From contig CAYRYU010000004.1 in NCBI GenBank assembly GCA_964428355.1, positions 131,261 through 174,441 on the forward strand: a DNA stretch of 43,181 nt, in the 5' to 3' direction. Positions within the stretch are counted from its first letter, which is position 1. Each line of letters starts with the position of its first letter. The notes beneath the pieces were generated by a model. The model was not told the origin of the DNA. It made no database searches and was given only the letters and a program-made list of their open reading frames with translations. The translations under genes and the position numbers were made by a program. This stretch comes from an uncultured bacterium (GTDB taxonomy: Bacteria; Muiribacteriota; Ozemobacteria; Ozemobacterales; Ozemobacteraceae). Positions 1-43,181 of the stretch are shown one piece after another.

Positions 1-3000
1 GTTCGGGACGCTGAGTACCAGCTTGGTTCCGGCCCCTGTCGCCCCGCCCGTTAGTGCGAGGGCCTGCTTCCCGCTTCCCGGGAAGAGCCGGAAGAAACCG
101 TCTGAGGTGAGTTCAAGCTTCCAGGGGGTTCCCTTTGCATCCTTGCCGGATGAGAGCATTGCCTTCGTTCCGGCCGTGGTCTTTCCACCTTCCCCTGTCA
201 GGAAAAGCCGGGAATAGGAGTTGACCAGGAAGAACGTTTTCTTCGCGAACGGTCGTGCCCGCATCGTGGCCTGGAACTCCGGAGCCAGCTTCTCCTTGAT
301 GTCGGCGAAGTTTGCCTGGCAGGCATCCAGTTGGGACATCTGTTTCGAAAGGAGCTTGGACTTCTTGCCCACCTTTGTGGCAAGGAGGTTCCTGAGCTGC
401 TCAGACTTGTTCTTGAAAAGCGCTTTGATCGAGTTGACCATGTCCGACCACGAGAAGTCGCCCTCCCATTCGAACGGTTCGCCCATGATCCGGACCTTGA
501 CGTAGATGTGGATAGGCCTTTTCCCGATAAGGGATTTGAAGGACCCCGACAGTTCGCTGTCCTCGATCGCGAAGACATCCAATCCCGCGATTCCGTTGGC
601 CATCTTTTCCGCGATTGCCTTGATGCCGTCGGTGACCTCCTGGCCGGCTTCGACGATCTCCTCGGCGGCATGCAGCCCGGCGAGGGCAGTCTTGTAGGCC
701 GTGATCACGCCCCAGACCCTGGGATCGGCATCGACGGGAATCGAGTCGACGCATTCCTCAACCGCCTTGGCGTAGAGTTCGGCGCATTCCTTCGCGATAT
801 ACAAACCCGCGATCTCCAAGGCATACTTCGCCCGTTTGAAGATTCGCCACTTGGGGGTGTCCTTGAGCTTCTTCTTCTTCTCCTCGATCTTCTTTTCGAT
901 CTCTTCGACCTTTTCCCGGGCTTTCTCGGCGGACTGGAGAACCTTCTCCCGGTCGCGGAGGACGATCAGTCGCTGTTTGTCAATCTCCTTTTTGAGGTTC
1001 TCGACTTCCTTTTTCGCGTCTTCCAGCTCCTTGAGGGCATCGAGGAATTCCTGGTCGGGTTCCCAGTTCTTGATCCGGTTCGCGATCTCCTTGGTGAACC
1101 ATTTCTGGAAATCACCCTTGAGTTTCGCCGTGATCTGGAAATCCTTGGGGTTCAGGAGGTCGGCTTCTTTGGTTTTTCCTACGAAATCCGCTTGGAACAA
1201 ATCTCCAGCCTTCAGGCCGAACTCGATCTGGACCCCGTCGATGCTGATGGTGATCTTGATGGTGGGTTTCAACCCGAGGATGCTCGCCTTGAAACAGATG
1301 TAGAAATGCGGCATTTCCGAGAAGTTCGCGGCGATGTCGATCTTCGCCTCCTCGATCTTGAGGAGCGGTCCGAAGTCCTTCAGAAGGAATTCCCCGTAGA
1401 TTTTCAAACCCGACATATCCAGGAAGGAGTCGACCTTGGCGATCTCCTTCTTCAGGAGGATGAGGGTTCCCTTCAATCCCGCGCCGGGGCCCTGGACCTT
1501 CAGGTCGGGGTCGGTGGCCCCGGGAGTGACCAGCTTCACATGGAAATCCTTCAGCTGGAAAATCGGAAGCTTGTCCAGGTGCAGGAGTTTGAAGATGCTG
1601 TTTTCGGGGGAAGCCAGTTTCTCGAGAACCTCCTGGGCTTTCTTCCGCTTGTTCGCATCCTTTATCGTGTTGAGGAAAGACTGTTTGTCGGCCGCCTTCT
1701 GGGCGATCGCCCTGAATACGATCTCGGCGATTTCGATGGTGTTGAGGAGCGGGATCGTCGACATCTGGCTCGCGGTGAAATCCAGCAGGACTTCCTTGGG
1801 GAATCCCAGCGCGGCCGGTTCAAGTTTGGTTCCGAAAGCGAGTCCGTAGTCCTTCGAGCCGAACTTGGCCGAACCGGCGGCCTTCACGCCCACCGCCCCT
1901 TCGGCGTCGAGACTGAAGCCGAAGACGAGGTCCCGGACGGTGATTCCGGGAAGTCCGAAAATGTCCTTCCATTCACCCTCTAGCTTTCCGGTGACCCCGA
2001 GGCCCACTCCCGTCGCGGAGACGTCCGCAGAAAACTGGCCCACGAGAGTCAGATCGTTTCCACTCACGCTGAACAGGAAGCGGATCGCCATTCCGAGCGA
2101 GAGATCCAGGGAAGAGGTCATTTTCAGGAAGAACTCGGTTCCGATGCCCTGAGGCCGGATTGCCCCATGGAAAGGAAGTTTGGCCGGGAAGTTGAAGTTC
2201 GGGAGCTTCGCGGCAAGAGCGAAGGCCGGAGTCCCGCCCCCGAAGATCCCTTCGATGCTTCCGGCAATGATCATGGGGTCGGTGATTCCGGCTTTCTCCA
2301 TTGCCGTCTTCACGCTGCCGGATGTGTCTCCCGGGTTGAAGACCGCGATCAGGTTGATCCCCTTGAGGATGTGGATCTGGAAGGTCGGGGTAGTGGAGAT
2401 GTCAGCCAGGAACTCCTGGAGGTTAACCGGGAGGTCGCTCAGCTTCGAATCGAACCCGCCCTTGGCAAGGACGAGGTAGGCCTGCGGAAACACGAGCGGG
2501 AGCGCGAGCCTGGGGATGAGCTTTTTCAAATCCAGCTGCGGGAACTTCAGCAGGAAAGCGATGTCGCCCGTTTTTCCCCTGGGGATGTACATCATGAAGG
2601 ATGTTTCGAGGTTCTTTTTTGTCCAGACGAGGGTACCCCCGAAGCCGTTCATCGAGGCCCAGACATCCTTCACGCCAAGTTCGCTGATCCCGGGAATCTC
2701 CTTGACTCCGGGAATGTCGGAGAACTTCAGGGTCGATGGCATGCGGAGAGTGAAATCGTCGATGGCGCCCTTGTACATCGTGAATTCACCCGCCACCTCG
2801 AAAGTGGGTCCGCCCTTGATCGTGGCTTTTGTCCTCAAACCCATGAGAAGCAGGGTGGAGGAGGAAACCTTCGATGTTTCACCGTAGAAGGAGATTTCCT
2901 TCAAATCGATGAAATCGAGACCTCCTGCGTTTTTCCAGGAGTTCTCCTTGACCATGGTGGAAGCGAAGCTCTTCTTCCAGGAGTTTCCTGTCTCTTTCGT

Positions 3001-3834
3001 GAAGGAGAGGCAGCTTTCGAAGTTGAAGGTCTTGTTCCGGATCGTCAGCTGGTTGCTGCTGTTGAGGGAAATGGTGATGGTTTTGTTCGTGCCTTCCTTG
3101 ACGGCCTTGAAATCGAGGGAGCTTCCGGTGAACCGGATCGCCGACGGGATGCAGGGAGGGGCAAGCGCGGGGAATTTGACCGAAAGATCGAATTCCGTCG
3201 TGTCGCCGCTTCCGTCCTCGGATTCACCGTTGGCAAACTTGGCGAGGAAACTTGCGCCCACCCTTCCGAGGATGGTCACCGCTCCGCCCGTTACCCCGAG
3301 CTCCTTCTTGAATTCACCCCAAGCTCCGGAGTCGGTGGTCTTCACCTGGCCGAAGAAGTTGACCCCGGACTTCCATTCGATCTTTTCCTCGGCTCCGAAA
3401 ACCTGACCGAGGCTTGCTTTGATGTTCGCGTTGGGGACCGCGCCGGCCTTGAAAGAGGTGTCGGAAAGGGTGACGACCAGGCCGACGTTCTCGAAAGCCA
3501 TGTCCCCAAGGGGAGTGTTGGCAAGACTGCTGGAGAATTTTGCGAAACTGACATTCGGCGCAAGAAGGGCGATGTTCCATTTATTGTCGACCTTGAAAAT
3601 GGAAACCTGGATGTTGCTTCGACCCAGGGTGCCTGAAAAGCCGTTTCCCTCCGCCGCGCCCACCCTCAAGTTCAGGCCCGCGAGGGCGGAGTTTTTTCCC
3701 AGTTCCTCGGCGACCTTGCCCGGGTCATCTGCAGAAAAAGCCTTCCCGTAAAACGCCCAAAAGGCAGAAAAGACCAGCACTAGGGCCAGGGTCCTCAACC
3801 GAACCCCTCCGAACCTGTTGCCCCAAATTGACAT
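1..3834 (-). CDS. very large secreted protein (>=1278 aa, C-terminus beyond window edge); N-terminal signal peptide, beta-rich G/K/F-repeat regions, central charged coiled coil; family not assignable by eye (AsmA/TamB-like, adhesin- or toxin-like are possibilities)
   Basis: RC of 3832-3834 is ATG with GGGGAGG 6 nt upstream; my hand translation stays open through to position 1 (no stop met); N-term MSIWGNRFGGVRLRTLALVLVFSAFWAFYGKAFSADD is signal-peptide-like; EELEDAKKEVENLKKEIDKQRLIVLRDREKVLQSAEKAREKVEEIEKKIEEKKKKLK coiled coil mid-protein. The provided ORF track shows only antisense ORFs here because the true ORF has no in-window stop. Confidence 0.7.
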   Translation of the reverse strand, partial: MSIWGNRFGGVRLRTLALVLVFSAFWAFYGKAFSADDPGKVAEELGKNSALAGLNLRVGAAEGNGFSGTLGRSNIQVSIFKVDNKWNIALLAPNVSFAKFSSSLANTPLGDMAFENVGLVVTLSDTSFKAGAVPNANIKASLGQVFGAEEKIEWKSGVNFFGQVKTTDSGAWGEFKKELGVTGGAVTILGRVGASFLAKFANGESEDGSGDTTEFDLSVKFPALAPPCIPSAIRFTGSSLDFKAVKEGTNKTITISLNSSNQLTIRNKTFNFESCLSFTKETGNSWKKSFASTMVKENSWKNAGGLDFIDLKEISFYGETSKVSSSTLLLMGLRTKATIKGGPTFEVAGEFTMYKGAIDDFTLRMPSTLKFSDIPGVKEIPGISELGVKDVWASMNGFGGTLVWTKKNLETSFMMYIPRGKTGDIAFLLKFPQLDLKKLIPRLALPLVFPQAYLVLAKGGFDSKLSDLPVNLQEFLADISTTPTFQIHILKGINLIAVFNPGDTSGSVKTAMEKAGITDPMIIAGSIEGIFGGGTPAFALAAKLPNFNFPAKLPFHGAIRPQGIGTEFFLKMTSSLDLSLGMAIRFLFSVSGNDLTLVGQFSADVSATGVGLGVTGKLEGEWKDIFGLPGITVRDLVFGFSLDAEGAVGVKAAGSAKFGSKDYGLAFGTKLEPAALGFPKEVLLDFTASQMSTIPLLNTIEIAEIVFRAIAQKAADKQSFLNTIKDANKRKKAQEVLEKLASPENSIFKLLHLDKLPIFQLKDFHVKLVTPGATDPDLKVQGPGAGLKGTLILLKKEIAKVDSFLDMSGLKIYGEFLLKDFGPLLKIEEAKIDIAANFSEMPHFYICFKASILGLKPTIKITISIDGVQIEFGLKAGDLFQADFVGKTKEADLLNPKDFQITAKLKGDFQKWFTKEIANRIKNWEPDQEFLDALKELEDAKKEVENLKKEIDKQRLIVLRDREKVLQSAEKAREKVEEIEKKIEEKKKKLKDTPKWRIFKRAKYALEIAGLYIAKECAELYAKAVEECVDSIPVDADPRVWGVITAYKTALAGLHAAEEIVEAGQEVTDGIKAIAEKMANGIAGLDVFAIEDSELSGSFKSLIGKRPIHIYVKVRIMGEPFEWEGDFSWSDMVNSIKALFKNKSEQLRNLLATKVGKKSKLLSKQMSQLDACQANFADIKEKLAPEFQATMRARPFAKKTFFLVNSYSRLFLTGEGGKTTAGTKAMLSSGKDAKGTPWKLELTSDGFFRLFPGSGKQALALTGGATGAGTKLVLSVPN

Positions 3835-3889
3835 GTAAGCCTCCCCGTTTTTGGATTCGCCAAAACTAGTCCAGGCGACAGTTGTGATT

Positions 3890-3918
3890 ATTTTCCCTTA
3901 ATTCATTGAAAATGTCTA
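3890..3918 (-). promoter_or_regulatory. candidate sigma70-like promoter for the giant secreted protein gene (-35 TAGACA, 17-nt spacer, -10 GAAAAT on minus strand)
   Basis: minus-strand reading TAGACA-N17-GAAAAT in AT-rich stretch 47 nt upstream of the ATG at 3834. Confidence 0.25.
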
Positions 3919-4199
3919 CGAAATTCACAAATAATTTTTCCCCTCACTCCTCGAACCGTGCAAATCATTCCTGGGAGCCCTTCCTGGGTCAGACGGAGCT
4001 TGAAATGGTTTCCGGCCCCGGCATTTTGGTAAAAAGGCTTCTTGGGAAGGTGAGTTCCGAGAGAGGGAAATGAAACTCCCCAAGGAATCCTACCACAGGC
4101 CGGGACCATCGTAGCATGGTACAAGAAAGAGTATCCACACCTTTTTCAGTCACATCCCGAGCTCGAATCGAGGGGTTTTTCGATGGCCTGGATTCCGGG

Positions 4200-4240
4200 A
4201 AAAAAAGAACCCCTCACAAAGGGGGGAGGGGTTCTTTCCC
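4200..4240 (-). terminator. rho-independent terminator ending the cyclase-PLD operon
   Basis: perfect 9-bp stem GAACCCCTC/GAGGGGTTC (4207-4215/4227-4235) with 11-nt loop; minus-strand reading is followed by a 7-T run (plus-strand A-run 4200-4206); 10 nt after PLD stop. Confidence 0.7.
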
Positions 4241-4249
4241 AATACGGCT

Positions 4250-6511
4250 TCAGAAGAGAGGTTTGAGCCACCCCATCTTGGAAATGAGCTTGATGAGCCA
4301 GAGCTTCTTGGCCCCCTGGACGTCGGCAGGCCCGAATTCAGGGGAATCCGCCGTGGCGAGATGGTACTCGACCGACTTCGCCATATCGGAGAAGATCTCC
4401 TTCCGCAGTTCCGACGCGAATTCATCGGATTTGATCATGGCCACAACCTCGGAATTCACCTTCTCGCTCAGGTAGTCGAAGTTGTAGGTTCCGACCAGAC
4501 CGACCTTTCCATCGAAAACGAAGTTCTTCGCATGGAGTTGGCCTTCGTTCACGCGAGCGAAAAGCCGGCAGGTTGGCATGTCCTTCAGGTAGGTCCGCCA
4601 GTCGCGAAGGAGCATCGCCTCGGTGGGGAAGCTGTCGGAGGTCTGGGGGCTGTTGGTGTGGATATAGATGGGGACGCCCCGCTTCGAAGCTCGCTTCAAA
4701 GCGGCTTGCGCCCTGGGAGTCAGAACGATGTACGGGTTCTGGATGATGATCTCTTTCCGGCTTCCGTCGATGAACCTGACGATGCTTTCGGTGATGTCGT
4801 TCCGGGGGCCTGACAAGGAATGCTTGTCGAGTATCTGGACCGGAGCGTCATAGGCGTTCGAAAACGGGTCGAAGGCTGGAAAACCAGTCATATGCCTGTA
4901 CTTTGTCAGTTCCTTGTTGTATCTGGTCACTCCGGGTTCGATGTCGTCGGGGACCTTTTTTGCGTCGAGGACTCCCTGGCCGTGGAGGTAGAGGTCCATG
5001 GAATAACCGGCGGCTTCCATCTCCCATCCGTAGGATTCGGTGCCTCCAAGGAACGCCTTTTTCACCTTGAAGGCTTTCAGGAGCTGGAACTCCTCGGTGA
5101 AGGCCGTCTCCATTTCCCGGGCCACTTCCTCGCTGTCGATCACTACATCGCAATCACGCCAGGCTTCAGGGTCGTCGATGGGATCGACCAGGTACTCGTT
5201 GGCGATGTTCCGTCCCCCAATGATGGCGAATCTTCGGTCGACTACGATGATCTTGTCGTGGTTGCTGGAAATCACCCTGCGAAGGTCGGTCAGCAGCAGG
5301 GCGATGTTGGTCTCCATCGGGTTGTAGATCTTGACCTCGACATTCCCCCGCCGTACCAGCTCCTGGAGGAAGTCCTGGGCCCAGAATCCCAGGCTGAACT
5401 TGTTGGACCCGCGGCAATCGATCATCAGACGGATCTTCACGCCCTCGTTTGCTTTCTTCAGGAGCAACCCGAGCAGGGAGGTTCCGAATACATCGTTATC
5501 GATGATGAAGTAGGTCATATCGATGGTGCTCTGGGCGTCGCTCAACAGCTTCCAGCGGGAGTACCAAGCCTCGTAATTCTTGTAGACCAACCTTACCCTG
5601 GCGTTGTCATCCGGGGGCCCGCTTGCGATGCGGGCGGCATACTGGTCGAAGATTTCCTCGGGGGGAGGTGTGAAAGGCGCTCCCAGGGCTTCATAATACA
5701 GTTCGAAATCCGCTTCGTCGTTCTGGGCCCTGAGGAAGGCGATCGATTTCGCGAGGTAGGTGGCCCACCGGACCATTTTGACGGGAGCCAGCAGCCAGGA
5801 GGTGTCCTTGTATTTCCTGTAGGCGGCATTCATTTCCTCGAACTTCTGGGAAAGGGATTTCTTCCATTTGGTCCGGTCTCCGAAGGAGCCCAGATACTTG
5901 ATCCGGAGGTTCGCATAGATTCCGAAACGTCCGGAGTTGGGGTCGGCTGCAATCTCCTTGTAGAGGGCCAGGGCCGAGGCCTGGTCGTTCCTGAGCCGTT
6001 CGTAGGCCTTCGCCAACTCGTATTGGATCTTGCTCTTGTCAGGACAGTTCGGATTCGCCTGGAGATAGGACTTGATCTGGATGAAGATCGAATCTGCATA
6101 ACTTCCCGCTCTTTCGCTCTTGAGGCAGTCGATCAGGGGCTGGATGTCGGGAGTGAACGTGGCGTTGTCGGAATAGGGGTCTGTCATCGGTTGGGCGGTG
6201 GTTAGCGGGGGAACGGTCAAAGATGAGGAAACGGCTCCGGAGGAGGTGGTTTCCGGAAGGGTAGAGGAAGCAGCACTCTTCGACGGATTCCCGGGAAGGG
6301 TGCCGACATAGGTGTCTTTTGCGACAGAATAAGCCTGACGCGCCTTTTCCACCTCGCCGGCCGGTTTCTGGGCGGTTACCGCCTCCTGGTAGGCTTTGTA
6401 CGCAGCAAGATACTTCTGGTAGGCGGAATCGGTCGTCTCTGCCATCGCCCCCGAAATGCAGAATGCGATCAGCAAAAGAACCAAAACCAGCTTTCTCCGG
6501 ATTCGATTCAT
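4250..6511 (-). CDS. secreted phospholipase D superfamily protein with two HKD motifs and N-terminal helical/TPR-like region
   Basis: HxKxxxxD motifs SNHDKIIVVDRR and LHAKNFVFDGK...GTYNFD; signal peptide MNRIRRKLVLVLLLIAFCISGAMA; start chosen at second ATG (6511, GGGGG 5 nt upstream) rather than ORF-track 6535. Confidence 0.85.
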   Translation of the reverse strand: MNRIRRKLVLVLLLIAFCISGAMAETTDSAYQKYLAAYKAYQEAVTAQKPAGEVEKARQAYSVAKDTYVGTLPGNPSKSAASSTLPETTSSGAVSSSLTVPPLTTAQPMTDPYSDNATFTPDIQPLIDCLKSERAGSYADSIFIQIKSYLQANPNCPDKSKIQYELAKAYERLRNDQASALALYKEIAADPNSGRFGIYANLRIKYLGSFGDRTKWKKSLSQKFEEMNAAYRKYKDTSWLLAPVKMVRWATYLAKSIAFLRAQNDEADFELYYEALGAPFTPPPEEIFDQYAARIASGPPDDNARVRLVYKNYEAWYSRWKLLSDAQSTIDMTYFIIDNDVFGTSLLGLLLKKANEGVKIRLMIDCRGSNKFSLGFWAQDFLQELVRRGNVEVKIYNPMETNIALLLTDLRRVISSNHDKIIVVDRRFAIIGGRNIANEYLVDPIDDPEAWRDCDVVIDSEEVAREMETAFTEEFQLLKAFKVKKAFLGGTESYGWEMEAAGYSMDLYLHGQGVLDAKKVPDDIEPGVTRYNKELTKYRHMTGFPAFDPFSNAYDAPVQILDKHSLSGPRNDITESIVRFIDGSRKEIIIQNPYIVLTPRAQAALKRASKRGVPIYIHTNSPQTSDSFPTEAMLLRDWRTYLKDMPTCRLFARVNEGQLHAKNFVFDGKVGLVGTYNFDYLSEKVNSEVVAMIKSDEFASELRKEIFSDMAKSVEYHLATADSPEFGPADVQGAKKLWLIKLISKMGWLKPLF

Positions 6512-6645
6512 AGAAACCCCCGACAGATCGGACATTTATCAAATTGTACTCACGGAAAGGGGAAGTGTCCAGCCCATGGGTATGGGACCATTGGAGGAGG
6601 GACGAAGAACCGGTTTCGAAAGAGGGGTGTGAAAACCTGGTCGGG

Positions 6646-9600
6646 TCAATCCCGAAATCGTTCGAGAATGACGAAAGCGGGGACGCGGATCTTTCCTCCG
6701 ACAAGGGGTTTCCGCTTCCATCGGGGGGAAAGAGATTTTTCCGTGAGTGGGCAGACCACAATTCCGGGCCCAGGGGCGGATTTCGTCGCCTTTTCCATCT
6801 CCGCCGAAAGGTTAACCGTTGGACCGGTGACCGTGAAGTCCTGGCGTTGACTCCCTCCTCCAAGGACTCCAAGGATGGTTCGGCCCGATCCGATTCCAAC
6901 ACCTATCCTTATCGGGAACTCACCTCTTCCCTCACGTTCCTCGTTGAACTTTGCGACTTCGGAGAGCATATTCCAGCCTGCCTGGGCGGCTCTCTCGGGT
7001 GCGGGGGGCCGCCCGTGAACAGGGAGGAAAACAGCCAGGATCGCGTCCCCGATGAACTTGTCGATGGTTCCGCCCTCACCTTCGATAACCGGTTCCATTC
7101 GAGTCAGGTACGCGTTGAGCATTCCCACGATCTCTTCGGGGGCTTTTTCCTCGGACATGGACGTGAAACCTCTGATGTCCGCCGTCAGGATCGTCGCATC
7201 GACCTTGGTCGCTTTCGGCTCCCCCCCCCTCGCGATCGCATCCATGGTCAGATCAGACAGGAAGCGGGACAAAAACTCCTTCTCGCGAAGCCCGTCGGCC
7301 ATCGAGTTGAAGGAGTTGCACAGATCTCCGATCTCATCTTCGGTCAAGGCGGGAAGCCGGGTGGTCTCCCCGCCTTCCAGGAGGTTGCCTACCCCTTCCT
7401 GAAGGGAACGGACCGGTCGGAGGAAAAAACGGGAGAAGATGAAAGCCATCAGGACAATTATTCCGACGGGATACAGAACGACTGCGTTCGAAAGTAAGGC
7501 CCCCCATGGTTTTCGGGTCCCCCGAGGATCGGGTCTTACCGAGAATGCGACGAACCCCCAATCTTTCAAGGCCCTGCCGAGAAAAATGTGGGGTCTTCCC
7601 CCGACGGTCAGTTTTCCCCGGATCTTCCCCCCTTTCATCGTAAGCCTTTTAAGAAGGCTCCGTATGCCGGGATGCGATTCAGCCCAGATCGGGAAGACGT
7701 TCGGGTTGTTGGTGAAGTAGGAGTTCATGAAGACGAGGGAAGGCTGCCCGTTTGCCAGAAAAGGTGATTCCAGGAGGGCCTTCCGCATTTCTGAAAACTC
7801 CGCCTGCCTTCTCGCGAAATTGGCCATAACGGCAAGAGGGATCTGGAAATCCTTGGAAAAAAACGTATGGAAGAAGGTCCATGTGTTTTCATGGAGGATC
7901 TGCCAGGAGTTGATCCGATCTTGGGAAAGCCATGTCTTGAGCAGTTGCATCGGATCGAACGATTGTTCGATGGTCTCGAAAACGAGGTCATCGGTAGCTT
8001 CCTCGCCGTGACCTGATTTCACTGGCCGGTCGGAATCTTTTCGGAACCTCAGACTTCGTCCAAGTTTTGCAAGGAACCGGGAAAAGAACCGGTCGGTTTT
8101 TTCAACCTGCTTTTCGTTTTCCTTCGTGGTGATGACCCTGATCGGAACCACGGGCTGGGAGGGAGGGATCAGGAAAAGCCTGTTGACATCGCCTGATGCC
8201 AGCTCGGGGATGATCTTATCCGTGAAACTTGCTGGTGGAAGCCCTTTCACCCAAACCGGATCGGATAAAACCTGCTTCAGAAGCGATACCCGGTCACTGA
8301 GACTTTTTTCCCTCACGTTCTCGAGGTTCTGGAGATCCGCCTCGAGAGAACGGAACTCCTCCATTACCGAAACATCCGAATCCCAGAGCATGCCGGAAAC
8401 CGATGTCCAGCCAAGGCCAAGGGTGGGTGCAATGCAGGTCAGGAGGCTTAGAAGAAGGAACTTGACCCCAATGGAGCTTTTTGGAGCCGGAAGCATTTCG
8501 ATCGGCTTCCCTTCACCGGGAGAATCTCCGGGAGGGATCCTCCCCGGTGGCGCAACCCCGGGGGATACGAATCCGGGGGCGGGGGAAACGGGCAGTGAGC
8601 CGGATGAAGCGGCCTCTTCAGGGGGACCCGCCTTGACACTTGGTGCTCCCTTGGTACGGCCTTCAGGAGGTTCGGGGCAACTGGTAGGGGGTGAAAGCAG
8701 TTTCAGGATACCGGAAACCGAAAGGAAGAGAGATAGGAATCCGATCGCGACAGCCATGGGGGAGCGTGCGAGGCGGAAAATGGGCGGGGAAGGATCCCAG
8801 AGTGAGATGACTCTGTCCGGGTCTCCGGGCAGACCGCTGAACGCGGCCCCACCTTCCTCCGTGAAGATCTCCCCACTGGTTTCCTGGTCCAACGCCCGTT
8901 TAAAGGCTTCCCCCAAGGACCCTGGAAATCCGGGCGGAAGAGCCGGCTTTTTCCGGGTTCCCACCCAGGAATTGAACGAAAGCTGGGTCTTGTTCTTCGA
9001 AAGCGACTCCATGAACCAGTCGCCTCTTTGAAAGAAAGCCAGGGGAACCAGGATGGCGAAGGCACCACCCCTGACAAGGGGGATCTTTTGGACAGGGAAG
9101 CTCTTGTCCCGGGTCAAGTATGAAACCGGGGCGCTGACGGGGGAGCCAGGGAAAAGGGTGCCTATCAACACCATGTAATGAGTCTTTCGGAATTGGGCTT
9201 GGACGATGGAGATCGTCGATACCCCGAAGGCGAAGGGGAACGATTTGCCGAAGAGGCTTTCCAAAGCCACCGAAAAGCGGTCCCAATTCAAGTCTGACCG
9301 GGGAATCAGGAAGGAAGACCAATCCAGGATGAGGCTCAAGCATCGGGTTTCCGTCGCGTCGAGCCCCTCCTTGTCGAGGCATCCTCCTTCCCTATCCTTC
9401 AGCATGAATTGGACGTCGCTTCCAAAGGTTTCGAGAGCCCGCTTTCGGATCGTCCCCGCGGTTTCGGGGAGCAGTTCAGCGATGTCCCTGACGGTGTCGA
9501 GAAGCGTCTCGTGGGCCAGAGATTCGGGGCTCATGCGTGCTTGGAGAAGAGGAAGCAGATACTCCCGCTCCTGGGCGACGTTGGTCACTGCCACCTGCGA

Positions 9601-9705
9601 CAAGTCAGCTTCCATGGAATCCAAAAGGGACCACTCGAGCAAAAAGACGGTGATCAGAAAAACGGGAATGGCGACTTTCAGAGTCCTTTCAGTTGCCCGT
9701 GCCAT
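6646..9705 (-). CDS. membrane-bound class III adenylate/guanylate cyclase with large extracytoplasmic sensor region, Pro-rich linker, HAMP domain and C-terminal cyclase homology domain
   Basis: CHD motifs ATILTADIRGFT, KFIGDAILAVF, RIGVGIGSGRTILGVLGGG...FTVTGPTVNLSAEME; HAMP-like LTEDEIGDLCNSFNSMADGLRE; multiple TM helices; start at ATG 9705 (MARATERTLKV, GAGG 5 nt upstream), 17-nt overlap with upstream cyclase. Confidence 0.85.
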   Translation of the reverse strand: MARATERTLKVAIPVFLITVFLLEWSLLDSMEADLSQVAVTNVAQEREYLLPLLQARMSPESLAHETLLDTVRDIAELLPETAGTIRKRALETFGSDVQFMLKDREGGCLDKEGLDATETRCLSLILDWSSFLIPRSDLNWDRFSVALESLFGKSFPFAFGVSTISIVQAQFRKTHYMVLIGTLFPGSPVSAPVSYLTRDKSFPVQKIPLVRGGAFAILVPLAFFQRGDWFMESLSKNKTQLSFNSWVGTRKKPALPPGFPGSLGEAFKRALDQETSGEIFTEEGGAAFSGLPGDPDRVISLWDPSPPIFRLARSPMAVAIGFLSLFLSVSGILKLLSPPTSCPEPPEGRTKGAPSVKAGPPEEAASSGSLPVSPAPGFVSPGVAPPGRIPPGDSPGEGKPIEMLPAPKSSIGVKFLLLSLLTCIAPTLGLGWTSVSGMLWDSDVSVMEEFRSLEADLQNLENVREKSLSDRVSLLKQVLSDPVWVKGLPPASFTDKIIPELASGDVNRLFLIPPSQPVVPIRVITTKENEKQVEKTDRFFSRFLAKLGRSLRFRKDSDRPVKSGHGEEATDDLVFETIEQSFDPMQLLKTWLSQDRINSWQILHENTWTFFHTFFSKDFQIPLAVMANFARRQAEFSEMRKALLESPFLANGQPSLVFMNSYFTNNPNVFPIWAESHPGIRSLLKRLTMKGGKIRGKLTVGGRPHIFLGRALKDWGFVAFSVRPDPRGTRKPWGALLSNAVVLYPVGIIVLMAFIFSRFFLRPVRSLQEGVGNLLEGGETTRLPALTEDEIGDLCNSFNSMADGLREKEFLSRFLSDLTMDAIARGGEPKATKVDATILTADIRGFTSMSEEKAPEEIVGMLNAYLTRMEPVIEGEGGTIDKFIGDAILAVFLPVHGRPPAPERAAQAGWNMLSEVAKFNEEREGRGEFPIRIGVGIGSGRTILGVLGGGSQRQDFTVTGPTVNLSAEMEKATKSAPGPGIVVCPLTEKSLSPRWKRKPLVGGKIRVPAFVILERFRD

Positions 9706-12508
9706 TTTCCTCTTCCAATGTGAAGATCCTGACCGGTCCGGTTCGGCCTCTGATAGCCCTGAGCGGGAGATCCCGTACGATGATCCCCGGGAACTTGGGC
9801 TCGGGAACATCGATCGTTCCGAGGACCGAGGGAAGGTCGACCGTGCCCGCGAGCTTTTCGAGGCGGGCGGCCAGGTTCACGATATCGCCGATCACGGTGA
9901 AATCCATGCGCTTCTTTTCCGACCCGATATGACCTGCCACCACTGGCCCGATTCCGAACCCGATTCCATAAGCTGGAGCAGGCAAACCCAATTGGATTCT
10001 GTTTTCTCTCCACATCCTGAGGGATTCCCTCAATTCCAACGCCGCCCTTGATATCCCGGCCTCCAGGGCCGTGCTCCCCTCTCCCTGGAAAACCGCCATC
10101 ACTGCGTCTCCCAGCATCTTGTCGATCTCCCCGCCACAACGCCCGATGGCTTCCTGGCAGCGGAGGTGGAAATCGTTCATCAGCGAAACCGCCAACTCCG
10201 GTGACAACCCCTGTTCCACGTTCCGAAAATCCCTGAGGCCCGCGAAAAGGATCCCCAGTCTTTCCCGGGAGACGCTTGCCAACGGCCTCGATGAAGCCTG
10301 CCTTATGAGCTCGGGGCGGAGGAAGGATGCCATCCGCGCTTTTTGCCGAAGGCCAACGAGCATCCAGTTGAAACTGGCCCCCAGAATTCCCAGTTCGTCC
10401 TGGCTCCTGACCGGAACTCCCGCTTCATAGTCGCCTGCGTGGACCTTGCCGATTCCGCATGTCAACTCGAGCAATGGGGTCAGGAGGAACTTCCGGAGCA
10501 ACTTTCCTGCACCAATTGCCAACGAAAGCGAGGAGAAAAAGAGAATCCCGAGGAATGGAATCGCATGCTGGGAGAAGCCCTGGACCCTTCCGGCCGGCAT
10601 GACGGCGGCAGCGACCGCGTCCATTCCACCAAGGGGCCTGCAAAGGACCAGGTATTTTTCGCCCTTGTGATCGAACTGCACGCACAGAGGTTGGCGCGTG
10701 GCTTCGGTAACATCGAGGATTCCCCGGACGAAGGGATGACGGGGCATTGCCTTGGTCCCACCCTGGAACATGGCCCGGATGAACAAGCCGTTCCTTGGGG
10801 GAAGTGACCCGAGCTTCCGTTTTATCGATTCCGCGGCGAGGGTTTCGAAGGAGAATACGAGGCAGGCTAGCGACTTGACCGAACCCTGACTGTCCCGAAC
10901 CAGGCCCGGGAAAACGACCCGTTTCTGGAACCCGGTTTCCAATCTGTGGAGTCGGTTGAGGAAAGAGTCCGCCCACCCCGCGAAACTCATCAACCCCGAT
11001 TGATGGAACTGGATTGGGGTTTCCAGAGCTTTTTCCGCCGCACCGACATCGAAGGTGAGGCTCGCGAGGGTTTGGCGAAGGACGGAGAAAGCGATGGAAA
11101 TGGTGGCCGAAAACTGTTTTCGTGGAAGGGTCGTGTCCAGGATGAATTTCCCGTCCCGGAAAATCAGCGATTGTCCGATCAGGCCGATCGGTTTGAAATG
11201 GCCCAGAACCCTGTCCATATCGCTGGGAGTCCGGACGTGGGCGAGGGAAAATGAGCCAAGGATCTTCGCCAGTTCGACCTCGACTTCTGCGAAGATGTCT
11301 GAAAGCGACTTTTCGATGCTTCCGATTTCCCGTTCGAGCCGGTTTTCCACTTCCTGACGGAGCGAAAGGTGGAGCTTGAGGGACTGCCGAAGGGTGCTGG
11401 TGGACATTGCTATCAGGGGAAACCCCGCGAGCAGTACCGTTCCGAGACTGAATTTCCCAACGAGGGAAAGCTTGGAAAAAAAACCTACCCCACCAGGGGC
11501 AGCCAGGAGCAACCCTACAGCCAGGACGAACAACCAAAGGGACCCTTGCAGACCCGTCAGCAGGGCTGGAGGGTCGAGAAATCCCCGGCCGGTGCGCTTG
11601 ATTCCGACGGTGAGGACGAGGTCCGGGTCGGTCTGCCAGAATCGCGAAAGGAAAACCGAGTCGGTGGTTTCGTATACGGGACGGCCCTTGCCTAGGTTCT
11701 CCAGAAGTCCGTGCTGGAGTCCGGGGGATATCTCGCCACCTTTGACTCCTTCTCCGGTCGACTGCCAGAACGCACCCAGGGAAACCCCCGAACCCTTACC
11801 GGCCCGGAGGAAACGTTCAACTTCCCACCCTTTTCTGGCGCGAAAAAGGGGTACCAGCGAAACCAGGGAGCCGACCGGGGGAGCTTTCCCAAAACGGAAA
11901 AGGGTCAGCGAGAGGAGATAGAGCCTGCCATCGAACAGGACTTCCATCGGACCCCGCCGGCAACCTAGCAGCCATTTCGGGTCAACCAGGTCCCCCATCC
12001 GGGTTCGGATAAGTGCCTGGGCTGCATAGCGTTCGCCTGGAGAGGGTTTTCGGGAACCGGAAAGGAAAGCCTGAAACCCCTTCCAGGCCCGAATTCCCTC
12101 CTGGGGAGGTGATTCACCTCGGGGGAACACCAGATTTCCCGCGCTGTCGAACCAGAAAAACCTGGAAGTCCGGGGGAAACGCTGCATCAACGATTTCTGG
12201 AGCTGTCCTGCGGAACCCGGGTCTAGTCTTCTTCTTCTTAGGAAATTTCTCGCGGAATCTTCCCATTTCCGGAAGGAGGTCCGTATGATCTCGACCCGGT
12301 CGGACCCGCGGATCGTTTCAGTCATGAAATACTTCGCGTTGTCGATGTCTTCGGCAGCGCATTTCCCCTCGAAAACCCGCACGATGTCCACGAGAAGCCC
12401 GTTCAGAAGCCAGGCGGGGACGACAACTCCCAGAGCGAAAAACAGAAACCCCAGGAGGCGGGAAAAGGAGGCCGGGGCGGTAGAGACCTTTTCAGTCTCC
12501 CCGGACAT
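9689..12508 (-). CDS. membrane-bound class III adenylate/guanylate cyclase with periplasmic sensor, HAMP domain and cyclase homology domain (paralog of downstream cyclase)
   Basis: CHD motifs ILFAGLRDFRNVE, KMLGDAVMAVF, GIGFGIGPVVAGHIGSEKKRMDFTVIGDIVNLAARLE; HAMP LGILGASFNWMLVGLRQK; TM helices; 17-nt overlap with upstream TPR gene. Confidence 0.85.
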   Translation of the reverse strand: MSGETEKVSTAPASFSRLLGFLFFALGVVVPAWLLNGLLVDIVRVFEGKCAAEDIDNAKYFMTETIRGSDRVEIIRTSFRKWEDSARNFLRRRRLDPGSAGQLQKSLMQRFPRTSRFFWFDSAGNLVFPRGESPPQEGIRAWKGFQAFLSGSRKPSPGERYAAQALIRTRMGDLVDPKWLLGCRRGPMEVLFDGRLYLLSLTLFRFGKAPPVGSLVSLVPLFRARKGWEVERFLRAGKGSGVSLGAFWQSTGEGVKGGEISPGLQHGLLENLGKGRPVYETTDSVFLSRFWQTDPDLVLTVGIKRTGRGFLDPPALLTGLQGSLWLFVLAVGLLLAAPGGVGFFSKLSLVGKFSLGTVLLAGFPLIAMSTSTLRQSLKLHLSLRQEVENRLEREIGSIEKSLSDIFAEVEVELAKILGSFSLAHVRTPSDMDRVLGHFKPIGLIGQSLIFRDGKFILDTTLPRKQFSATISIAFSVLRQTLASLTFDVGAAEKALETPIQFHQSGLMSFAGWADSFLNRLHRLETGFQKRVVFPGLVRDSQGSVKSLACLVFSFETLAAESIKRKLGSLPPRNGLFIRAMFQGGTKAMPRHPFVRGILDVTEATRQPLCVQFDHKGEKYLVLCRPLGGMDAVAAAVMPAGRVQGFSQHAIPFLGILFFSSLSLAIGAGKLLRKFLLTPLLELTCGIGKVHAGDYEAGVPVRSQDELGILGASFNWMLVGLRQKARMASFLRPELIRQASSRPLASVSRERLGILFAGLRDFRNVEQGLSPELAVSLMNDFHLRCQEAIGRCGGEIDKMLGDAVMAVFQGEGSTALEAGISRAALELRESLRMWRENRIQLGLPAPAYGIGFGIGPVVAGHIGSEKKRMDFTVIGDIVNLAARLEKLAGTVDLPSVLGTIDVPEPKFPGIIVRDLPLRAIRGRTGPVRIFTLEEENGTGN

Positions 12509-14045
12509 CGCGGTTGACCGACGGCCTTTTCAAGAGGGGTTCCACCCGCCCCAGAAGTTTGACGAAAGCCCTCAGCAGAAACCGCAGTCCTGACAGGAGA
12601 GGACCTCCAGGGGAAAGACGGGCGAGGCTGGGGCCCACACGTTCGTAAAGTTTGATCGAAGCCCGTCCTGAGGCACAACGACGGAGGAATTCATCCCGGA
12701 ACCTTCTGAGAATGATGGTTTCGGGACTTTGGGGACCGAACACCCGCGAAGCCACATAGCATGTGAATTGTTCTTCTTCCTTGACCTTCCCCGGTTGGTT
12801 CTTTCCGGGAAGGTTGGGGATGTACTCCGGTTCAAGGACGTTGATCTTTTCCAGGACCTTTGCGGCTTTCAGCGGGTTGTTTGCCAGGATGTGGCACCTG
12901 TAGGCTCCCTTGAGGGCGATCATGTTCTGAGGATCGAAGTTCAGAACCTCGTGGAAGTGGTCGAGGGCCTTCTTCGTGACAAGTACCGCTCCGTGTGATC
13001 CGGGGATTTTGGAATCGGCTTCTTCAAGGAGTTCCTGCCCCTTCATCAGCTCGTCCTCGATTCTGAGGCCCTGGATCCGGGCTTTTAGCCGCGCGGCTTC
13101 ACCGTCGTTGGGGACATTTTTCAACAGGAGATCGAGGCAGGAGATTCCGTCCTTGAACTTCTTCAGGGGAATCAGTACCTGGGCTTTCAGAAGGAGGAGT
13201 TTCTTATGGGTCGGGGCAACTTCCAGCCCAAGATTGATGGCTTTCAGGGACTTCTCGAACCTCTCCTCTGCGAAAAGGCGCTTGCCCTGCGCCAGGGAGT
13301 TCTGGGCACGCTTTTCGTTCATTCCCGCCCAGTAGGCTTGCGATTCCCCCAGGACCTTGCGGTAATCGACTATGTCATCCGCTTTCCCCAGCTCCGAAAG
13401 ACAGTGGATAACCCCCCTGATTGCAGGCTGGTTCATCGGTTCGAAGTTAAGCACTTCCCGATAGATGGCCAGGACCTTCTCGATCTGGGATTGGAACTTC
13501 TTTCGGAAGGCTTCGCTGCCGCTCTCATCTCCGGGATTCGATTCTTCGAACTCCTTGGTCGTCAGGCCAAGAACCTGGTTCCATTGCGCTTTGGCTTTTT
13601 CGAGCCGGAAATCGATCAGCTCCGACCTGAGCGCGTGGAAGCTCGAGTTGTCCGCCATGAAGAGAGGAAACTCGAAATAGAGTTTCTTGAAAATCTGGTA
13701 GGTTTCGGAGAGGTTCCCCATCGCCTTTCGGAGATGCCCCAGCAGGAGCAGATACTTGGGGGTTTCACCCGCCAGGTTTTTATACTCGTCCAGCCGTTTC
13801 TGGGCGATGTCGAAGTTCCCCAATAATATATCGTCTTCGATGATTTGATCGATATCGCCGAATCCTGCGGCGGGAAGGGGTTGGTCCTCGTCGACTCCCG
13901 TTTGCGGCGGGGGCCCGTTTCCCCCTTCCGGGCCGGGGGGGGCTTCGCCCTCCGGGGAAACAGCGGGCGGCGGGTTCTCCCCGGCCGGGGGTGGAACCTC
14001 CGGTGTTTTTGAGGGTTTTTCTTCAGCCATTTGGAGTGGTCCCAT
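12492..14045 (-). CDS. TPR-repeat protein with Pro-rich N-terminus and Cys-containing C-terminal module; first gene of cyclase operon
   Basis: Pro/Gly-rich N-term (PEVPPPAGENPPPAVSPEGEAPPGPEGG), repeated helical TPR-like segments, C-term FTCYVASRVFG...RRCASGRASIKLYERVGP. Confidence 0.7.
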   Translation of the reverse strand: MGPLQMAEEKPSKTPEVPPPAGENPPPAVSPEGEAPPGPEGGNGPPPQTGVDEDQPLPAAGFGDIDQIIEDDILLGNFDIAQKRLDEYKNLAGETPKYLLLLGHLRKAMGNLSETYQIFKKLYFEFPLFMADNSSFHALRSELIDFRLEKAKAQWNQVLGLTTKEFEESNPGDESGSEAFRKKFQSQIEKVLAIYREVLNFEPMNQPAIRGVIHCLSELGKADDIVDYRKVLGESQAYWAGMNEKRAQNSLAQGKRLFAEERFEKSLKAINLGLEVAPTHKKLLLLKAQVLIPLKKFKDGISCLDLLLKNVPNDGEAARLKARIQGLRIEDELMKGQELLEEADSKIPGSHGAVLVTKKALDHFHEVLNFDPQNMIALKGAYRCHILANNPLKAAKVLEKINVLEPEYIPNLPGKNQPGKVKEEEQFTCYVASRVFGPQSPETIILRRFRDEFLRRCASGRASIKLYERVGPSLARLSPGGPLLSGLRFLLRAFVKLLGRVEPLLKRPSVNRDVRGD

Positions 14046-14214
14046 GATACCGGATTAAATGATGTGGGGCAAGAATCTCGGACGGGTATCTCCCGGGAAC
14101 CTTGCGGGAAGAATGGAATTTGACCTTCAGGGAAACTTCTGTAACCATTTCATTTCGGGACCAAAGAAATGGATTGGAGGTCCGGTTTTCATTCATACCG
14201 CAAGGAGACTGATT

Positions 14215-15297
14215 ATGAGGATGCCGCGATTGTCCCTGTTGTTCCTGATGCTTCTCATACTGCCTGGATATGCGGGTCCCCCCCGGAATATCGTTCTGGT
14301 TTCCGAGGATGCCCGGGCTCACATCCGACCTGAACAGCTCGCACCGCTGGTGGCATTCGTGGATGAGTCAGGGAAGCCCCAGGATGAAATGTTCGACGGT
14401 TTCCTTTTCTTTGCTCTCAAGGCGGGCTCCGGAAGGGTGTTGGCCCCCAGCGGGGAGCTTGGTGTTTCCAGTGCAAACGAGGAGGACTTCAACTGGTATC
14501 TCGACGCCCTGTTCAAGGGACGAAAGCCCATCGAAATGCTTGACAAGGCAGTCGATTCGCTGCCTTCCGGACTGAAAGCAAGGAAGTCCGTCATCATTTC
14601 CATCCCTTACCCCGAATGGAAAACCCTCTTCCTTTTTCGCGTAAAATGGGTTGCAGGCTTCATCAAGGAAGCGGTCAGGAGGTTCAAGGCTGCGGAGTTC
14701 CGAAACCTTGACCTCGCAGGGTTCTACTGGCTGGAGGAATCCATTGCCCCGACGATGGGAGAGGGCGTTATAAAGGTCGCCGCGGAACTGACCCATGCCC
14801 TTGGATTGTCACTGTATTGGATTCCCTACTTCGGAGCGGATTACGGAATGGGGATCGCCAAACTGGTGGGCTTCGACAAGGTGATGGTCCAGCCCAACTA
14901 TGCCTACCGAAACGTCAACGAGAAACGGTTCATCGAAACCGAACAGAAAAGAAAAGCCCATGGCTTTTCGGTCGAGTTTGAGCTGGCCATGTACACTCGC
15001 AACCGTCCGAAACAGTCTTCCGACTGGCGATTCAGTTTTATCCAGTACTGTTACGCCGCACTGAACAACGGGTGGTTGAAGCTTCCCTTTGCCAGCTTCT
15101 ACAGCGGGGAGGCGTTCCACCTCATGTCCGCCAGGCCCGAGACCTACCCGTACTACCGGTTGGTGTACAAGCTACTGAAAAGGAGCCTGAAGAAGGCTGA
15201 CGTCGATGCCGTCAAAGCCTCTTTCACCGCGTCCACTGCACCCGCGAACTCCCTCTTGAAATCCCTGCGCCGCGAAAACCCGGGGACACACGACTAG
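14215..15297 (+). CDS. secreted hypothetical protein (signal peptide; unassigned conserved-domain-like region, possibly polysaccharide/TIM-barrel-like)
   Basis: ATG 14215 with AAGGAG 7 nt upstream; MRMPRLSLLFLMLLILPGYAG signal peptide; divergent from cyclase operon. Confidence 0.6.
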   Translation: MRMPRLSLLFLMLLILPGYAGPPRNIVLVSEDARAHIRPEQLAPLVAFVDESGKPQDEMFDGFLFFALKAGSGRVLAPSGELGVSSANEEDFNWYLDALFKGRKPIEMLDKAVDSLPSGLKARKSVIISIPYPEWKTLFLFRVKWVAGFIKEAVRRFKAAEFRNLDLAGFYWLEESIAPTMGEGVIKVAAELTHALGLSLYWIPYFGADYGMGIAKLVGFDKVMVQPNYAYRNVNEKRFIETEQKRKAHGFSVEFELAMYTRNRPKQSSDWRFSFIQYCYAALNNGWLKLPFASFYSGEAFHLMSARPETYPYYRLVYKLLKRSLKKADVDAVKASFTASTAPANSLLKSLRRENPGTHD

Positions 15298-15347
15298 TTT
15301 TCATCAGCAATCCGGTGCCGCAAGACCAGTTTTCATCGCCGCAGGGG

Positions 15348-15566
15348 CTACTCGGAATCGGGAGGTTCTGAGGCAGGACGGGAGGCTGGAAGTCCTTGGG
15401 ACGGCGCTGTGTCCAGGCGCGGACCTTTTTGGAGTATTCCCGGCTCCTCCTCCCATTCCGGCGTGGCGAGAAATTCCACCCACGCCTCATACTCGGTCGT
15501 GACCTGCTCCTCGAGCTCTCTCACTTCGTCCCCTGGCCAAGGACTGGAAAGAGTCATCAGAAACAT
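15348..15566 (-). CDS. small acidic hypothetical protein (72 aa)
   Basis: ATG preceded by perfect AGGAGG with 5-nt spacer (CCAGGAGGCGTTCATG); acidic, W/E-rich (EYEAWVEFLATPEWEEE). Confidence 0.4.
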   Translation of the reverse strand: MFLMTLSSPWPGDEVRELEEQVTTEYEAWVEFLATPEWEEEPGILQKGPRLDTAPSQGLPASRPASEPPDSE

Positions 15567-15774
15567 GGAACGCCTCCTGGTAAACGGATCAGGTTTTGGA
15601 AACCCAACTGCTTTCCGCCCGAGTTCTCTTTCGGAAGAACCTTACCCGGGGAAGGCTGTTTGTTACGGATTCTTCCAGTTTTTCTTGACCCGGAACGGTG
15701 GTATGGATATTCTTGATCAGACGGCCTCGGGTCACGGTTGGATTGTCCCGGACGGTGCTTCCGGGGAAAAACTG

Positions 15775-15860
15775 GAGGGGTTCCCGAAAGACTCGCCTGC
15801 GGGGTCCGCAGGGGAGGGGTTCCCGAAAGACTCGCCTGCGGGGTCCGCAGGAGAGGGGTC
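15775..15860. repeat. 2.2 copies of a 39-bp tandem direct repeat, each containing an internal 7-bp-stem hairpin (CCTGCGG GGT CCGCAGG), immediately upstream of comM start
   Basis: GAGGGGTTCCCGAAAGACTCGCCTGCGGGGTCCGCAGG(G/A) at 15775-15813 and 15814-15852, partial third copy 15853-15860. Confidence 0.8.
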
Positions 15861-15866
15861 TGAGAG

Positions 15867-17411
15867 ATGTTTTCGCTTGTCAAGAGTGGCGCAATTTCGG
15901 GGTTTGAACCGTTCATTGTCGAGGTTGAGGTCGATGTGGCGGGCGGGCTTCCGAATTTCGTCCTAGTGGGGCTTCCCGACGCTGCCGTATCCGAATCCCG
16001 GGAGAGGATCAAGGCCGCCCTGAAGAACAGCGACATTTCCCTCCCGAGCCGGAAGATCACCGTAAACCTCGCTCCCGCTGATGTCCGAAAGGAAGGAGCC
16101 GGTCTGGACGTCCCTATCGCGGTGGGGCTTCTCGTTGGATCGGGGCTGGTTCCGGCGGCAAGGGCAAAAGACTACCTTTTCGTCGGGGAGATGTCTCTCG
16201 ACGGAAGGCTCAGACACACCCGGGGAATTCTTCCTCTCGCCCTGATGGCGCGCGAGAAAGGGTTGAAGGGGCTGGTCGTTCCCTCGTCGAACGTTTGCGA
16301 AGCTGGAGTCGTCCCGGGAATCTGCGTCCACGGTTTCCGGACATTTGGGGAGCTCGTGGCAGCTCTTCAGATGGATGGACCGATGCCTTGTGATCCGGGG
16401 GAACGGCCTGTTTCGACATCCAGCATCCCATCGTTCAACCATGTCGATCTTGCAGAAATCAAAGGTCAGGCTTTCGCAAAAAGAGCCCTGGAAATTGCGG
16501 CCGCGGGGGGACACAACCTCCTGATGGTGGGCCCACCAGGTGCCGGGAAGACCCTTCTTGCGCGGGCGATTCCTACCATCCTTCCGGAACTCGAGTTCGA
16601 GGAAGCCGTTCAGGTGACAAAAATCTATTCGATAAAGGGGTTGCTTCCCCCGGGAAGCGGGCTGGTCGAGAAGCGCCCCTTCCGGGATCCACATCACACC
16701 GTCTCGGACGTCGCGCTCATCGGGGGTGGACGGGTTCCAGCTCCGGGAGAGGTTTCCCTTTCCCATAACGGGGTGCTCTTCCTTGACGAGATAACGGAGT
16801 TCAGAAAGTCGGTCCTGGAAGTCTTGCGGGAACCGCTTGCCGAGGGAAAGGTTTCGCTCGCACGGGCGGCCCAGACGAACGTTTTTCCCGCCCGTTTCCT
16901 CCTGGTTGCTGCAATGAATCCTTGCCCATGCGGTTTTGCCACGGACCCTGTCAAGGGTTGCGGATGCTCGTTGAGGCAGATTCGGGCGTACCAGCAGCGG
17001 CTGTCAGGACCTCTTCTCGACCGGATCGACCTCCAGATTTCCGTTCCCCGCCTGAAACCCGAGGAGCTCGCCCAGACCGGCCTGGGAGAAGCCTCGGTCA
17101 TTGTCCACGGGAGGGTGGCGGGGGCGAGGCAACGTCAACTCAAGCGTGGTTCCCGTGGCGAGGCCGGCCTGAATGCGCATCTTTCGGCCAGGATGATGAA
17201 GAAATTCTGCGTTCTGGACCAGGCATCGACGCATCTCCTCCTCGAAGCGGTGAGGAAGTTCGGCTTGTCCGCACGTGCCTACGACAAGATTCAGAGGGTA
17301 GCAAGGACCATAGCCGATCTTGAAGGAACCTGTGAAATCCGTATCTCACATGTTGCAGAAGCCATCCAATACCGGACCGCAGACCCCTTCCAGTCATCCG
17401 CCCAGGCTTGA
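15867..17411 (+). CDS. comM: Mg-chelatase-like AAA+ ATPase ComM/YifB family
   Basis: N-terminal Lon-protease-like domain, Walker A GPPGAGKT, C-terminal Mg-chelatase ChlI-like region; 514 aa. Confidence 0.9.
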   Translation: MFSLVKSGAISGFEPFIVEVEVDVAGGLPNFVLVGLPDAAVSESRERIKAALKNSDISLPSRKITVNLAPADVRKEGAGLDVPIAVGLLVGSGLVPAARAKDYLFVGEMSLDGRLRHTRGILPLALMAREKGLKGLVVPSSNVCEAGVVPGICVHGFRTFGELVAALQMDGPMPCDPGERPVSTSSIPSFNHVDLAEIKGQAFAKRALEIAAAGGHNLLMVGPPGAGKTLLARAIPTILPELEFEEAVQVTKIYSIKGLLPPGSGLVEKRPFRDPHHTVSDVALIGGGRVPAPGEVSLSHNGVLFLDEITEFRKSVLEVLREPLAEGKVSLARAAQTNVFPARFLLVAAMNPCPCGFATDPVKGCGCSLRQIRAYQQRLSGPLLDRIDLQISVPRLKPEELAQTGLGEASVIVHGRVAGARQRQLKRGSRGEAGLNAHLSARMMKKFCVLDQASTHLLLEAVRKFGLSARAYDKIQRVARTIADLEGTCEIRISHVAEAIQYRTADPFQSSAQA

Positions 17412-17431
17412 CCCGAAAATGGATCAACCCC

Positions 17432-17526
17432 AAAATCGGGGACATTAATTCGGGGACATGAGAATCTTTTTCCAAAAGATTCTCATGTCCCCGATTAAAT
17501 GTCCCCGATTCAACGCTCCGATTAAG
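17432..17526. promoter_or_regulatory. extended palindrome/repeat array: perfect 19-bp inverted repeat (GGGGACATGAGAATCTTTT / tcc / AAAAGATTCTCATGTCCCC) flanked by about 5 copies of AATCGGGGAC / GTCCCCGATT motif; candidate operator or structured element between comM and cNMP-binding gene
   Basis: read directly: 17452-17470 vs 17474-17492 perfect RC; outer arms 17432-17451 / 17493-17512 near-RC; additional copy CTCCGATTAAG 17516-17526; not followed by a T-run on either strand. Confidence 0.5.
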
Positions 17527-17542
17527 ATGGCCCTTTTGGGAA

Positions 17543-17571
17543 TTGACACAGGGGGACAGGATCGGTAGGAT
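17543..17571 (+). promoter_or_regulatory. sigma70-like promoter (-35 TTGACA, 17-nt spacer, -10 TAGGAT) for cNMP-binding/ATPase gene
   Basis: TTGACA 17543-17548, TAGGAT 17566-17571, AGGAGG RBS 17590-17595, ATG 17602. Confidence 0.4.
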
Positions 17572-17601
17572 GTGGAGTCAACTAGAACCAGGAGGGCATA
17601 G

Positions 17602-19047
17602 ATGAAACAATACGAATTCCTGAAAGGGGTATCCTTGTTTTCCGCCCTTTCCGACGACGAGCTGAAATCCTTTGCCGACAAGGCCGAAAACATCCAGTTC
17701 GTCCGTGATGCCATGATCTGCAAAGAGGGTCAGAAAGCTGATTCCATGTTCGTCATCAAATCCGGGATCGTCCAGATTTTTTGCGACGACGGAAAGGGAG
17801 GACGAAAGGTACTCACCCACCTGAAGCTTGGGGATTATTTCGGGGAAATGGCGCTCCTTACGGAAGAGCCCAGATCGGCCAGTGCTCTTGCCCTGGCCGA
17901 AACCGATGTGATCAAGATCAAGAAGGAGGACTTCCACAATGTCCTGAAAACCTCTCCGGAAGTCTCTCTCAGAATCATCCGGACCCTGTGCGACCGGTTG
18001 GCCAAGTCGAACATCGGCACACCGACCGAGAAGACCTACAACGTCTACGCGGTCATGGGTCCGGACACATCCTCGGGCAAGAGCATGTTCGCGCGCAACC
18101 TGGCCTTCGCGATGAGCAAGATCCTCGGAAAGGATGTCCTGGTCTACGATCCCAACCTGCGCGACGACAGGGTGGCCAAGTATCTTGGGGTCGAGCAGAG
18201 GTCCCGCATCATCGACGAGCTCGTCGACCGTGAGAAGATAACGGACATCAAGAAGTTCACGGTGAGGGCGCCATGCGGTCTCTTGACGATCGTCCCGCAG
18301 GAGAACGGTTTCACCGATCTCCGTCTGAAGGAGTTCCATACGTTTTCGATCATGAAGACGATCATGGACAGCTTCGAATACATCGTGGTCGACTCCAGCT
18401 CGATGTTCACCAAGGTCACGAAGGAGATCGTCCAGAGCGTTGACAAGATCCTCTACCTGATGTCGAGCAAGAATGTCTCCGTCGAGGGCCTCATCGACCA
18501 TTTCGAGGAGACCCGGCGTGGTTGGAAGGTCGATCCCAGCAAGGTTTTTTACGGAGTCAACCATATGACCGACGATCCCTCCCAGGAGGGAAAGATCACG
18601 GAAAAGGCCCGGTCCTTCATCAGGTTCGAGATGCCTTTCGAGAAGAAACTCCAGGGCCACCGGGACCCCGACACCAAGGTCCTGATCGAACGGGAACCAA
18701 ACAACCCCATCTCCGTCGTTGCCCGCGAACAGGCTGAAAAGGTTCTCTTCGACCAGGAGTTCGTGATCTTTCTCCCCACCTTCGCGGGAGATCCTTCCAA
18801 AGCCGACCATTCGAGACGGTGGGCGGACACCGGGGTCCAGGAGCTATCGGCGAAGCTTCGCAATGTCAGCCTGAAGGGGCCGGTAACCCACAACGGCGCT
18901 CCATGCCACCAGATATTCGGGAACGCCTCGAAGTGGTCCCTCAACCAGCAGGTCATCGCCGTTGTCGATTTCGCGAACAAGTTCAAGCAGGAGTTCCATC
19001 TCGAGAAGCTCACCTTCTCCCTCAATGGGCAGGAAAGCGTGGTCTGA
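17602..19047 (+). CDS. fusion protein: N-terminal cyclic-nucleotide-binding (CAP effector-type) domain + ParA/MinD/CpaE-like P-loop ATPase domain with deviant Walker A
   Basis: cNMP-binding signature LKLGDYFGEMALLTEEPRSASALA; downstream YAVMGPDTSSGKSMFARNLAFA (deviant Walker A of SIMIBI-class ATPases); strong RBS. Confidence 0.8.
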   Translation: MKQYEFLKGVSLFSALSDDELKSFADKAENIQFVRDAMICKEGQKADSMFVIKSGIVQIFCDDGKGGRKVLTHLKLGDYFGEMALLTEEPRSASALALAETDVIKIKKEDFHNVLKTSPEVSLRIIRTLCDRLAKSNIGTPTEKTYNVYAVMGPDTSSGKSMFARNLAFAMSKILGKDVLVYDPNLRDDRVAKYLGVEQRSRIIDELVDREKITDIKKFTVRAPCGLLTIVPQENGFTDLRLKEFHTFSIMKTIMDSFEYIVVDSSSMFTKVTKEIVQSVDKILYLMSSKNVSVEGLIDHFEETRRGWKVDPSKVFYGVNHMTDDPSQEGKITEKARSFIRFEMPFEKKLQGHRDPDTKVLIEREPNNPISVVAREQAEKVLFDQEFVIFLPTFAGDPSKADHSRRWADTGVQELSAKLRNVSLKGPVTHNGAPCHQIFGNASKWSLNQQVIAVVDFANKFKQEFHLEKLTFSLNGQESVV

Positions 19048-19071
19048 TCCGAACTTCGGAAAACCAATCGG

Positions 19072-19108
19072 GGCGCGGCATTTCGTTTGCCGCGCCTTTT
19101 TCCATTTT
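19072..19108 (+). terminator. rho-independent terminator (possibly bidirectional) between convergent cNMP-binding gene and M48 protease gene
   Basis: 9-bp stem GGCGCGGCA/TGCCGCGCC with 7-nt loop followed by TTTTTCCATTTT. Confidence 0.6.
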
Positions 19109-19132
19109 ACGGGCCGGTCCGTCTTTCGGGGG

Positions 19133-20431
19133 CTATTCCTTGCCGGCGGGTTGGGTGCCGGTCGCCTGGGAGCCGGTGCCTTGTTCGACGGAGGAGGCCG
19201 GAGCGCTTTCCAGCGCCATCCTTATCCGCTCGATCGCCGGAGGGTGGCTGTATAGCCAGAAGACCACGAAGGGGTGGGGAAGCAGGAATGCCCGGTTGTC
19301 GCGGGCAAGACGCTTTTCGGCTTCGACGAAGGCCTGGGTCAACCCGGTCAGTTCAATCGATGAGGCATCCGCCTGTCGCTCGAAGTACTGGCTGATCTGG
19401 CTCTCCACCGGAGCGGTGAAGAGGCCGAAAACGATCAGGAAAAGCGCGAACGAAGGAAGGTTCTGTGCGCTCCAAAGCGGGCCCAGGCCGAACCTCGGTT
19501 CGGACTGGACGATGGGAAAAATGTACCACAGGAGAAAAGAGCCCGCGAATGCTCCAAGAACGCCCAGGGTAAGACCCTTGAAAACGTGGTCGTGAAGCCA
19601 ATGTCCTGCCTCATGGGCGAAGATCAGCGCGGATTCGTCGACGGTGTGGCTCTTGATGAGTGTGTCGTAGAGGACGATCCGCTTTTCCCCGAACAGGCCG
19701 GTAAAGTATGCGTTGGTGTGTTTCGAATAGCGGCTTTCGTCGATCTGGTAGATCCCCTCGACAGGTATCCGGGCTTTTTCTGCAACCTCCAGTATCTTCG
19801 CTTTCAGAGGTCCGTCGGGAACAGGGGTCTGGTTGTAGAAGATGGGTGTTATCACATATGGAAACAGAAGGGTCAAGCCGACGACTATCAGTGAACTCCC
19901 TAGCGGGAAAACGATCGGCCACCACCGTTCGAAGAACCTGAAGATCCAGAGTATGAAAAGGGTTGAGGCCGAGGAGATCACGAGAGAGACTGCAAGGCTC
20001 TTGGCATACCGTACAAGCCAGTCCACAACGGTCATGTTGGAAAAACCCATCTGGGTCTCGACCACGTGTCCCAGGTAAAAGGAAAATGGAAAAGCCAAAA
20101 TCTGCCGGATAAGGAAATAGGCCAGAATGAAAAGGAGGTTCGCCTTCCAGAAACTCTCCCCCGTGTATCCGGAAATTCTTTGGTAGAGTCCAAGAAAGAA
20201 ACCGCTGTAAACAAGTACCAGCAGAACGATGGGAGTGAAGTATCCGGAGGCGACCTTGGCCCCGAAACCCATTCTGGAATACTCTTTTCCCCGATCGATG
20301 TCCTCGGCCGTGAACCTTTCCATGACGCGATCCCGGGCCGCCTGAGTAGTGTCGCCCGTCCAGGCGAGAAACAGGAGCGTCCCCCGGAGGACAGCCCACA
20401 GAATGAACAAGACCAGAAAAAATCGCGCCAT
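19133..20431 (-). CDS. M48-family (Ste24/HtpX-like) integral membrane zinc metalloprotease
   Basis: HEAGH zinc-binding motif (FAHEAGHWLHDH), multiple TM helices; start set at ATG 20431 (MARFFLVLFIL) rather than alternative TTG at 20452. Confidence 0.85.
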   Translation of the reverse strand: MARFFLVLFILWAVLRGTLLFLAWTGDTTQAARDRVMERFTAEDIDRGKEYSRMGFGAKVASGYFTPIVLLVLVYSGFFLGLYQRISGYTGESFWKANLLFILAYFLIRQILAFPFSFYLGHVVETQMGFSNMTVVDWLVRYAKSLAVSLVISSASTLFILWIFRFFERWWPIVFPLGSSLIVVGLTLLFPYVITPIFYNQTPVPDGPLKAKILEVAEKARIPVEGIYQIDESRYSKHTNAYFTGLFGEKRIVLYDTLIKSHTVDESALIFAHEAGHWLHDHVFKGLTLGVLGAFAGSFLLWYIFPIVQSEPRFGLGPLWSAQNLPSFALFLIVFGLFTAPVESQISQYFERQADASSIELTGLTQAFVEAEKRLARDNRAFLLPHPFVVFWLYSHPPAIERIRMALESAPASSVEQGTGSQATGTQPAGKE

Positions 20432-20657
20432 GTCTCCAATGAATCCTTTCAAGGTATCCGTTTCCGCATGGTTCTCACCAGATTATCACTTTGGCCTGTG
20501 ACTCCCAACGGTTTTTTTCTGACCCCGTAGTTTCCGGAAACGGGGTGGACGGAGAAGAATGAAAGTGTGCCGGGTAAGCTGGTCCCATTCCCAGTTCCAA
20601 GGTTTTTGGGATTGACAGATTCAATGATGAAGAGGGATAATTCGGGTCCGGAAAAGT

Positions 20658-20867
20658 ATGACAGATCAACCTGACCCTCCCCGGGGCAAGGGGAAGCCGA
20701 TCGATTGTCGCATTTGCGCCGAGTTCTACGTGACCTGGGACAAAGGGATGCCCTATGGTTGCCGGGGTCACGGTTTCAAATCCCGGCAACTTCCATCGAT
20801 TGTTGTATTTTCCAGCAGTGGAGTGGCCTGCCTCCTTTACAAGCCCAAGTTCACGCCCAAAGCCTGA
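20658..20867 (+). CDS. small Cys/His-containing hypothetical protein (69 aa), possible Zn-ribbon
   Basis: IDCRICAEFYVTWDKGMPYGCRGHGF (CxxC...C.GH spacing); weak RBS; upstream of murC. Confidence 0.4.
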   Translation: MTDQPDPPRGKGKPIDCRICAEFYVTWDKGMPYGCRGHGFKSRQLPSIVVFSSSGVACLLYKPKFTPKA

Positions 20868-21082
20868 ATTTGCATTGTCAGCGAAGGTGTGCTATTGTAT
20901 CGCGCTATAAATGGCAGGAGGGCCCGGACAGTTTGAATTTCCTGGAATGTGGTTGCGCCGACTGGGCAGATGACGATTTCGGGTTTCCGCGAGAAATCTC
21001 TTCAGGGAAATCCTCCAATCCGCCGATGGGTAACGAAGAAGAGTTTTCGCCAGTCATCGCCAAGGAGGCACAAAACCACATC

Positions 21083-22498
21083 ATGGCAAACTGCAATCGC
21101 GTGCACTTCATCGGAATCGGCGGCGTTGGGATGAGCGGCCTAGCCCGGATCTGTCTCGAGCATGGGATGACCGTTTCGGGGACCGACATTTCCGAGAACG
21201 ACAATACCAGGATGCTCAAAAGCCTTGGGGCCTTGATCTCGTTCGGCCACCAGGCGAGCAACATTCCCCCGGACGCGGGAAAGGTGGTCGTTTCATCTGC
21301 CATCACCCGCGACAACGAGGAGTTGTCGGAAGCCCGAAGGCTGCAGATCCCCATTTTCCACCGGTCCGATCTTCTCGCCGAGCTTTTCCTTGACGCTCGT
21401 TCCGGAATCGCGGTGGCCGGGTGCCACGGAAAGACCACGGTCACATCCATGATAGCCACGATGCTTCAGGATGCCGGGGTCGATCCCACCTGCGTGGTCG
21501 GCGGATATGTCGCCTCAATCAACGGGAACAGCCGGTGCGGAAAATCCGGGGTTTTCGTTGCCGAAGCCGACGAGAGCGATGCCACTTTCCTGAAATACTT
21601 CCCCCAGAGCGGGGTGATCACGAATATCGACAACGACCACATGGACCACTATTCGAACCTCGAATCGATAGTGAAAGCCTTTGAGGTTTTCGCTTCCCAT
21701 GTGGAGCCCGGCGGTTCCATCTACCTCTGTGCCGATGACCCCATCGCCCGAAACATCGCCCTACCAGAAGGTCGGCGGATCCTCACCTACGGGATCGACA
21801 ATCCGGCGTACCTTATGGCCGAGGATGTGAAGCTCCTGCCCTTCGGTTCCGAGTTCAAGCTCACCATCGGAGGGATCAACCGCGGGATTTTCCGTCTCAA
21901 GGTTCCTGGGAAGCACAACGTTTTGAACGTCCTCCCCGTTATCGGGCTCGGGCTCGATCTCGGGGTTTCCATGGAGATGATCCAGAAGGGACTTCTCTCC
22001 TTCCACGGAGCCGGGCGGCGGTTCGAGGTCAAGGGGACCTGGGAAGGAGTCACGGTCATTGATGATTACGGTCACCATCCCAACGAGATCAAGGCGACCC
22101 TTTCGGCCGCGCGTTCTCTCGGGGCGAAACGGATTCTTGTGGTTTTCCAGCCTCACCGGTATTCCCGGACGCAGTTTCTCTCCCGCGAGTTCGGAAGATG
22201 CTTCGGGGATTGCGACCGCTTGTTCCTGACGGACATCTATGCGGCATCCGAAAAGCCGATTCCAGGAGTCTCCAGCCGGATGATCCTGGATCACATGCCA
22301 GTTGCCCAGCGTCACAAGACCCGGTATGTCCGAAACCTCGGGGATATCCCCTTCCAGGTTCTTCAAACCGTTGAGCCCGGGGATGTCGTTTTCACGATCG
22401 GAGCGGGTTCAGTGACCTCCCTCGGGAACGAGATCATCGAGGCAATGAAGACCCGGAGTTTCAAAGCGGAGAGTCTCAAGGCCCATCCCGCCGTCTGA
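21083..22498 (+). CDS. murC: UDP-N-acetylmuramate--L-alanine ligase (MurC; Mpl not excluded)
   Basis: HFIGIGGVGMSGLA Rossmann motif, GCHGKTT ATP-binding loop, Mur ligase middle/C-terminal domains; start uncertain (ATG 21083 vs 21026); ORF-track N-terminal extension from 20705 judged non-coding. Confidence 0.8.
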   Translation: MANCNRVHFIGIGGVGMSGLARICLEHGMTVSGTDISENDNTRMLKSLGALISFGHQASNIPPDAGKVVVSSAITRDNEELSEARRLQIPIFHRSDLLAELFLDARSGIAVAGCHGKTTVTSMIATMLQDAGVDPTCVVGGYVASINGNSRCGKSGVFVAEADESDATFLKYFPQSGVITNIDNDHMDHYSNLESIVKAFEVFASHVEPGGSIYLCADDPIARNIALPEGRRILTYGIDNPAYLMAEDVKLLPFGSEFKLTIGGINRGIFRLKVPGKHNVLNVLPVIGLGLDLGVSMEMIQKGLLSFHGAGRRFEVKGTWEGVTVIDDYGHHPNEIKATLSAARSLGAKRILVVFQPHRYSRTQFLSREFGRCFGDCDRLFLTDIYAASEKPIPGVSSRMILDHMPVAQRHKTRYVRNLGDIPFQVLQTVEPGDVVFTIGAGSVTSLGNEIIEAMKTRSFKAESLKAHPAV

Positions 22499-22511
22499 CA
22501 GGAGGGTCGTT

Positions 22512-22619
22512 GTGGTAACCGCTCCCCTTCTCATTCTTTTCGGCCTCATCCTTGGATTGAGTTGCGTCGATTTCGGGTTCTTCCTGCTCGACGAGGTGAA
22601 AAAGAAACTGGGGACCTGA
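22512..22619 (+). CDS. candidate 35-aa single-TM micropeptide translationally coupled to murC
   Basis: GTG start 6 nt after perfect GGAGGG located 3 nt after murC TGA; VVTAPLLILFGLILGLSCVDFGFFLLDEVKKKLGT (hydrophobic helix + KKK tail); stop overlaps a hairpin. Confidence 0.3.
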   Translation: MVTAPLLILFGLILGLSCVDFGFFLLDEVKKKLGT

Positions 22620-22932
22620 TCCTCCTTCGGGGGAGGTCCCGAAAACTCCGCCGGCTGAGGCGCCCCCATCCGGGCGGAAACGTGACACGTCGCCCTCCGT
22701 GGACTCAGGCGTCCCCGACACGTCGCGCTCCCTGGCGATACAGCCGACTTGCACATTGTACCGCGGAACCGTCAACCGGTTTCGCGGTTCTTTTTCCGGG
22801 CGAGGTCCGGAAGGGGTACGTAGCGAATTTTCTTGTCATGTCCTTGCCATTTTTCCCTGATGGTGGTAGGATGAAAAATCCTTCGGAGTCGGATGGAAAC
22901 GGCCGATCAGTTGATTGGAGTGTAAACCGACG

Positions 22933-23259
22933 ATGATCGAACCATCAAATTCCCCCGAGCGGGAAAACGAGGGCCAGGCATTGTTTCAGAAGGGATTATC
23001 CCTTGAAGCGGACGGGAAGACCGCAGAGGCGATCGATTTCTACCGCCGGGCGGTCGAAACCTGTCCGGATATTGCCCAGGCCCATTTCAACCTCGGGGTG
23101 AATCTCGCCATGCTCGGAAGAAACGAAGAGGCCATCCGGTCCTGGAAGAGGGCGGTTTGGCTGAAGCGCGACTTCATCAACGATCTGGTCACCGCCCTCG
23201 ACCTGGATCACGAGATGCGGGAGATGGAGATCTTTCCCGAGGGAACGCTGCTTTCGTAG
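22933..23259 (+). CDS. small TPR-repeat protein
   Basis: TPR consensus-like AEAIDFYRRAVETCPDIAQAHFNLGVNLAMLGRNEEAIRSWKRAV; weak RBS, start uncertain. Confidence 0.5.
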   Translation: MIEPSNSPERENEGQALFQKGLSLEADGKTAEAIDFYRRAVETCPDIAQAHFNLGVNLAMLGRNEEAIRSWKRAVWLKRDFINDLVTALDLDHEMREMEIFPEGTLLS

Positions 23260-23286
23260 ATCGGTGGAGATTCAGGAGCTGAAGAA

Positions 23287-23448
23287 ATGAACTACTGTTG
23301 GGAAGTCTACAAGAAGTCCGAATGCGAGACCTGCCGGTTCTTTTCCGCCTTCCAGGCCGGGACGCTCGACGTCGAGAAGATGAAGGGGATCATCATGGTC
23401 GATGAGGAAGTCGCAGGCACCAAGATCCCCGCGGAAACCCAAAACTGA
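23287..23448 (+). CDS. small Cys-containing hypothetical protein (53 aa; C-x8-C-x2-C)
   Basis: ATG 23287 with AGGAG 8 nt upstream, 28 nt after preceding stop; MNYCWEVYKKSECETCRFF... Confidence 0.35.
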   Translation: MNYCWEVYKKSECETCRFFSAFQAGTLDVEKMKGIIMVDEEVAGTKIPAETQN

Positions 23449-23544
23449 CGAGATTCGCCGGGGAAGCGCCCCTGAGAGGCTCTCCCCGGCAATCTGGTTC
23501 CCGATTCCCTTTTCCCGACCCGGATCCAATCCGGGGCCCGAGAA

Positions 23545-23925
23545 TCAATCGGTGTTTTTCCTGCGCATTCGCTCTGGATGGAACAGGCGGTCGATGAAGG
23601 AGAACCCCGCAAAGTAGTCTTCATCGAGAGCCGGAAGGTCGGGCATCCAAGGCTTTACTTCCCTGGGGGGGGCCATCAGCATCAAACGTTGCGGGAAACT
23701 CATCTCCAAGGCTTTTTGCTGGCGTTCGCAAGCGCATTCCAGCGAATGGAGCTTGTTTTCCAGGGTTTCCATCTTCCTTGCGATGTTCTTCAGCAGCGCT
23801 TGGTTGGCGGCAAGGACCTGGGCGATGTCAATGGCGGCTTCCTGAACGAAAGGTTGAAGCCCCCGCTCCTCGTTTTCCTCTGAGGGCGGATCCGCCCGGT
23901 CCTTTAGTTTCATCTCTACTTTCAT
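23545..23925 (-). CDS. hypothetical coiled-coil protein (126 aa)
   Basis: AAAGGAG 7 nt upstream of ATG; heptad-like helical sequence, CACERQ pair of Cys. Confidence 0.5.
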   Translation of the reverse strand: MKVEMKLKDRADPPSEENEERGLQPFVQEAAIDIAQVLAANQALLKNIARKMETLENKLHSLECACERQQKALEMSFPQRLMLMAPPREVKPWMPDLPALDEDYFAGFSFIDRLFHPERMRRKNTD

Positions 23926-24087
23926 CCGTTTGCTCCTTTGGAGGGCTTATGAGATCCTATCGGCCTTTCCGGGCCAAACCATTACCCCGAATTGTTCCCG
24001 GAAGAGTCTCGGGCGGTTCCATCTTGGGGCATGGAATTCCAGCATCCAACTTGCCCAAAGGTCCCCCCTGTGGTAGCCTTTGCAGGT

Positions 24088-25878
24088 ATGGAGTCCGTCA
24101 AGGTCCCTTTCATTCTTCTCGTCCTTTTGGTGGGGGTTTTCCTTTATATGGGGAGCCCCTTCAAGCCGCCCCAGACCACGAGGGCAACGGCCACCCCCAC
24201 CCCGACGGTGAAGCCCCCGAACATGAACGATCAACTGAAAAAGGCATCGGAAGCTTTCGACAAGAACGATTTCCAGACCATCATCCAGGCGCTGGACAGT
24301 TTCAAGACTTCCGATGATCATCGGGTCCAGTCGCTGCTTGGCTATGGTTACGCAGGATTGAAGGATCTCCCCGCCGCCGCGGAGGCATTCGAGAAGGCTC
24401 TGAAAGGGCGTCGCGATCCAAGCTATGCGTATTCCCTGGCCTATGTCTACGAGACGATGGGGGAGTTCGCCAAAGCCAGGGACCAGTATCAGGACCTGAA
24501 ATCCGCGCCCCTGACCAAGGGGGTCATGTTGAAGGTCATTCTCGGGATTGCACGCTGTTCGGCCCTGATCAATGAGCCGAAGGCCGCATTCGAAGCATAC
24601 AAAGAAGCGCTCAAGGAAGACCCCACCCGCCTGGATTCCTACCTCGGGATTTTGAAGCTGATGAAAAGCGCCGGATCCTACCAGATGATCCCGAAACTCC
24701 GGGAAAAAGGGGACCAGTACCATTCCGAAAACTTCATGTACAACTTCCTTCTGGGAAACCTATACTACGATTCCGGAGATTTCGAAAAAGCCCTCACGGC
24801 ATTCCAGAAGGCGGCAAAGATCGATCCGAAGAACTCTTCACCTTTTTATTACATCTACCGCATCTACCGGAAGACAAGAAAGATCGAGGAAGCCGTCAAC
24901 GAGCTGGAGAAATTCTACGTCCTCAACCCCTATCTTCCCTTCATCTTCTACCAGGCCGCCCTGGATTCCAAGAACGAGAACCGTCTGGATCTAGCCTTCA
25001 AGTTCCTCCGGACGTCAGTGATAATGGAACGTGCGCTCCTCGGACGCGACGACAACGGGACGATCTACGCAGTGGAAAGATACGTCCAGGAAAACGGGAC
25101 TTCAGACGAAAAACTTTTCATGCAGGTTTTCAAGGAATACACCGGGGGGAACTTCCGTAAGGCTCTCGAACTCGCGATCAAGTCGGCCCCGAAGCTCAAA
25201 GACCGCCGTCTCCAAATGGACAACGACCGCCTCATCGTGGAAGTCCGCTCCCTAGTTGCAGGGGAAGACAAATACAACTCCTATCTGGCGGGCATGAGGG
25301 AGCAGCAGGATGCCGCCATGGCCGCCCTCAAGGCAAAGATGGCCGAGAAAGGCAACCAACCCGAAGCGGTTAAGGCCGATCCGGGAGACGAGCTCAAGCG
25401 CGTTGCCCTTTCCAACCCGAAGGATGCGAAGCTCCAGTATTCCACCGCCCTTCAGCTTGCCCGGCTTGGCGACCTGGATGGGGCGAAGACCTTTCTCCGG
25501 GAGACGATTCGCGCCAACCCCACCATTTCCGAGGCCTACTACTCCCTGGGGAAAATCGCAAAAGTCCAGGGTGATCTGAACGAGGCGTCCAACCATCTTC
25601 TCCAAGCCGTCAAGGTCAATCCTGCCAACAGCCAGGCACATTCGATGCTCGCAACGATTTTCCTGGACATGAACGACACTGAAAGGGCCAGGCAATGCGC
25701 CGAAAGCGCGATCAACAACAACCCCAACAATTCCGAGGCCCGGCTCGTCCTTGCGAAGATCTTCTCCCAGACAAACAAACAAAGGGCACTCGATGAGATC
25801 GAAATCGGCCTGGCGGTCGAACAGGATCCCCAGAAGCAGCAGGAGTTCGCATCCCTCAAGTCCCAGTTGAGCAGGTGA
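24088..25878 (+). CDS. membrane-anchored TPR-repeat protein
   Basis: N-terminal TM helix VKVPFILLVLLVGVFLYMGSP, Thr/Pro linker, numerous TPR-like repeats to C-terminus; start chosen at ATG 24088. Confidence 0.7.
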   Translation: MESVKVPFILLVLLVGVFLYMGSPFKPPQTTRATATPTPTVKPPNMNDQLKKASEAFDKNDFQTIIQALDSFKTSDDHRVQSLLGYGYAGLKDLPAAAEAFEKALKGRRDPSYAYSLAYVYETMGEFAKARDQYQDLKSAPLTKGVMLKVILGIARCSALINEPKAAFEAYKEALKEDPTRLDSYLGILKLMKSAGSYQMIPKLREKGDQYHSENFMYNFLLGNLYYDSGDFEKALTAFQKAAKIDPKNSSPFYYIYRIYRKTRKIEEAVNELEKFYVLNPYLPFIFYQAALDSKNENRLDLAFKFLRTSVIMERALLGRDDNGTIYAVERYVQENGTSDEKLFMQVFKEYTGGNFRKALELAIKSAPKLKDRRLQMDNDRLIVEVRSLVAGEDKYNSYLAGMREQQDAAMAALKAKMAEKGNQPEAVKADPGDELKRVALSNPKDAKLQYSTALQLARLGDLDGAKTFLRETIRANPTISEAYYSLGKIAKVQGDLNEASNHLLQAVKVNPANSQAHSMLATIFLDMNDTERARQCAESAINNNPNNSEARLVLAKIFSQTNKQRALDEIEIGLAVEQDPQKQQEFASLKSQLSR

Positions 25879-25897
25879 TGCGCTTTTTTACCCCCCC

Positions 25898-25940
25898 TGA
25901 CGGAGTCGGACTGACGAAGTCGGACCCTGAAAGTCGGCCG
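25898..25940. repeat. three tandem imperfect 14-bp direct repeats (core AGTCGGAC) between convergent TPR and mazG genes
   Basis: GGAGTCGGAC(25902) / GAAGTCGGAC(25916) / AAAGTCGGCC(25930), period 14. Confidence 0.5.
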
Positions 25941-25976
25941 GGAAGAGGCGGTTCATTGAGCCCTTACGAATGATTG

Positions 25977-26792
25977 TCAATCCGGGGATTTTTCCCCGCG
26001 TTTGGCTTCCTCCCACCAGGCATCCATCTCCTGGAAGCTCTTTCCAGCAAGGCCTCCGGCCGCTTCGGCCTTTTCCTCGATGAACCCGAATCTCCGGACG
26101 AAAACGGCGCAACTTTCTCTCAGAGCGCTTTCAGGGTCGATCCCAAGAAGCCGGGAAACGTTGACTGCTGCGAAAATCAAGTCCCCGACCTCCTTGTGAA
26201 GGTTCCCGGTTTCCCCCTGTGAATGTGCGTTCTCGACCTCGCAGGTTTCCTCCCGAAGTTTTCCCATTGCCGGTTCCCAGGAGGGGAAGTCGAACCCGAC
26301 CTTCGCCGCTTCATCCTGGATCTGGAAAGCGCCTTTGAGAGGGGAGGGGAACGACAGGCATTCGCTCATCCGGGCGGAAAGCCGGTTCTTTTGCCTCTTT
26401 TCCTCCTTCTTGAGCTTTCCCCACATGTCCACGACCATCTCCGGAGTCAGGTCCTGGTCGTTTTCAGCGAAAACGTGGGGATGCCGTGAAACGAGCTTGT
26501 CGCAGATTCCCTTCAGGACCTCGGTGATGGTGAAGGTTCCCTGCTCTCGTGCGATCTGGGACGCAAACACCACCATCATCGAGAGATCTCCAAGCTCCTC
26601 CCTTATCGCAAGCGGATCCTGGCGGTCGATGGCTTCCGCCACCTCTCCCGCCTCCTCGAGGACGAAGGGTTTCAACGACCCGATCGTCTGTTTTCGGTCC
26701 CAGGCACAACCCTGGGGGGAACGGAGTGTGGCCATTATGTCCAGCAGGCGTAAAAACTCGGTTGCGGCTTTTCCATTTTCAGGTTGGTTCAT
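25977..26792 (-). CDS. mazG: nucleoside triphosphate pyrophosphohydrolase MazG
   Basis: LRSPQGCAWDRKQT signature and duplicated MazG EEXXE regions; start ATG 26792 one nt downstream of aroK stop (coupled). Confidence 0.85.
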   Translation of the reverse strand: MNQPENGKAATEFLRLLDIMATLRSPQGCAWDRKQTIGSLKPFVLEEAGEVAEAIDRQDPLAIREELGDLSMMVVFASQIAREQGTFTITEVLKGICDKLVSRHPHVFAENDQDLTPEMVVDMWGKLKKEEKRQKNRLSARMSECLSFPSPLKGAFQIQDEAAKVGFDFPSWEPAMGKLREETCEVENAHSQGETGNLHKEVGDLIFAAVNVSRLLGIDPESALRESCAVFVRRFGFIEEKAEAAGGLAGKSFQEMDAWWEEAKRGEKSPD

Positions 26793-26793
26793 T

Positions 26794-27357
26794 TCATGCC
26801 TCGTCAGGTTGGTCTGGATGCGAATGAGCAACCAGCGCCCAAATCGAACGCGCCAGTTCCTCCGGTTGATGATTTGCGTCTACAATGTGGTGGGCTGTTT
26901 CACGATATAGCGGGAGGCGGACGGAAAACAGCCGTTCCAGCTCAGCGTCGGTTGCCAGGGAGGCCAGGGGTCTCGTTGAAGGATCCCGCCGGATGCGTTC
27001 CAAGAGAATGGGGCAGGGGAGATCGAGGAAAAAACAGAGGGATCCCCTGCGAAGGATTTCCCGGTTCGGCGGTCGAATCACCACGCCCCCTCCGGTCGCA
27101 ATGACCAAAGGTTCGCTAGAAGCCAGGGCTTTCTCCAGAAGCCTTGATTCGAGGTCCCGGAAGAAGGGTTCTCCCAGGCGCGAAAAGATACCTGGGATAT
27201 CGAGCCCTGCTTCCTTCTCGATCGCGCCATCAAGATCAAGAAGGGGAATTCGCGACCTGCGGGCAACTTCGGCTCCTACAGCGGATTTCCCGCATCCCAT
27301 GAAGCCGATCAGGGAAATGCTCTGTCGGGGCTGGGGAGGGAAATGGGCCGGTTGCAC
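26794..27357 (-). CDS. aroK: shikimate kinase
   Basis: ISLIGFMGCGKSAVG Walker A, about 185 aa, typical AroK length; operon with mazG. Confidence 0.85.
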   Translation of the reverse strand: MQPAHFPPQPRQSISLIGFMGCGKSAVGAEVARRSRIPLLDLDGAIEKEAGLDIPGIFSRLGEPFFRDLESRLLEKALASSEPLVIATGGGVVIRPPNREILRRGSLCFFLDLPCPILLERIRRDPSTRPLASLATDAELERLFSVRLPLYRETAHHIVDANHQPEELARSIWALVAHSHPDQPDEA

Positions 27358-27367
27358 GCTGATTCCT

Positions 27368-27404
27368 CGAAAATAAAACGGGCGTAACCCGAGGGGTTAC
27401 GCCC
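27368..27404 (-). terminator. rho-independent terminator for upstream secreted-protein gene (between it and aroK)
   Basis: perfect 11-bp stem GGGCGTAACCC/GGGTTACGCCC with GAG loop; minus-strand reading followed by GTTTTATTTT. Confidence 0.65.
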
Positions 27405-27421
27405 GGGAGATCTCTGAAACC

Positions 27422-28000
27422 TCAGTGGATGGGGACACCTAGCGAGGGGACCTGGGGGGTGAGCATTCCACCGTTAGAAGGGGAGCCCCCGACCGGTTTC
27501 TCAACGGGAAGCATCGGAACGACAGTGGTTCCCTGGCCCGTCGTGGGGTTGAGCTGGGTGCCGCCATAACCGTAGCCGTTGTTATTGTAATTGCCGTTTC
27601 CGTATGCCCCATTGTTTCCATAGTTGGCGCCCAGGACTCCATGGATGACGCCAATCAACTGGAAAAGGCGCTGGTCGACGGCGCGGAAATCCCCCATGAC
27701 CAGGTAGAACTTGGCTTTGCTGATCCTCATCTGGATCTCCTGGACGAGAGGAACGTAAGAAGCGTCGATGATGGCTTTCTTGAGGGCGGATTGGGCATTG
27801 TTGAGATGGCCAAGGGCGGAAACATTGTCGAGTACGTTCTGGCTCAGGGAAGCCCGACACATGTGGAGGTCCTGGATCACCAGTCTCAACAGGGAGATGA
27901 TCACGACATCGTTCTGATCGACCTGGCCCTTCCATTCAAGAGCCATGATCGGAGAACAAAGGATGACGGACAACGCCGCTACCAAAAGTATGCGCTTCAT
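27422..28000 (-). CDS. secreted hypothetical protein with Gly/Asn/Tyr-rich low-complexity C-terminal region
   Basis: ATG 28000 with AGGAGG 5 nt upstream; signal peptide MKRILLVAALSVILCSPIMA; GANYGNNGAYGNGNYNNNGYGYGG. Confidence 0.7.
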   Translation of the reverse strand: MKRILLVAALSVILCSPIMALEWKGQVDQNDVVIISLLRLVIQDLHMCRASLSQNVLDNVSALGHLNNAQSALKKAIIDASYVPLVQEIQMRISKAKFYLVMGDFRAVDQRLFQLIGVIHGVLGANYGNNGAYGNGNYNNNGYGYGGTQLNPTTGQGTTVVPMLPVEKPVGGSPSNGGMLTPQVPSLGVPIH

Positions 28001-28192
28001 ACATTCCTCCTGATGCCAAACCAAAATAACTCCTCCGAACAACGGAGGCATGTAATAACTATATCATACAATCCGGGGATCCGGAAGGGTACCTCGAGGA
28101 AAGATCATTTTTCGGATGGATTTTCCAAGAAGCCTCACTTGAAAAGACCAGATCCTTGGGGTAATCTGCTGTGGAGATGTGGATTTGAATTG

Positions 28193-28741
28193 ATGGAAGA
28201 ACGAAGTGCCCCGATTCCCTCTCTCCCTGTTTCACCACGAGATGACGGGGAAGATGAGCGAACATCCGAGTCACTCTCTTTTTCCCAGAGAGGGTGGATT
28301 TCTCCACAACTCGTCGCTCTTGTTTTCCTTGGCCTTTCAATTTCGATGGTAATATCGGCATATCGATCATTGGGGCGGGAATTTTCCGGAATCATCGTCA
28401 ACAAAGCCGCGGAACCAGGGATTTCCGGCTACTTCTGGCTGACCCTGGCACCCCTCGAAACGGCAGAGGTTGCCTCCGAGCCTGTTCTTACGAAGGTTCT
28501 GAACGGGGAAATGCCTTCCAGAAGGGTGGGAGTATCGAGGATGGTCTTCAACGGAGCCCGTTTGATGCAAAGCATTTCGAAAGGGTCGTTTTCACCCTTC
28601 ATTTCGATTGATGGTGAAAGATACATCGACCTGGGAGTCCAATGGCTTCTATGGGGGATTCTGGGGATAATTGTGGCGATGATTGCTTATCGCCAGGGGT
28701 ACACGGCGCATTCTCCGGAAACCCGCCTAAATAGGCGCTGA
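28193..28741 (+). CDS. hypothetical small membrane protein (2 predicted TM helices)
   Basis: C-terminal part of ORF-track 27641..28741; N-terminal part is antisense to neighbouring gene so start placed at ATG 28193; weak RBS. Confidence 0.3.
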   Translation: MEERSAPIPSLPVSPRDDGEDERTSESLSFSQRGWISPQLVALVFLGLSISMVISAYRSLGREFSGIIVNKAAEPGISGYFWLTLAPLETAEVASEPVLTKVLNGEMPSRRVGVSRMVFNGARLMQSISKGSFSPFISIDGERYIDLGVQWLLWGILGIIVAMIAYRQGYTAHSPETRLNRR

Positions 28742-28760
28742 AAGGCCCCCGGAGAAGGAA

Positions 28761-28948
28761 AATGTGACGAAAATTTCACCCTTCGGTGCTGAAAATCAGC
28801 ACAGTTTTCAAAATGTAAACATTTTGCTCAAAAAACGCACACTTTTCCTGTATAAATCTCGCACACAATTCTTTACAAACCCTTTGAAATAGGCCATTTC
28901 GGGGGTACCGAGCGGCCAATTTCCCTCAAAAAGAGCCATTTTTGAGCA
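28761..28948. promoter_or_regulatory. cluster of four palindromes in AT-rich DNA upstream of a sigma54 promoter (candidate enhancer/UAS or IHF sites)
   Basis: GTGACGAAAATTTCAC (28765-28780, imperfect); TGCTGAAAATCAGCA (28789-28803); CAAAATGTAAACATTTTG (28812-28829, perfect 8-bp arms); CTCAAAAAGAGCCATTTTTGAG (28927-28948, perfect 8-bp arms). Confidence 0.35.
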
Positions 28949-28969
28949 ATTTTGCCCCATTTCCCGGCT

Positions 28970-28986
28970 ATGGCACGCTAGTTGCT
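28970..28986 (+). promoter_or_regulatory. sigma54 (RpoN) -24/-12 promoter
   Basis: TGGCACG-ctag-TTGCT matches consensus TGGCACG-N4-TTGCW exactly in core positions; AGGGAG RBS and ATG 29013 follow about 15 nt after predicted TSS. Confidence 0.55.
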
Positions 28987-29012
28987 GCTGTCCAGAGCAG
29001 GGAGTATGGACT

Positions 29013-29123
29013 ATGAGAAATAATACAAAAGTGCTTGCAACCTATCAGGATTACGTCCTGATCAGGATTGATCCCAAAACCAACCTCGAGGTGTGGGTAA
29101 AGCTTCCCCCAAAGGGGCGCTGA
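29013..29123 (+). CDS. 36-aa ORF downstream of sigma54 promoter (small protein or leader/sRNA; coding status uncertain)
   Basis: MRNNTKVLATYQDYVLIRIDPKTNLEVWVKLPPKGR; AGGGAG 8 nt upstream; contains direct repeat ATCAGGATT x2 and palindrome TCCTGATCAGGA; weak hairpin+T-run at about 29167-29210. Confidence 0.3.
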   Translation: MRNNTKVLATYQDYVLIRIDPKTNLEVWVKLPPKGR

Positions 29124-29491
29124 CGACCTTTCGGGCAAGTTCCCGCTTCCCAGGCTTTCAAGAAGGCCGCGAGGAATTTTTCCAAGCGGCTTTTTCCTTT
29201 GTACGCTGGACGCTTTGGAAACGGATCTTCCCTTGTTTCCAATGGCGATTTTCCGAGAAGCCTCCCAACAGACCTAGCACAGAAGCCGTGTCGCGCAAGG
29301 TATCCATGGGGACTGGAAGACTGATTGGAAGAACGAGATTCCGGGACAGTCCAGACCGAACCGCTTCGGAGTCCTGGGCTGGTTCAAGCATGACTCCGAA
29401 GCAATCCATCCGTTCGGACTAGAAAAGATTCCGGTGGACCGAACAACCTTCCGGGTTCGATTCTCCCCTTCGGGAGAACCCCCGTTGAAGA

Positions 29492-30178
29492 TCAGCGCCG
29501 CAGGTAGGCCATCGGGTTCAGGACGGTGTTCCCGCGCCTGATTTCAAAGTGCAGATGACTTCCCGTGGTTACTCCGGTGCTGCCAACGTTCCCGATGACC
29601 TGGCCGGTGACCGTGTCACCAACCCGGACATTGAGTTTCGAGCAGTGGGCATAAACCGTCGAATAACCGGAGCCATGGGCAATCTGGACCATCAGTCCAT
29701 AACCTCGCCTCCACCCGGCGTATACAACCCTTCCACCCATTGCGGGGCGGATGGCAGTTCCAGTTTTCGCCCGGATGTCGATTCCAGTATGGAAATGGAC
29801 GCCGCGCCTGCGGAAGGGGTGGACCCTTCGTCCGAACAGGGAACTGATCTCCCCGTTTACGGGAACCAGAAAGCCACGACTGGTTCTGTTCATGACAACC
29901 TCAACCTGGGGAAGGTTGATTTCCCTTCCGGGAATCACCTTTTTCCTGGGTTGGGCCGGCCGAACACGAACCTGGTAGGTCTTCACATTGCCCCTCGAGG
30001 ACGAACGGGGATCCAGGGCGTTGAAAAATGGATTGGCCTCAACTGGGACTTTCGCCCTTGGTTCCACTTTGGAATCTTTTTCGAGATCCCTGGGGTTGAA
30101 ACCCGCGTTTGCGGATCCGGGGGGGAGCAGAGAAAGGGTCAGGACACCAACGATCAGAAGAAACGATCTGAACCGCAT
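29492..30178 (-). CDS. secreted M23-family (LytM-like) metallopeptidase
   Basis: HTGIDI and HLHFE zinc-ligand motifs, signal peptide MRFRSFLLIVGVLTLSLLPPGSANA. Confidence 0.85.
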   Translation of the reverse strand: MRFRSFLLIVGVLTLSLLPPGSANAGFNPRDLEKDSKVEPRAKVPVEANPFFNALDPRSSSRGNVKTYQVRVRPAQPRKKVIPGREINLPQVEVVMNRTSRGFLVPVNGEISSLFGRRVHPFRRRGVHFHTGIDIRAKTGTAIRPAMGGRVVYAGWRRGYGLMVQIAHGSGYSTVYAHCSKLNVRVGDTVTGQVIGNVGSTGVTTGSHLHFEIRRGNTVLNPMAYLRR

Positions 30179-30552
30179 TACCTTTCCGCCGATTTGCCCG
30201 ATGGCAAGTGCCAGATCGGCGTTCCTCCTTCCTGTTGCCTACGAGGTTAGCTGACGGGTTCGGAGTTTGGAAGGCCCCCTACCCTGGAGATCCAGGGATT
30301 CACCCCAAGGACTTGGGTCCCCCGCTCTTGGTGGGCAACCAAGACTCGGCAAAAAATTTGGACAGCCATTTATAACCGAAGGATTTTCATTTGTCAACAC
30401 CTTGTTTGAGATAATACGAAAACAGACGATATTCGAAGATTTGCATCAAGAAAGAAGCGGAATTTCGCCCGAGGTACGGGCAAAATCGAATCCCCTTGGG
30501 CAAATTGCTTCGAGTTTACACGTTTCTCCAAAAGAAGTGTAAAATTGGGCCT

Positions 30553-31545
30553 ATGAAGCGGGGGTATTTTTTCCTCATCCTTTTCTTTTTCACAGTCGCC
30601 CTGATGGGTGAGAATTGTCAGGCGAATGACCCGCCCCGGGTTTTTTCCCTGCAATTCGGACAGGCCAGGGGAAATGGTCAGGTCCGTTACAAGATATCCC
30701 ATGGATCCTCTGGAGTTTCGGAAAACCCGGGTTCTGGCCCAGGCTTTTTGTGGGTCGCGCCTTCAAATCAGGAGACTCCCACCCAGGTGACTCTATTTTT
30801 TCCTGCCCTGAAACCGCCCTTCGAGAGCTCTTCGAGTTTCCTGATCACAGTGGAAACCACCTCTGAAGAAACTTTCGAAGGTTTCGATCAGCCCCGGACC
30901 GGCCCCTACTGGCTGACCTTCCGGAAGAAGGACGCGGATGGTTCGGAAGAAATGGAGAGAGCATCTCCGTTGGGAGGAACGATGCGTTTGAGCCGAATCC
31001 GGAGGTCTTTTCTTCTTGCGGGAGCTTCTTTTCAAGCCCCGGAGTTCGTTCCAAAGATCTCGATTTTCTTCCCTTCCTCCACGAGACTTTTCGGGATTGA
31101 ACTGCGCATCTGTGGCGGGTTCAGGCTGAAGCAGGAGAACGAGCGAAAGATGCTGAGATCCCTTTTCCGTCACATCCTGCGGCGCATGCCCCTTCCCTTC
31201 GAGGAAGCCCTTTTCCTGGATTGGGCTCGCGGGGAGGATTTATTGCTGAATCCCGCCGAGATAGCGCTTCACCTCGTACGGATGGAGGAGTTCCGGGGGA
31301 AGTTCTTCAGTTCGGTCGGGATCCGTCGGGGATTGGCTTCCCTGTGGTTCAGGATTTTTGGGGTCCGCATTTCCCCGGGAAGATTGGAGCATCTTTGCAG
31401 AATTGTCAGGCGGGAGGGGTTTGACCAGGGGATCGAGGAGATGTTCGAGCAAAACGTTGCCGAGCTCTGGGGAAGGTATGGATATCCGGGCTCTTCTGAA
31501 GCTCCCCTGATCGAGATCCTACCGGAGGCCGGCAATGGGAAGTGA
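30553..31545 (+). CDS. secreted hypothetical protein, co-transcribed with HAMP-PP2C sensor phosphatase
   Basis: signal peptide MKRGYFFLILFFFTVALMGENCQA; 11-nt overlap with downstream gene. Confidence 0.6.
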   Translation: MKRGYFFLILFFFTVALMGENCQANDPPRVFSLQFGQARGNGQVRYKISHGSSGVSENPGSGPGFLWVAPSNQETPTQVTLFFPALKPPFESSSSFLITVETTSEETFEGFDQPRTGPYWLTFRKKDADGSEEMERASPLGGTMRLSRIRRSFLLAGASFQAPEFVPKISIFFPSSTRLFGIELRICGGFRLKQENERKMLRSLFRHILRRMPLPFEEALFLDWARGEDLLLNPAEIALHLVRMEEFRGKFFSSVGIRRGLASLWFRIFGVRISPGRLEHLCRIVRREGFDQGIEEMFEQNVAELWGRYGYPGSSEAPLIEILPEAGNGK

Positions 31546-34405
31546 AGCACCGAGTGGCCGCAGCCCCTGGGGGAGATTTCTCTCCCTCTTCCTGTTGTTC
31601 ATCCTTTTCCCCGTTTCGCTGGGAGGTCTGCTGGTTTTCTACGCAGGCCACATCGAAGAGGAATACCGCCTTTCGAGGGAGACCGAGCGGCTGGAGATCC
31701 AACTCAGCCGTCTGGCATGCAGATACGATCCCGAGGCGTTCATCCGGAAGAAGTTCAAGTGGCTGCGGGATGCGATTTTCCGAAGATCGGTTTCCCCGGC
31801 TTCTCTCGAGGCAATTTCCCTGGAGATACGAAGGAGGTTCGGCTTTTCCTGCGAAATCTACGTCATGGATGGTCACGGAAAACTGCTGAACCCGCCCGAT
31901 TGTCATTTCCGGTCGATGAAAGCCATGGAAAGACTCTGGGGAGCAGCCATCACTCATGATCCAAAGGCGGTGGAGGAATATCGCAACGGGGGACTGAAAA
32001 TCCTCCAATCCTTTCTTGGGGATGAATTCCTTGGCAGCCGGATGCGCAAGAGCAGGGACTTCCCGATCCGGATCCGTGGCAATGGGAAGGATGGGGTCAT
32101 GTTCTGGGATCGGGACCCATACTCCCGCGGCGGGGGATTGATCATGCTCGTCCGGGAGATTCCCACCCGTCTTGGGCTTCTCAAGACCGCATTTTCCCGA
32201 AGTAGAATCGGGAAAGGAATCTCCTTTCTGGTGCAGGACCGGGGGGGAAGTATACATTCCCTGAGCGGAAAGGGGGATGAGAGGGAAAGGAACCTCCTGG
32301 TCCACCTTTTCAAGGAGGCCCGCAAGACATCGCTTGATTGGGGTGGAAAGAGGTGGGTCGCGGCCAAGCTTGGTGAGGAAACCTATTTCGCGGGGCGCGG
32401 AATGGACCTTTCCCGCATGGAAAGCAGGATGAGGGCGGTTTTCATCTTTCTGATCCTGATCGGCGTCGTCTGGACGGTGATTCTTTTCCGGTTTCTGATC
32501 CAGGGGCACGATCCTTATCTACCGATCAGGGTCAAGCTCACGGGTTTGTTTCTCTTCACTCTTCTTCTGCCGATGATGGGGGTTACCTTTCTTGCGCACA
32601 GGCTCCTGCGGGACCGCGAGGGTGTCCTGCGGAGCGGAAGCTTCCAGAGTGGAAACCAGATCCTGGGCAACATCGACTCGGGGTTCGTCGACGAAAAACA
32701 GAGGCTCGAGAAGATCTTCAAAGGCCTTCGAGACGATCCGGACCTGGTGGGCAACCTGCCCCGATTCCGGGCGAGAGTTCGCAAGCACCTCAGCAAGCTC
32801 GAGCTCAGGGTCATGTTCCTGGTGGACATGGGAGGGACGCCCGTTGTTGTGGAAGGGGACGCCCTCGAGGAGAAATCCAGATATGCGATGGAAAGCTTCT
32901 TCCGGGTTTCCATCGAAAAGAAGCTTCCCGACAGGCTTCTGCTTTTCCAAAAACTGGGAGGGAAGGGGAAACTCGCGGATGTGCTCCTGGAGGAGTTCCT
33001 CCGGGATCCGGCTTCGGGTTTTCCATATATCATGGAGCATCCAGGGACCACGCAGATGTCCAGGATCGGAAACCGTGAGGGGATTTGGTTCTGGGACGTT
33101 TTCCCCGATCCCTCCCATCCCTATGCTATGTTTTTCGTGGATTCAGACCTGGGATTCGCCATCGAAAACTTTCTCGAGCGACGGTTGAACAGGCGGGAGA
33201 GTTTCGAACAGGGGGCTTTTCGCCTGGTGGCATTCAGCCACACCCGGGAACGCTGGTTCCCTGAAGAGCTCTCATCCAATCCTTCCCTGGGGGATCTAGC
33301 GAACCGGGTGAGGATCCACAACGACGTTCTTAGGGACAGCGTCCGCATCGGGAAAGAGAACTTCCTTGTGGTCGGGATCCCGGGAAAGCATCTCCAGGGA
33401 TACTCCCTGTTCGCCCTGTTTCCGGAAAAGGTCATCCTGGAAAACCTGGCGAACCTGAAGAAATCGATCGGGATCGGGTTTTTCCTTGCTCTTGCGATGG
33501 CGGTCCTGTTGGGCCTGACTTTCAGCGAGACTTTCCTTGCGCCTGTTGCAGAGCTGACCCTGGGGGTGGAGGCGATGCACAATCACGAGACCCGTTTCCG
33601 GCTGAAGACTTTTCCCAAGGACGAACTGGGTGGCCTGGCGAAGGCTTTCAACGATATGCTGGCGAATCTGGATGAACTCCAGACTGCACGGATCATCCAG
33701 AAAGAGTTGCACCCATCGGAGGTTCTGGAGCTTGGGGAATACCGGGTTTTCGGTATTTCCCGCGCCGCAACCGACCTTGGAGGGGACTACTTCGATTACC
33801 AGGCGGTCGGAGGGAGGAACATCCTTCTCCTTTGCGGGGACGTTTCGGGTCATGGAGTGCCGGCCGCGCTGATCATGACCATGTCCAAAGCGCTTGTACA
33901 GAGGTTTTCCCTGGGCAAGGGCTCGGTTCTGGAGCTTCTGGACGACCTGAACCAGGTTTTCTTCAAGGCGGTCAAGAAGAAGCGGACCATGACCCTCGGG
34001 GCGGTCTGGATCGATACCGAGACCCATGAAGGGACATATTTCAATTGCGGTCACACTTATCCCCACCTTCTTTCGGGAGGAAAGCTCGACGAGACGGTTG
34101 CCGCCCAGGGCAGCCTCCTGGGAATCCATTCCAGGCTCAAGGTCGTCCCGAGGCCGATATCCCTGAAACCCGGACAGCGTCTTGTTTTCTACACCGACGG
34201 ACTGATCGAGTCGATCTCGGAAGACGGCGAGGATGGGTATCTGAAGTTCATCGACCATATCCAATCCCGGCCCTGGACATCGCTGAGGGAGTTCTGCCGG
34301 GACATCCTGGACAGCCACCCCTGCATCCGGAAGGGGGGAAGCCTGCCCGACGATTTCACGATCGTCATCCTCGAGCGAAAAGTCGTGGAACCAGGGGTTT
34401 CCTGA
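31535..34405 (+). CDS. multi-TM sensor protein with HAMP domain and C-terminal PP2C-type (SpoIIE/RsbU-like) Ser/Thr phosphatase domain
   Basis: GGAGG RBS; 4 TM helices; HAMP-like LGGLAKAFNDMLANLDEL; PP2C/SpoIIE motifs DLGGDYFDY, LLCGDVSGHGVPAALIMT, FYTDGLIE. Confidence 0.85.
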   Translation: MGSEAPSGRSPWGRFLSLFLLFILFPVSLGGLLVFYAGHIEEEYRLSRETERLEIQLSRLACRYDPEAFIRKKFKWLRDAIFRRSVSPASLEAISLEIRRRFGFSCEIYVMDGHGKLLNPPDCHFRSMKAMERLWGAAITHDPKAVEEYRNGGLKILQSFLGDEFLGSRMRKSRDFPIRIRGNGKDGVMFWDRDPYSRGGGLIMLVREIPTRLGLLKTAFSRSRIGKGISFLVQDRGGSIHSLSGKGDERERNLLVHLFKEARKTSLDWGGKRWVAAKLGEETYFAGRGMDLSRMESRMRAVFIFLILIGVVWTVILFRFLIQGHDPYLPIRVKLTGLFLFTLLLPMMGVTFLAHRLLRDREGVLRSGSFQSGNQILGNIDSGFVDEKQRLEKIFKGLRDDPDLVGNLPRFRARVRKHLSKLELRVMFLVDMGGTPVVVEGDALEEKSRYAMESFFRVSIEKKLPDRLLLFQKLGGKGKLADVLLEEFLRDPASGFPYIMEHPGTTQMSRIGNREGIWFWDVFPDPSHPYAMFFVDSDLGFAIENFLERRLNRRESFEQGAFRLVAFSHTRERWFPEELSSNPSLGDLANRVRIHNDVLRDSVRIGKENFLVVGIPGKHLQGYSLFALFPEKVILENLANLKKSIGIGFFLALAMAVLLGLTFSETFLAPVAELTLGVEAMHNHETRFRLKTFPKDELGGLAKAFNDMLANLDELQTARIIQKELHPSEVLELGEYRVFGISRAATDLGGDYFDYQAVGGRNILLLCGDVSGHGVPAALIMTMSKALVQRFSLGKGSVLELLDDLNQVFFKAVKKKRTMTLGAVWIDTETHEGTYFNCGHTYPHLLSGGKLDETVAAQGSLLGIHSRLKVVPRPISLKPGQRLVFYTDGLIESISEDGEDGYLKFIDHIQSRPWTSLREFCRDILDSHPCIRKGGSLPDDFTIVILERKVVEPGVS

Positions 34406-34414
34406 GCGGAACCC

Positions 34415-35134
34415 TCACATTCGCGCCAAAAGCCAGTCTGGAAGAATGCGCAACAACCAGGCTACCAGCCGCCAGCGCTTCGTAACGTAAGCGGTCTTCG
34501 CCTTTTCGCGGATGGCCTGGAATATCTGGCGGGCGGCCTTTTCCGGGGGGGCGACCCAGAACAACCCTTCACCCTTCGCCATCGCAGTGTCAACAAGGCC
34601 CGGGCGGATATCGGTCACGATCACGCCCGACCCCGATTTGATCGCCTTGAGGCGCAGTCCTTCGAGATAGTTGGCCTGGAATGCTTTCGACGCATTGTAA
34701 GCGGGGGCTATCCCGCTTCCCCTCAACGCCGCGATCGAGGAGATCCCGACCAGATGGCCTCTTCCCTGGCTCTGGAAATGCCTGAAGGCGACGTTCGCCA
34801 CGGCAATGAACCCGGAAACGTTGACCCTGGCGGTTTCCAGTTCGTTTTCGAGGGCCAGGCCGGGGTTGAGAAAACCGGTTCCGGAGCTGATAACCAGGAG
34901 GTCCAACCCTCCCATTTCCGAGATGAGCTCCTCCAGGGCGACGGTCGCCGTGGTTGGATCGGAAACGTCGATCCTCCTCATGAAGGCCGGCCCGGAAAGA
35001 TTTCGGGCTGTTTCTTCGAGAAGTGGGAGTCTTCGGGCCGCGAGGCCAACGGTCCATCCCTTTTGGGAAAAGAGGGTTGCCAGCTCCCTCCCAATTCCGG
35101 AGGATGCCCCGACGATGACCGCGCGTTTCGTCAT
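34415..35134 (-). CDS. short-chain dehydrogenase/reductase (SDR)
   Basis: VGASSGIG cofactor motif, YNASK catalytic motif; ATGA overlap with upstream methyltransferase. Confidence 0.85.
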   Translation of the reverse strand: MTKRAVIVGASSGIGRELATLFSQKGWTVGLAARRLPLLEETARNLSGPAFMRRIDVSDPTTATVALEELISEMGGLDLLVISSGTGFLNPGLALENELETARVNVSGFIAVANVAFRHFQSQGRGHLVGISSIAALRGSGIAPAYNASKAFQANYLEGLRLKAIKSGSGVIVTDIRPGLVDTAMAKGEGLFWVAPPEKAARQIFQAIREKAKTAYVTKRWRLVAWLLRILPDWLLARM

Positions 35135-35895
35135 CCCCGTTTCCCACCCTTGCGGACACAGACGAAAAGCTGTTTGGGCGAGGAGGAGGAAAAGGGGGTC
35201 TCATCGTAGTTCCCGAACTTGTGGACGATCCTGAAACCATTGTAATGCAGCAAGGCATTCATTTCTTCGGGGAAGAAGCATCTCATGTCGAGTTGCTGCA
35301 TGCGCTCTTCTTCATCGATCCTGAACAACCATTGGACCCGGTTCACCTGCGTCGCGGGGTCATAGGCGCATCGCTCCATGATGACGACCCTGCGTCCGTC
35401 TTCCAGCGTGAAGCGTGAGCTGACGACCGGGCTCTTTTCCCGCCGAAGCATCATGTGGAAATCGGGGTTGAAGATATCCAGGATGAACCGGCCTCCTGGG
35501 GCCAGGTGCCGTCGAACCCGCGAGAAGATCCTTTCCAGGTCCGAAAGCGAATAGGTGTTCTGGATGGAATTGAATGGAATGAAGATCAGGCGGAATCTGC
35601 GGTTCAACTCGAAACTCCGCATGTCGCCTTCGAGGAGTCCAAGGTCGATTCCCGCGTTTCCTGCCTTCTGCCGAGCCCGATCGAGCATGGAAGGAGTGAA
35701 ATCCAGGCCCGTGATACGGATTCCGGATTGCCGCAGGGGGATCGTCAGACGGCCCGTCCCGCAGCAGAGCTCCAGGACGTCTCCACGTGCTTCGCCGCAC
35801 CATTTCGCATAGAAGGGGAGGTCCCCAAGGAAATTGTTCACCCCGTCATATAGCAGCCCGTCATGAACGAGTTCCCCGACGCGGAGAGTATCCAT
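35131..35895 (-). CDS. class I SAM-dependent methyltransferase
   Basis: motif I VLELCCGTGRLT; GGAAGG RBS. Confidence 0.8.
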   Translation of the reverse strand: MDTLRVGELVHDGLLYDGVNNFLGDLPFYAKWCGEARGDVLELCCGTGRLTIPLRQSGIRITGLDFTPSMLDRARQKAGNAGIDLGLLEGDMRSFELNRRFRLIFIPFNSIQNTYSLSDLERIFSRVRRHLAPGGRFILDIFNPDFHMMLRREKSPVVSSRFTLEDGRRVVIMERCAYDPATQVNRVQWLFRIDEEERMQQLDMRCFFPEEMNALLHYNGFRIVHKFGNYDETPFSSSSPKQLFVCVRKGGKRG

Positions 35896-35931
35896 CGCTT
35901 TTCCTTCCCTTTCTTATCGTTCTTTGGTCGG

Positions 35932-37302
35932 TCAGTTCTTGGGGAAATCCCCGGCCTGGGAGAGCCCCCGGTTGGTGACGAACTCAGAAATGTCCTTGAT
36001 GACCGGTTCCGCCACGTTACCGGGGATCCGGTATTCGTTGGGGTCGGAAGGCCCGTCCCCCTTGACGAAGAGGTGGTTAAGCTGGGGATAAACCACCACC
36101 CTGACGTCCCGGCGACCGCTCAGGGCGGTTTTCCAGTTGGCGAGGTCGGCCTCGGTGACCTGGTAATCACGACCACCATGGAGGATGAGGGTGGGTTTTC
36201 CAATCTCCTTCATCGCGGGAGCTGGTTCGTATCCCTTCAGGTCGAGCCAATAGCAGGGAAGGGCGCCCAGGATGCTCGGGTAGGAAGAGTTCCGGTCCTC
36301 GGGCTTGAGCGCTTTGATGCGCTGTGCTTCCATGGCCGCCGAGGCCACCATACCCGTCATTTCAGGAGTCGGTGAAGCCTGGAGGGAAATGACGTATTTC
36401 ATCTGCTCGATCATCATGTCCTCGAGGGGGCGTGTGGCTCCCGCCAAGATGATGAACCCGGAAATGCGAGGATCGATCCTGGCAATGCGGGGGATCAGCA
36501 TTCCGCCGAGGCTGTGGCCGAGGACCCAGATCCTGGCCGGGTCGATTCCCGGGGTCTTTGTCAGGAGGGTAACGGCATAAACGGCGTCGTTGACGGTTTC
36601 TTCCTTGACCGTGAAACCAACAGGTTGCGCCATTATCTGTGCCCTGTGGGTCAGGGTCCGTTTGTCGTATCTGAGGACGGCGATTCCCCGCGAGGAAAGC
36701 CCCCAGGCAAGGTCGCGAAAAGGCTTGCACTCTCCGACGGTCTCGTCACGATCGTTGGGGCCCGAACCGTGGACAAGGACCACGGCAGGAAAGGTCCCGC
36801 TTCCGACCGGCTTTGTCAGCAGGCCCGGAAGAGCCCAGGCGCCCGTTCCCACTTCCACGGGGATCTCCTGGAACCTTTCGGGGATGGCGTAAGCCGGAGG
36901 CCTGCTGAGAGTCCCGGCTTTTGAGGGAGTGAAGAACAGGCCCGCTATCTTTCCTGCCTTGTCGAAGACCACCTTCGCGGAAATCTCGCCGTTCTCGAAG
37001 CGGCAGTCAACGAAAACGGCCTGGTACTCTCCGATTTTCTGGATACTGGCGAACTGCTTTCCCTTGAACTTTCCCTTCTGCGCAAGGACGGTCTGCCATG
37101 CCTGGCGAAAGCTCTCGGCGGTGAAAGCTTTCTTCATGGCTTCGTCGAAATGCGCGACGGCCCAGTTGTAGTCGTTGAGGGCGAGAGCCTCCACCATCCT
37201 TTCGGCGAGAATGGTGGGGGCCTCCGCCCAAACCTGGCTGCTTGCGGAAAACACGAGAGGGATGGCAAGGAGTGCCAGAAGGAATGCTGGGGTTCGTTTC
37301 AT
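35932..37302 (-). CDS. secreted alpha/beta-hydrolase fold protein
   Basis: signal peptide MKRTPAFLLALLAIPLVFSASSQVWA, nucleophile elbow GHSLGG, GGAGG RBS. Confidence 0.75.
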   Translation of the reverse strand: MKRTPAFLLALLAIPLVFSASSQVWAEAPTILAERMVEALALNDYNWAVAHFDEAMKKAFTAESFRQAWQTVLAQKGKFKGKQFASIQKIGEYQAVFVDCRFENGEISAKVVFDKAGKIAGLFFTPSKAGTLSRPPAYAIPERFQEIPVEVGTGAWALPGLLTKPVGSGTFPAVVLVHGSGPNDRDETVGECKPFRDLAWGLSSRGIAVLRYDKRTLTHRAQIMAQPVGFTVKEETVNDAVYAVTLLTKTPGIDPARIWVLGHSLGGMLIPRIARIDPRISGFIILAGATRPLEDMMIEQMKYVISLQASPTPEMTGMVASAAMEAQRIKALKPEDRNSSYPSILGALPCYWLDLKGYEPAPAMKEIGKPTLILHGGRDYQVTEADLANWKTALSGRRDVRVVVYPQLNHLFVKGDGPSDPNEYRIPGNVAEPVIKDISEFVTNRGLSQAGDFPKN

Positions 37303-37318
37303 CGGGGATTTCCTCCGG

Positions 37319-38215
37319 TCAATGTGTTCCGGAAGCGGTTATGCCCGCTCCGGAGAGGAAGGATAGGAACTCGGATTCAAAGGGGCAGGGCGGGGGTTTA
37401 TGGGCGGCGACGTGTCCGGAGTCGGGGAAGATCAGCGTTTTGGCGTGAGGGACGGCGGCGGCGAGACGGTCGTGATCCTCCCGGGTGGCTCTGGGATCCT
37501 TCCCGTCGTGGATCAGCATCACGGGTCGGCTCCCGACCCCCGTGATCGCCTCCACCGGGCGGTTGGATGAATACGGGACTCCGGTCCTCCATTCGGAATA
37601 ACAAAAAGCCAGGTCGATCAAGGGGTTGTCCGGAATCCCGGTCATGCGTTGGAAATCGCGGCTTGCGATCTTCCTCAACTCGGCGAAACTAGATTCGAGG
37701 ACGAAAGCCCTGATCTGCGGGAGCCTTGCCGAGCCGTTGATAAGGGTGGCGGCCCCCATCGACCTGCCGTAGGCTGCAAGGGGCATGGAGGCGGGCACGT
37801 ATCCCAGCTCTCCCGCCTTTTTAAGGATGGCGTCCACGTCTTCCCATTCCCGGAGGCCGATACTGGTATAGAACCCGTCGCTTCGGCCGTGAGCGCGGAA
37901 ATCAAGCGACAGGCATGAGAATCCCGCGGTTCGAAGGAAGGGGATCATGTCGTTGACGTTGTTGTGGTCGACCGAGTGGCCGTGGCACAGAAGAATCGCG
38001 GCGCTGCCGGGTTCCCCCGGATACCACCAGCCGTAGAGGGTTTCCCCCTTGGGGTTTGTGGTGGAGAACTCGCTGGCTCCGGGAGTTGGGGGCTGGCGAG
38101 GTACCTGGAAATCGGGACGGAGGATGACCATGTCGGACATCACGTGGACCAGGATTCCGATGCCGATCGATCCAAGGATGGCGAGCACCAGAAGGATTTT
38201 GAAGGCTTTTTTCAC
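37319..38215 (-). CDS. membrane-anchored alpha/beta-hydrolase fold protein
   Basis: GTG start with AGGGAGG 7 nt upstream; N-terminal TM, GRSMGA nucleophile elbow, HG oxyanion LLCHGH. Confidence 0.7.
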   Translation of the reverse strand: MKKAFKILLVLAILGSIGIGILVHVMSDMVILRPDFQVPRQPPTPGASEFSTTNPKGETLYGWWYPGEPGSAAILLCHGHSVDHNNVNDMIPFLRTAGFSCLSLDFRAHGRSDGFYTSIGLREWEDVDAILKKAGELGYVPASMPLAAYGRSMGAATLINGSARLPQIRAFVLESSFAELRKIASRDFQRMTGIPDNPLIDLAFCYSEWRTGVPYSSNRPVEAITGVGSRPVMLIHDGKDPRATREDHDRLAAAVPHAKTLIFPDSGHVAAHKPPPCPFESEFLSFLSGAGITASGTH

Positions 38216-38276
38216 GGGTCACCTCCCTAAGGATTCTGGCGGTGATCAAATATACCATCTCCGGGGCGGGGACGCT

Positions 38277-39914
38277 TCAGAAGCATGGCACGAAGAACCC
38301 GGAGCGGCGAAGGGATTCGAACGACCAGCCGATCGAGGTTTTTGTCAGCTGCGAAAGCAGCAATCCGATGGCTTTTCCGGTTTTCTCGGGGTTCCCGGGA
38401 AAGGTGTTGCAGAGGCGGATGAGATGCGAAACTGCGGCTGCGGGGTTTCCCTCGTCGATCAACGCCCGGGCCAGGTTGAGATGGGCGTCGAACATGTGGG
38501 GGCGGATCCGGACCGCCTCCTGGAAATGGACGATCGCTTCGACTCTTCTTCCCATCGCCAGAAGGAGAATTGCGAGATTGTTCCGGACGTCGGGAAAATC
38601 CGGCAGGAGCCGCAACGCTTCACCATAATGGAAGATTGCGCCATTCCAGTCTTTCCGGCCCTGGCAGATCTCGCCCATCAGCGCGTGCGCCATCTCGGAG
38701 CGGGGGTTGGAGATCAGCCACCGGGCCACGAAAGTCTCGTTGTCGCGGAAGAAAAATCCCCGATTGAAGCTGATCCCGCCAAGGGCGATGACGAGCACGA
38801 CTGCAAACGGAAGAAGCCGCTTCCGCTGCCCCGGTTGGGGGAACCAGGCGCAAAGGAGCGTTCCGGCCATCCCCAGGATCCCGATCAGGAAGACCAGGGC
38901 ATGCCGCTCGTCGAAAGGCGTCTGCTGCTGAAAGACATTGGCGGTTGGAAGAAAACCGAAAACCACCCAACCCAGCCAGAACCAGGTCTGCGGGGAAACC
39001 TGGTTCCTTTTCAGAAGCCAGGCCGCCTCCAGCAGCGAAAGCCCCAGGATGGAAGCCGCGATCCGGGGGATCGTCCACCAGACGGCTGTCGTCGGTTCGT
39101 AAACCAGCGACAGGAAAGGTGCGAACACCGCCGAGACCGCGAACAGAAAGGAGTCTGCCACCCAGCCGAGAACCTGGGGAAATCCGACGAAGACCGCTTT
39201 CAGGCCGATCACGCGTTGCCGGAGGAGGATATACGAAACGCACCAGAAGACGAGTACTACCCATTTCCACGGGTGAGGGCCGAAGCCGTCGCTCTCCTTC
39301 CGGATTTTGCGGCGGACCGCCTCCGCGATCCCGAGGATCACGATACCCGTCAGCCCGTTCTCCCTCGAGAATACCGCCGCACCGAATGCGGCGAGTGCCC
39401 CGAGAAGGCGGATCGGATCTTCCGAGAAAAAACCGTGGAGGGAGGCGAGCAGGAAAATCGCTGCCAGTATCGCCTCACGTCCCGTGATCAGGTAGACGCA
39501 GGACGACGAGATCGGGTGGATTGCAAGAAGGAGAGCCAGGCCCGCCGAAACGGTGGGGTGGACGCCGAATGCGTCCGATTTCAGGACGAAATGGAACTGG
39601 AGCCCCAGAAGGACCATCAAGAGCACGTTTCCAAGATGAAACCAGCCGGGTTCGTCTCCGGTCAGCGACTTCTGGACCAGGATCGTCAACCGGGAAAGCG
39701 GCCGATAGTACAGTTCGTTCGACATGTGCGGTTGGAGGAAGACATCAAGGAACCCGGCCGCGGTTCTTATGAACGGTTGGTTCAGCACATGGTGGTGATC
39801 ATCGTAGACGAACCCGAACCGCGTGGAAGGAAGATAGAAAACCAGAATTGCCAGCGCCAGGGTGATGACGCGGATTAGATCCCGCCGGTTCTCGGATTTG
39901 GGGTTGATCGACAT
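38277..39914 (-). CDS. polytopic membrane protein with C-terminal TPR repeats (PMT/TMTC-like glycosyltransferase-like architecture)
   Basis: about 10 TM helices in N-terminal 400 aa, then TPR-like LLLAMGRRVEAIVHFQEAVRIRPHMFDAHLNLARALIDEGN. Confidence 0.65.
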   Translation of the reverse strand: MSINPKSENRRDLIRVITLALAILVFYLPSTRFGFVYDDHHHVLNQPFIRTAAGFLDVFLQPHMSNELYYRPLSRLTILVQKSLTGDEPGWFHLGNVLLMVLLGLQFHFVLKSDAFGVHPTVSAGLALLLAIHPISSSCVYLITGREAILAAIFLLASLHGFFSEDPIRLLGALAAFGAAVFSRENGLTGIVILGIAEAVRRKIRKESDGFGPHPWKWVVLVFWCVSYILLRQRVIGLKAVFVGFPQVLGWVADSFLFAVSAVFAPFLSLVYEPTTAVWWTIPRIAASILGLSLLEAAWLLKRNQVSPQTWFWLGWVVFGFLPTANVFQQQTPFDERHALVFLIGILGMAGTLLCAWFPQPGQRKRLLPFAVVLVIALGGISFNRGFFFRDNETFVARWLISNPRSEMAHALMGEICQGRKDWNGAIFHYGEALRLLPDFPDVRNNLAILLLAMGRRVEAIVHFQEAVRIRPHMFDAHLNLARALIDEGNPAAAVSHLIRLCNTFPGNPEKTGKAIGLLLSQLTKTSIGWSFESLRRSGFFVPCF

Positions 39915-39960
39915 CTCTTGTCAGCATGATACGACAGGATCTGACGGAATGGAACGCGGC

Positions 39961-42345
39961 TCAATTCGACGATCCGTTTTCGACGGGTTGAAATGGAACC
40001 GAATTGTCGGTCACGAAGGTCTGGTTGTAGCGTATGGCCGAGTCCTCCCTGAGGAACACCTCCCACTGCCCGTCGGTCATCGGCCGCTCCCCCGAGAATG
40101 AAGTCAGTATCTGGAGGGGCTCAGAACCGATTGTGAGGTTGGCCGGGAAGTGCATTCCCAGCGGGGAAACCCATTCCGCCTTGAGGTTGGGAGCGGGAGG
40201 CGATCCGAACCTGATGGCGGCGAACACCCTCTGCCGCGAATGGAATCTGGTGCGGGGCAGGAAGTTTCCGTCGCGATCGATCGTTCCCATGAAAACTGTA
40301 TCGGCGGGCCAGGACGCGGTCTCTACCGGCCAGATCACCTTCGAGAAGTCGAGAACCGGGTCGAGGTAGTCGCGCAGGTCGCGGCTCGAACATGCGAACC
40401 ACGATCTGCAGGCCGTATCGTATTTAATCGCGACCTCAGGCATCGAGGGGGCAAGGTTGGTTCTCTCCAGCGGGTCCGCCTCGAGGTCATAGATTTCGGG
40501 GTCTTTTGGAAGGTGCATGTTGTTGATGAACTTGTACTTTCCATCCCGGCACCCCCATTTTGCGGGAAAGGCCATCTTGTAGAAAAAATCCATCCGGGGT
40601 TCGTCGATGAAGGAAACCATGTTCCGCCCCTTCCCCTCCGGGAGCGGGATGTTCGCAAGGGAGGCGAGCGTGGCGAGAAGGTCTCCGAGGCTTCCCGTGC
40701 GGGAACTCGAGACCGCCCCTTCCGTGAGGCAGGGCGAAGAAAACAGGAAGAAGGACCTCACGTTCTCGTCGAAGAGGTAGCTCTGGTGCAGGAAGCTCCC
40801 GGGATGCTTCTTCCCGAAAGCCTCACCGTGGTCTCCGATCAGAACGATGATCGAATTGTCATACCTGCCGTGTTTCTTGACCATGTTCAGGAAATCCCCG
40901 AGGCACCGGTCGACGAAATGGAGGGCATGGCGGTATTTGCTCTCGTCATCGGTCCCGGAATAGTTGCTGGAAAAACTGGCCGGAGCGCTGTAGGGGTGAT
41001 GGGTCGCGTTCGGGAGGAATTCCAGCAGTATGGGTGCGGTGGAGTTGTCTTCCGCCGCCAGCCATTCCCCGATCTTCTCGAGGGTGCCTTCTTCCGATCC
41101 TCCCCAGGAGTTCAACGGAAACCTTCCCTGGAAGACCTTGTCCGCGATCCCGAAGTGGAAGAACATGTCGAAATCGAGGTTTTTCAGGAGCATGTCCAGG
41201 TTGCCGAAGTTGAGGTCTGACGACCCGAACAGGCCGGTGTGATAGCCGTTCTTGCGGAACTCGCTCAGGAGGTTGGGGGCGGGGACTCCCGAGGCGTTCC
41301 GGGAAAAGATGAATGCGTCCAGGAACGGGTCTCCCCCGGAAACTATGGATATGTGCGCCCTGGCGGTCGCGGGAAAAGATGTATAGACCGAATCGAAAAG
41401 GATCCCGGACTGGTACAGACCGTAGATGTTTGGTGTCAACCTCGGATCGGGTTTCCCCCCATCGAAAAGCTGCGTTGAGCCGACCGACTCCATCACGAAG
41501 ATGAAGATGTTCGGGGAGCGGCATGAAGTGCGGATCTTCTCGCAGGCCCTGTGGAGTTTTTCGCGTTCATCGACGGGTTCCTCGGGGCGGGGGGAAACCG
41601 GCTTCCGGAAATCCCGGATCAGCTCTCCGGTCGAAGGAACTTGCGTTCCGCTAGAGCTCCATTCCTCGAAGAGCATCGGAACAGGATGCCGGTCGAGTTG
41701 GAAATCCCGGCTCGATCGCGGGATTCCAAGGCTGAAGCCCACGAGGGCAAGAATCAAGAGCGAGCTCCCGATGGACCATGAAACCCCCAGCGGGCGGTCG
41801 GGGTCGGGAATGCCCGAGCCCGGTTTCCCGGACATGTGGAAAAGAGAGAAGAAAACCAGGTGCAGAAGCGTGAACAACACGAGGTTCGCTATCCAGAGTG
41901 TGTCGAGGCCGAGCTTCAGGGAGTCCCAAAGGAGGGACAACCTGAACGGGCCTTCCTCGGAAAAGCTCATGCGGAGGTTGTTTCCGGTCAGGTGAAAGGA
42001 GATCTGGTTGAGGAGCAGGATCCCGTTGAGGAAGAGGAAAGCCCCGCCCGAAAACAGCCGGCCGGTCCGATGAAGGAGGCGGGGGAGGAACAGGAACCCC
42101 GCCGCAAGGCTCATCAGCAGGTTTTCGAACTGGATGAAGGGCAACCTCGTCGCCACCCAGGCAAGAAAGGAGGGAGATGGAACCTGCGGCCGGACGTAGA
42201 AGAAGAAGTTCTGGACCTGGAACCACATCGCCCAGAGCTGGTGGAAGGCGAAGAACAGGAAGAAGCCGAGGGGGATCCCCCATGGGGCTTTTCCAGTAGT
42301 GCCTCCCGAAGGAGGTTTTTCCGTGGAACCTTTCCGGGTGTTCAT
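39961..42345 (-). CDS. membrane-anchored sulfatase/alkaline-phosphatase superfamily protein (LtaS / phosphoglycerol- or phosphoethanolamine-transferase-like)
   Basis: N-terminal 5 TM helices, then sulfatase-domain motifs IFIFVMESVG and IVLIGDHGEAFG. Confidence 0.8.
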   Translation of the reverse strand: MNTRKGSTEKPPSGGTTGKAPWGIPLGFFLFFAFHQLWAMWFQVQNFFFYVRPQVPSPSFLAWVATRLPFIQFENLLMSLAAGFLFLPRLLHRTGRLFSGGAFLFLNGILLLNQISFHLTGNNLRMSFSEEGPFRLSLLWDSLKLGLDTLWIANLVLFTLLHLVFFSLFHMSGKPGSGIPDPDRPLGVSWSIGSSLLILALVGFSLGIPRSSRDFQLDRHPVPMLFEEWSSSGTQVPSTGELIRDFRKPVSPRPEEPVDEREKLHRACEKIRTSCRSPNIFIFVMESVGSTQLFDGGKPDPRLTPNIYGLYQSGILFDSVYTSFPATARAHISIVSGGDPFLDAFIFSRNASGVPAPNLLSEFRKNGYHTGLFGSSDLNFGNLDMLLKNLDFDMFFHFGIADKVFQGRFPLNSWGGSEEGTLEKIGEWLAAEDNSTAPILLEFLPNATHHPYSAPASFSSNYSGTDDESKYRHALHFVDRCLGDFLNMVKKHGRYDNSIIVLIGDHGEAFGKKHPGSFLHQSYLFDENVRSFFLFSSPCLTEGAVSSSRTGSLGDLLATLASLANIPLPEGKGRNMVSFIDEPRMDFFYKMAFPAKWGCRDGKYKFINNMHLPKDPEIYDLEADPLERTNLAPSMPEVAIKYDTACRSWFACSSRDLRDYLDPVLDFSKVIWPVETASWPADTVFMGTIDRDGNFLPRTRFHSRQRVFAAIRFGSPPAPNLKAEWVSPLGMHFPANLTIGSEPLQILTSFSGERPMTDGQWEVFLREDSAIRYNQTFVTDNSVPFQPVENGSSN

Positions 42346-42453
42346 GGCGTGGCTGTCCGGATTCGCTTCCCGAGGTCCTTCCTCTCGTGGGGCAACGGGA
42401 CATTCGTTCGCAGGTCCATCACTCGAGACAGTCCAGAACGCGGGGAAAACCCG

Positions 42454-43068
42454 CTAGCTTCCGGATGTAACTCCTCCAGAGCCGCTCGAACTGCTCCCCA
42501 CGGAACCACCCGAAGCGGAAGAGCCGCTTCCGCCGGTTCCTCCGGAACCTCCCGATGACTTGTTGCCGGAGGATGAGCAGTTGACGTGGAGGCCTCCGGG
42601 GATCATGATCCTGAAGGGACGGAGCTGGTTGGCGACCCATGCCCAACCAACGGCGTTGACCTTCTGTGTGTTGAGGGCACCCGAAAAATGGAAGGAACCC
42701 TTTCCCGGGAGAAGCCCTTCCTGGTCGGTTTCCGGAGCCATCTGGATTTCCTTGATGGATCGCATCAGCTCGGCGGACGTTGTCCGGGGCCCGGCATTCT
42801 CGGGGGAAGTCAGGAGGAAAAGCTTCTGCTGGGGGATCGCAAGTGGTTTTGGCGAGTTCTCGGGGCCCGTGAAGAACCAGAGATGGAGCATCCGGTCTTT
42901 GATCTTGGCTTCGACCAAGCCGATTCCGCACTCTTGGACCGCGCAGAAGAACCCTCCATGGGGGCCATCCGTTTGGGAGACCGGGGTTGTCCCCGCGAAG
43001 GCCATTCCCGCGGAAACGACGACCAGGGAAAGAAACAAGAGCCCGGCACGACCGGCACGAGAATTCAT
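42454..43068 (-). CDS. secreted hypothetical protein with Gly/Ser-rich C-terminal tail
   Basis: signal peptide MNSRAGRAGLLFLSLVVVSAGMAFAG; C-term SSGGSGGTGGSGSSASGGSVGSSSSGSGG. Confidence 0.6.
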   Translation of the reverse strand: MNSRAGRAGLLFLSLVVVSAGMAFAGTTPVSQTDGPHGGFFCAVQECGIGLVEAKIKDRMLHLWFFTGPENSPKPLAIPQQKLFLLTSPENAGPRTTSAELMRSIKEIQMAPETDQEGLLPGKGSFHFSGALNTQKVNAVGWAWVANQLRPFRIMIPGGLHVNCSSSGNKSSGGSGGTGGSGSSASGGSVGSSSSGSGGVTSGS

Positions 43069-43122
43069 GGTCTCAACCTCCTTCGGATTCCACAATCTAC
43101 CAGGAAACTTCCGAATCGGAAA

Positions 43123-43181
43123 GTGATTTCCGGGGGCCGTGGTGCCGTGGTGCCGTGGGCCCGTGGGGGGCCGTGGGGGGC
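43123..43181. repeat. imperfect short tandem repeat (GCCGTGGK)n running off window end
   Basis: GGTGCCGTGGTGCCGTGGGCCCGTGGGGGGCCGTGGGGGGC. Confidence 0.6.

Follow-up and report, generated by a model that had tools for sequence, protein, structure and literature searches.

Two adjacent membrane cyclases of Riflebacteria with complementary catalytic residues, a probable heterodimeric adenylyl cyclase

We analysed a 43,181-nucleotide stretch of DNA from an uncultured bacterium (the window), in which two genes for HAMP-linked class III cyclases, Cyc1 and Cyc2, lie between genes for a TPR protein and a two-HKD protein of the phospholipase D (PLD) superfamily (Table 1). Because each cyclase lacks a different essential catalytic residue, the two most likely function only as a heterodimer. 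Judging from their sequences, Cyc1 and Cyc2 probably make up a membrane-bound class IIIb adenylyl cyclase that is an obligate heterodimer, with one subunit from each gene.

Table 1. Features of the four-gene cluster and their positions in the window
Feature	Nucleotides	Strand	Residues	Remarks
TPR protein	12492..14045	-		517 aa
Cyc1	9689..12508	-		939 aa, predicted C2-like (beta-like) cyclase subunit
Cyc1 TM helices (predicted)			TM1 22-40; TM2 + TM3 326-367; TM4 649-667	
Cyc1 periplasmic dCache-like regions (predicted)			41-325; 368-648	regions 1 and 2
Cyc1 HAMP	10343..10501	-	670-722	
Cyc1 cyclase domain	9830..10279	-	744-893	
Cyc1 Gly757 codon	10238..10240	-	757	position of first metal-binding Asp
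Cyc1 stop/Cyc2 start overlap	9689..9705	-		17 nt, ATGgcacgggcaacTGA
Cyc2	6646..9705	-		1019 aa from ATG at 9705, predicted C1-like (alpha-like) subunit
Cyc2 TM helices (predicted)			TM1 11-29; TM2 312-337; TM3 412-434; TM4 738-756	
Cyc2 periplasmic regions			30-311; 435-737	regions 1 and 2
Cyc2 cytoplasmic linker			338-411	Pro-rich
Cyc2 HAMP	7282..7437	-	757-808	
Cyc2 cyclase domain	6766..7215	-	831-980	
Cyc2 Glu969 codon	6799..6801	-	969	position of transition-state Arg
Cyc2-PLD gap	6512..6645			134 nt
Sigma70-like promoter match	6543..6571	-		TGGACA-17-TACAAT, 10/12 matches, consensus match only, in Cyc2-PLD gap
PLD	4250..6511	-		753 aa, two-HKD PLD-superfamily protein
PLD all-helical domain			~27-295	
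PLD bilobed catalytic region			300-753	
Intrinsic-terminator-like hairpin + U-run	4196..4241	-		3' of PLD stop codon

Catalytic residues and sensor regions of the two cyclases

Both cyclases match the Pfam HAMP and Guanylate_cyc families (2e-6 and 4.1e-11 in Cyc1, 2.2e-10 and 4.4e-15 in Cyc2), which agrees with the preliminary description of them as membrane-bound, HAMP-linked class III sensors. The multi-TM extracytoplasmic architecture is also there, with four predicted TM helices in each protein and, enclosed by them, a pair of periplasmic regions some 280-300 aa long. The sensors are predicted to be dCache-like, however, and not of the CHASE type that had been considered: when residues 1-644 of Cyc1 were modelled with AlphaFold2 (mean pLDDT 82.8), the best PDB matches of the model were the dCache ligand-binding domains of Tlp3, TlpA, Mlp37 and PscC.

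Class III cyclase domains (CHDs) dimerise head to tail. Two metal-binding Asp residues of an active site come from one chain, and the other chain gives the purine-selecting Lys and Thr or Asp together with the transition-state Asn and Arg. The hexad of Cyc1 reads G757-K797-D801-T871-N878-R882. When 'ILFAGLRDF' of Cyc1 is aligned with 'VFFSDIVSF' of OaPAC, Gly falls on the metal-Asp position; the segments 'IDKMLGD' and 'DFTVIGDIVNLAARLE' retain Lys, the second Asp, Thr, Asn and Arg. The hexad of Cyc2 is D843-K883-D887-T958-N965-E969, with both Asp and the Lys retained in 'ILTADIRGFT' and 'IDKFIGD', and alignment of 'DFTVTGPTVNLSAEME' with CyaC 'DFTAIGPSVNIAARLQ' puts Glu at the Arg position. 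Each protein is thus short of one essential residue and the defects are complementary, which speaks against the earlier picture of two independent cNMP synthases.

In the heterodimer we propose, Cyc2 would give the Asp pair D843 and D887, and Cyc1 would give K797, T871, N878 and R882, making one complete site. The reciprocal site, containing G757 of Cyc1 and E969 of Cyc2, would be doubly crippled. Either homodimer would miss an essential residue at both of its sites, and Cyc2, with Lys, Thr and Asn in place, may have some residual homodimer activity. The statement that the cNMP product cannot be told from sequence stands in part: the Lys/Thr specificity pair points to ATP, which would make cAMP the product. 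Input from as many as four distinct periplasmic sensor regions would meet, by way of the two HAMP domains, at one catalytic site. We know of no characterised precedent for a natural heterodimeric HAMP four-helix bundle.

The start of Cyc2 is taken at the ATG at 9705, which is preceded by GGAAGAGG; the mechanical ORF reaches 9810. The TPR gene and Cyc1 also overlap by 17 nt, and both overlaps have the form ATG-N11-TGA. That between Cyc1 and Cyc2 is consistent with translational coupling, by which synthesis of one subunit would be tied to that of the other.

Conservation of the pair and its fused relatives

In nine of nine pair loci (the window, L006 and L096-L102), the gene directly after the Cyc1-type gene is of the Cyc2 type. 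Overlaps at the junction are 4-17 nt long (in L102, 74 nt as called) and gaps no longer than about 130 nt; among the orthologous pairs there are overlaps of 4, 11, 8, 4 and 8 nt, with short gaps in the others. Genes flanking the pair are different in every locus, and what is conserved is the two cyclase genes together. Gly replaces the first metal-binding Asp in all nine paired loci and in 42/42 Cyc1 orthologue representatives, all of which have the hexad G-K-D/E-T-N-R at only 22-37% identity to Cyc1. G757, K797, T871, N878 and R882 are invariant columns in an alignment of 38 Cyc1-family sequences.

Cyc2 orthologues always retain both Asp residues, and seven of eight Cyc2-type partners have lost the transition-state Arg, with E, A, F, A, Q, A and H instead (hexads DKDTNE, DKDANA, DKDTNF, DKDTSA, DKDTSQ, DKDTLA and DKDTKH). 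These counts are without L006, where the CHD of the Cyc2-type gene falls outside the fetched locus. The asymmetry is not absolute on the Cyc2 side, because the partner in L096, the closest orthologous pair, is fully canonical (DKDTNR); going by this hexad, an active homodimer could also form in that lineage. As a control, we looked at the nearest non-family HAMP cyclases in 80 metagenome loci, and 78 of their 82 CHDs have the canonical DKDTNR hexad.

Given that every Cyc1-type protein lacks the first metal-binding Asp, Cyc1 might instead be a catalytically dead pseudoenzyme that gives no catalytic residues and serves to modulate Cyc2, or other cyclases, as a receptor or scaffold. The full hexad of the L096 partner, which could act alone, would fit such a role. 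We consider it unlikely, since K797, T871, N878 and R882 stay invariant across the 38 sequences at 22-37% identity, which is unexpected of residues with no catalytic role, and the Arg that Cyc1 keeps has been lost from the partner in the window and in six other pairs.

Fused relatives, which divide the residues likewise between two CHDs, also favour a heterodimer over a dead Cyc1. Riflebacteria have at least 78 cluster representatives of 1600-2400 aa (~2000) that carry two 4TM-HAMP-CHD modules per chain, and C1/C2-like complementarity between the two CHDs is found in 76 of 78. The first CHD of these has both Asp residues but is without Asn and/or Arg; the second has lost the first Asp and retains Lys, Thr/Ser, Asn and Arg. 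The CHD order is reversed in one fused protein (P0209), matching the gene order in the window, and both CHDs are canonical in another (P0176). The CHD identities gave no sign of whether the asymmetry of the split pair and that of the fused family go back to a single ancestral event.

The neighbouring PLD and TPR genes

The preliminary description had reported four tightly packed, co-directional minus-strand genes with two 17-nt overlaps, a 134-nt gap before the PLD gene and a strong terminator after it. Indeed, all four ORFs were found, the overlaps and gap are exact, and the PLD stop codon is followed by a hairpin with a G+C-rich stem of 9-10 bp and a U-run (-24 kcal/mol, z = -3.4; 0/200 shuffles as stable). 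The signal peptide and the intact HKD motifs of the PLD also check out: its N-terminus, MNRIRRKLVLVLLLIAFCISGAMA and then E, has a putative signal peptide at aa 1-24 by hydropathy and an AXA site, and the two motifs read HDKIIVVD (residue 418) and HAKNFVFD (residue 660). The protein matches PLDc_2 in two stretches (Pfam, E = 8.8e-35). A second possible ATG lies at 6535. The TPR protein matches TPR_19 (8.3e-13), with repeats at aa 244-325 and a CFI-box-CTERM-like region at aa 429-477.

This layout had been read as one operon, with a secreted PLD under the cNMP control of two signal-regulated cyclases, each active by itself, for lipid remodelling or exo-lipolysis. Besides the close packing and the terminator at its end, it is favoured by the 134-nt gap, where we found no terminator-like structure, and by PLD-superfamily genes that recur loosely near cyclase pairs: a 750-aa PLD 5.3 kb off in divergent orientation in L006, and in L097 a gene on the other strand, 7.3 kb upstream, whose 526-aa product has two PLDc_2 domains. 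However, the PLD is not directly preceded by a co-directional cyclase in any of ten related Riflebacteria loci with at least ~6.5 kb of upstream sequence (L001/L013, L002, L004, L006, L007, L008, L010, L012, L094 and L095), the closest PLDs, at 62%, 55%, 52% and 50% identity, among them. Nor is a PLD the downstream gene of the pair in the four loci where that gene is fully called (L097-L100), and the partial ORF downstream of the pair in L101 has no PLD match. The gap also holds a promoter-like site, so that of the internal promoter or terminator once considered before the PLD, a sigma70-like match is present and a terminator absent. Finally, cytoplasmic cNMP could act on the PLD only through transcription, because the PLD carries a signal peptide. 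These results largely contradict the cyclase-PLD link, and we think a cNMP-linked PLD output improbable.

The PLD family (~750 aa) is phylum-wide in varied gene contexts, and a TPR gene was upstream of the cyclases in none of the seven other pairs with a readable upstream flank. The TPR/CFI-box and PLD genes may share a transcript with the cyclase pair; they are its neighbours in this genome only, outside the conserved system.

A Pycsar-like or other cyclic-nucleotide anti-phage module, pairing a cyclase either with an effector that binds cNMP or with the PLD in the role of a DrmC-like nuclease, is a very remote prospect. PADLOC gave weak, domain-level matches of the CHDs to PycC (55-62 bits), of the PLD to DrmC (49 bits) and of a cNMP-binding protein at 17602..19047 to Pycsar effectors (52-55 bits), but these are limited to shared folds. 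Cyc1 and Cyc2 are HAMP-linked sensors of 940-1020 aa with 4 TM helices and dCache-like regions, their specificity pair is the purine-type Lys/Thr, and they are encoded in a chromosomal cassette that is conserved across the phylum among varied neighbours. There is no adjacent effector gene, and the PLD has a signal peptide.

Comparison with known systems

The PLD shares two HxKx4D motifs and a bilobed fold with the two-HKD superfamily (ClsB/ClsC, PssA, Streptomyces PLD), and its best PDB matches by Foldseek are PssA, PLD1/2, PLD3 and Streptomyces PLD. Whether it is a cardiolipin-synthase-type enzyme had been raised before; its best NCBIfam matches are cardiolipin synthase models, but it falls far below every equivalog cut-off (ClsB, 96 bits vs 281). 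Unlike ClsB/ClsC, PssA and Streptomyces PLD, it has a signal peptide and a ~270-aa N-terminal helical domain. It may be a hydrolase, a transferase or a nuclease, activities that sequence does not tell apart.

The mycobacterial class IIIb adenylyl cyclases Rv3645 and Rv1318c-Rv1320c, all HAMP-linked, as well as Rv1625c, are likewise bacterial membrane cyclases. The Rv3645 type has HAMP directly before a class IIIb CHD, as do Cyc1 and Cyc2, and Rv1318c-Rv1320c are tandem genes. Unlike the pair, each has the full catalytic hexad, forms homodimers with two active sites and has a 6-TM anchor without large periplasmic domains. Rv1625c D300A and R376A, each inactive, complement each other as a heterodimer when combined, according to PMC4821796, which cites Guo et al. 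2001; what was engineered there would be natural and fixed in the Riflebacteria pair.

Soluble guanylyl cyclase alpha/beta is also an obligate heterodimer of two separate gene products, one of which carries the metal-binding Asp residues and the other the Asn, the Arg and the specificity residues. It is eukaryotic, soluble, haem/NO-regulated and GTP-specific (Glu/Cys), whereas Cyc1 and Cyc2 are dCache/HAMP-linked membrane proteins of bacteria with a predicted specificity for ATP.

The mammalian membrane adenylyl cyclases (class IIIa, TM1-C1-TM2-C2) similarly split the catalytic residues between two diverged CHDs, each after its own membrane domain, with one active and one degenerate site. C1, with the two metal-binding Asp, corresponds to Cyc2, and C2, with Lys, Asp/Thr, Asn and Arg, to Cyc1; the fused Riflebacteria relatives even have the order membrane-C1-membrane-C2 in one chain. 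In contrast, the window encodes two separate polypeptides with the C2-like subunit first, and they have the class IIIb Lys/Thr pair in place of Lys/Asp. Where the mammalian enzymes have a 6-TM bundle, each half here has 4 TM helices, HAMP and two large dCache-like regions in the periplasm; G-protein or forskolin features are absent. The two asymmetries probably arose independently, and the Riflebacteria cyclase pair, as we infer it, would be a bacterial parallel to the mammalian pseudoheterodimer.

The gene cluster and its phospholipase D

Four genes, for a TPR protein, two cyclases (Cyc1 and Cyc2) and a two-HKD phospholipase D-superfamily protein (PLD), follow one another on the minus strand. 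The layout given in the preliminary description, with two 17-nt overlaps, a 134-nt gap between Cyc2 and PLD and a terminator-like hairpin, is present as described. Its domain calls were borne out by Pfam, which found TPR repeats encoded by the first gene, HAMP and Guanylate_cyc in both cyclases, and two PLDc_2 domains in the PLD. The TPR/Cyc1 and Cyc1/Cyc2 overlaps both have the form ATG-N11-TGA; their layout is identical and their sequences are alike (ATGtccggggagacTGAaaagg and ATGgcacgggcaacTGAaagga). The hairpin 3′ of the PLD stop is G+C-rich, is followed by a U-run and folds at -24 kcal/mol (z = -3.4 versus shuffles). Folding of the Cyc2-PLD gap revealed no stable structure (z = +1.5), and a sigma70-like match lies in this gap. 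Co-transcription from the TPR gene through Cyc1 and Cyc2 to PLD is possible, in this genome alone.

Coordinates of the gene cluster, its internal features and neighboring genes
Feature	Position	Strand	Description
PLD	4250..6511	-	ORF, 753 aa
sigma70-like match, Cyc2-PLD gap	6571..6543	-	TGGACA-17-TACAAT
Cyc2	6646..9705	-	ORF, 1019 aa counted from the ATG at 9705; GGAAGAGG just 5′ of that ATG
Cyc2 linker	8473..8694	-	aa 338-411, Pro/Gly/Ser-rich, low complexity
Cyc1/Cyc2 overlap	9689..9705		17 nt
Cyc1	9689..12508	-	ORF, 939 aa
TPR/Cyc1 overlap	12492..12508		17 nt
TPR protein	12492..14045	-	ORF, 517 aa
CFI-box-CTERM-like region	12615..12761	-	aa 429-477 of the TPR protein
sigma70-like match, divergent region	14072..14044	-	
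DUF4855 protein	14059..15297	+	divergent from the operon
ORF overlapping the cNMP-binding gene	17578..18810	-	no Pfam match
cNMP-binding protein	17602..19047	+	481 aa; N-terminal cNMP-binding domain (E = 5.6e-23) and ParA/MinD-like ATPase region
HAMP-SpoIIE/PP2C phosphatase	31535..34405	+	956 aa; TM helices at aa 16, 304, 335 and 645

Both features previously ascribed to the PLD are there: two intact HKD motifs (HDKIIVVD at 418 and HAKNFVFD at 660) and an N-terminus resembling a signal peptide (MNRIRRKLVLVLLLIAFCISGAMA followed by E). In an AlphaFold2 model (mean pLDDT 84.9), a signal-anchor helix leads into an all-helical domain of ~270 aa, and the bilobed two-HKD core follows; with the two HxKx4D motifs, this bilobed fold places the protein in the two-HKD PLD superfamily. 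The nearest solved folds are PssA (phosphatidylserine synthase), PLD1/2, PLD3 and Streptomyces PLD (E ~1e-15), and a sequence search of the PDB gave no match. The curated models that match the PLD best are those for cardiolipin synthase, each scoring far under its cut-off; among the NCBIfam cardiolipin synthase equivalogs, TIGR04265 scored 108.7 versus a cut-off of 290 and ClsB NF008427 scored 96.5 versus 281. The PLD is a predicted cell-envelope phosphatidyl transferase or hydrolase within the PLD superfamily.

A cNMP-linked PLD output had been proposed for the cluster, and as a conserved system this module does not hold up. By its PLD homologues, the source of the window belongs to Candidatus Riflebacteria (Ozemobacteraceae). 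PLDs of ~750 aa are a phylum-wide family in Riflebacteria, with two copies in at least one genome (L001 and L003, from the same MAG). We gathered PLD loci of relatives from the genome collection and by contig look-ups, and ten of these had at least ~6.5 kb of upstream sequence. A co-directional cyclase upstream of PLD was absent in all ten (L001/L013, L002, L004, L006, L007, L008, L010, L012, L094 and L095), among them the loci of the closest homologues, with identities of 62%, 55%, 52% and 50%. The gene upstream of these closest homologues encodes a creatininase, a metallo-beta-lactamase-fold protein or a UvrD helicase, or, beyond two short ORFs, an APP1-type phosphatase. Likewise, PLD does not directly follow the cyclase pair in any of the four other pair loci where the next gene is called in full (L097-L100), and a partial downstream ORF in L101 had no PLD match. 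Two looser proximities were seen. In L006, a locus fetched for its PLD, a 750-aa PLD gene (9899..12241, +) lies 5.3 kb from a cyclase pair and divergent to it, and in L097 (Candidatus Ozemobacter sibiricus) a 526-aa PLD-type gene (1074..2654, -) lies 7.3 kb upstream of the pair on the opposite strand. These may reflect chance or loose linkage, and are too few loci to interpret.

The TPR/CFI-box gene is not a regular companion of the cyclases either, being absent upstream of the pair in all seven other loci with a readable upstream flank. A C-terminal region of its product that begins 'CYVASRVFG...LRRFRDEFL' scored 39.9 bits against the CFI-box-CTERM model NF041770 (cut-off 40, E = 2.6e-10); neither a TM helix nor a signal peptide was predicted for the protein. 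The listed ATG of the divergent DUF4855 gene is 13 nt from the start of the TPR gene. Since the signal-peptide-like segment of the DUF4855 protein begins at Met53/Met55, its true start is probably near 14215, which would leave a divergent promoter region of ~165 nt; a sigma70-like match lies there on the minus strand. A gene for a cNMP-binding protein, possibly a cAMP receptor, lies upstream of the operon at a distance of 3.5 kb. No synteny of the window with other Riflebacteria loci was found outside the PLD or the cyclase pair.

Catalytic residues and conservation of the cyclase pair

What remains of the proposed four-gene order in related genomes is the adjacency of Cyc1 and Cyc2. Pair loci came from contig look-ups for six Cyc1 orthologues and one Cyc2 orthologue, together with L006 and the window, and in nine of nine a Cyc1-type gene is directly followed by a Cyc2-type gene. 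Across most of their length, the Cyc2-type genes share 33-38% identity with Cyc2; for L006, just a weak N-terminal match falls within the locus. The flanking genes differ in each locus, and one MAG carries two pairs (L006 and L100). A third cyclase of 748 aa with a canonical catalytic hexad, DKDTNR, lies convergent to and directly after the pair in L097 (15760..18006, -).

Both proteins are class III cyclases by profile and by comparison with solved structures. Guanylate_cyc (PF00211) scored 56.2 bits in Cyc2 and 43.3 bits in Cyc1 (cut-off 21.9), and the two cyclase homology domains (CHDs) matched OaPAC, CyaC, Cya2 and CyaB in the PDB with E-values of 1e-18 to 1e-24. Six catalytic residues make up the hexad, in the order Asp-Lys-Asp-Asp/Thr-Asn-Arg. 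Cyc1 has GKDTNR and Cyc2 has DKDTNE. In alignments to solved cyclases, Gly757 of Cyc1 sits at the first metal-binding Asp ('ILFAGLRDF' versus 'VFFSDIVSF' in OaPAC), with K797, D801, T871, N878 and R882 retained; Glu969 of Cyc2 sits at the transition-state Arg ('VNLSAEME' versus 'VNIAARLQ' in CyaC), with D843, K883, D887, T958 and N965 retained. Neither chain has the full hexad. The Asp pair is intact in Cyc2 only and the Arg is present in Cyc1 only, so that a complete set exists only across two different CHDs, in a complementary distribution. We considered an acidic residue three positions past G757 ('FAGLRDF') as compensation for the lost Asp; this was ruled out, as the position varies among orthologues (D, E, K, N, A).

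Cyc1 as query in an exhaustive HMMER search gave 42 orthologue representatives, mostly full length and 22-37% identical to Cyc1; all named ones are from Riflebacteria. The hexad is G-K-[D/E]-T-N-R in every one of the 42, and, in an alignment with a mean column identity of 33%, the positions of G757, K797, T871, N878 and R882 do not vary. The Cyc2-type partners always keep both Asp residues. Their hexads are DKDTNE, DKDANA, DKDTNF, DKDTSA, DKDTSQ, DKDTLA and DKDTKH, with the canonical DKDTNR in L096, so the Arg is lost in seven of eight; further Cyc2-type representatives have DKDTNQ, DKDTNA and DKDTNG. The varying residue at the lost Arg position is consistent with a dead site under relaxed constraint. 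A metagenome scan with the Cyc1 family alignment and generic CHD motifs gave 80 loci, all of unrelated HAMP cyclases. These nearest unrelated cyclases served as a control, and 78 of their 82 CHDs have the canonical DKDTNR. As judged from these alignments, the complementary residue pattern is under selection. A word-indexed homologue search with full-length Cyc1 returned generic CHD matches alone, CHD words dominating the candidates; an alignment of 14 sensor-region sequences, searched in the same way, matched nothing beyond Cyc1 itself.

Class III active sites form in a head-to-tail dimer, in which one chain supplies the Asp pair of a site and the partner chain its Lys, Thr/Asp, Asn and Arg, as PMC4821796 describes for mammalian C1/C2 and for Rv1625c. 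The D300A and R376A mutants of Rv1625c are each inactive and complement each other, according to the same source. By analogy, Cyc1 and Cyc2 would assemble 1:1 into a heterodimer, and their 17-nt overlap would promote this by coupling their translation. The one complete site of the heterodimer would combine the Asp pair of Cyc2 with Lys, Thr, Asn and Arg of Cyc1, and the second site would be doubly defective; homodimers of either protein would be defective at both sites. The product would be cAMP, because both proteins have the Lys/Thr pair by which class IIIb cyclases select ATP (K797/T871 in Cyc1 and K883/T958 in Cyc2, aligned to K1057/T1139 of CyaC). As many as four different periplasmic domains would then act through a heteromeric HAMP pair on one catalytic site. 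We regard it as likely that the two proteins are such a cAMP-producing 1:1 heterodimer in which several periplasmic signals converge on a single site; a caveat is the fully canonical partner in L096. We know of no characterized precedent for a natural HAMP heterodimer.

Cyc1 and Cyc2 are two ORFs, overlapping out of frame, and not one polypeptide. We considered a programmed frameshift that would fuse them. The orthologous pairs overlap by 4, 11, 8, 4 and 8 nt, and by 74 nt as called in L102, or are separated by gaps of 43 and ~130 nt. With overlaps of 4, 8, 11 and 17 nt or short gaps, the frame relation is inconsistent, and a frameshift was ruled out. Membership in Pycsar or DISARM was likewise ruled out, matches being confined to shared folds.

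Sensor regions and single-chain relatives

Each cyclase has four predicted TM helices around two periplasmic regions of ~280-300 aa. The HAMP domain comes just past TM4 and before the CHD, at aa 670-722 in Cyc1 (TM4 at aa 649-667) and at aa 757-808 in Cyc2 (TM4 at aa 738-756). Between TM2 and TM3, Cyc1 has a mere 4-residue hairpin, versus a low-complexity cytoplasmic linker of ~75 aa in Cyc2. A Pfam scan of 14 sensor regions with E-values up to 0.1 matched no sensor family and no Cache family. We then modeled Cyc1 residues 1-644 by AlphaFold2 with 13 orthologues in the input (mean pLDDT 82.8). In the model, two alpha/beta lobes come after a long stalk helix in each of the two periplasmic regions. 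Its best Foldseek matches in the PDB are the dCache domains of Tlp3, TlpA, Mlp37, PscC and HK1S-Z16, with E-values of 2.5e-5 to 1e-3 and probability 1.0 at a target-normalized TM-score of just ~0.4. In predicted fold, the periplasmic regions of Cyc1 are dCache-like.

The HAMP-SpoIIE/PP2C phosphatase encoded elsewhere in the window has the same scaffold of four TM helices and two periplasmic regions as the cyclases, so this sensor scaffold is reused with a different output domain. A homologue of this phosphatase lies ~8 kb from PLD in L001/L013.

The HMMER search with Cyc1 also found proteins of 1600-2400 aa with two 4TM-HAMP-CHD modules per chain, in at least 78 Riflebacteria representatives (P0176, P0180-P0283). 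Each representative stands for one 50%-identity cluster, and all named ones are from Riflebacteria. In 76 of 78 fused proteins, Asn and/or Arg is missing from the first CHD, which has both Asp residues (an example is 'LDFTVLGEPMKHCADLE'); the second CHD of the same 76 has G, A, Q, T, S, M or V in place of its first Asp, with Lys, Thr/Ser, Asn and Arg retained. The order is reversed in P0209, HKDTNR followed by DKDTNG, which is the gene order of the window. Both CHDs of P0176 are canonical; it resembles a linked homodimer and is possibly an intermediate. At the level of predicted domains, the fusions show that two unlike CHD modules of the pair's type cooperate in Riflebacteria. Mean CHD identities between the groups gave no indication of whether the asymmetry arose once, in a common ancestor of the split pair and the fused family.

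Comparison with known class III cyclases

Bacterial class III adenylyl cyclases are described as homodimers with two active sites, and the origin of the C1/C2 pseudoheterodimer has been placed in early eukaryotes, by duplication and fusion (PMC4821796, PMC9552081). We found no example of a natural bacterial heterodimeric or tandem-CHD class III cyclase in the literature searched, the coverage of which is incomplete. On balance we lean toward the view that Riflebacteria evolved a mammalian-type asymmetric class III adenylyl cyclase independently of eukaryotes. It would exist as a split two-gene heterodimer, seen in the window, and as a single chain with the order membrane-HAMP-C1-membrane-HAMP-C2, with up to four dCache-like regions controlling one site and with apparent intermediates kept.

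If so, the asymmetric architecture, split or fused, would not be specific to eukaryotes, and the enzyme could respond to several ligands as a coincidence or ratio detector. The apparent intermediates, namely, canonical single-CHD proteins, P0176 and fusions in both orders, would offer a series for study and would record asymmetry arising after duplication. These proteins could also provide a tractable bacterial model of the joint control of a single catalytic site by two different membrane or receptor domains, a question open for mammalian cyclases. Since the receptor domains resemble well-understood dCache ligand-binding domains in predicted fold, a search for ligands is realistic. For annotation, a note of caution is that Guanylate_cyc domain counts overestimate the number of independent cyclases per genome. 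The proposed heterodimeric pair and the single-chain asymmetric cyclase family of the same phylum are worth following.

By sequence, the pair groups with bacterial HAMP-linked class IIIb cyclases. Unlike the characterized bacterial class III cyclases, which have a complete hexad per chain and form homodimers with two active sites, it has no complete single-chain hexad. Its catalytic core is divided over two CHDs, as in C1/C2 of mammalian tmAC and alpha/beta of sGC. Unlike mammalian tmAC, with both CHDs in one polypeptide, the window pair is not a single-chain pseudoheterodimer; the paralogous fused family is, and 76 of its 78 members reproduce the mammalian layout of C1 followed by C2.

Follow-up and report, generated by a model that had tools for sequence, protein, structure and literature searches.

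A fold-back palindrome between comM and a cNMP-binding ATPase gene in an uncultured member of the Ozemobacteraceae: a candidate orphan REPIN/MITE-like insertion

Introduction

Fold-back repeats in the intergenic DNA of bacteria are already well known as a general class. The classes of REP sequence carry a conserved GTAG-type head beside a palindrome, and RAYT is a single-copy gene that would usually be found outside any given stretch of the genome such as the one analysed here. REPINs themselves consist of an inverted REP doublet with a hairpin-forming spacer; they are 71–110 bp in size and occur in tens to hundreds of copies per genome, together with a RAYT transposase (Bertels & Rainey 2011, PMC3116915). 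MITEs are small (~50–500 bp) and noncoding and end in inverted repeats. Their copy number goes down to one in some genomes (PMC10969869); cleavage of MITE inverted repeats by RNase III is known to alter transcripts (PMC10969869, PMC2649163). The Correia elements (CREE) of Neisseria and the ERIC sequences of enterobacteria are imperfect palindromes of ~100–150 bp which are intergenic, transcribed and near promoters (PMC10969869, PMC2649163).

Here we analyse a stretch of 43,181 nt (the window) from an uncultured bacterium of the Ozemobacteraceae, in which a striking palindrome lies between comM and a gene for a cNMP-binding ATPase. To our knowledge, fold-back repeats of this kind are undescribed in the candidate phylum Riflebacteria. 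Two readings of the palindrome were offered in the original prediction, made from the DNA letters alone: an operator with several sites for a dimeric regulator, or a structured RNA or REP-like element; its position was judged suitable for control of the cNMP-binding ATPase gene. The analyses presented below favour, on balance, an orphan REPIN/MITE-like, non-autonomous fold-back insertion of ~130 bp with a core of 77 bp, and indicate that this element probably does not serve the cNMP gene as an operator recognized by its sequence.

Results and Discussion

Genomic setting

The genes and signals that flank the palindrome are as follows.

15867–17411, + strand: comM/YifB-type Mg-chelatase-like AAA+ gene (Pfam ChlI, Mg_chelatase and Mg_chelatase_C)
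17543–17571, + strand: sigma-70-type promoter of the cNMP-ATPase gene (TTGACA at 17543–17548, 17-nt spacer, TAGGAT at 17566–17571)
17602–19047, + strand: gene for a ParA/MinD-like ATPase with a fused cNMP-binding domain (Pfam cNMP_binding, AAA_31 and CbiA)
19070–19098, + strand: canonical intrinsic terminator with a T-run, 3' of the cNMP gene (terminator scan)

The comM gene, which is 61 % identical to the comM of a related lineage (L034) and has the same C-terminus (...DPFQS...), ends with its stop codon at 17409–17411, and 22 nt separate this stop from the first repeat unit. On the other side, the -35 TTGACA begins 16 nt past position 17526, the right end of the array as originally delimited, so that the distances originally estimated (about 20 and about 17 nt) are borne out; the whole interval from the comM stop to the -35 is 131 nt. 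The promoter is near consensus (10/12 positions match), and an RBS (AGGAGG) lies at 17590–17595, before the start of the cNMP-ATPase gene. Homologues of this latter gene are annotated as Candidatus Riflebacteria/Ozemobacteraceae, the closest being 72 % identical.

When 25 ORFs of the window were scanned against Pfam, all proved to be ordinary chromosomal genes, and no transposase, recombinase, RAYT or HTH/DNA-binding regulator was found among them. Two large, adjacent genes with HAMP and adenylate/guanylate cyclase domains (6646–9810 and 9689–12508, both on the - strand) lie 5–10 kb from the cNMP-ATPase gene and may, together with it, constitute a local module for cNMP signalling. Elsewhere in the window, a full-length c-di-AMP (ydaO/yuaA) riboswitch at 30220–30361 (- strand; bit score 103, gathering threshold 38) lies directly upstream of an M23 peptidase gene (ORF 29492–30178, - strand), and ~1.5 kb at 22499–23991 is devoid of ORFs of at least 150 aa; this latter region has a canonical terminator at 22760–22788 and a promoter-like site at 22844–22872.

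Architecture of the palindrome

A repeat search of the window delimited positions 17434–17510 as a 77-nt near-perfect palindrome; no other long inverted repeat of high identity occurs in the 43 kb. The palindrome and the weaker sequences around it comprise the following features.

17412–17542, no strand: fold-back insert, an imperfect palindrome (delimited by the stop-to--35 distance in comparison with orthologous loci, and by GC content)
17434–17470, + strand: left arm of the core, with two 14-nt units in tandem and then GAGAATCTTTT (repeat search, folds)
17471–17473, no strand: loop/centre, TCC (repeat search, folds)
17474–17510, + strand: right arm of the core, consisting of AAAAGATTCTC and then two tandem copies of ATGTCCCCGATT (repeat and motif searches)
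17434–17445, + strand: unit L1, AATCGGGGACAT (motif search)
17448–17459, + strand: unit L2, ATTCGGGGACAT, one mismatch (motif search)
17485–17496, - strand: unit R2, AATCGGGGACAT (motif search)
17499–17510, - strand: unit R1, AATCGGGGACAT (motif search)
17514–17525, - strand: degenerate fifth unit, ACGCTCCGATTA (CTCCGATTAA at 17516–17525), present on the right side only (sequence, repeat search)
17412–17425, + strand: weak outer arm, CCCGAAAATGGATC (sequence, outer helix of the RNA fold)
17527–17540, + strand: weak outer arm, GATGGCCCTTTTGGG (sequence, RNA fold)

The two arms (17434–17470 and 17474–17510) are 37 nt each, are complementary at 35 of 37 positions (95 %) and meet at a centre of only 3 nt, TCC. 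The inner stem is perfect over 21 bp (17450–17470 with 17474–17494) and contains the 19-mer GGGGACATGAGAATCTTTT, which confirms the perfect 19-bp inverted repeat with a 3-nt loop reported in the original prediction and extends it by two base pairs. In shuffled sequences, the number of such 19-mer inverted pairs expected by chance was 0.00. Each arm carries two 14-nt tandem units built on the core A(A/T)TCGGGGACAT, which read AATCGGGGACAT-TA and then ATTCGGGGACAT-GA in the left arm, and ATGTCCCCGATT-AA and ATGTCCCCGATT-CA in the right arm; the sole two mismatches between the arms fall in the 4-nt inter-unit spacers (TAAT versus TTAA). Perfect palindromy also extends through the 25-bp spacer that separates the inner half-sites. 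Five copies of the motif, in both orientations, had originally been counted in the array: four are clear, whereas the fifth is weak and degenerate and can be recognized on the basis of a direct repeat, CCGATTAA, at 17491 and 17518. Together with the weak outer arms, this fifth unit widens the fold-back to ~17412–17540. This architecture, with short conserved units inverted around a palindromic spacer and tandemly duplicated in each arm, is of the REPIN/MITE type.

The insert differs from its surroundings in composition, its GC content being 45 % (41.6 % in the core) as against 50–61 % in ten other intergenic regions, and with stop codons in five of its six frames it is without coding capacity. 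Since an identical element is present in two near-identical sister Logan assemblies, an assembly artefact is excluded.

Predicted folding and its possible consequences

Folded as RNA, the palindrome reaches -66.3 kcal/mol (z = -9.5) and, folded as DNA, -38.1 kcal/mol (z = -12.6), and none of 200 shuffled sequences folds as stably; the folding that had been proposed as a check on the hairpin thus bears it out. In the RNA fold, the first 7 nt of the left outer arm, CCCGAAA (17412–17418), pair with 17534–17540. The element is therefore predicted to form an exceptionally stable hairpin, either as RNA or as single-stranded DNA. Since the palindromy is perfect even where a protein would need none, we suggest that it reflects a constraint acting on a hairpin or on a copying mechanism, rather than binding to double-stranded DNA.

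If comM were transcribed beyond its stop codon, the read-through transcript would carry, or end in, a hairpin whose 37-nt stem contains the perfect 21-bp duplex. REP and Correia elements (PMC2649163, PMC10969869) suggest by analogy that such a hairpin may block 3'–5' exonucleases and may separate comM from the transcript further downstream, for which a promoter of its own exists; a stem of this length would, again by analogy, be a plausible substrate for RNase III.

A stable stem-loop directly 3' of a stop codon also resembles an intrinsic terminator. The stem of the element, though, is 3–4 times the usual terminator length and is not followed by a U-tract; the terminator scan did not call it, and neither strand has a T-run, in agreement with the original view that this is not a classical intrinsic terminator. 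It is formally conceivable that the hairpin alone terminates comM transcription and has been selected for this role, given that a very stable hairpin lies only 22 nt past the comM stop and that the related lineages have no room for a terminator between comM and the next promoter. We consider this extremely unlikely: the T-run terminator at 19070–19098 indicates that the organism does use classical terminators, a 37-nt stem far exceeds what termination needs, and the relatives do without any such structure.

Comparison with orthologous loci

The evidence that weighs most heavily on the function of the palindrome comes from the orthologous cNMP-ATPase loci of six other Riflebacteria lineages (L006, L008, L010, L032, L034 and L036). 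A promoter of the form TTGACA-N17-TA[GA][GC]AT, ~30–35 nt before the start codon, is kept in all six, and at none of these loci is the palindrome, or even one TCGGGGACAT, present. The retention of the promoter in relatives that lack the palindrome implies that the palindrome is not a conserved operator. The order comM then cNMP-ATPase gene is common to three lineages (L032/L033, L034/L035 and L036), in which the comM stop lies 5–12 nt from the -35, as compared with 131 nt in the window, and the whole intergenic region is 63–67 nt. This difference amounts to ~120–125 nt of extra DNA in the lineage of the window, and it coincides with the fold-back at 17412–17542. The fold-back is thus lineage-specific extra DNA that lies upstream of a pre-existing, older promoter. 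An empty site is thus seen in L032/L033, L034/L035 and L036, where protein identity to the window lineage is only ~61–67 % and exact boundaries of the insert cannot be set. The pentamer TTGAC occurs at both borders of the insert (17408–17412 and 17543–17547), and was considered as a target-site duplication; it was rejected as evidence of one, because TTGA is ancestral both at the comM stop and at the -35 in the relatives.

These findings bear directly on the proposal that the four or five AATCGGGGACAT sites form an operator array, newly acquired in this lineage, which binds a dimeric or tetrameric regulator of the cNMP-ATPase promoter or of comM read-through. In favour of such a role, the 12-mers are four in number, nearly identical and arranged as two inverted pairs, 32 nt before the -35; a related sequence, GGGGACAGGA, lies within the promoter spacer (17552–17561); and the two HAMP cyclase genes 5–10 kb away point to cNMP signalling in the region. 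The promoter spacer is G-rich in two relatives too, however, and GGGGACAGGA may be there by chance. Moreover, all six orthologous promoters lack the array; the promoter is near consensus, which is atypical of dependence on an activator; and in three relatives it abuts the comM coding sequence, which implies that it works without any upstream site. The geometry is equally unfavourable, since tandem units 14 bp (1.33 turns) apart, and an inner inverted pair whose members are 37 bp (3.5 turns) apart, would place neighbouring sites on different faces of the helix, a poor arrangement for cooperative binding, and the spacer is palindromic throughout. Finally, no regulator gene lies in the window, and ~47 kb contain no further occurrence of the motif. 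We therefore regard an operator array as distinctly unlikely, and neither the multi-site operator nor the control of the cNMP-ATPase gene that had been envisaged is upheld. The locus also offers a caution of more general use: a striking palindrome beside a good promoter need not be an operator, and here it was the comparison with orthologous loci that decided the matter.

What lies between comM and the cNMP-ATPase gene differs from one Riflebacteria lineage to another. In the Ozemobacter-type pair L010/L011 this slot holds a ~9-kb block, and the same ~9-kb block lies upstream of the cNMP gene in L008/L009, where comM falls outside the fetched stretch. The block contains a cold-shock gene (in L010/L011), a Mrp/Hyf-like membrane complex and a divergent HTH_17-PTS_EIIA regulator. 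In L006 an ABC transporter is found upstream of the cNMP gene, and in L032–L036 there is nothing between comM and the cNMP gene.

Such variation in what the slot contains is in keeping with a rearrangement scar, in which case the palindrome would be left over from both ends of a larger element, or from a recombination event, formerly situated in this slot. The tandem sub-repeats inside the inverted ends agree with this, tandem sub-repeats in inverted ends being typical of multi-site transposase ends. Yet the element is unlike the sequences that border the ~9-kb block in L010, its repeats face each other only 3 nt apart with no evident TG/CA-type termini, and no recombinase is encoded nearby, and we hold a scar to be very unlikely. 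Tn7-like and Tn3-like ends were considered individually and set aside, given the misfit in unit size and orientation and the lack of TG/CA termini; nor does the element contain an attC consensus.

In a megahit contig from ENA that represents a slightly different strain (L038), position 1 corresponds to window position 17525 (AGATGGCCC...), at the exact right border of the array, so that the contig is uninformative as to the presence of the element. An assembly break at this point, due to the palindrome or to repeat or strain variation, could account for this single case.

Copy number

No second copy of the element was found in the 43-kb window or in the ~4–5 kb past its right end that could be followed in Logan contigs (~47 kb in total), nor was any copy found in ~120 kb of non-redundant DNA from Riflebacteria relatives (~200 kb if near-duplicate loci are included). 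Within the window, AATCGGGGACAT with up to two mismatches has 6 matches, against 5.6 expected, and all four good ones lie inside the element. The insert has no detectable similarity to its flanks or to the rest of the window.

Wider searches gave a similar outcome. The tandem-unit pattern TCGGGGACATNNANTCGGGGACAT returned no Riflebacteria locus from 185,579 species genomes or from the JGI metagenomes; a six-frame peptide query of the element met no ORF-called copy among 5.8 billion proteins; and blastn in distant mode found no match to the element in phage and plasmid collections. With Rfam, a search of the whole window returned nothing for the element at the gathering threshold, and an E-value search of 17300–17700 gave only generic matches to miRNA-precursor hairpins, of 14–25 bits against thresholds of 44–140. 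In the full text of the literature, the motif strings turned up in primers and guide RNAs only.

A single copy in ~47 kb makes a dense REP family unlikely, and is still compatible with ~1 copy per 50–100 kb. The suggestion of a REP-like or structured element therefore stands as regards structure, and explains the locus better than an operator does, while the repeated copies that a REP family would entail are missing from the ~47 kb. Should many copies be present genome-wide, the element would represent a new REPIN/MITE family with tandem sub-repeats.

Copy number also enters into the proposal that the palindrome arose in situ, through local slippage (yielding the 14-nt tandem duplications) combined with intrastrand template switching or quasipalindrome correction, and is a neutral, single-copy sequence that was never mobile. 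Template-switch correction produces near-identical arms, and the arms here are nearly identical, with the tandem duplication mirrored between them; every search gave a single copy; no transposase lies nearby and no clear target-site duplication is apparent; and the one-sided, degenerate fifth unit suggests local gain and decay of units. On the other hand, ~120 nt of new, AT-richer sequence needs a source, and nothing similar was found in the flanks or in the window; the composition of the insert is also unlike that of all other intergenic DNA checked. Taking these points together, we think an origin in situ unlikely, although it is the strongest competitor of the reading that we favour.

Likeness to known repeat families

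An orphan REPIN/MITE-like insertion, the reading that we favour, has points against it as regards mobility, namely the single copy in our searches, the lack of a nearby transposase and the lack of a convincing target-site duplication. Its likeness to described repeats is nevertheless considerable. As in REPINs, the element is an inverted doublet of a short conserved sequence with a hairpin-forming spacer; its 77-bp core falls within the REPIN size range, and it is extragenic, lying just past a stop codon. It departs from REPINs in being found once in ~47 kb, and its conserved block, a tandem pair of 14-nt units, is not a feature of REP sequences. No GTAG/CTAC head is present at the borders of the core or of the units.

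Likewise, the element is as small (~130 nt) and as noncoding as MITEs are, and has inverted-repeat ends; in MITEs, however, terminal repeats surround a core, whereas the arms of the element abut at a 3-nt centre, giving a fold-back. Correia elements and ERIC sequences are similar to it in size, in their imperfect palindromy and in their intergenic, promoter-near position, but the element has no sequence similarity to any described family, and no parent IS is known for it. A further likeness is to the DUS of Neisseria and the USS of Haemophilus, given a 10–12-nt motif arranged in inverted pairs in a hairpin after a gene which, in this case, is the competence-associated comM. Uptake sequences occur about once per kilobase genome-wide, and since the motif is found nowhere else in the 43 kb, a DUS or USS was ruled out.

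We infer that the REPIN/MITE-like element is selfish or neutral DNA, and that any effect it has on the neighbouring genes would be structural. What the locus contributes is one orphan palindromic insertion, added to the known intergenic fold-back repeats of bacteria.

Look-alike loci in other genomes and metagenomes

Scans with TCGGGGACATNNANTCGGGGACAT returned 4 loci from genomes and 11 from metagenomes, none of which is a copy of the element. They correspond to ~9 independent loci, in Planctomycetota, Fimbriimonadaceae, Gordonia and metagenome bins. In an uncultured MAG (L001), in a member of the Fimbriimonadaceae (L003) and in two metagenome contigs (L023/L028), as in the element of the window, 2–3 tandem 14-nt units of the form (A/T)(A/T)TCGGGGACATNN are directly followed by a hairpin, whose base is made up of the last unit and its inverted copy; the sequence of the inner stem differs among these hairpins, and complementarity is kept.

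It might be imagined that these modules and the element of the window belong to one cross-phylum, structure-specific family with a conserved recognizing protein, such as a transposase or recombinase, HUH-type or other, that binds hairpins; this protein would recognize the outer motif while the inner stem covaries. Were this true, the TCGGGGACAT-plus-hairpin module would make up one family, with a protein dedicated to it, and the element would matter more. To our minds the chance of this is slim. Homology across phyla is not established by the scans, given that the pattern itself forced 21 shared bases; if 14-nt tandem duplications are ~10-fold enriched over random, we estimate that ~2 matches per 600 Gb would be expected for any given 10-mer. 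Unforced identities in L001 amount to 5 of 7 positions, which is not significant once corrected for 15 loci. The flanks of the look-alikes hold unrelated housekeeping genes (pdxJ/M20 peptidase, pdxS/pdxT, MFS/esterase, purL and others), with no shared neighbour and no transposase.

Several of these loci have features of their own. The L001 module is flanked by pdxJ and by a gene for an M20 peptidase; after the latter, a second, unrelated perfect palindrome with 23-nt arms is found at 2968–3035. In L028 (3040–3110), two TCGGGGACAT units and a hairpin lie between pdxS and pdxT, and the module adjoins a classical-looking REP (GTGCGACTAAAGTCGCAC then CTAC). Low-GC metagenome contigs (L021, L022, L024, L026 at 3511 and 7983, L027 and L029) contain a ~120–160-nt repeat of ATTAAT-spaced units. 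The repeat has small flanking hairpins TTGCAGCTACGCTGC, occurs both in tandem (with a period of ~160 nt) and dispersed, including on both sides of purL, and has the exact 24-mer TCGGGGACATTAATTCGGGGACAT in common with the element of the window.

In viral sequences, the tandem-unit pattern gave no match, and the looser pattern GGGGACATGA-N(8–38)-TCATGTCCCC gave 9 contigs in unrelated contexts, among these a hairpin after a capsid gene and an iteron-like array. The latter, on contig L015 (9000–9180; also on L020), is a dense array of GGGGACATG in both orientations, which is intergenic, lies just 3' of a gene for a 675-aa Toprim + AAA_25 primase/helicase-like protein, and looks like a set of origin iterons.

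What the first reader, a model, noticed from the sequence alone, without database searches (positions are those of the whole stretch)
17602..19047. Unusual fusion of a cNMP-binding domain to a ParA/MinD-like deviant-Walker ATPase
The N-terminus carries the canonical cNMP-binding signature (FGEMALL...RSASA). It is followed directly by a SIMIBI-class ATPase module (GPDTSSGKS...ARNLA) and there is no obvious HTH. This could be a cyclic-nucleotide-gated positioning or scaffolding ATPase. It lies about 5 kb from the two sensor cyclases, on the other side of comM, and is a plausible receptor for their product. That fusion is not a commonly described architecture.
Basis: partly seen in the sequence, partly recalled or inferred. 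Interest (0 to 1): 0.6.

Follow-up and report, generated by a model that had tools for sequence, protein, structure and literature searches.

The report
Cyclic-nucleotide sensor fused to atypical MinD-like NTPase
This gene encodes an uncharacterised three-domain protein found in Riflebacteria: an intact cyclic-nucleotide-binding domain, a divergent MinD/BY-kinase-type P-loop domain that lacks two residues needed for fast ATP hydrolysis, and a small ferredoxin-like tail; it is probably a new kind of bacterial cAMP/cGMP receptor, but nothing ties it to the nearby cyclases or to cargo positioning.

The parts
17543..17571 (+). sigma-70-like promoter candidate (TTGACA-17-TAGGAT)
   Evidence: 10 of 12 matches; it ends 31 nt before the ATG. 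This is a consensus match only.
17590..17595 (+). Shine-Dalgarno AGGAGG, 6 nt before the start codon
   Evidence: read directly from the sequence
17602..19047 (+). CDS, 481 aa: CNB domain, then atypical MinD/BY-kinase-like P-loop domain, then ferredoxin-like domain
17602..18012 (+). cyclic-nucleotide-binding domain (aa 1-137), including the C-helix aa 119-137
17839..17892 (+). phosphate-binding cassette FGEMALLTEEPRSASALA (aa 80-97)
   Evidence: G81, E82, R91 and A93 are invariant in 33 sequences. It matches the canonical PBC consensus listed in PMC2246266.
18013..18039 (+). inter-domain linker (aa 138-146)
   Evidence: the only low-confidence segment of the AF2 model (pLDDT below 50 at aa 137-142)
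18040..18750 (+). MinD/ParA/BY-kinase-superfamily P-loop domain (aa 147-383)
18058..18084 (+). Walker A GPDTSSGKS (aa 153-161), with Asp155 at the signature-lysine position
18136..18162 (+). Walker A' / switch I VLVYDPNLR (aa 179-187), with Asn185 in place of the second Asp of DxD
   Evidence: D183-P184-N185 is invariant. It aligns to DADMR of BceF and to DAD of FleN.
18379..18402 (+). Walker B YIVVDSSS (aa 260-267)
   Evidence: D264, S265 and S266 are invariant. It aligns to FIVCDSPAG of MinD and to VLVVDTAAG of FleN.
18754..19044 (+). C-terminal ferredoxin-like beta-alpha-beta-beta-alpha-beta(-beta) domain (aa 385-481)
19070..19108 (+). intrinsic-terminator-like hairpin (11 bp stem, 8 GC pairs) followed by a T-rich tail

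Best explanation
The gene encodes a soluble, stand-alone cyclic-nucleotide receptor whose output module is an atypical P-loop domain of the MinD/ParA/BY-kinase superfamily. SHOWN: (a) The protein has three domains: CNB (aa 1-137), P-loop (aa 147-383) and ferredoxin-like (aa 385-481). (b) The cNMP pocket is canonical and strictly conserved. (c) The nucleotide site keeps the Walker A Gly-Lys-Ser, the first A' Asp and the Walker B Asp. It lacks the signature lysine (Asp155) and the second A' Asp (Asn185), both of which matter for hydrolysis in MinD/ParA proteins and for catalysis in BY-kinases. (d) The gene is monocistronic and conserved across Riflebacteria. INFERRED: cAMP or cGMP binding repositions the strictly conserved C-helix (T128, L129, R132, L133, N137). 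Through the short linker, this changes the nucleotide state or the self-association of the P-loop domain. The P-loop domain then behaves as a slowly hydrolysing or non-hydrolysing ATP-dependent dimerisation or partner-binding switch, in the manner of TadZ/CpaE or FleN, rather than as a fast-cycling positioning ATPase. The ferredoxin-like tail provides an extra oligomerisation or target-binding surface. The target is unknown.
Against: There is no experimental or in-silico evidence here for cNMP binding, nucleotide binding, dimerisation or any partner. The register of DPN against DxD rests on sequence alignments. Inter-domain geometry could not be inspected because only pLDDT and pTM (0.73) were available. 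Some MinD/ParA proteins supply the key lysine from elsewhere in the sequence (PMC11407121), so real ATPase activity is not excluded. K144 just before strand 1 is a nearly invariant candidate. Ligand identity (cAMP, cGMP or other) cannot be read from the PBC.
Confidence: 0.5

Rival explanations
1. It is a genuine ParA/MinD-type positioning ATPase gated by cNMP. ATP-sandwich dimers would bind the nucleoid or membrane and cycle with a partner protein to place a cargo.
For: ParA/MinD fold. The best profile match in the PDB is FleN, then MinD and Soj. Walker A Lys and Ser and the Walker B Asp are invariant in the riflebacterial clade. Some family members supply the key lysine from elsewhere.
Against: The hallmark KGGxxK[ST] motif is absent and the second switch Asp is Asn. 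There is no C-terminal amphipathic helix, because the C-terminus is a folded domain. There is no conserved adjacent partner gene and no cargo locus. Relatives degrade the active site.
Confidence: 0.12
2. It is a cNMP-regulated BY-kinase-like protein (tyrosine) kinase. The P-loop domain would phosphorylate itself or substrates once the CNB domain is ligand-bound.
For: The best single-sequence hits are BY-kinase models and structures: TIGR03018 4e-11, EpsG 2e-7, and BceF 6z0p. The Walker A GPDTSSGKS and the DxxLR spacing match the [ST]SPDxGxGK[ST] / DxDLR[RK] class seen in Wzz/GNVR proteins. CapB also has a divergent Walker A without a signature lysine.
Against: The catalytic DxD motif is DPN in all 33 sequences. 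There is no C-terminal tyrosine cluster and no Tyr at all after aa 317. There is no Wzz/CapA-type activator domain or neighbour. Scores are far below the NCBIfam cut-offs (42.5 against 230.65). Distant relatives carry Arg at the Walker lysine, and a substitution of the equivalent CapB lysine (K55M) is inactive.
Confidence: 0.1
3. It is a pseudo-NTPase scaffold. The P-loop domain no longer binds nucleotide and serves only as a rigid dimerisation or transducer module between the CNB sensor and the ferredoxin-like output domain.
For: There is a trend across the wider cassette family from GK[ST] to GR[ST] to no P-loop at all in the patatin fusions, with the fold retained. The signature Lys and the second Asp are missing.
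Against: In the riflebacterial clade and its nearest sister clade, G159, K160, S/T161, D183 and D264 are invariant. They account for a disproportionate share of the invariant columns, which argues that Mg-nucleotide binding is retained here.
Confidence: 0.2
4. It is a Pycsar-like anti-phage effector that works with the neighbouring cyclases and the PLD protein.
For: PADLOC PycTIR and PycC models hit the CNB domain and the cyclases, and the PLD protein weakly hits DrmC models.
Against: The hits are at domain level only (CNB aa 21-139; the class III cyclase fold). There is no TIR or TM effector domain. The cyclases are about 1000-aa HAMP sensor proteins 5 kb away, separated from the gene by three or four unrelated genes. 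The orthologs sit in a conserved housekeeping-type neighbourhood without cyclases.
Confidence: 0.02

Closest known systems
TadZ/CpaE (Tad pilus localisation factor; ErTadZ PDB 3fkq, Chlorobium 3ea0)
   Different: The sensor is a CNB domain, not a receiver-like domain. The CpaE-type relatives seen here keep xKGGxGK[ST] and DLDLQF, whereas this protein has GPDTSSGKS and DPNLR. There is no tad locus. It has an extra ferredoxin-like C-terminal domain instead of an amphipathic helix.
FleN/FlhG and MinD (ParA/MinD family)
   Different: The signature lysine is missing (D155), the second switch Asp is missing (N185), there is no membrane-targeting helix, sequence identity is 11-20%, and there is no flagellar or division gene context.
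BY-kinases (CapB, Wzc, Etk, BceF, VpsO)
   Same: The Walker A lacks a signature lysine and the A' motif lies about 20 residues downstream, followed by L-R (GPdtssGKS...DPNLR against GPtpgiGKS...DADMR in BceF). These are the best single-sequence family hits.
   Different: The catalytic DxD is DPN. There is no tyrosine cluster, no Wzz/CapA activator and no polysaccharide locus. A CNB domain occupies the position where the activator peptide or transmembrane domain would be.
Characterised bacterial non-CRP cNMP effectors that are CNB fusions (e.g. Bd1971 CNB-EAL, mycobacterial CNB-acetyltransferase Pat/Rv0998, PycTIR, MloK1/SthK channels)
   Same: It is built the same way: a canonical CNB domain fused by its C-helix to an output domain. 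These CNB domains appear among the structural hits.
   Different: The output here is a MinD/BY-kinase-type P-loop domain plus a ferredoxin-like domain. This combination is absent from the CNB family census (PMC2246266) and from the papers I could search.

Membership tests
Cyclic-nucleotide-binding (CNB) domain, PF00027 | Score above the curated Pfam threshold | tested here: met
   81.2 bits against a cut-off of 27.5, aa 32-117
Cyclic-nucleotide-binding (CNB) domain, PF00027 | Phosphate-binding cassette G-E-x-A-L...(P)R-[ST]-A with Glu and Arg | tested here: met
   FGEMALLTEEPRSASALA. G81, E82, R91 and A93 are invariant in 33 sequences. Compare the consensus table in PMC2246266.
Cyclic-nucleotide-binding (CNB) domain, PF00027 | Eight-stranded beta-barrel plus C-helix fold | tested here: met
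Cyclic-nucleotide-binding (CNB) domain, PF00027 | Actual binding of cAMP or cGMP, and which ligand | not testable with these tools
   Ser or Thr after the PBC Arg is compatible with either ligand
ParA/MinD (A/D) ATPases | Deviant Walker A KGGxxK[S/T] with the signature lysine (the family hallmark per PMC11407121) | tested here: not met
   GPDTSSGKS. Asp155 aligns with MinD K11, and it is Glu in the sister clade.
ParA/MinD (A/D) ATPases | MinD/ParA fold and significant sequence homology | tested here: met
ParA/MinD (A/D) ATPases | Pfam AAA_31, CbiA or ParA above the gathering score | tested here: not met
   21.0 against 27, 20.7 against 25.4, and 12 against 27.1
ParA/MinD (A/D) ATPases | Second Asp of the switch I / A' motif (DxD) | tested here: not met
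   DPN is invariant and aligns to DAD of FleN. One low-confidence alternative register exists.
ParA/MinD (A/D) ATPases | ATP-sandwich dimer; matrix binding (nucleoid or membrane); partner-stimulated ATPase | not testable with these tools
   No multimer prediction or biochemistry was available. No C-terminal amphipathic helix is present, because the C-terminus is a folded domain.
ParA/MinD (A/D) ATPases | Cognate partner or cargo genes nearby | tested here: not met
   The neighbours are comM, an M48 peptidase and a Mur ligase. The gene can be inverted or separated from them in relatives.
BY-kinases | Walker A without a signature Lys, plus a Walker B Asp | tested here: met
   GPDTSSGKS and VVDSSS. 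Compare CapB E49APGAGKS56 and D157.
BY-kinases | Catalytic DxD motif about 20 residues after Walker A | tested here: not met
   D183-P-N185, 22 residues after S161
BY-kinases | C-terminal tyrosine cluster | tested here: not met
   There is no Tyr after aa 317, and at most 2 Tyr in any 15-aa window
BY-kinases | Transmembrane activator (Wzz/CapA domain or neighbouring gene); curated NCBIfam score | tested here: not met
   No Wzz or GNVR domain. TIGR03018 scores 42.5 against 230.65. No such neighbour.
TadZ/CpaE | N-terminal (atypical) receiver domain, and a location in a tad/cpa locus | tested here: not met
   The N-terminus is a CNB domain. There are no pilus genes in 43 kb.
CRP/FNR transcription factors | C-terminal HTH DNA-binding domain after the CNB domain and C-helix | tested here: not met
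   No HTH_Crp_2 or other HTH hit. CRP NCBIfam models match only aa 17-136. The residues after the C-helix form the P-loop domain.
Pycsar effectors | CNB domain fused to a TIR or TM killing domain, and adjacent to a PycC cyclase | tested here: not met
   PADLOC hits cover only the CNB part. There is no adjacent cyclase in the window or in the orthologs.

The most novel reading that the evidence does not exclude
CNB + MinD-like is an unrecognised, phylum-spanning signalling cassette. In it, cAMP or cGMP binding controls the nucleotide-dependent (or, in degenerate members, nucleotide-independent) self-association of a MinD/BY-kinase-fold domain. That domain in turn switches diverse outputs: the ferredoxin-like domain here, patatin lipases in Moduliflexus and Omnitrophota, TPR scaffolds, and a Ser/Thr kinase. 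The riflebacterial protein would be the founding member of a new class of bacterial cyclic-nucleotide effectors that retains a live nucleotide site.
Probability: 0.3. Interest if true: 0.65.

Novelty: new variant of a known kind. Interest (0 to 1): 0.45.

Why it matters
Few bacterial cAMP/cGMP effectors other than CRP-type transcription factors have been characterised. A cNMP-gated P-loop switch of the MinD/BY-kinase superfamily would add a post-transcriptional route for cyclic-nucleotide signalling. It would also be a natural counterpart to receiver-domain-gated TadZ/CpaE proteins. The graded decay of the nucleotide site across the related fusions runs from GKS to GRS to no P-loop at all, with the fold kept. 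That gives a ready-made evolutionary series for asking what the MinD fold contributes as a signal transducer independently of ATP hydrolysis. For genome annotation, the finding shows that the names 'CRP-like cAMP-binding protein' and 'Mrp family partitioning ATPase' given to these proteins are both misleading.

Tried and rejected
(2) A single-sequence PDB search with the non-CNB part gave only one marginal hit (BceF, E=0.024). A family profile was needed to get significant hits.
(3) Literature searches for the fusion found nothing specific. The CNB census lists only an 'AAA_ATPase/ABC-like' group, not this one.
(4) I rejected operon coupling with comM or the M48 peptidase. The orientation flips in L010, five genes are inserted in L009, and the upstream genes differ in L001 and L005.
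(5) I rejected a defence-system (Pycsar or DISARM-like) reading.
It therefore cannot show that the gene is universal or single-copy in Riflebacteria.
I used it only for motif registration.

Full report
OBSERVATION. The window contains an ATG-initiated ORF at exactly 17602..19047 on the + strand, encoding 481 aa. An AGGAGG Shine-Dalgarno lies 6 nt upstream. A sigma-70-like site, TTGACA-17-TAGGAT, is at 17543-17571, and a GC-rich hairpin with a T-tract follows the stop codon at 19070-19108. The gene is not a chance ORF. A search of 5.8 billion proteins returned about 57 full-length relatives of almost constant length (467-491 aa, most of them 481 or 483) at 47-72% identity. Every one that carries a taxonomic name is from Candidatus Riflebacteria, Rifleibacteriota or Ozemobacteraceae, and the closest named one is from Ca. 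Ozemobacter sibiricus (69%). Two further full-length relatives have about 30% identity. The window therefore comes from an Ozemobacteraceae-like riflebacterium.

DOMAIN 2, THE P-LOOP DOMAIN. As a single sequence, aa 147-383 hits AAA_31, CbiA and ParA only below their gathering scores. Its best NCBIfam matches are BY-kinase models (TIGR03018 at 4e-11, EpsG at 2e-7) rather than MinD, and its only PDB sequence hit is the BY-kinase BceF. Structure and profiles settle the superfamily.
- A profile of the non-CNB part of ten family members hits FleN at E=4.8e-15 over the whole domain. It hits BceF at 2.3e-11, MinD at 1.4e-8, VpsO at 1.6e-8 and Soj at 1.3e-5.
- An exhaustive HMMER scan of 1.84 billion representatives with aa 140-481 found only 71 hits. 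I scanned 67 of them (all but one close ortholog and three short fragments). Of these, 57-61 carry ParA, CbiA or AAA_31 domains, 10 carry receiver domains, 9 carry cNMP domains, and 8 carry Wzz/GNVR (BY-kinase) domains.

THE DOMAIN IS NOT A DEVIANT-WALKER-A ATPASE. The hallmark of the ParA/MinD family is KGGxxK[S/T] (PMC11407121). Here the P-loop is GPDTSSGKS. The residue aligned with the MinD signature lysine is Asp155, and it is Glu in the sister clade. The Walker A' / switch I motif is an invariant D183-P184-N185. In the BceF alignment it lies over DADMR, and in the FleN alignment over DAD. The FleN entries 8pb9 and 8p53 read DAA at that same position where 5j1j reads DAD. I take that to be an engineered change of this Asp, which is an inference. 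In CapB the two Asp of this 'catalytic DxD motif', together with the Walker B Asp, organise the Mg-bound waters (PMC2422856).

A motif table of the 67 nearest representatives separates two classes. One is a CpaE/MinD class with xKGGxGK[ST] and DLDLQF. The other is a BY-kinase class with [ST]SPDxGxGK[ST] and DxDLR[RK]. This protein's motifs belong to the second class, with Asn replacing the second Asp, and a few other proteins share DxNLR. Yet it fails the other BY-kinase criteria. There is no tyrosine cluster (no Tyr after aa 317), no Wzz/CapA activator, and no polysaccharide context. The domain is best described as a divergent MinD/BY-kinase-superfamily module that cannot be placed in a named subfamily.

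IS THE NUCLEOTIDE SITE ALIVE? In the riflebacterial clade and its nearest sister clade, G159, K160, S/T161, D183 and D264 are invariant. Eight of the 21 invariant columns of the domain fall in the 26 residues of the three motifs. This argues for retained Mg-nucleotide binding. More distant proteins with the same three-domain architecture (P0125, P0127, P0129, P0141) have GR[ST] instead of GK[ST], and DPQ, DPS, DPV or DPR. The CNB-X-patatin proteins of Moduliflexus (L020) and Omnitrophota (L021) keep a homologous middle domain (hhalign probability 97.4%, E=9e-12 for L020). They have lost the GK[ST] and DPN motifs, and L020 has also lost the Walker B Asp. Taken together, the lineage uses this fold mainly as a transducer or scaffold, with hydrolysis dispensable. 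The protein in this window most plausibly binds nucleotide and hydrolyses it slowly or not at all.

CONTEXT AND THE CYCLASE HYPOTHESIS. In the window the gene follows comM and is convergent with an M48 peptidase. The two HAMP-cyclase genes, a PLD gene, a TPR gene and a DUF4855 gene lie upstream. The rest of the 43 kb holds no pilus, flagellar, division or polysaccharide cluster. In relatives, the M48, Mur-ligase and M16-peptidase neighbours recur, but several things change:
- the upstream genes differ (L001, L005);
- five genes are inserted between the gene and M48 (L009);
- the gene alone is inverted between M48 and comM (L010).
This is lineage-level gene order, not operon coupling.

An HMM built from the window's cyclase domains found no cyclase within 10 kb in any of nine distinct riflebacterial ortholog loci. 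It did find one in about 10 of roughly 60 unrelated CNB-protein loci, which serve as a background. The cyclase adjacency is therefore particular to this genome. However, the sister clade at about 30% identity (L006/7, L008, L017) keeps a different cyclase, an FHA-GAF-cyclase-PilZ protein, 4-8 kb upstream, together with Ser/Thr kinase, HEAT and VWA genes. This is weak, independent support for a link to cNMP signalling in general. PADLOC matches are at domain level only, so a Pycsar-type defence reading is rejected.

MECHANISM (INFERRED). Cyclic nucleotide binds the canonical pocket. The strictly conserved C-helix (T128, L129, R132, L133, N137) and the 9-residue flexible linker transmit the change to the P-loop domain. 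That domain's nucleotide-dependent self-association or partner binding is thereby switched. This parallels TadZ/CpaE, where a sensor-like domain precedes an atypical ATPase that binds ATP in order to dimerise, and FleN, which regulates through protein contacts. I put about 0.5 on this composite statement. The domain anatomy is secure, and the allosteric switch is inference. The rivals are a pseudo-NTPase scaffold (0.2), a true positioning ATPase (0.12), a cNMP-regulated BY-kinase-like kinase (0.1), and a defence effector (0.02).

NOVELTY. Database names for the family are generic ('cyclic nucleotide-binding domain-containing protein', 'CRP-like cAMP-binding protein', and once 'Mrp family chromosome partitioning ATPase'). 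No curated model reaches its threshold for the non-CNB part. I found no paper on the fusion. The architecture is nevertheless not unique. CNB + MinD-like cassettes occur with no extra domain (P0065, and L019 in Rifleibacterium, which has a CpaE-type P-loop), with TPR repeats (P0158), with an N-terminal Ser/Thr kinase (P0120), and with patatin (L020, L021). I classify the finding as a new variant of a known kind, namely a sensor-domain-gated MinD/ParA-superfamily switch and a CNB-fusion effector. Interest is moderate at 0.45. It opens a testable question about non-transcriptional cNMP signalling, but no function or partner can yet be named.

Noticed in passing
window 6646-12508 (- strand): ORFs 9689-12508 and 6646-9810: The two adjacent HAMP + class III cyclase genes carry complementary active-site defects. 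The downstream one (6646-9810) keeps the first metal Asp (TADIRGFT) but has Glu at the transition-state Arg (NLSAEME against NLTYRIE). The upstream one (9689-12508) has Gly at the first metal Asp (FAGLRDF against FFSDIVSF) but keeps Lys, Asp, Asn and Arg. This pattern suggests an obligate C1/C2-like heterodimer with one active site. The Lys suggests ATP as substrate, and so cAMP as product. The listed ORFs overlap by 122 nt.
   Followed up: partly
window 17436-17508: A nested, perfectly paired double hairpin (11-bp outer stem and 21-bp inner stem; dG -56 kcal/mol, z = -10.7) lies between the comM stop codon and the promoter-like site of the gene. The 11-mer ATGTCCCCGAT occurs four times in the window, all inside this element. 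No T-tract follows it. It could be a comM terminator or insulator, an operator, or a REP-like element.
   Followed up: partly
L020 (Ca. Moduliflexus, 675 aa) and L021 (Omnitrophota, 685 aa), match starts at 10001 and 2210: These are CNB + degenerate MinD-like + patatin phospholipase proteins. The middle domain of L020 is homologous to this family's P-loop domain (hhalign probability 97.4%). Both proteins have lost Walker A and A', and L020 has also lost the Walker B Asp. They look like a bacterial NTE-like lipase with a pseudo-NTPase transducer.
   Followed up: partly
L019 (Ca. Rifleibacterium amylolyticum), match 10001-10909: Another riflebacterial lineage carries a 450-aa CNB + CpaE-type MinD-like protein that retains the signature lysine (AKDGYGKT, DLDLYF) and lacks the ferredoxin-like tail. 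P0158 (973 aa) adds TPR repeats to the same type. At least two different CNB + MinD-like designs therefore exist in this phylum.
   Followed up: no
L006/L007, L008, L017 (sister clade, about 30-35% identity): There is conserved synteny upstream of the homolog: FHA-GAF-cyclase-PilZ, a Ser/Thr kinase, a HEAT-repeat protein and a divergently transcribed VWA protein. MerR and a second Ser/Thr kinase lie downstream. This is a candidate signalling neighbourhood that could hint at partners.
   Followed up: partly
L010 10001-11452 compared with window 15867-20452: The ortholog is inverted on its own between the same two neighbours (M48 peptidase and ComM). In L009 five unrelated genes, including an S1-P1 nuclease and a DUF1810 gene, are inserted between it and M48.
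   Followed up: yes
window 4250-6535 (-): This 761-aa protein has two PLD-like domains and gives weak PADLOC hits to DrmC (DISARM) and MkoB models. It sits next to the cyclase pair. The hits are probably generic PLD similarity, and I did not examine its role.
   Followed up: no
window 31535-34405 (+); L003/L004 1-2766; L009 1-937: Large HAMP + SpoIIE (PP2C-type phosphatase) sensor proteins of about 960-975 aa recur within about 7-13 kb of the gene in the window and in two orthologous loci. This may be conserved lineage synteny rather than a functional link.
   Followed up: no
window 331-3636 (+), 27422-28741, 30496-31545: Several long ORFs (550, 489, 366 and 349 aa) have no Pfam hit at E<=1e-4. 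I did not analyse them further.
   Followed up: no

Follow-up and report, generated by a model that had tools for sequence, protein, structure and literature searches.

NtrC enhancers, as at glnAp2 of Escherichia coli, are 17-bp dyads (TGCACC-N5-GGTGCA) that stand in tandem about 100-150 bp 5' of a TGGCAC-N5-TTGCA promoter and act by looping. In general, enhancers of sigma-54 promoters are dyads, usually in tandem, about 80-200 bp 5' of the promoter, often though not obligatorily with an IHF site in between. The pspG gene of E. coli and Yersinia is likewise sigma-54-dependent and preceded by upstream activator sites; it is monocistronic and distant from the PspF gene, and its product is an 80-residue integral membrane protein. 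Regulatory RNAs are the products in two further cases, the GlmY/GlmZ sRNAs, controlled by GlrR through three tandem sites and IHF, and the Qrr sRNAs, controlled by LuxO. The Riflebacteria have been encountered in anaerobic digesters and in subsurface waters and form a phylum without cultivated members. Activating sequences of sigma-54 promoters are typically found about 100-150 bp 5' of them and need looping (PMC7057263), the sigma-54 regulon often has to do with the cell envelope (PMC4551910), and Qrr1 is described as a short sigma-54-driven RNA (PMC10162802). Regulons of enhancer-binding proteins (bEBPs) have also been reconstructed in Desulfovibrio vulgaris (PMC4641369) and in the Clostridiales (PMC6615313), with some targets known only as hypothetical proteins.

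The locus described here lies in a window of 43,181 nucleotides, by which we mean the whole stretch of DNA that was analysed. It resembles glnAp2 in its 17-bp dyads, with 6-bp half-sites and a 5-bp spacer, placed in tandem upstream of an apparent sigma-54 promoter. In contrast to glnAp2, however, the half-sites are TGTGCA and TGCACA around an A/T-rich spacer, the activator gene is not nearby, a lone 36-codon gene takes the place of a metabolic operon as the target, and nothing ties the unit to nitrogen control. With pspG it shares a monocistronic small-protein gene, a sigma-54-type promoter with upstream sites and an activator gene presumably located elsewhere, but the protein has 36 residues, is predicted to be soluble and basic, and is without sequence or fold relative. 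The likeness to GlmY/GlmZ and Qrr resides in a very short, monocistronic, terminator-bounded transcript with a sigma-54-type element as sole promoter and two to three tandem sites; here, on the other hand, the product appears to be a protein under strong purifying selection, with no RNA family match. Finally, a conserved palindromic site and a -24/-12 promoter before orthologous genes are features common to this locus and to the reconstructed bEBP regulons (PMC4641369, PMC6615313), in which the activator gene is usually adjacent and hence assigned, whereas here it is not found within 43 kb. The literature that we searched on Riflebacteria/Ozemobacter, on sigma-54-driven small proteins and on TGTGCA/TGCACA activator sites describes neither this unit nor a regulator that would fit it. 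From sequence comparison, the locus is best explained as a sigma-54-dependent transcription unit, complete in itself, with a lineage-specific small protein as its product, a reading to which we assign a probability of roughly 0.85.

Results

An AT-rich island with a conserved -24/-12 element

The first-pass annotation of this DNA had described an AT-rich island (28741-29210) at about 40% GC in a background of roughly 60%. The former value stands, with 39.8% at 28760-28960, rising to 42.8% at 28742-28970 and to 47% over 28741-29210, but the background is lower than claimed, since the whole window has 56.9% GC (about 57%). All the items in that annotation were found, in place or shifted by no more than 1-2 nt. 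Its core reading, in which a sigma-54 promoter with upstream activator sites drives a small ORF and the activator is encoded elsewhere, is supported by comparison across about 30 non-redundant related loci, in which promoter, upstream sites and ORF are kept together. The island very probably constitutes a self-contained, conserved switch made up of activator sites, a sigma-54 promoter, the gene for a 36-aa protein and a terminator, and met with only in the uncultivated Riflebacteria.

The putative promoter, TGGCACGCTAGTTGCT (28971-28986, + strand), was correctly recognized as an exact sigma-54 sequence. It reads TGGCACG-N4-TTGCT, with its GG (28972-28973) and GC (28984-28985) exactly 10 bp apart within TGGCAC-N5-TTGCW and no mismatches. 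This is the sole perfect match to TGGCACG-N4-TTGCW in the 43-kb window, the five other matches having two mismatches each, and by our own calculation about 0.003 exact matches would be expected by chance in 2 x 43 kb. In every related locus that extends far enough upstream (32/32), a TGGYA-N7-TGC element is located 40-68 nt 5' of the ATG of the orthologous ORF. This set includes four genome loci found independently via the M23 gene and divergent members from a protein-profile search; the chance rate of this search pattern is an estimated 0.3% per locus. Two positions outside the pattern, the pyrimidine that follows TGGCA and the initial T of TTGC, are invariant in 27/27 distinct promoters. The comparison thus establishes the element as conserved at its orthologous position, while the flanking DNA diverges completely. 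Transcription is predicted to start near 28997, in keeping with the distance of about 12 nt from the GC that is usual for such promoters.

Putative activator sites upstream of the promoter

Four palindromes had been put forward as activator sites: P1, GTGACGAAAATTTCAC (28764-28779), with arms of only 4 bp; P2, GTGCTGAAAATCAGCAC (28786-28802), with 7-bp arms; and P3, CAAAATGTAAACATTTTG (28809-28826), and P4, CTCAAAAAGAGCCATTTTTGAG (28925-28946), both with 8-bp arms. If nested arms are counted, the region holds five perfect palindromes whose arms reach 7 bp or more, whereas shuffles of matched composition give 0.12 (P about 0.0005). As activator sites, however, the four fare differently: P1 lacks conservation, P2 falls on a conserved site, and the matches that P3 and P4 overlap are weaker. 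The earlier list did not include the site that is conserved best (28825-28841), nor the partner of that site (28849-28865).

The conserved unit is a 17-bp dyad, TGTGCA-N5-TGCACA, present in two to three copies about 105-285 bp 5' of the promoter in all loci and arranged, in most of them, as tandem pairs with a spacing of 18-24 bp. The dyads of the window fall at positions -184, -146 and -122 relative to the promoter. Putative site 1, TGCTGAAAATCAGCACA (28787-28803), is the distal one, corresponds to P2 and scores 11.3 bits with a matrix built from the other loci only. Putative site 2, TGCTCAAAAAACGCACA (28825-28841), is the best match to the family dyad and has the top score in the window (15.8 bits); in the close relatives L120, L122 and L124 it aligns with TGTTCAAAAAAAGCACA, amid intergenic DNA that shows no conservation. 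Putative site 3, TGTATAAATCTCGCACA (28849-28865; 11.8 bits), lies 24 bp start-to-start from site 2 and aligns with TGTATATTTTCAG(G/C)(A/G)CA in the same three relatives. A third site at a position equivalent to that of site 1 occurs in L096, 39 bp 5' of its pair. The five best dyad-matrix matches of the whole 43-kb window are all inside 28787-28865. When a leave-one-out matrix was applied to 27 non-redundant loci, the best match in the -300 to -60 region of each locus exceeded all 1027 background segments of 240 nt taken from the same loci, which establishes both the dyads and their placement as conserved features.

Between these sites and the promoter lies an AT-rich spacer (28866-28970), presumably the DNA that loops, which holds P4 and a weak dyad match (28932-28948; 9.7 bits) and the sequence of which is not conserved, even among close relatives. 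The exact IHF consensus WATCAA-N4-TTR was not found on either strand of 28701-29000; the IHF/HU preference of the lineage itself may differ.

These results bear on a simpler account, in which the promoter match and the palindromes are chance features of AT-rich intergenic DNA and transcription of the ORF comes from an ordinary sigma-70 promoter or continues from the upstream gene. It is true that palindromes form easily in AT-rich DNA and that no terminator is evident between the stop codon of the upstream gene (28741) and the ORF, so that some read-through may occur. Nonetheless, an exact sigma-54 consensus that occurs once in the window, a -24/-12 element kept in every locus amid fully diverged flanks and dyads that outscore 1027/1027 background segments make this account highly improbable. 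Moreover, a sigma-70-like site was not found on the + strand 5' of the ORF, and in locus L116 the ORF is convergent with the membrane-protein gene, which excludes read-through as the mode of expression that is conserved.

In agreement with the first-pass annotation, no enhancer-binding protein gene was detected in the window by a GAFTGA/Walker-A regular expression, by tblastn (with an approximate NtrC central domain as query) or by Pfam scans of large ORFs. Nor was a bEBP gene found in approximately 337 kb of related loci (125 sequences; up to 10 kb around the relatives), and with no activator gene nearby in either the window or its relatives the dyad cannot be assigned to a regulator. The same 337 kb yielded five loose sigma-54 promoter matches, all of them without the dyad; hence, with no second promoter carrying the dyad, no regulon can be described.

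The 36-codon gene and its product

Downstream of the promoter, as had been reported, are a Shine-Dalgarno sequence, AGGGAG (29000-29005, + strand; read directly), and, 7 nt after it, the ATG of a 36-codon ORF (29013-29123, + strand), which would encode a basic protein, MRNNTKVLATYQDYVLIRIDPKTNLEVWVKLPPKGR, predicted to fold as a three-stranded beta meander. Purine-rich, Shine-Dalgarno-like sequences occupy the same place in the relatives. Among 23 distinct coding sequences, the variable columns are distributed over the three codon positions as 14/5/26 of 27 codons, and dN/dS is about 0.07, with dS saturated. A degenerate DNA pattern encoding L[EQ]VWVKLPP served to retrieve most of the metagenome loci, so that within this subset these nine codons are conserved by design; no such bias affects the remaining 18 codons or the loci found independently. 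Judged by its substitution pattern across these loci, the ORF is a real protein-coding gene on which strong purifying selection acts.

The first-pass annotation had also noticed an internal direct repeat, ATCAGGATT (29044-29052 and 29061-29069), and a 12-bp palindrome, TCCTGATCAGGA (29056-29067), both of which are indeed present inside the ORF, and had suggested on these grounds that the region might be a structured sRNA or leader. According to this proposal, the transcript would be non-coding, the repeat and palindrome its functional structure and the 36 codons incidental. The minimum-free-energy fold of the transcript does pair the repeat/palindrome region, and Qrr and GlmY/GlmZ are precedents for short RNAs driven by sigma-54. 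However, third codon positions vary in 26/27 codons with the amino acids unchanged, the Shine-Dalgarno sequence and the ATG are kept everywhere, and the z-score of the fold is only -1.8; Rfam returned no match in 28741-29491 nor in eight related loci. We reject the sRNA or leader proposal, which we regard as extremely improbable, because the alignment reveals that the repeat and palindrome of the window are lost in most relatives.

Homologues of the peptide, for which the first-pass annotation had advised a search, form a family of 34 clusters among 5.8 billion proteins, and the region is conserved in related genomes. The native length is 31-36 residues, the few longer entries (41-66 aa) being upstream-extended gene calls; the first row of the alignment used in the homologue search carries seven native in-frame upstream codons. 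Those few clusters with an organism name are from Riflebacteria. Neither Pfam nor NCBIfam contains a match for the peptide, and an exhaustive HMMER search for remote or domain-embedded relatives recovered only four representatives (31-48 aa), none of them inside a larger protein. The AlphaFold2 model has a pLDDT of 84 (94-95 in the core), and Foldseek comparison of this model with the PDB gave no match better than E = 8.5. The median net charge of the family is +3. Tryptic peptides of the 36-residue protein include VLATYQDYVLIR and TNLEVWVK.

Given their size of 31-36 residues and their tight regulation, the products could superficially be taken for precursors of modified or secreted peptides, such as RiPPs or signals, or for type I toxins. 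Against such an assignment, the family has no cysteines and a confidently predicted, compact beta fold over nearly the whole chain, and it lacks a signal peptide and any hydrophobic or transmembrane segment (maximum 19-residue hydropathy 0.22). In addition, conservation is uniform along the chain, with no leader/core split, and the conserved neighbours include no radical-SAM, cyclodehydratase, lanthipeptide, protease-transporter or antitoxin genes. A precursor or toxin role is thus very unlikely.

Predicted transcript end and genomic context

A candidate intrinsic terminator follows the ORF at 29161-29200 (+ strand), where a GC stem (GGCCGC...GCGGC) directly precedes TTTTTCCTTT, and a second, weaker hairpin followed by TTTT is found around 29208-29250. 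The minimum-free-energy fold places the hairpin at 29161-29195 and is modestly better than shuffles (z = -1.8); a consensus terminator scanner did not report the hairpin of the window. In 25/29 related loci, a hairpin of -8 kcal/mol or lower with a T run immediately after it lies no more than 260 nt past the stop codon. Neither the 368-bp stretch at 29124-29491 nor the 109-residue ORF at 29093-29422 is conserved or matches any family.

The M23 peptidase gene (29492-30178, - strand) is convergent with the 36-codon ORF, as the first-pass annotation had stated, and this arrangement raises the question of whether the real job of the unit could be antisense or transcriptional-interference control of that gene, with the peptide secondary. 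Convergence is seen in the window and in most relatives, and in the closer clade the M23 gene is itself under a c-di-AMP riboswitch. Yet the spacer between the ORF and the M23 gene can be as short as about 100 bp or longer than 3000 bp and contains hairpin and T-run terminators in those 25 loci, the ORF of L116 is in tandem with the M23 gene and downstream of it, and M23 is not adjacent in L115 or in L102/L104. Antisense action of the transcript on M23 is unlikely in view of the downstream terminator-like hairpins, of the inversion in L116 and of the lack of M23 in L115, and as the main role of the unit it is hardly credible, the more so as it leaves the strong purifying selection on the peptide unexplained.

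The most constant neighbour of the module is a gene for a 182-residue protein with two predicted membrane helices (28193-28741, + strand; hydrophobic segments at residues 36-58 and 145-166), which we treat as context and not as part of the unit. It directly adjoins the module almost throughout the loci, even in L115 and L116, whose synteny is otherwise lost or rearranged. There are 38 clusters in the family of this protein, those with an organism name being few and all Riflebacteria, and it has no match in Pfam or NCBIfam; a fold search returned nothing informative. The gene calls of the matching public contig had missed this gene and were corrected here. As regards a link between peptide and membrane protein, the two show near-constant adjacency, and their families are similarly small (34 versus 38 clusters) and, where named, from Riflebacteria; against it, the modules of L102/L104 are present without that neighbour, and the fold searches of both proteins were uninformative.

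The module is usually accompanied by the M23 gene as well, and its neighbours taken together encode a TPR protein, MazG, shikimate kinase, two lineage-specific proteins and M23; no Pfam or NCBIfam family was found for a 209-residue secreted neighbour or for a 349-residue downstream protein. In L116 the block of sites, promoter and ORF is inverted on its own, intact, between the same neighbours, and L115 and L102/L104 retain this block in other contexts, L115 having no M23 gene at all. In sequence terms, comparison therefore establishes the module as autonomous.

Discussion

If the preferred reading of a sigma-54-dependent small-protein unit is correct, a bEBP encoded elsewhere in the genome would bind the two to three TGTGCA-N5-TGCACA dyads at 28787-28865. 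The bound sites would be located 105-185 bp 5' of the -24 element, and looping of the AT-rich DNA between them would bring the bEBP ATPase to the closed sigma-54 RNA polymerase complex on TGGCACG-N4-TTGCT (28971-28986), which it would open. Transcription from about 28997 would then provide a 16-nt leader bearing the Shine-Dalgarno sequence, and translation of the ORF would yield a basic, soluble, cysteine-free protein, predicted to be a small beta meander. The monocistronic transcript, of roughly 200 nt, would end at the hairpin and U tract around 29161-29200. We infer the dependence on sigma-54 and a bEBP in vivo, as well as the start site, the looping and the termination, from the features of the DNA.

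With regard to function, our guess, made with low confidence and drawn from gene adjacency only, is that the protein is a cytoplasmic small-protein effector that is produced only upon the bEBP signal and binds an envelope-connected partner. The adjacent two-helix membrane protein would be the leading candidate for that partner, again with low confidence. Rather unlikely, but more consequential, is the idea that the peptide might be a dedicated, perhaps the sole, sigma-54/bEBP output in Riflebacteria and, as an effector of a new class, might switch the activity of the membrane protein or of the c-di-AMP-controlled M23 cell-wall hydrolase when the activator receives its signal. Were this true, it would amount to a circuit from signal to small protein to envelope enzyme without described counterpart.

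The regulatory architecture of the unit is ordinary, as in textbook cases, and it is the product, a small-protein family, that is new. Given that the mechanism is a textbook one, the finding is of value for this family and not for any new principle. Annotation of small proteins lags behind, and a clear regulatory context is available for few of them, whereas the control region found here is unusually complete and conserved. The dyad motif may hence serve as bait for the cognate enhancer-binding protein, the co-occurring membrane protein offers a concrete candidate partner, and, for organisms still beyond cultivation, the unit as a whole would provide a clean reporter of a signalling pathway.

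The predicted sigma-54 promoter and its upstream sites

The stop codon of the upstream plus-strand gene (28741) and that of the convergent M23 peptidase gene (29492) are separated by 750 bp, the first 230 bp of which form an AT-rich island (39.8% GC over 28760-28960). The first-pass annotation had set this island against a background of about 60% GC, a value slightly higher than the 56.9% measured for the whole window. The exact sigma-54 promoter that it had described, TGGCACGCTAGTTGCT at 28971-28986, fits TGGCACG-N4-TTGCW without mismatch, as no other site in the 43-kb window does; the remaining matches have two mismatches each. The Shine-Dalgarno-like AGGGAG (29000-29005) and the 36-codon ORF (ATG at 29013, end at 29123) that it had placed downstream are both present, and three of its four upstream palindromes have perfect 7-8-bp arms, the fourth having 4-bp arms; perfect-arm palindromes are about 40-fold commoner in the island than in shuffles. 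The original sequence observation is thereby confirmed.

Across related loci, TGG[CT]A-N7-TGC occurs 40-68 nt 5' of the ATG in all 32 cases with sufficient upstream DNA, and the 27 distinct promoters share an invariant pyrimidine after TGGCA and an invariant first T of TTGC, two positions that were not demanded by the search pattern. When the closest relatives are aligned, promoter and ORF emerge as conserved blocks and the rest of the intergenic DNA is unalignable. The predicted sigma-54 promoter is, hence, conserved. Inspection of the upstream regions revealed a recurrent 17-mer with symmetrised consensus TGTGCA-AAATT-TGCACA. In a leave-one-out analysis, in which the matrix for each locus was built from all other loci and applied to the -300 to -60 region, the best match in each of the 27 loci surpassed all 1027 background segments, which were 240 nt long and drawn from these loci. 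The predicted activator sites lie between about -105 and -285 and form pairs, whose members are in tandem at a spacing of 18-24 bp; a third site is often present some 40 bp farther from the promoter. This layout agrees with what is generally stated of upstream activating sequences, namely that they lie ~100-150 bp upstream and require DNA looping (PMC7057263).

The five best matrix matches of the entire 43-kb window all fall inside 28787-28865, comprising predicted activator sites at 28825-28841 (15.8 bits), 28849-28865 (11.8 bits) and 28787-28803 (11.3 bits) and two overlapping weaker matches at 28805-28830. The proposal that the four palindromes are activator sites stands in part: the second (P2) corresponds to a conserved site, P3 and P4 overlap weaker matches, and P1 is unsupported. 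No exact IHF consensus was found near the promoter or the sites in the window, and no second sigma-54 promoter carrying the dyad was found across ~337 kb of related DNA.

The first-pass annotation had also noted that the window holds no gene for an enhancer-binding protein (bEBP), the AAA+ activator of sigma-54 promoters, and three checks agree: none was detected in the window or related loci by a regular expression for GAFTGA and Walker A, none in the same DNA by tblastn with an approximate NtrC central-domain query, and none when the large ORFs of the window were scanned against Pfam. The activator is, then, predicted to be encoded elsewhere. Apart from an exact IHF consensus, all sequence-testable features of the class of sigma-54 promoters with a bEBP enhancer were found, and the regulatory reading of the region as such a promoter with upstream activator sites appears to have been correct, in a module that is, by the same comparisons, real and well conserved.

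A lineage-restricted small-protein family

Sequences identical to the peptide and to the M23 protein are present on public metagenome contigs. When species-representative genomes were searched with the M23 protein, the best matches came from uncultured bacteria that carry the label Candidatus Ozemobacteraceae, a family of the candidate phylum Riflebacteria (PMC11879220). Four Ozemobacteraceae loci, which were found via M23 and independently of the peptide, each have a homologous ORF (66-79% identity to the 36-residue one) just past the M23 gene. A degenerate DNA pattern for L[EQ]VWVKLPP added 22 metagenome loci with the ORF, together with 7 chance matches. Among 5.8 billion proteins, a profile search identified 34 clusters of homologues, none with a Pfam domain and the few named ones annotated as hypothetical. 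In their native form the members have 31-36 residues, and the few entries that exceed this (41-66 aa) are gene calls extended upstream. Exhaustive searching of 1.84 billion representatives with HMMER yielded only four clusters, all of 31-48 residues. The peptide is, as the proposed homologue search was meant to establish, conserved in related genomes, and these two sets of clusters show its family to be real, tiny, lineage-restricted and no fragment of any larger protein. It belongs to no described family.

An internal direct repeat and palindrome had suggested that the ORF might instead be a structured sRNA or leader. When the gap-free 27-codon core of 23 distinct coding sequences was compared, however, 14 first, 5 second and 26 third codon positions proved variable; dN/dS is ~0.07, with saturation at synonymous sites. 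The pattern used to search the metagenomes included nine of the 27 codons, whose conservation among the loci so retrieved is thus built in; this bias does not touch the remaining 18 codons or the loci reached via M23 or the protein profile, and both give the same picture. In most relatives synonymous changes wipe out both the direct repeat (ATCAGGATT at 29044 and 29061) and the palindrome (TCCTGATCAGGA at 29056-29067), and the peptide region of the window and eight related loci has no Rfam match. On these grounds the sRNA reading was rejected, and the substitution pattern marks the ORF as a protein gene. AlphaFold2 with a 30-sequence alignment models its product as a three-stranded beta meander (residues 9-30; pLDDT 84 overall, 94-95 in the core), for which no resembling solved structure was found. 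The family is basic (median net charge +3) and lacks cysteines and hydrophobic segments.

Autonomy of the module

Synteny is strongly conserved across relatives, in the order TPR protein, MazG, shikimate kinase, 209-residue secreted protein (-), membrane protein with two transmembrane helices (+), module (+) and M23 peptidase (-). In the related locus L116 (4810-6646), sites, promoter and peptide gene are inverted as an intact block between the M23 and membrane-protein genes, a clean small inversion with the same two neighbours on either side. Only the membrane-protein gene is left of the module's neighbours in L115, and L102/L104 carry the module without either neighbour. Of 29 loci, 25 have a hairpin with a T run immediately after it 3' of the ORF; the window's candidate terminator (29161-29200, GGCCGC...GCGGC then TTTTTCCTTT) is weaker than those of many relatives, and the remaining 290 bp before the M23 stop are not conserved. 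Nor is the whole 368-bp spacer that separates the peptide gene from the stop of M23 (29124-29491), relatives' spacers being mostly ~100-340 bp. It also contains a hairpin with 14-bp arms (29363-29402) and a weak terminator-like site for M23 on the minus strand (29430-29443). A transcript running towards M23, as the first-pass annotation had envisaged, could act antisense on that gene, and the ORF could serve as leader of a downstream gene; the inverted and relocated modules, the terminator-like hairpins and the unconserved spacer argue against both roles. The module is, on this comparative evidence, an autonomous unit.

Neighbours and possible function

The most constant neighbour of the module is the 182-residue membrane protein encoded at 28193-28741 (+), whose gene is real and conserved, yet uncalled on the matching public Logan contig, which gives a 65-residue ORF on the opposite strand in its place. 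The mechanical ORF list extends the membrane-protein gene too far, to a 366-residue ORF that overlaps the neighbouring minus-strand gene. The family comprises 38 clusters, against 34 for the peptide, so that family sizes run parallel, and the few with an organism name are Riflebacteria. The predicted structure (pLDDT 84) is a transmembrane helical hairpin with a beta-rich loop domain of ~85 residues, for which no informative fold match was found. On the other side, a c-di-AMP (ydaO-type) riboswitch (RF00379; 30220-30361, -; full-length match, 103 bits) directly leads the M23 gene (29492-30178, -); it is kept in L004, L120 and L122, loci of the window's clade, and not found before M23 in the more distant L005, L007, L113, L116 and L118. 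The membrane-protein neighbour, the parallel family sizes and the riboswitch-led M23 next door hint at a role of the peptide related to the envelope, perhaps exerted by binding the membrane protein; judged from adjacency, we regard this role as tentative and rather improbable.

Several other features of these surroundings were recorded. In the relative L006 (7154-8099) a putative toxin-antitoxin pair of VapBC type comes after the M23 homologue, and no peptide gene occurs within the 946 bp covered. Two large tandem genes of the window for proteins that combine HAMP with adenylate/guanylate cyclase (6646-12508, -; 17602-19047, +) form, with a nearby cyclic-nucleotide-binding protein gene, a cyclic-nucleotide signalling cluster. 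The 209-residue protein (27422-28051, -), conserved in synteny across relatives, has a hydrophobic segment at its N terminus and a tail rich in Gly, Asn and Tyr, and a 349-residue protein (30496-31545, +) is encoded directly 5' of a HAMP-SpoIIE phosphatase gene (31535-34405); neither has a Pfam or NCBIfam match.

Relation to known sigma-54 systems

Classical NtrC-type enhancers consist of tandem 17-bp dyads that act by looping, and the control region of the module would be organized in like manner. The gene pspG stands alone, encodes a small protein and lies apart from the gene of its activator, as the peptide gene appears to do, and the sigma-54-driven GlmY/GlmZ and Qrr RNAs come from monocistronic units that are very short and have 2-3 sites in tandem, an arrangement that the module seems to share. 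These resemblances are to be taken as leads rather than tests. The architecture is an ordinary one; what is new is a Riflebacteria-specific small-protein family with a clean, dedicated predicted sigma-54 switch.
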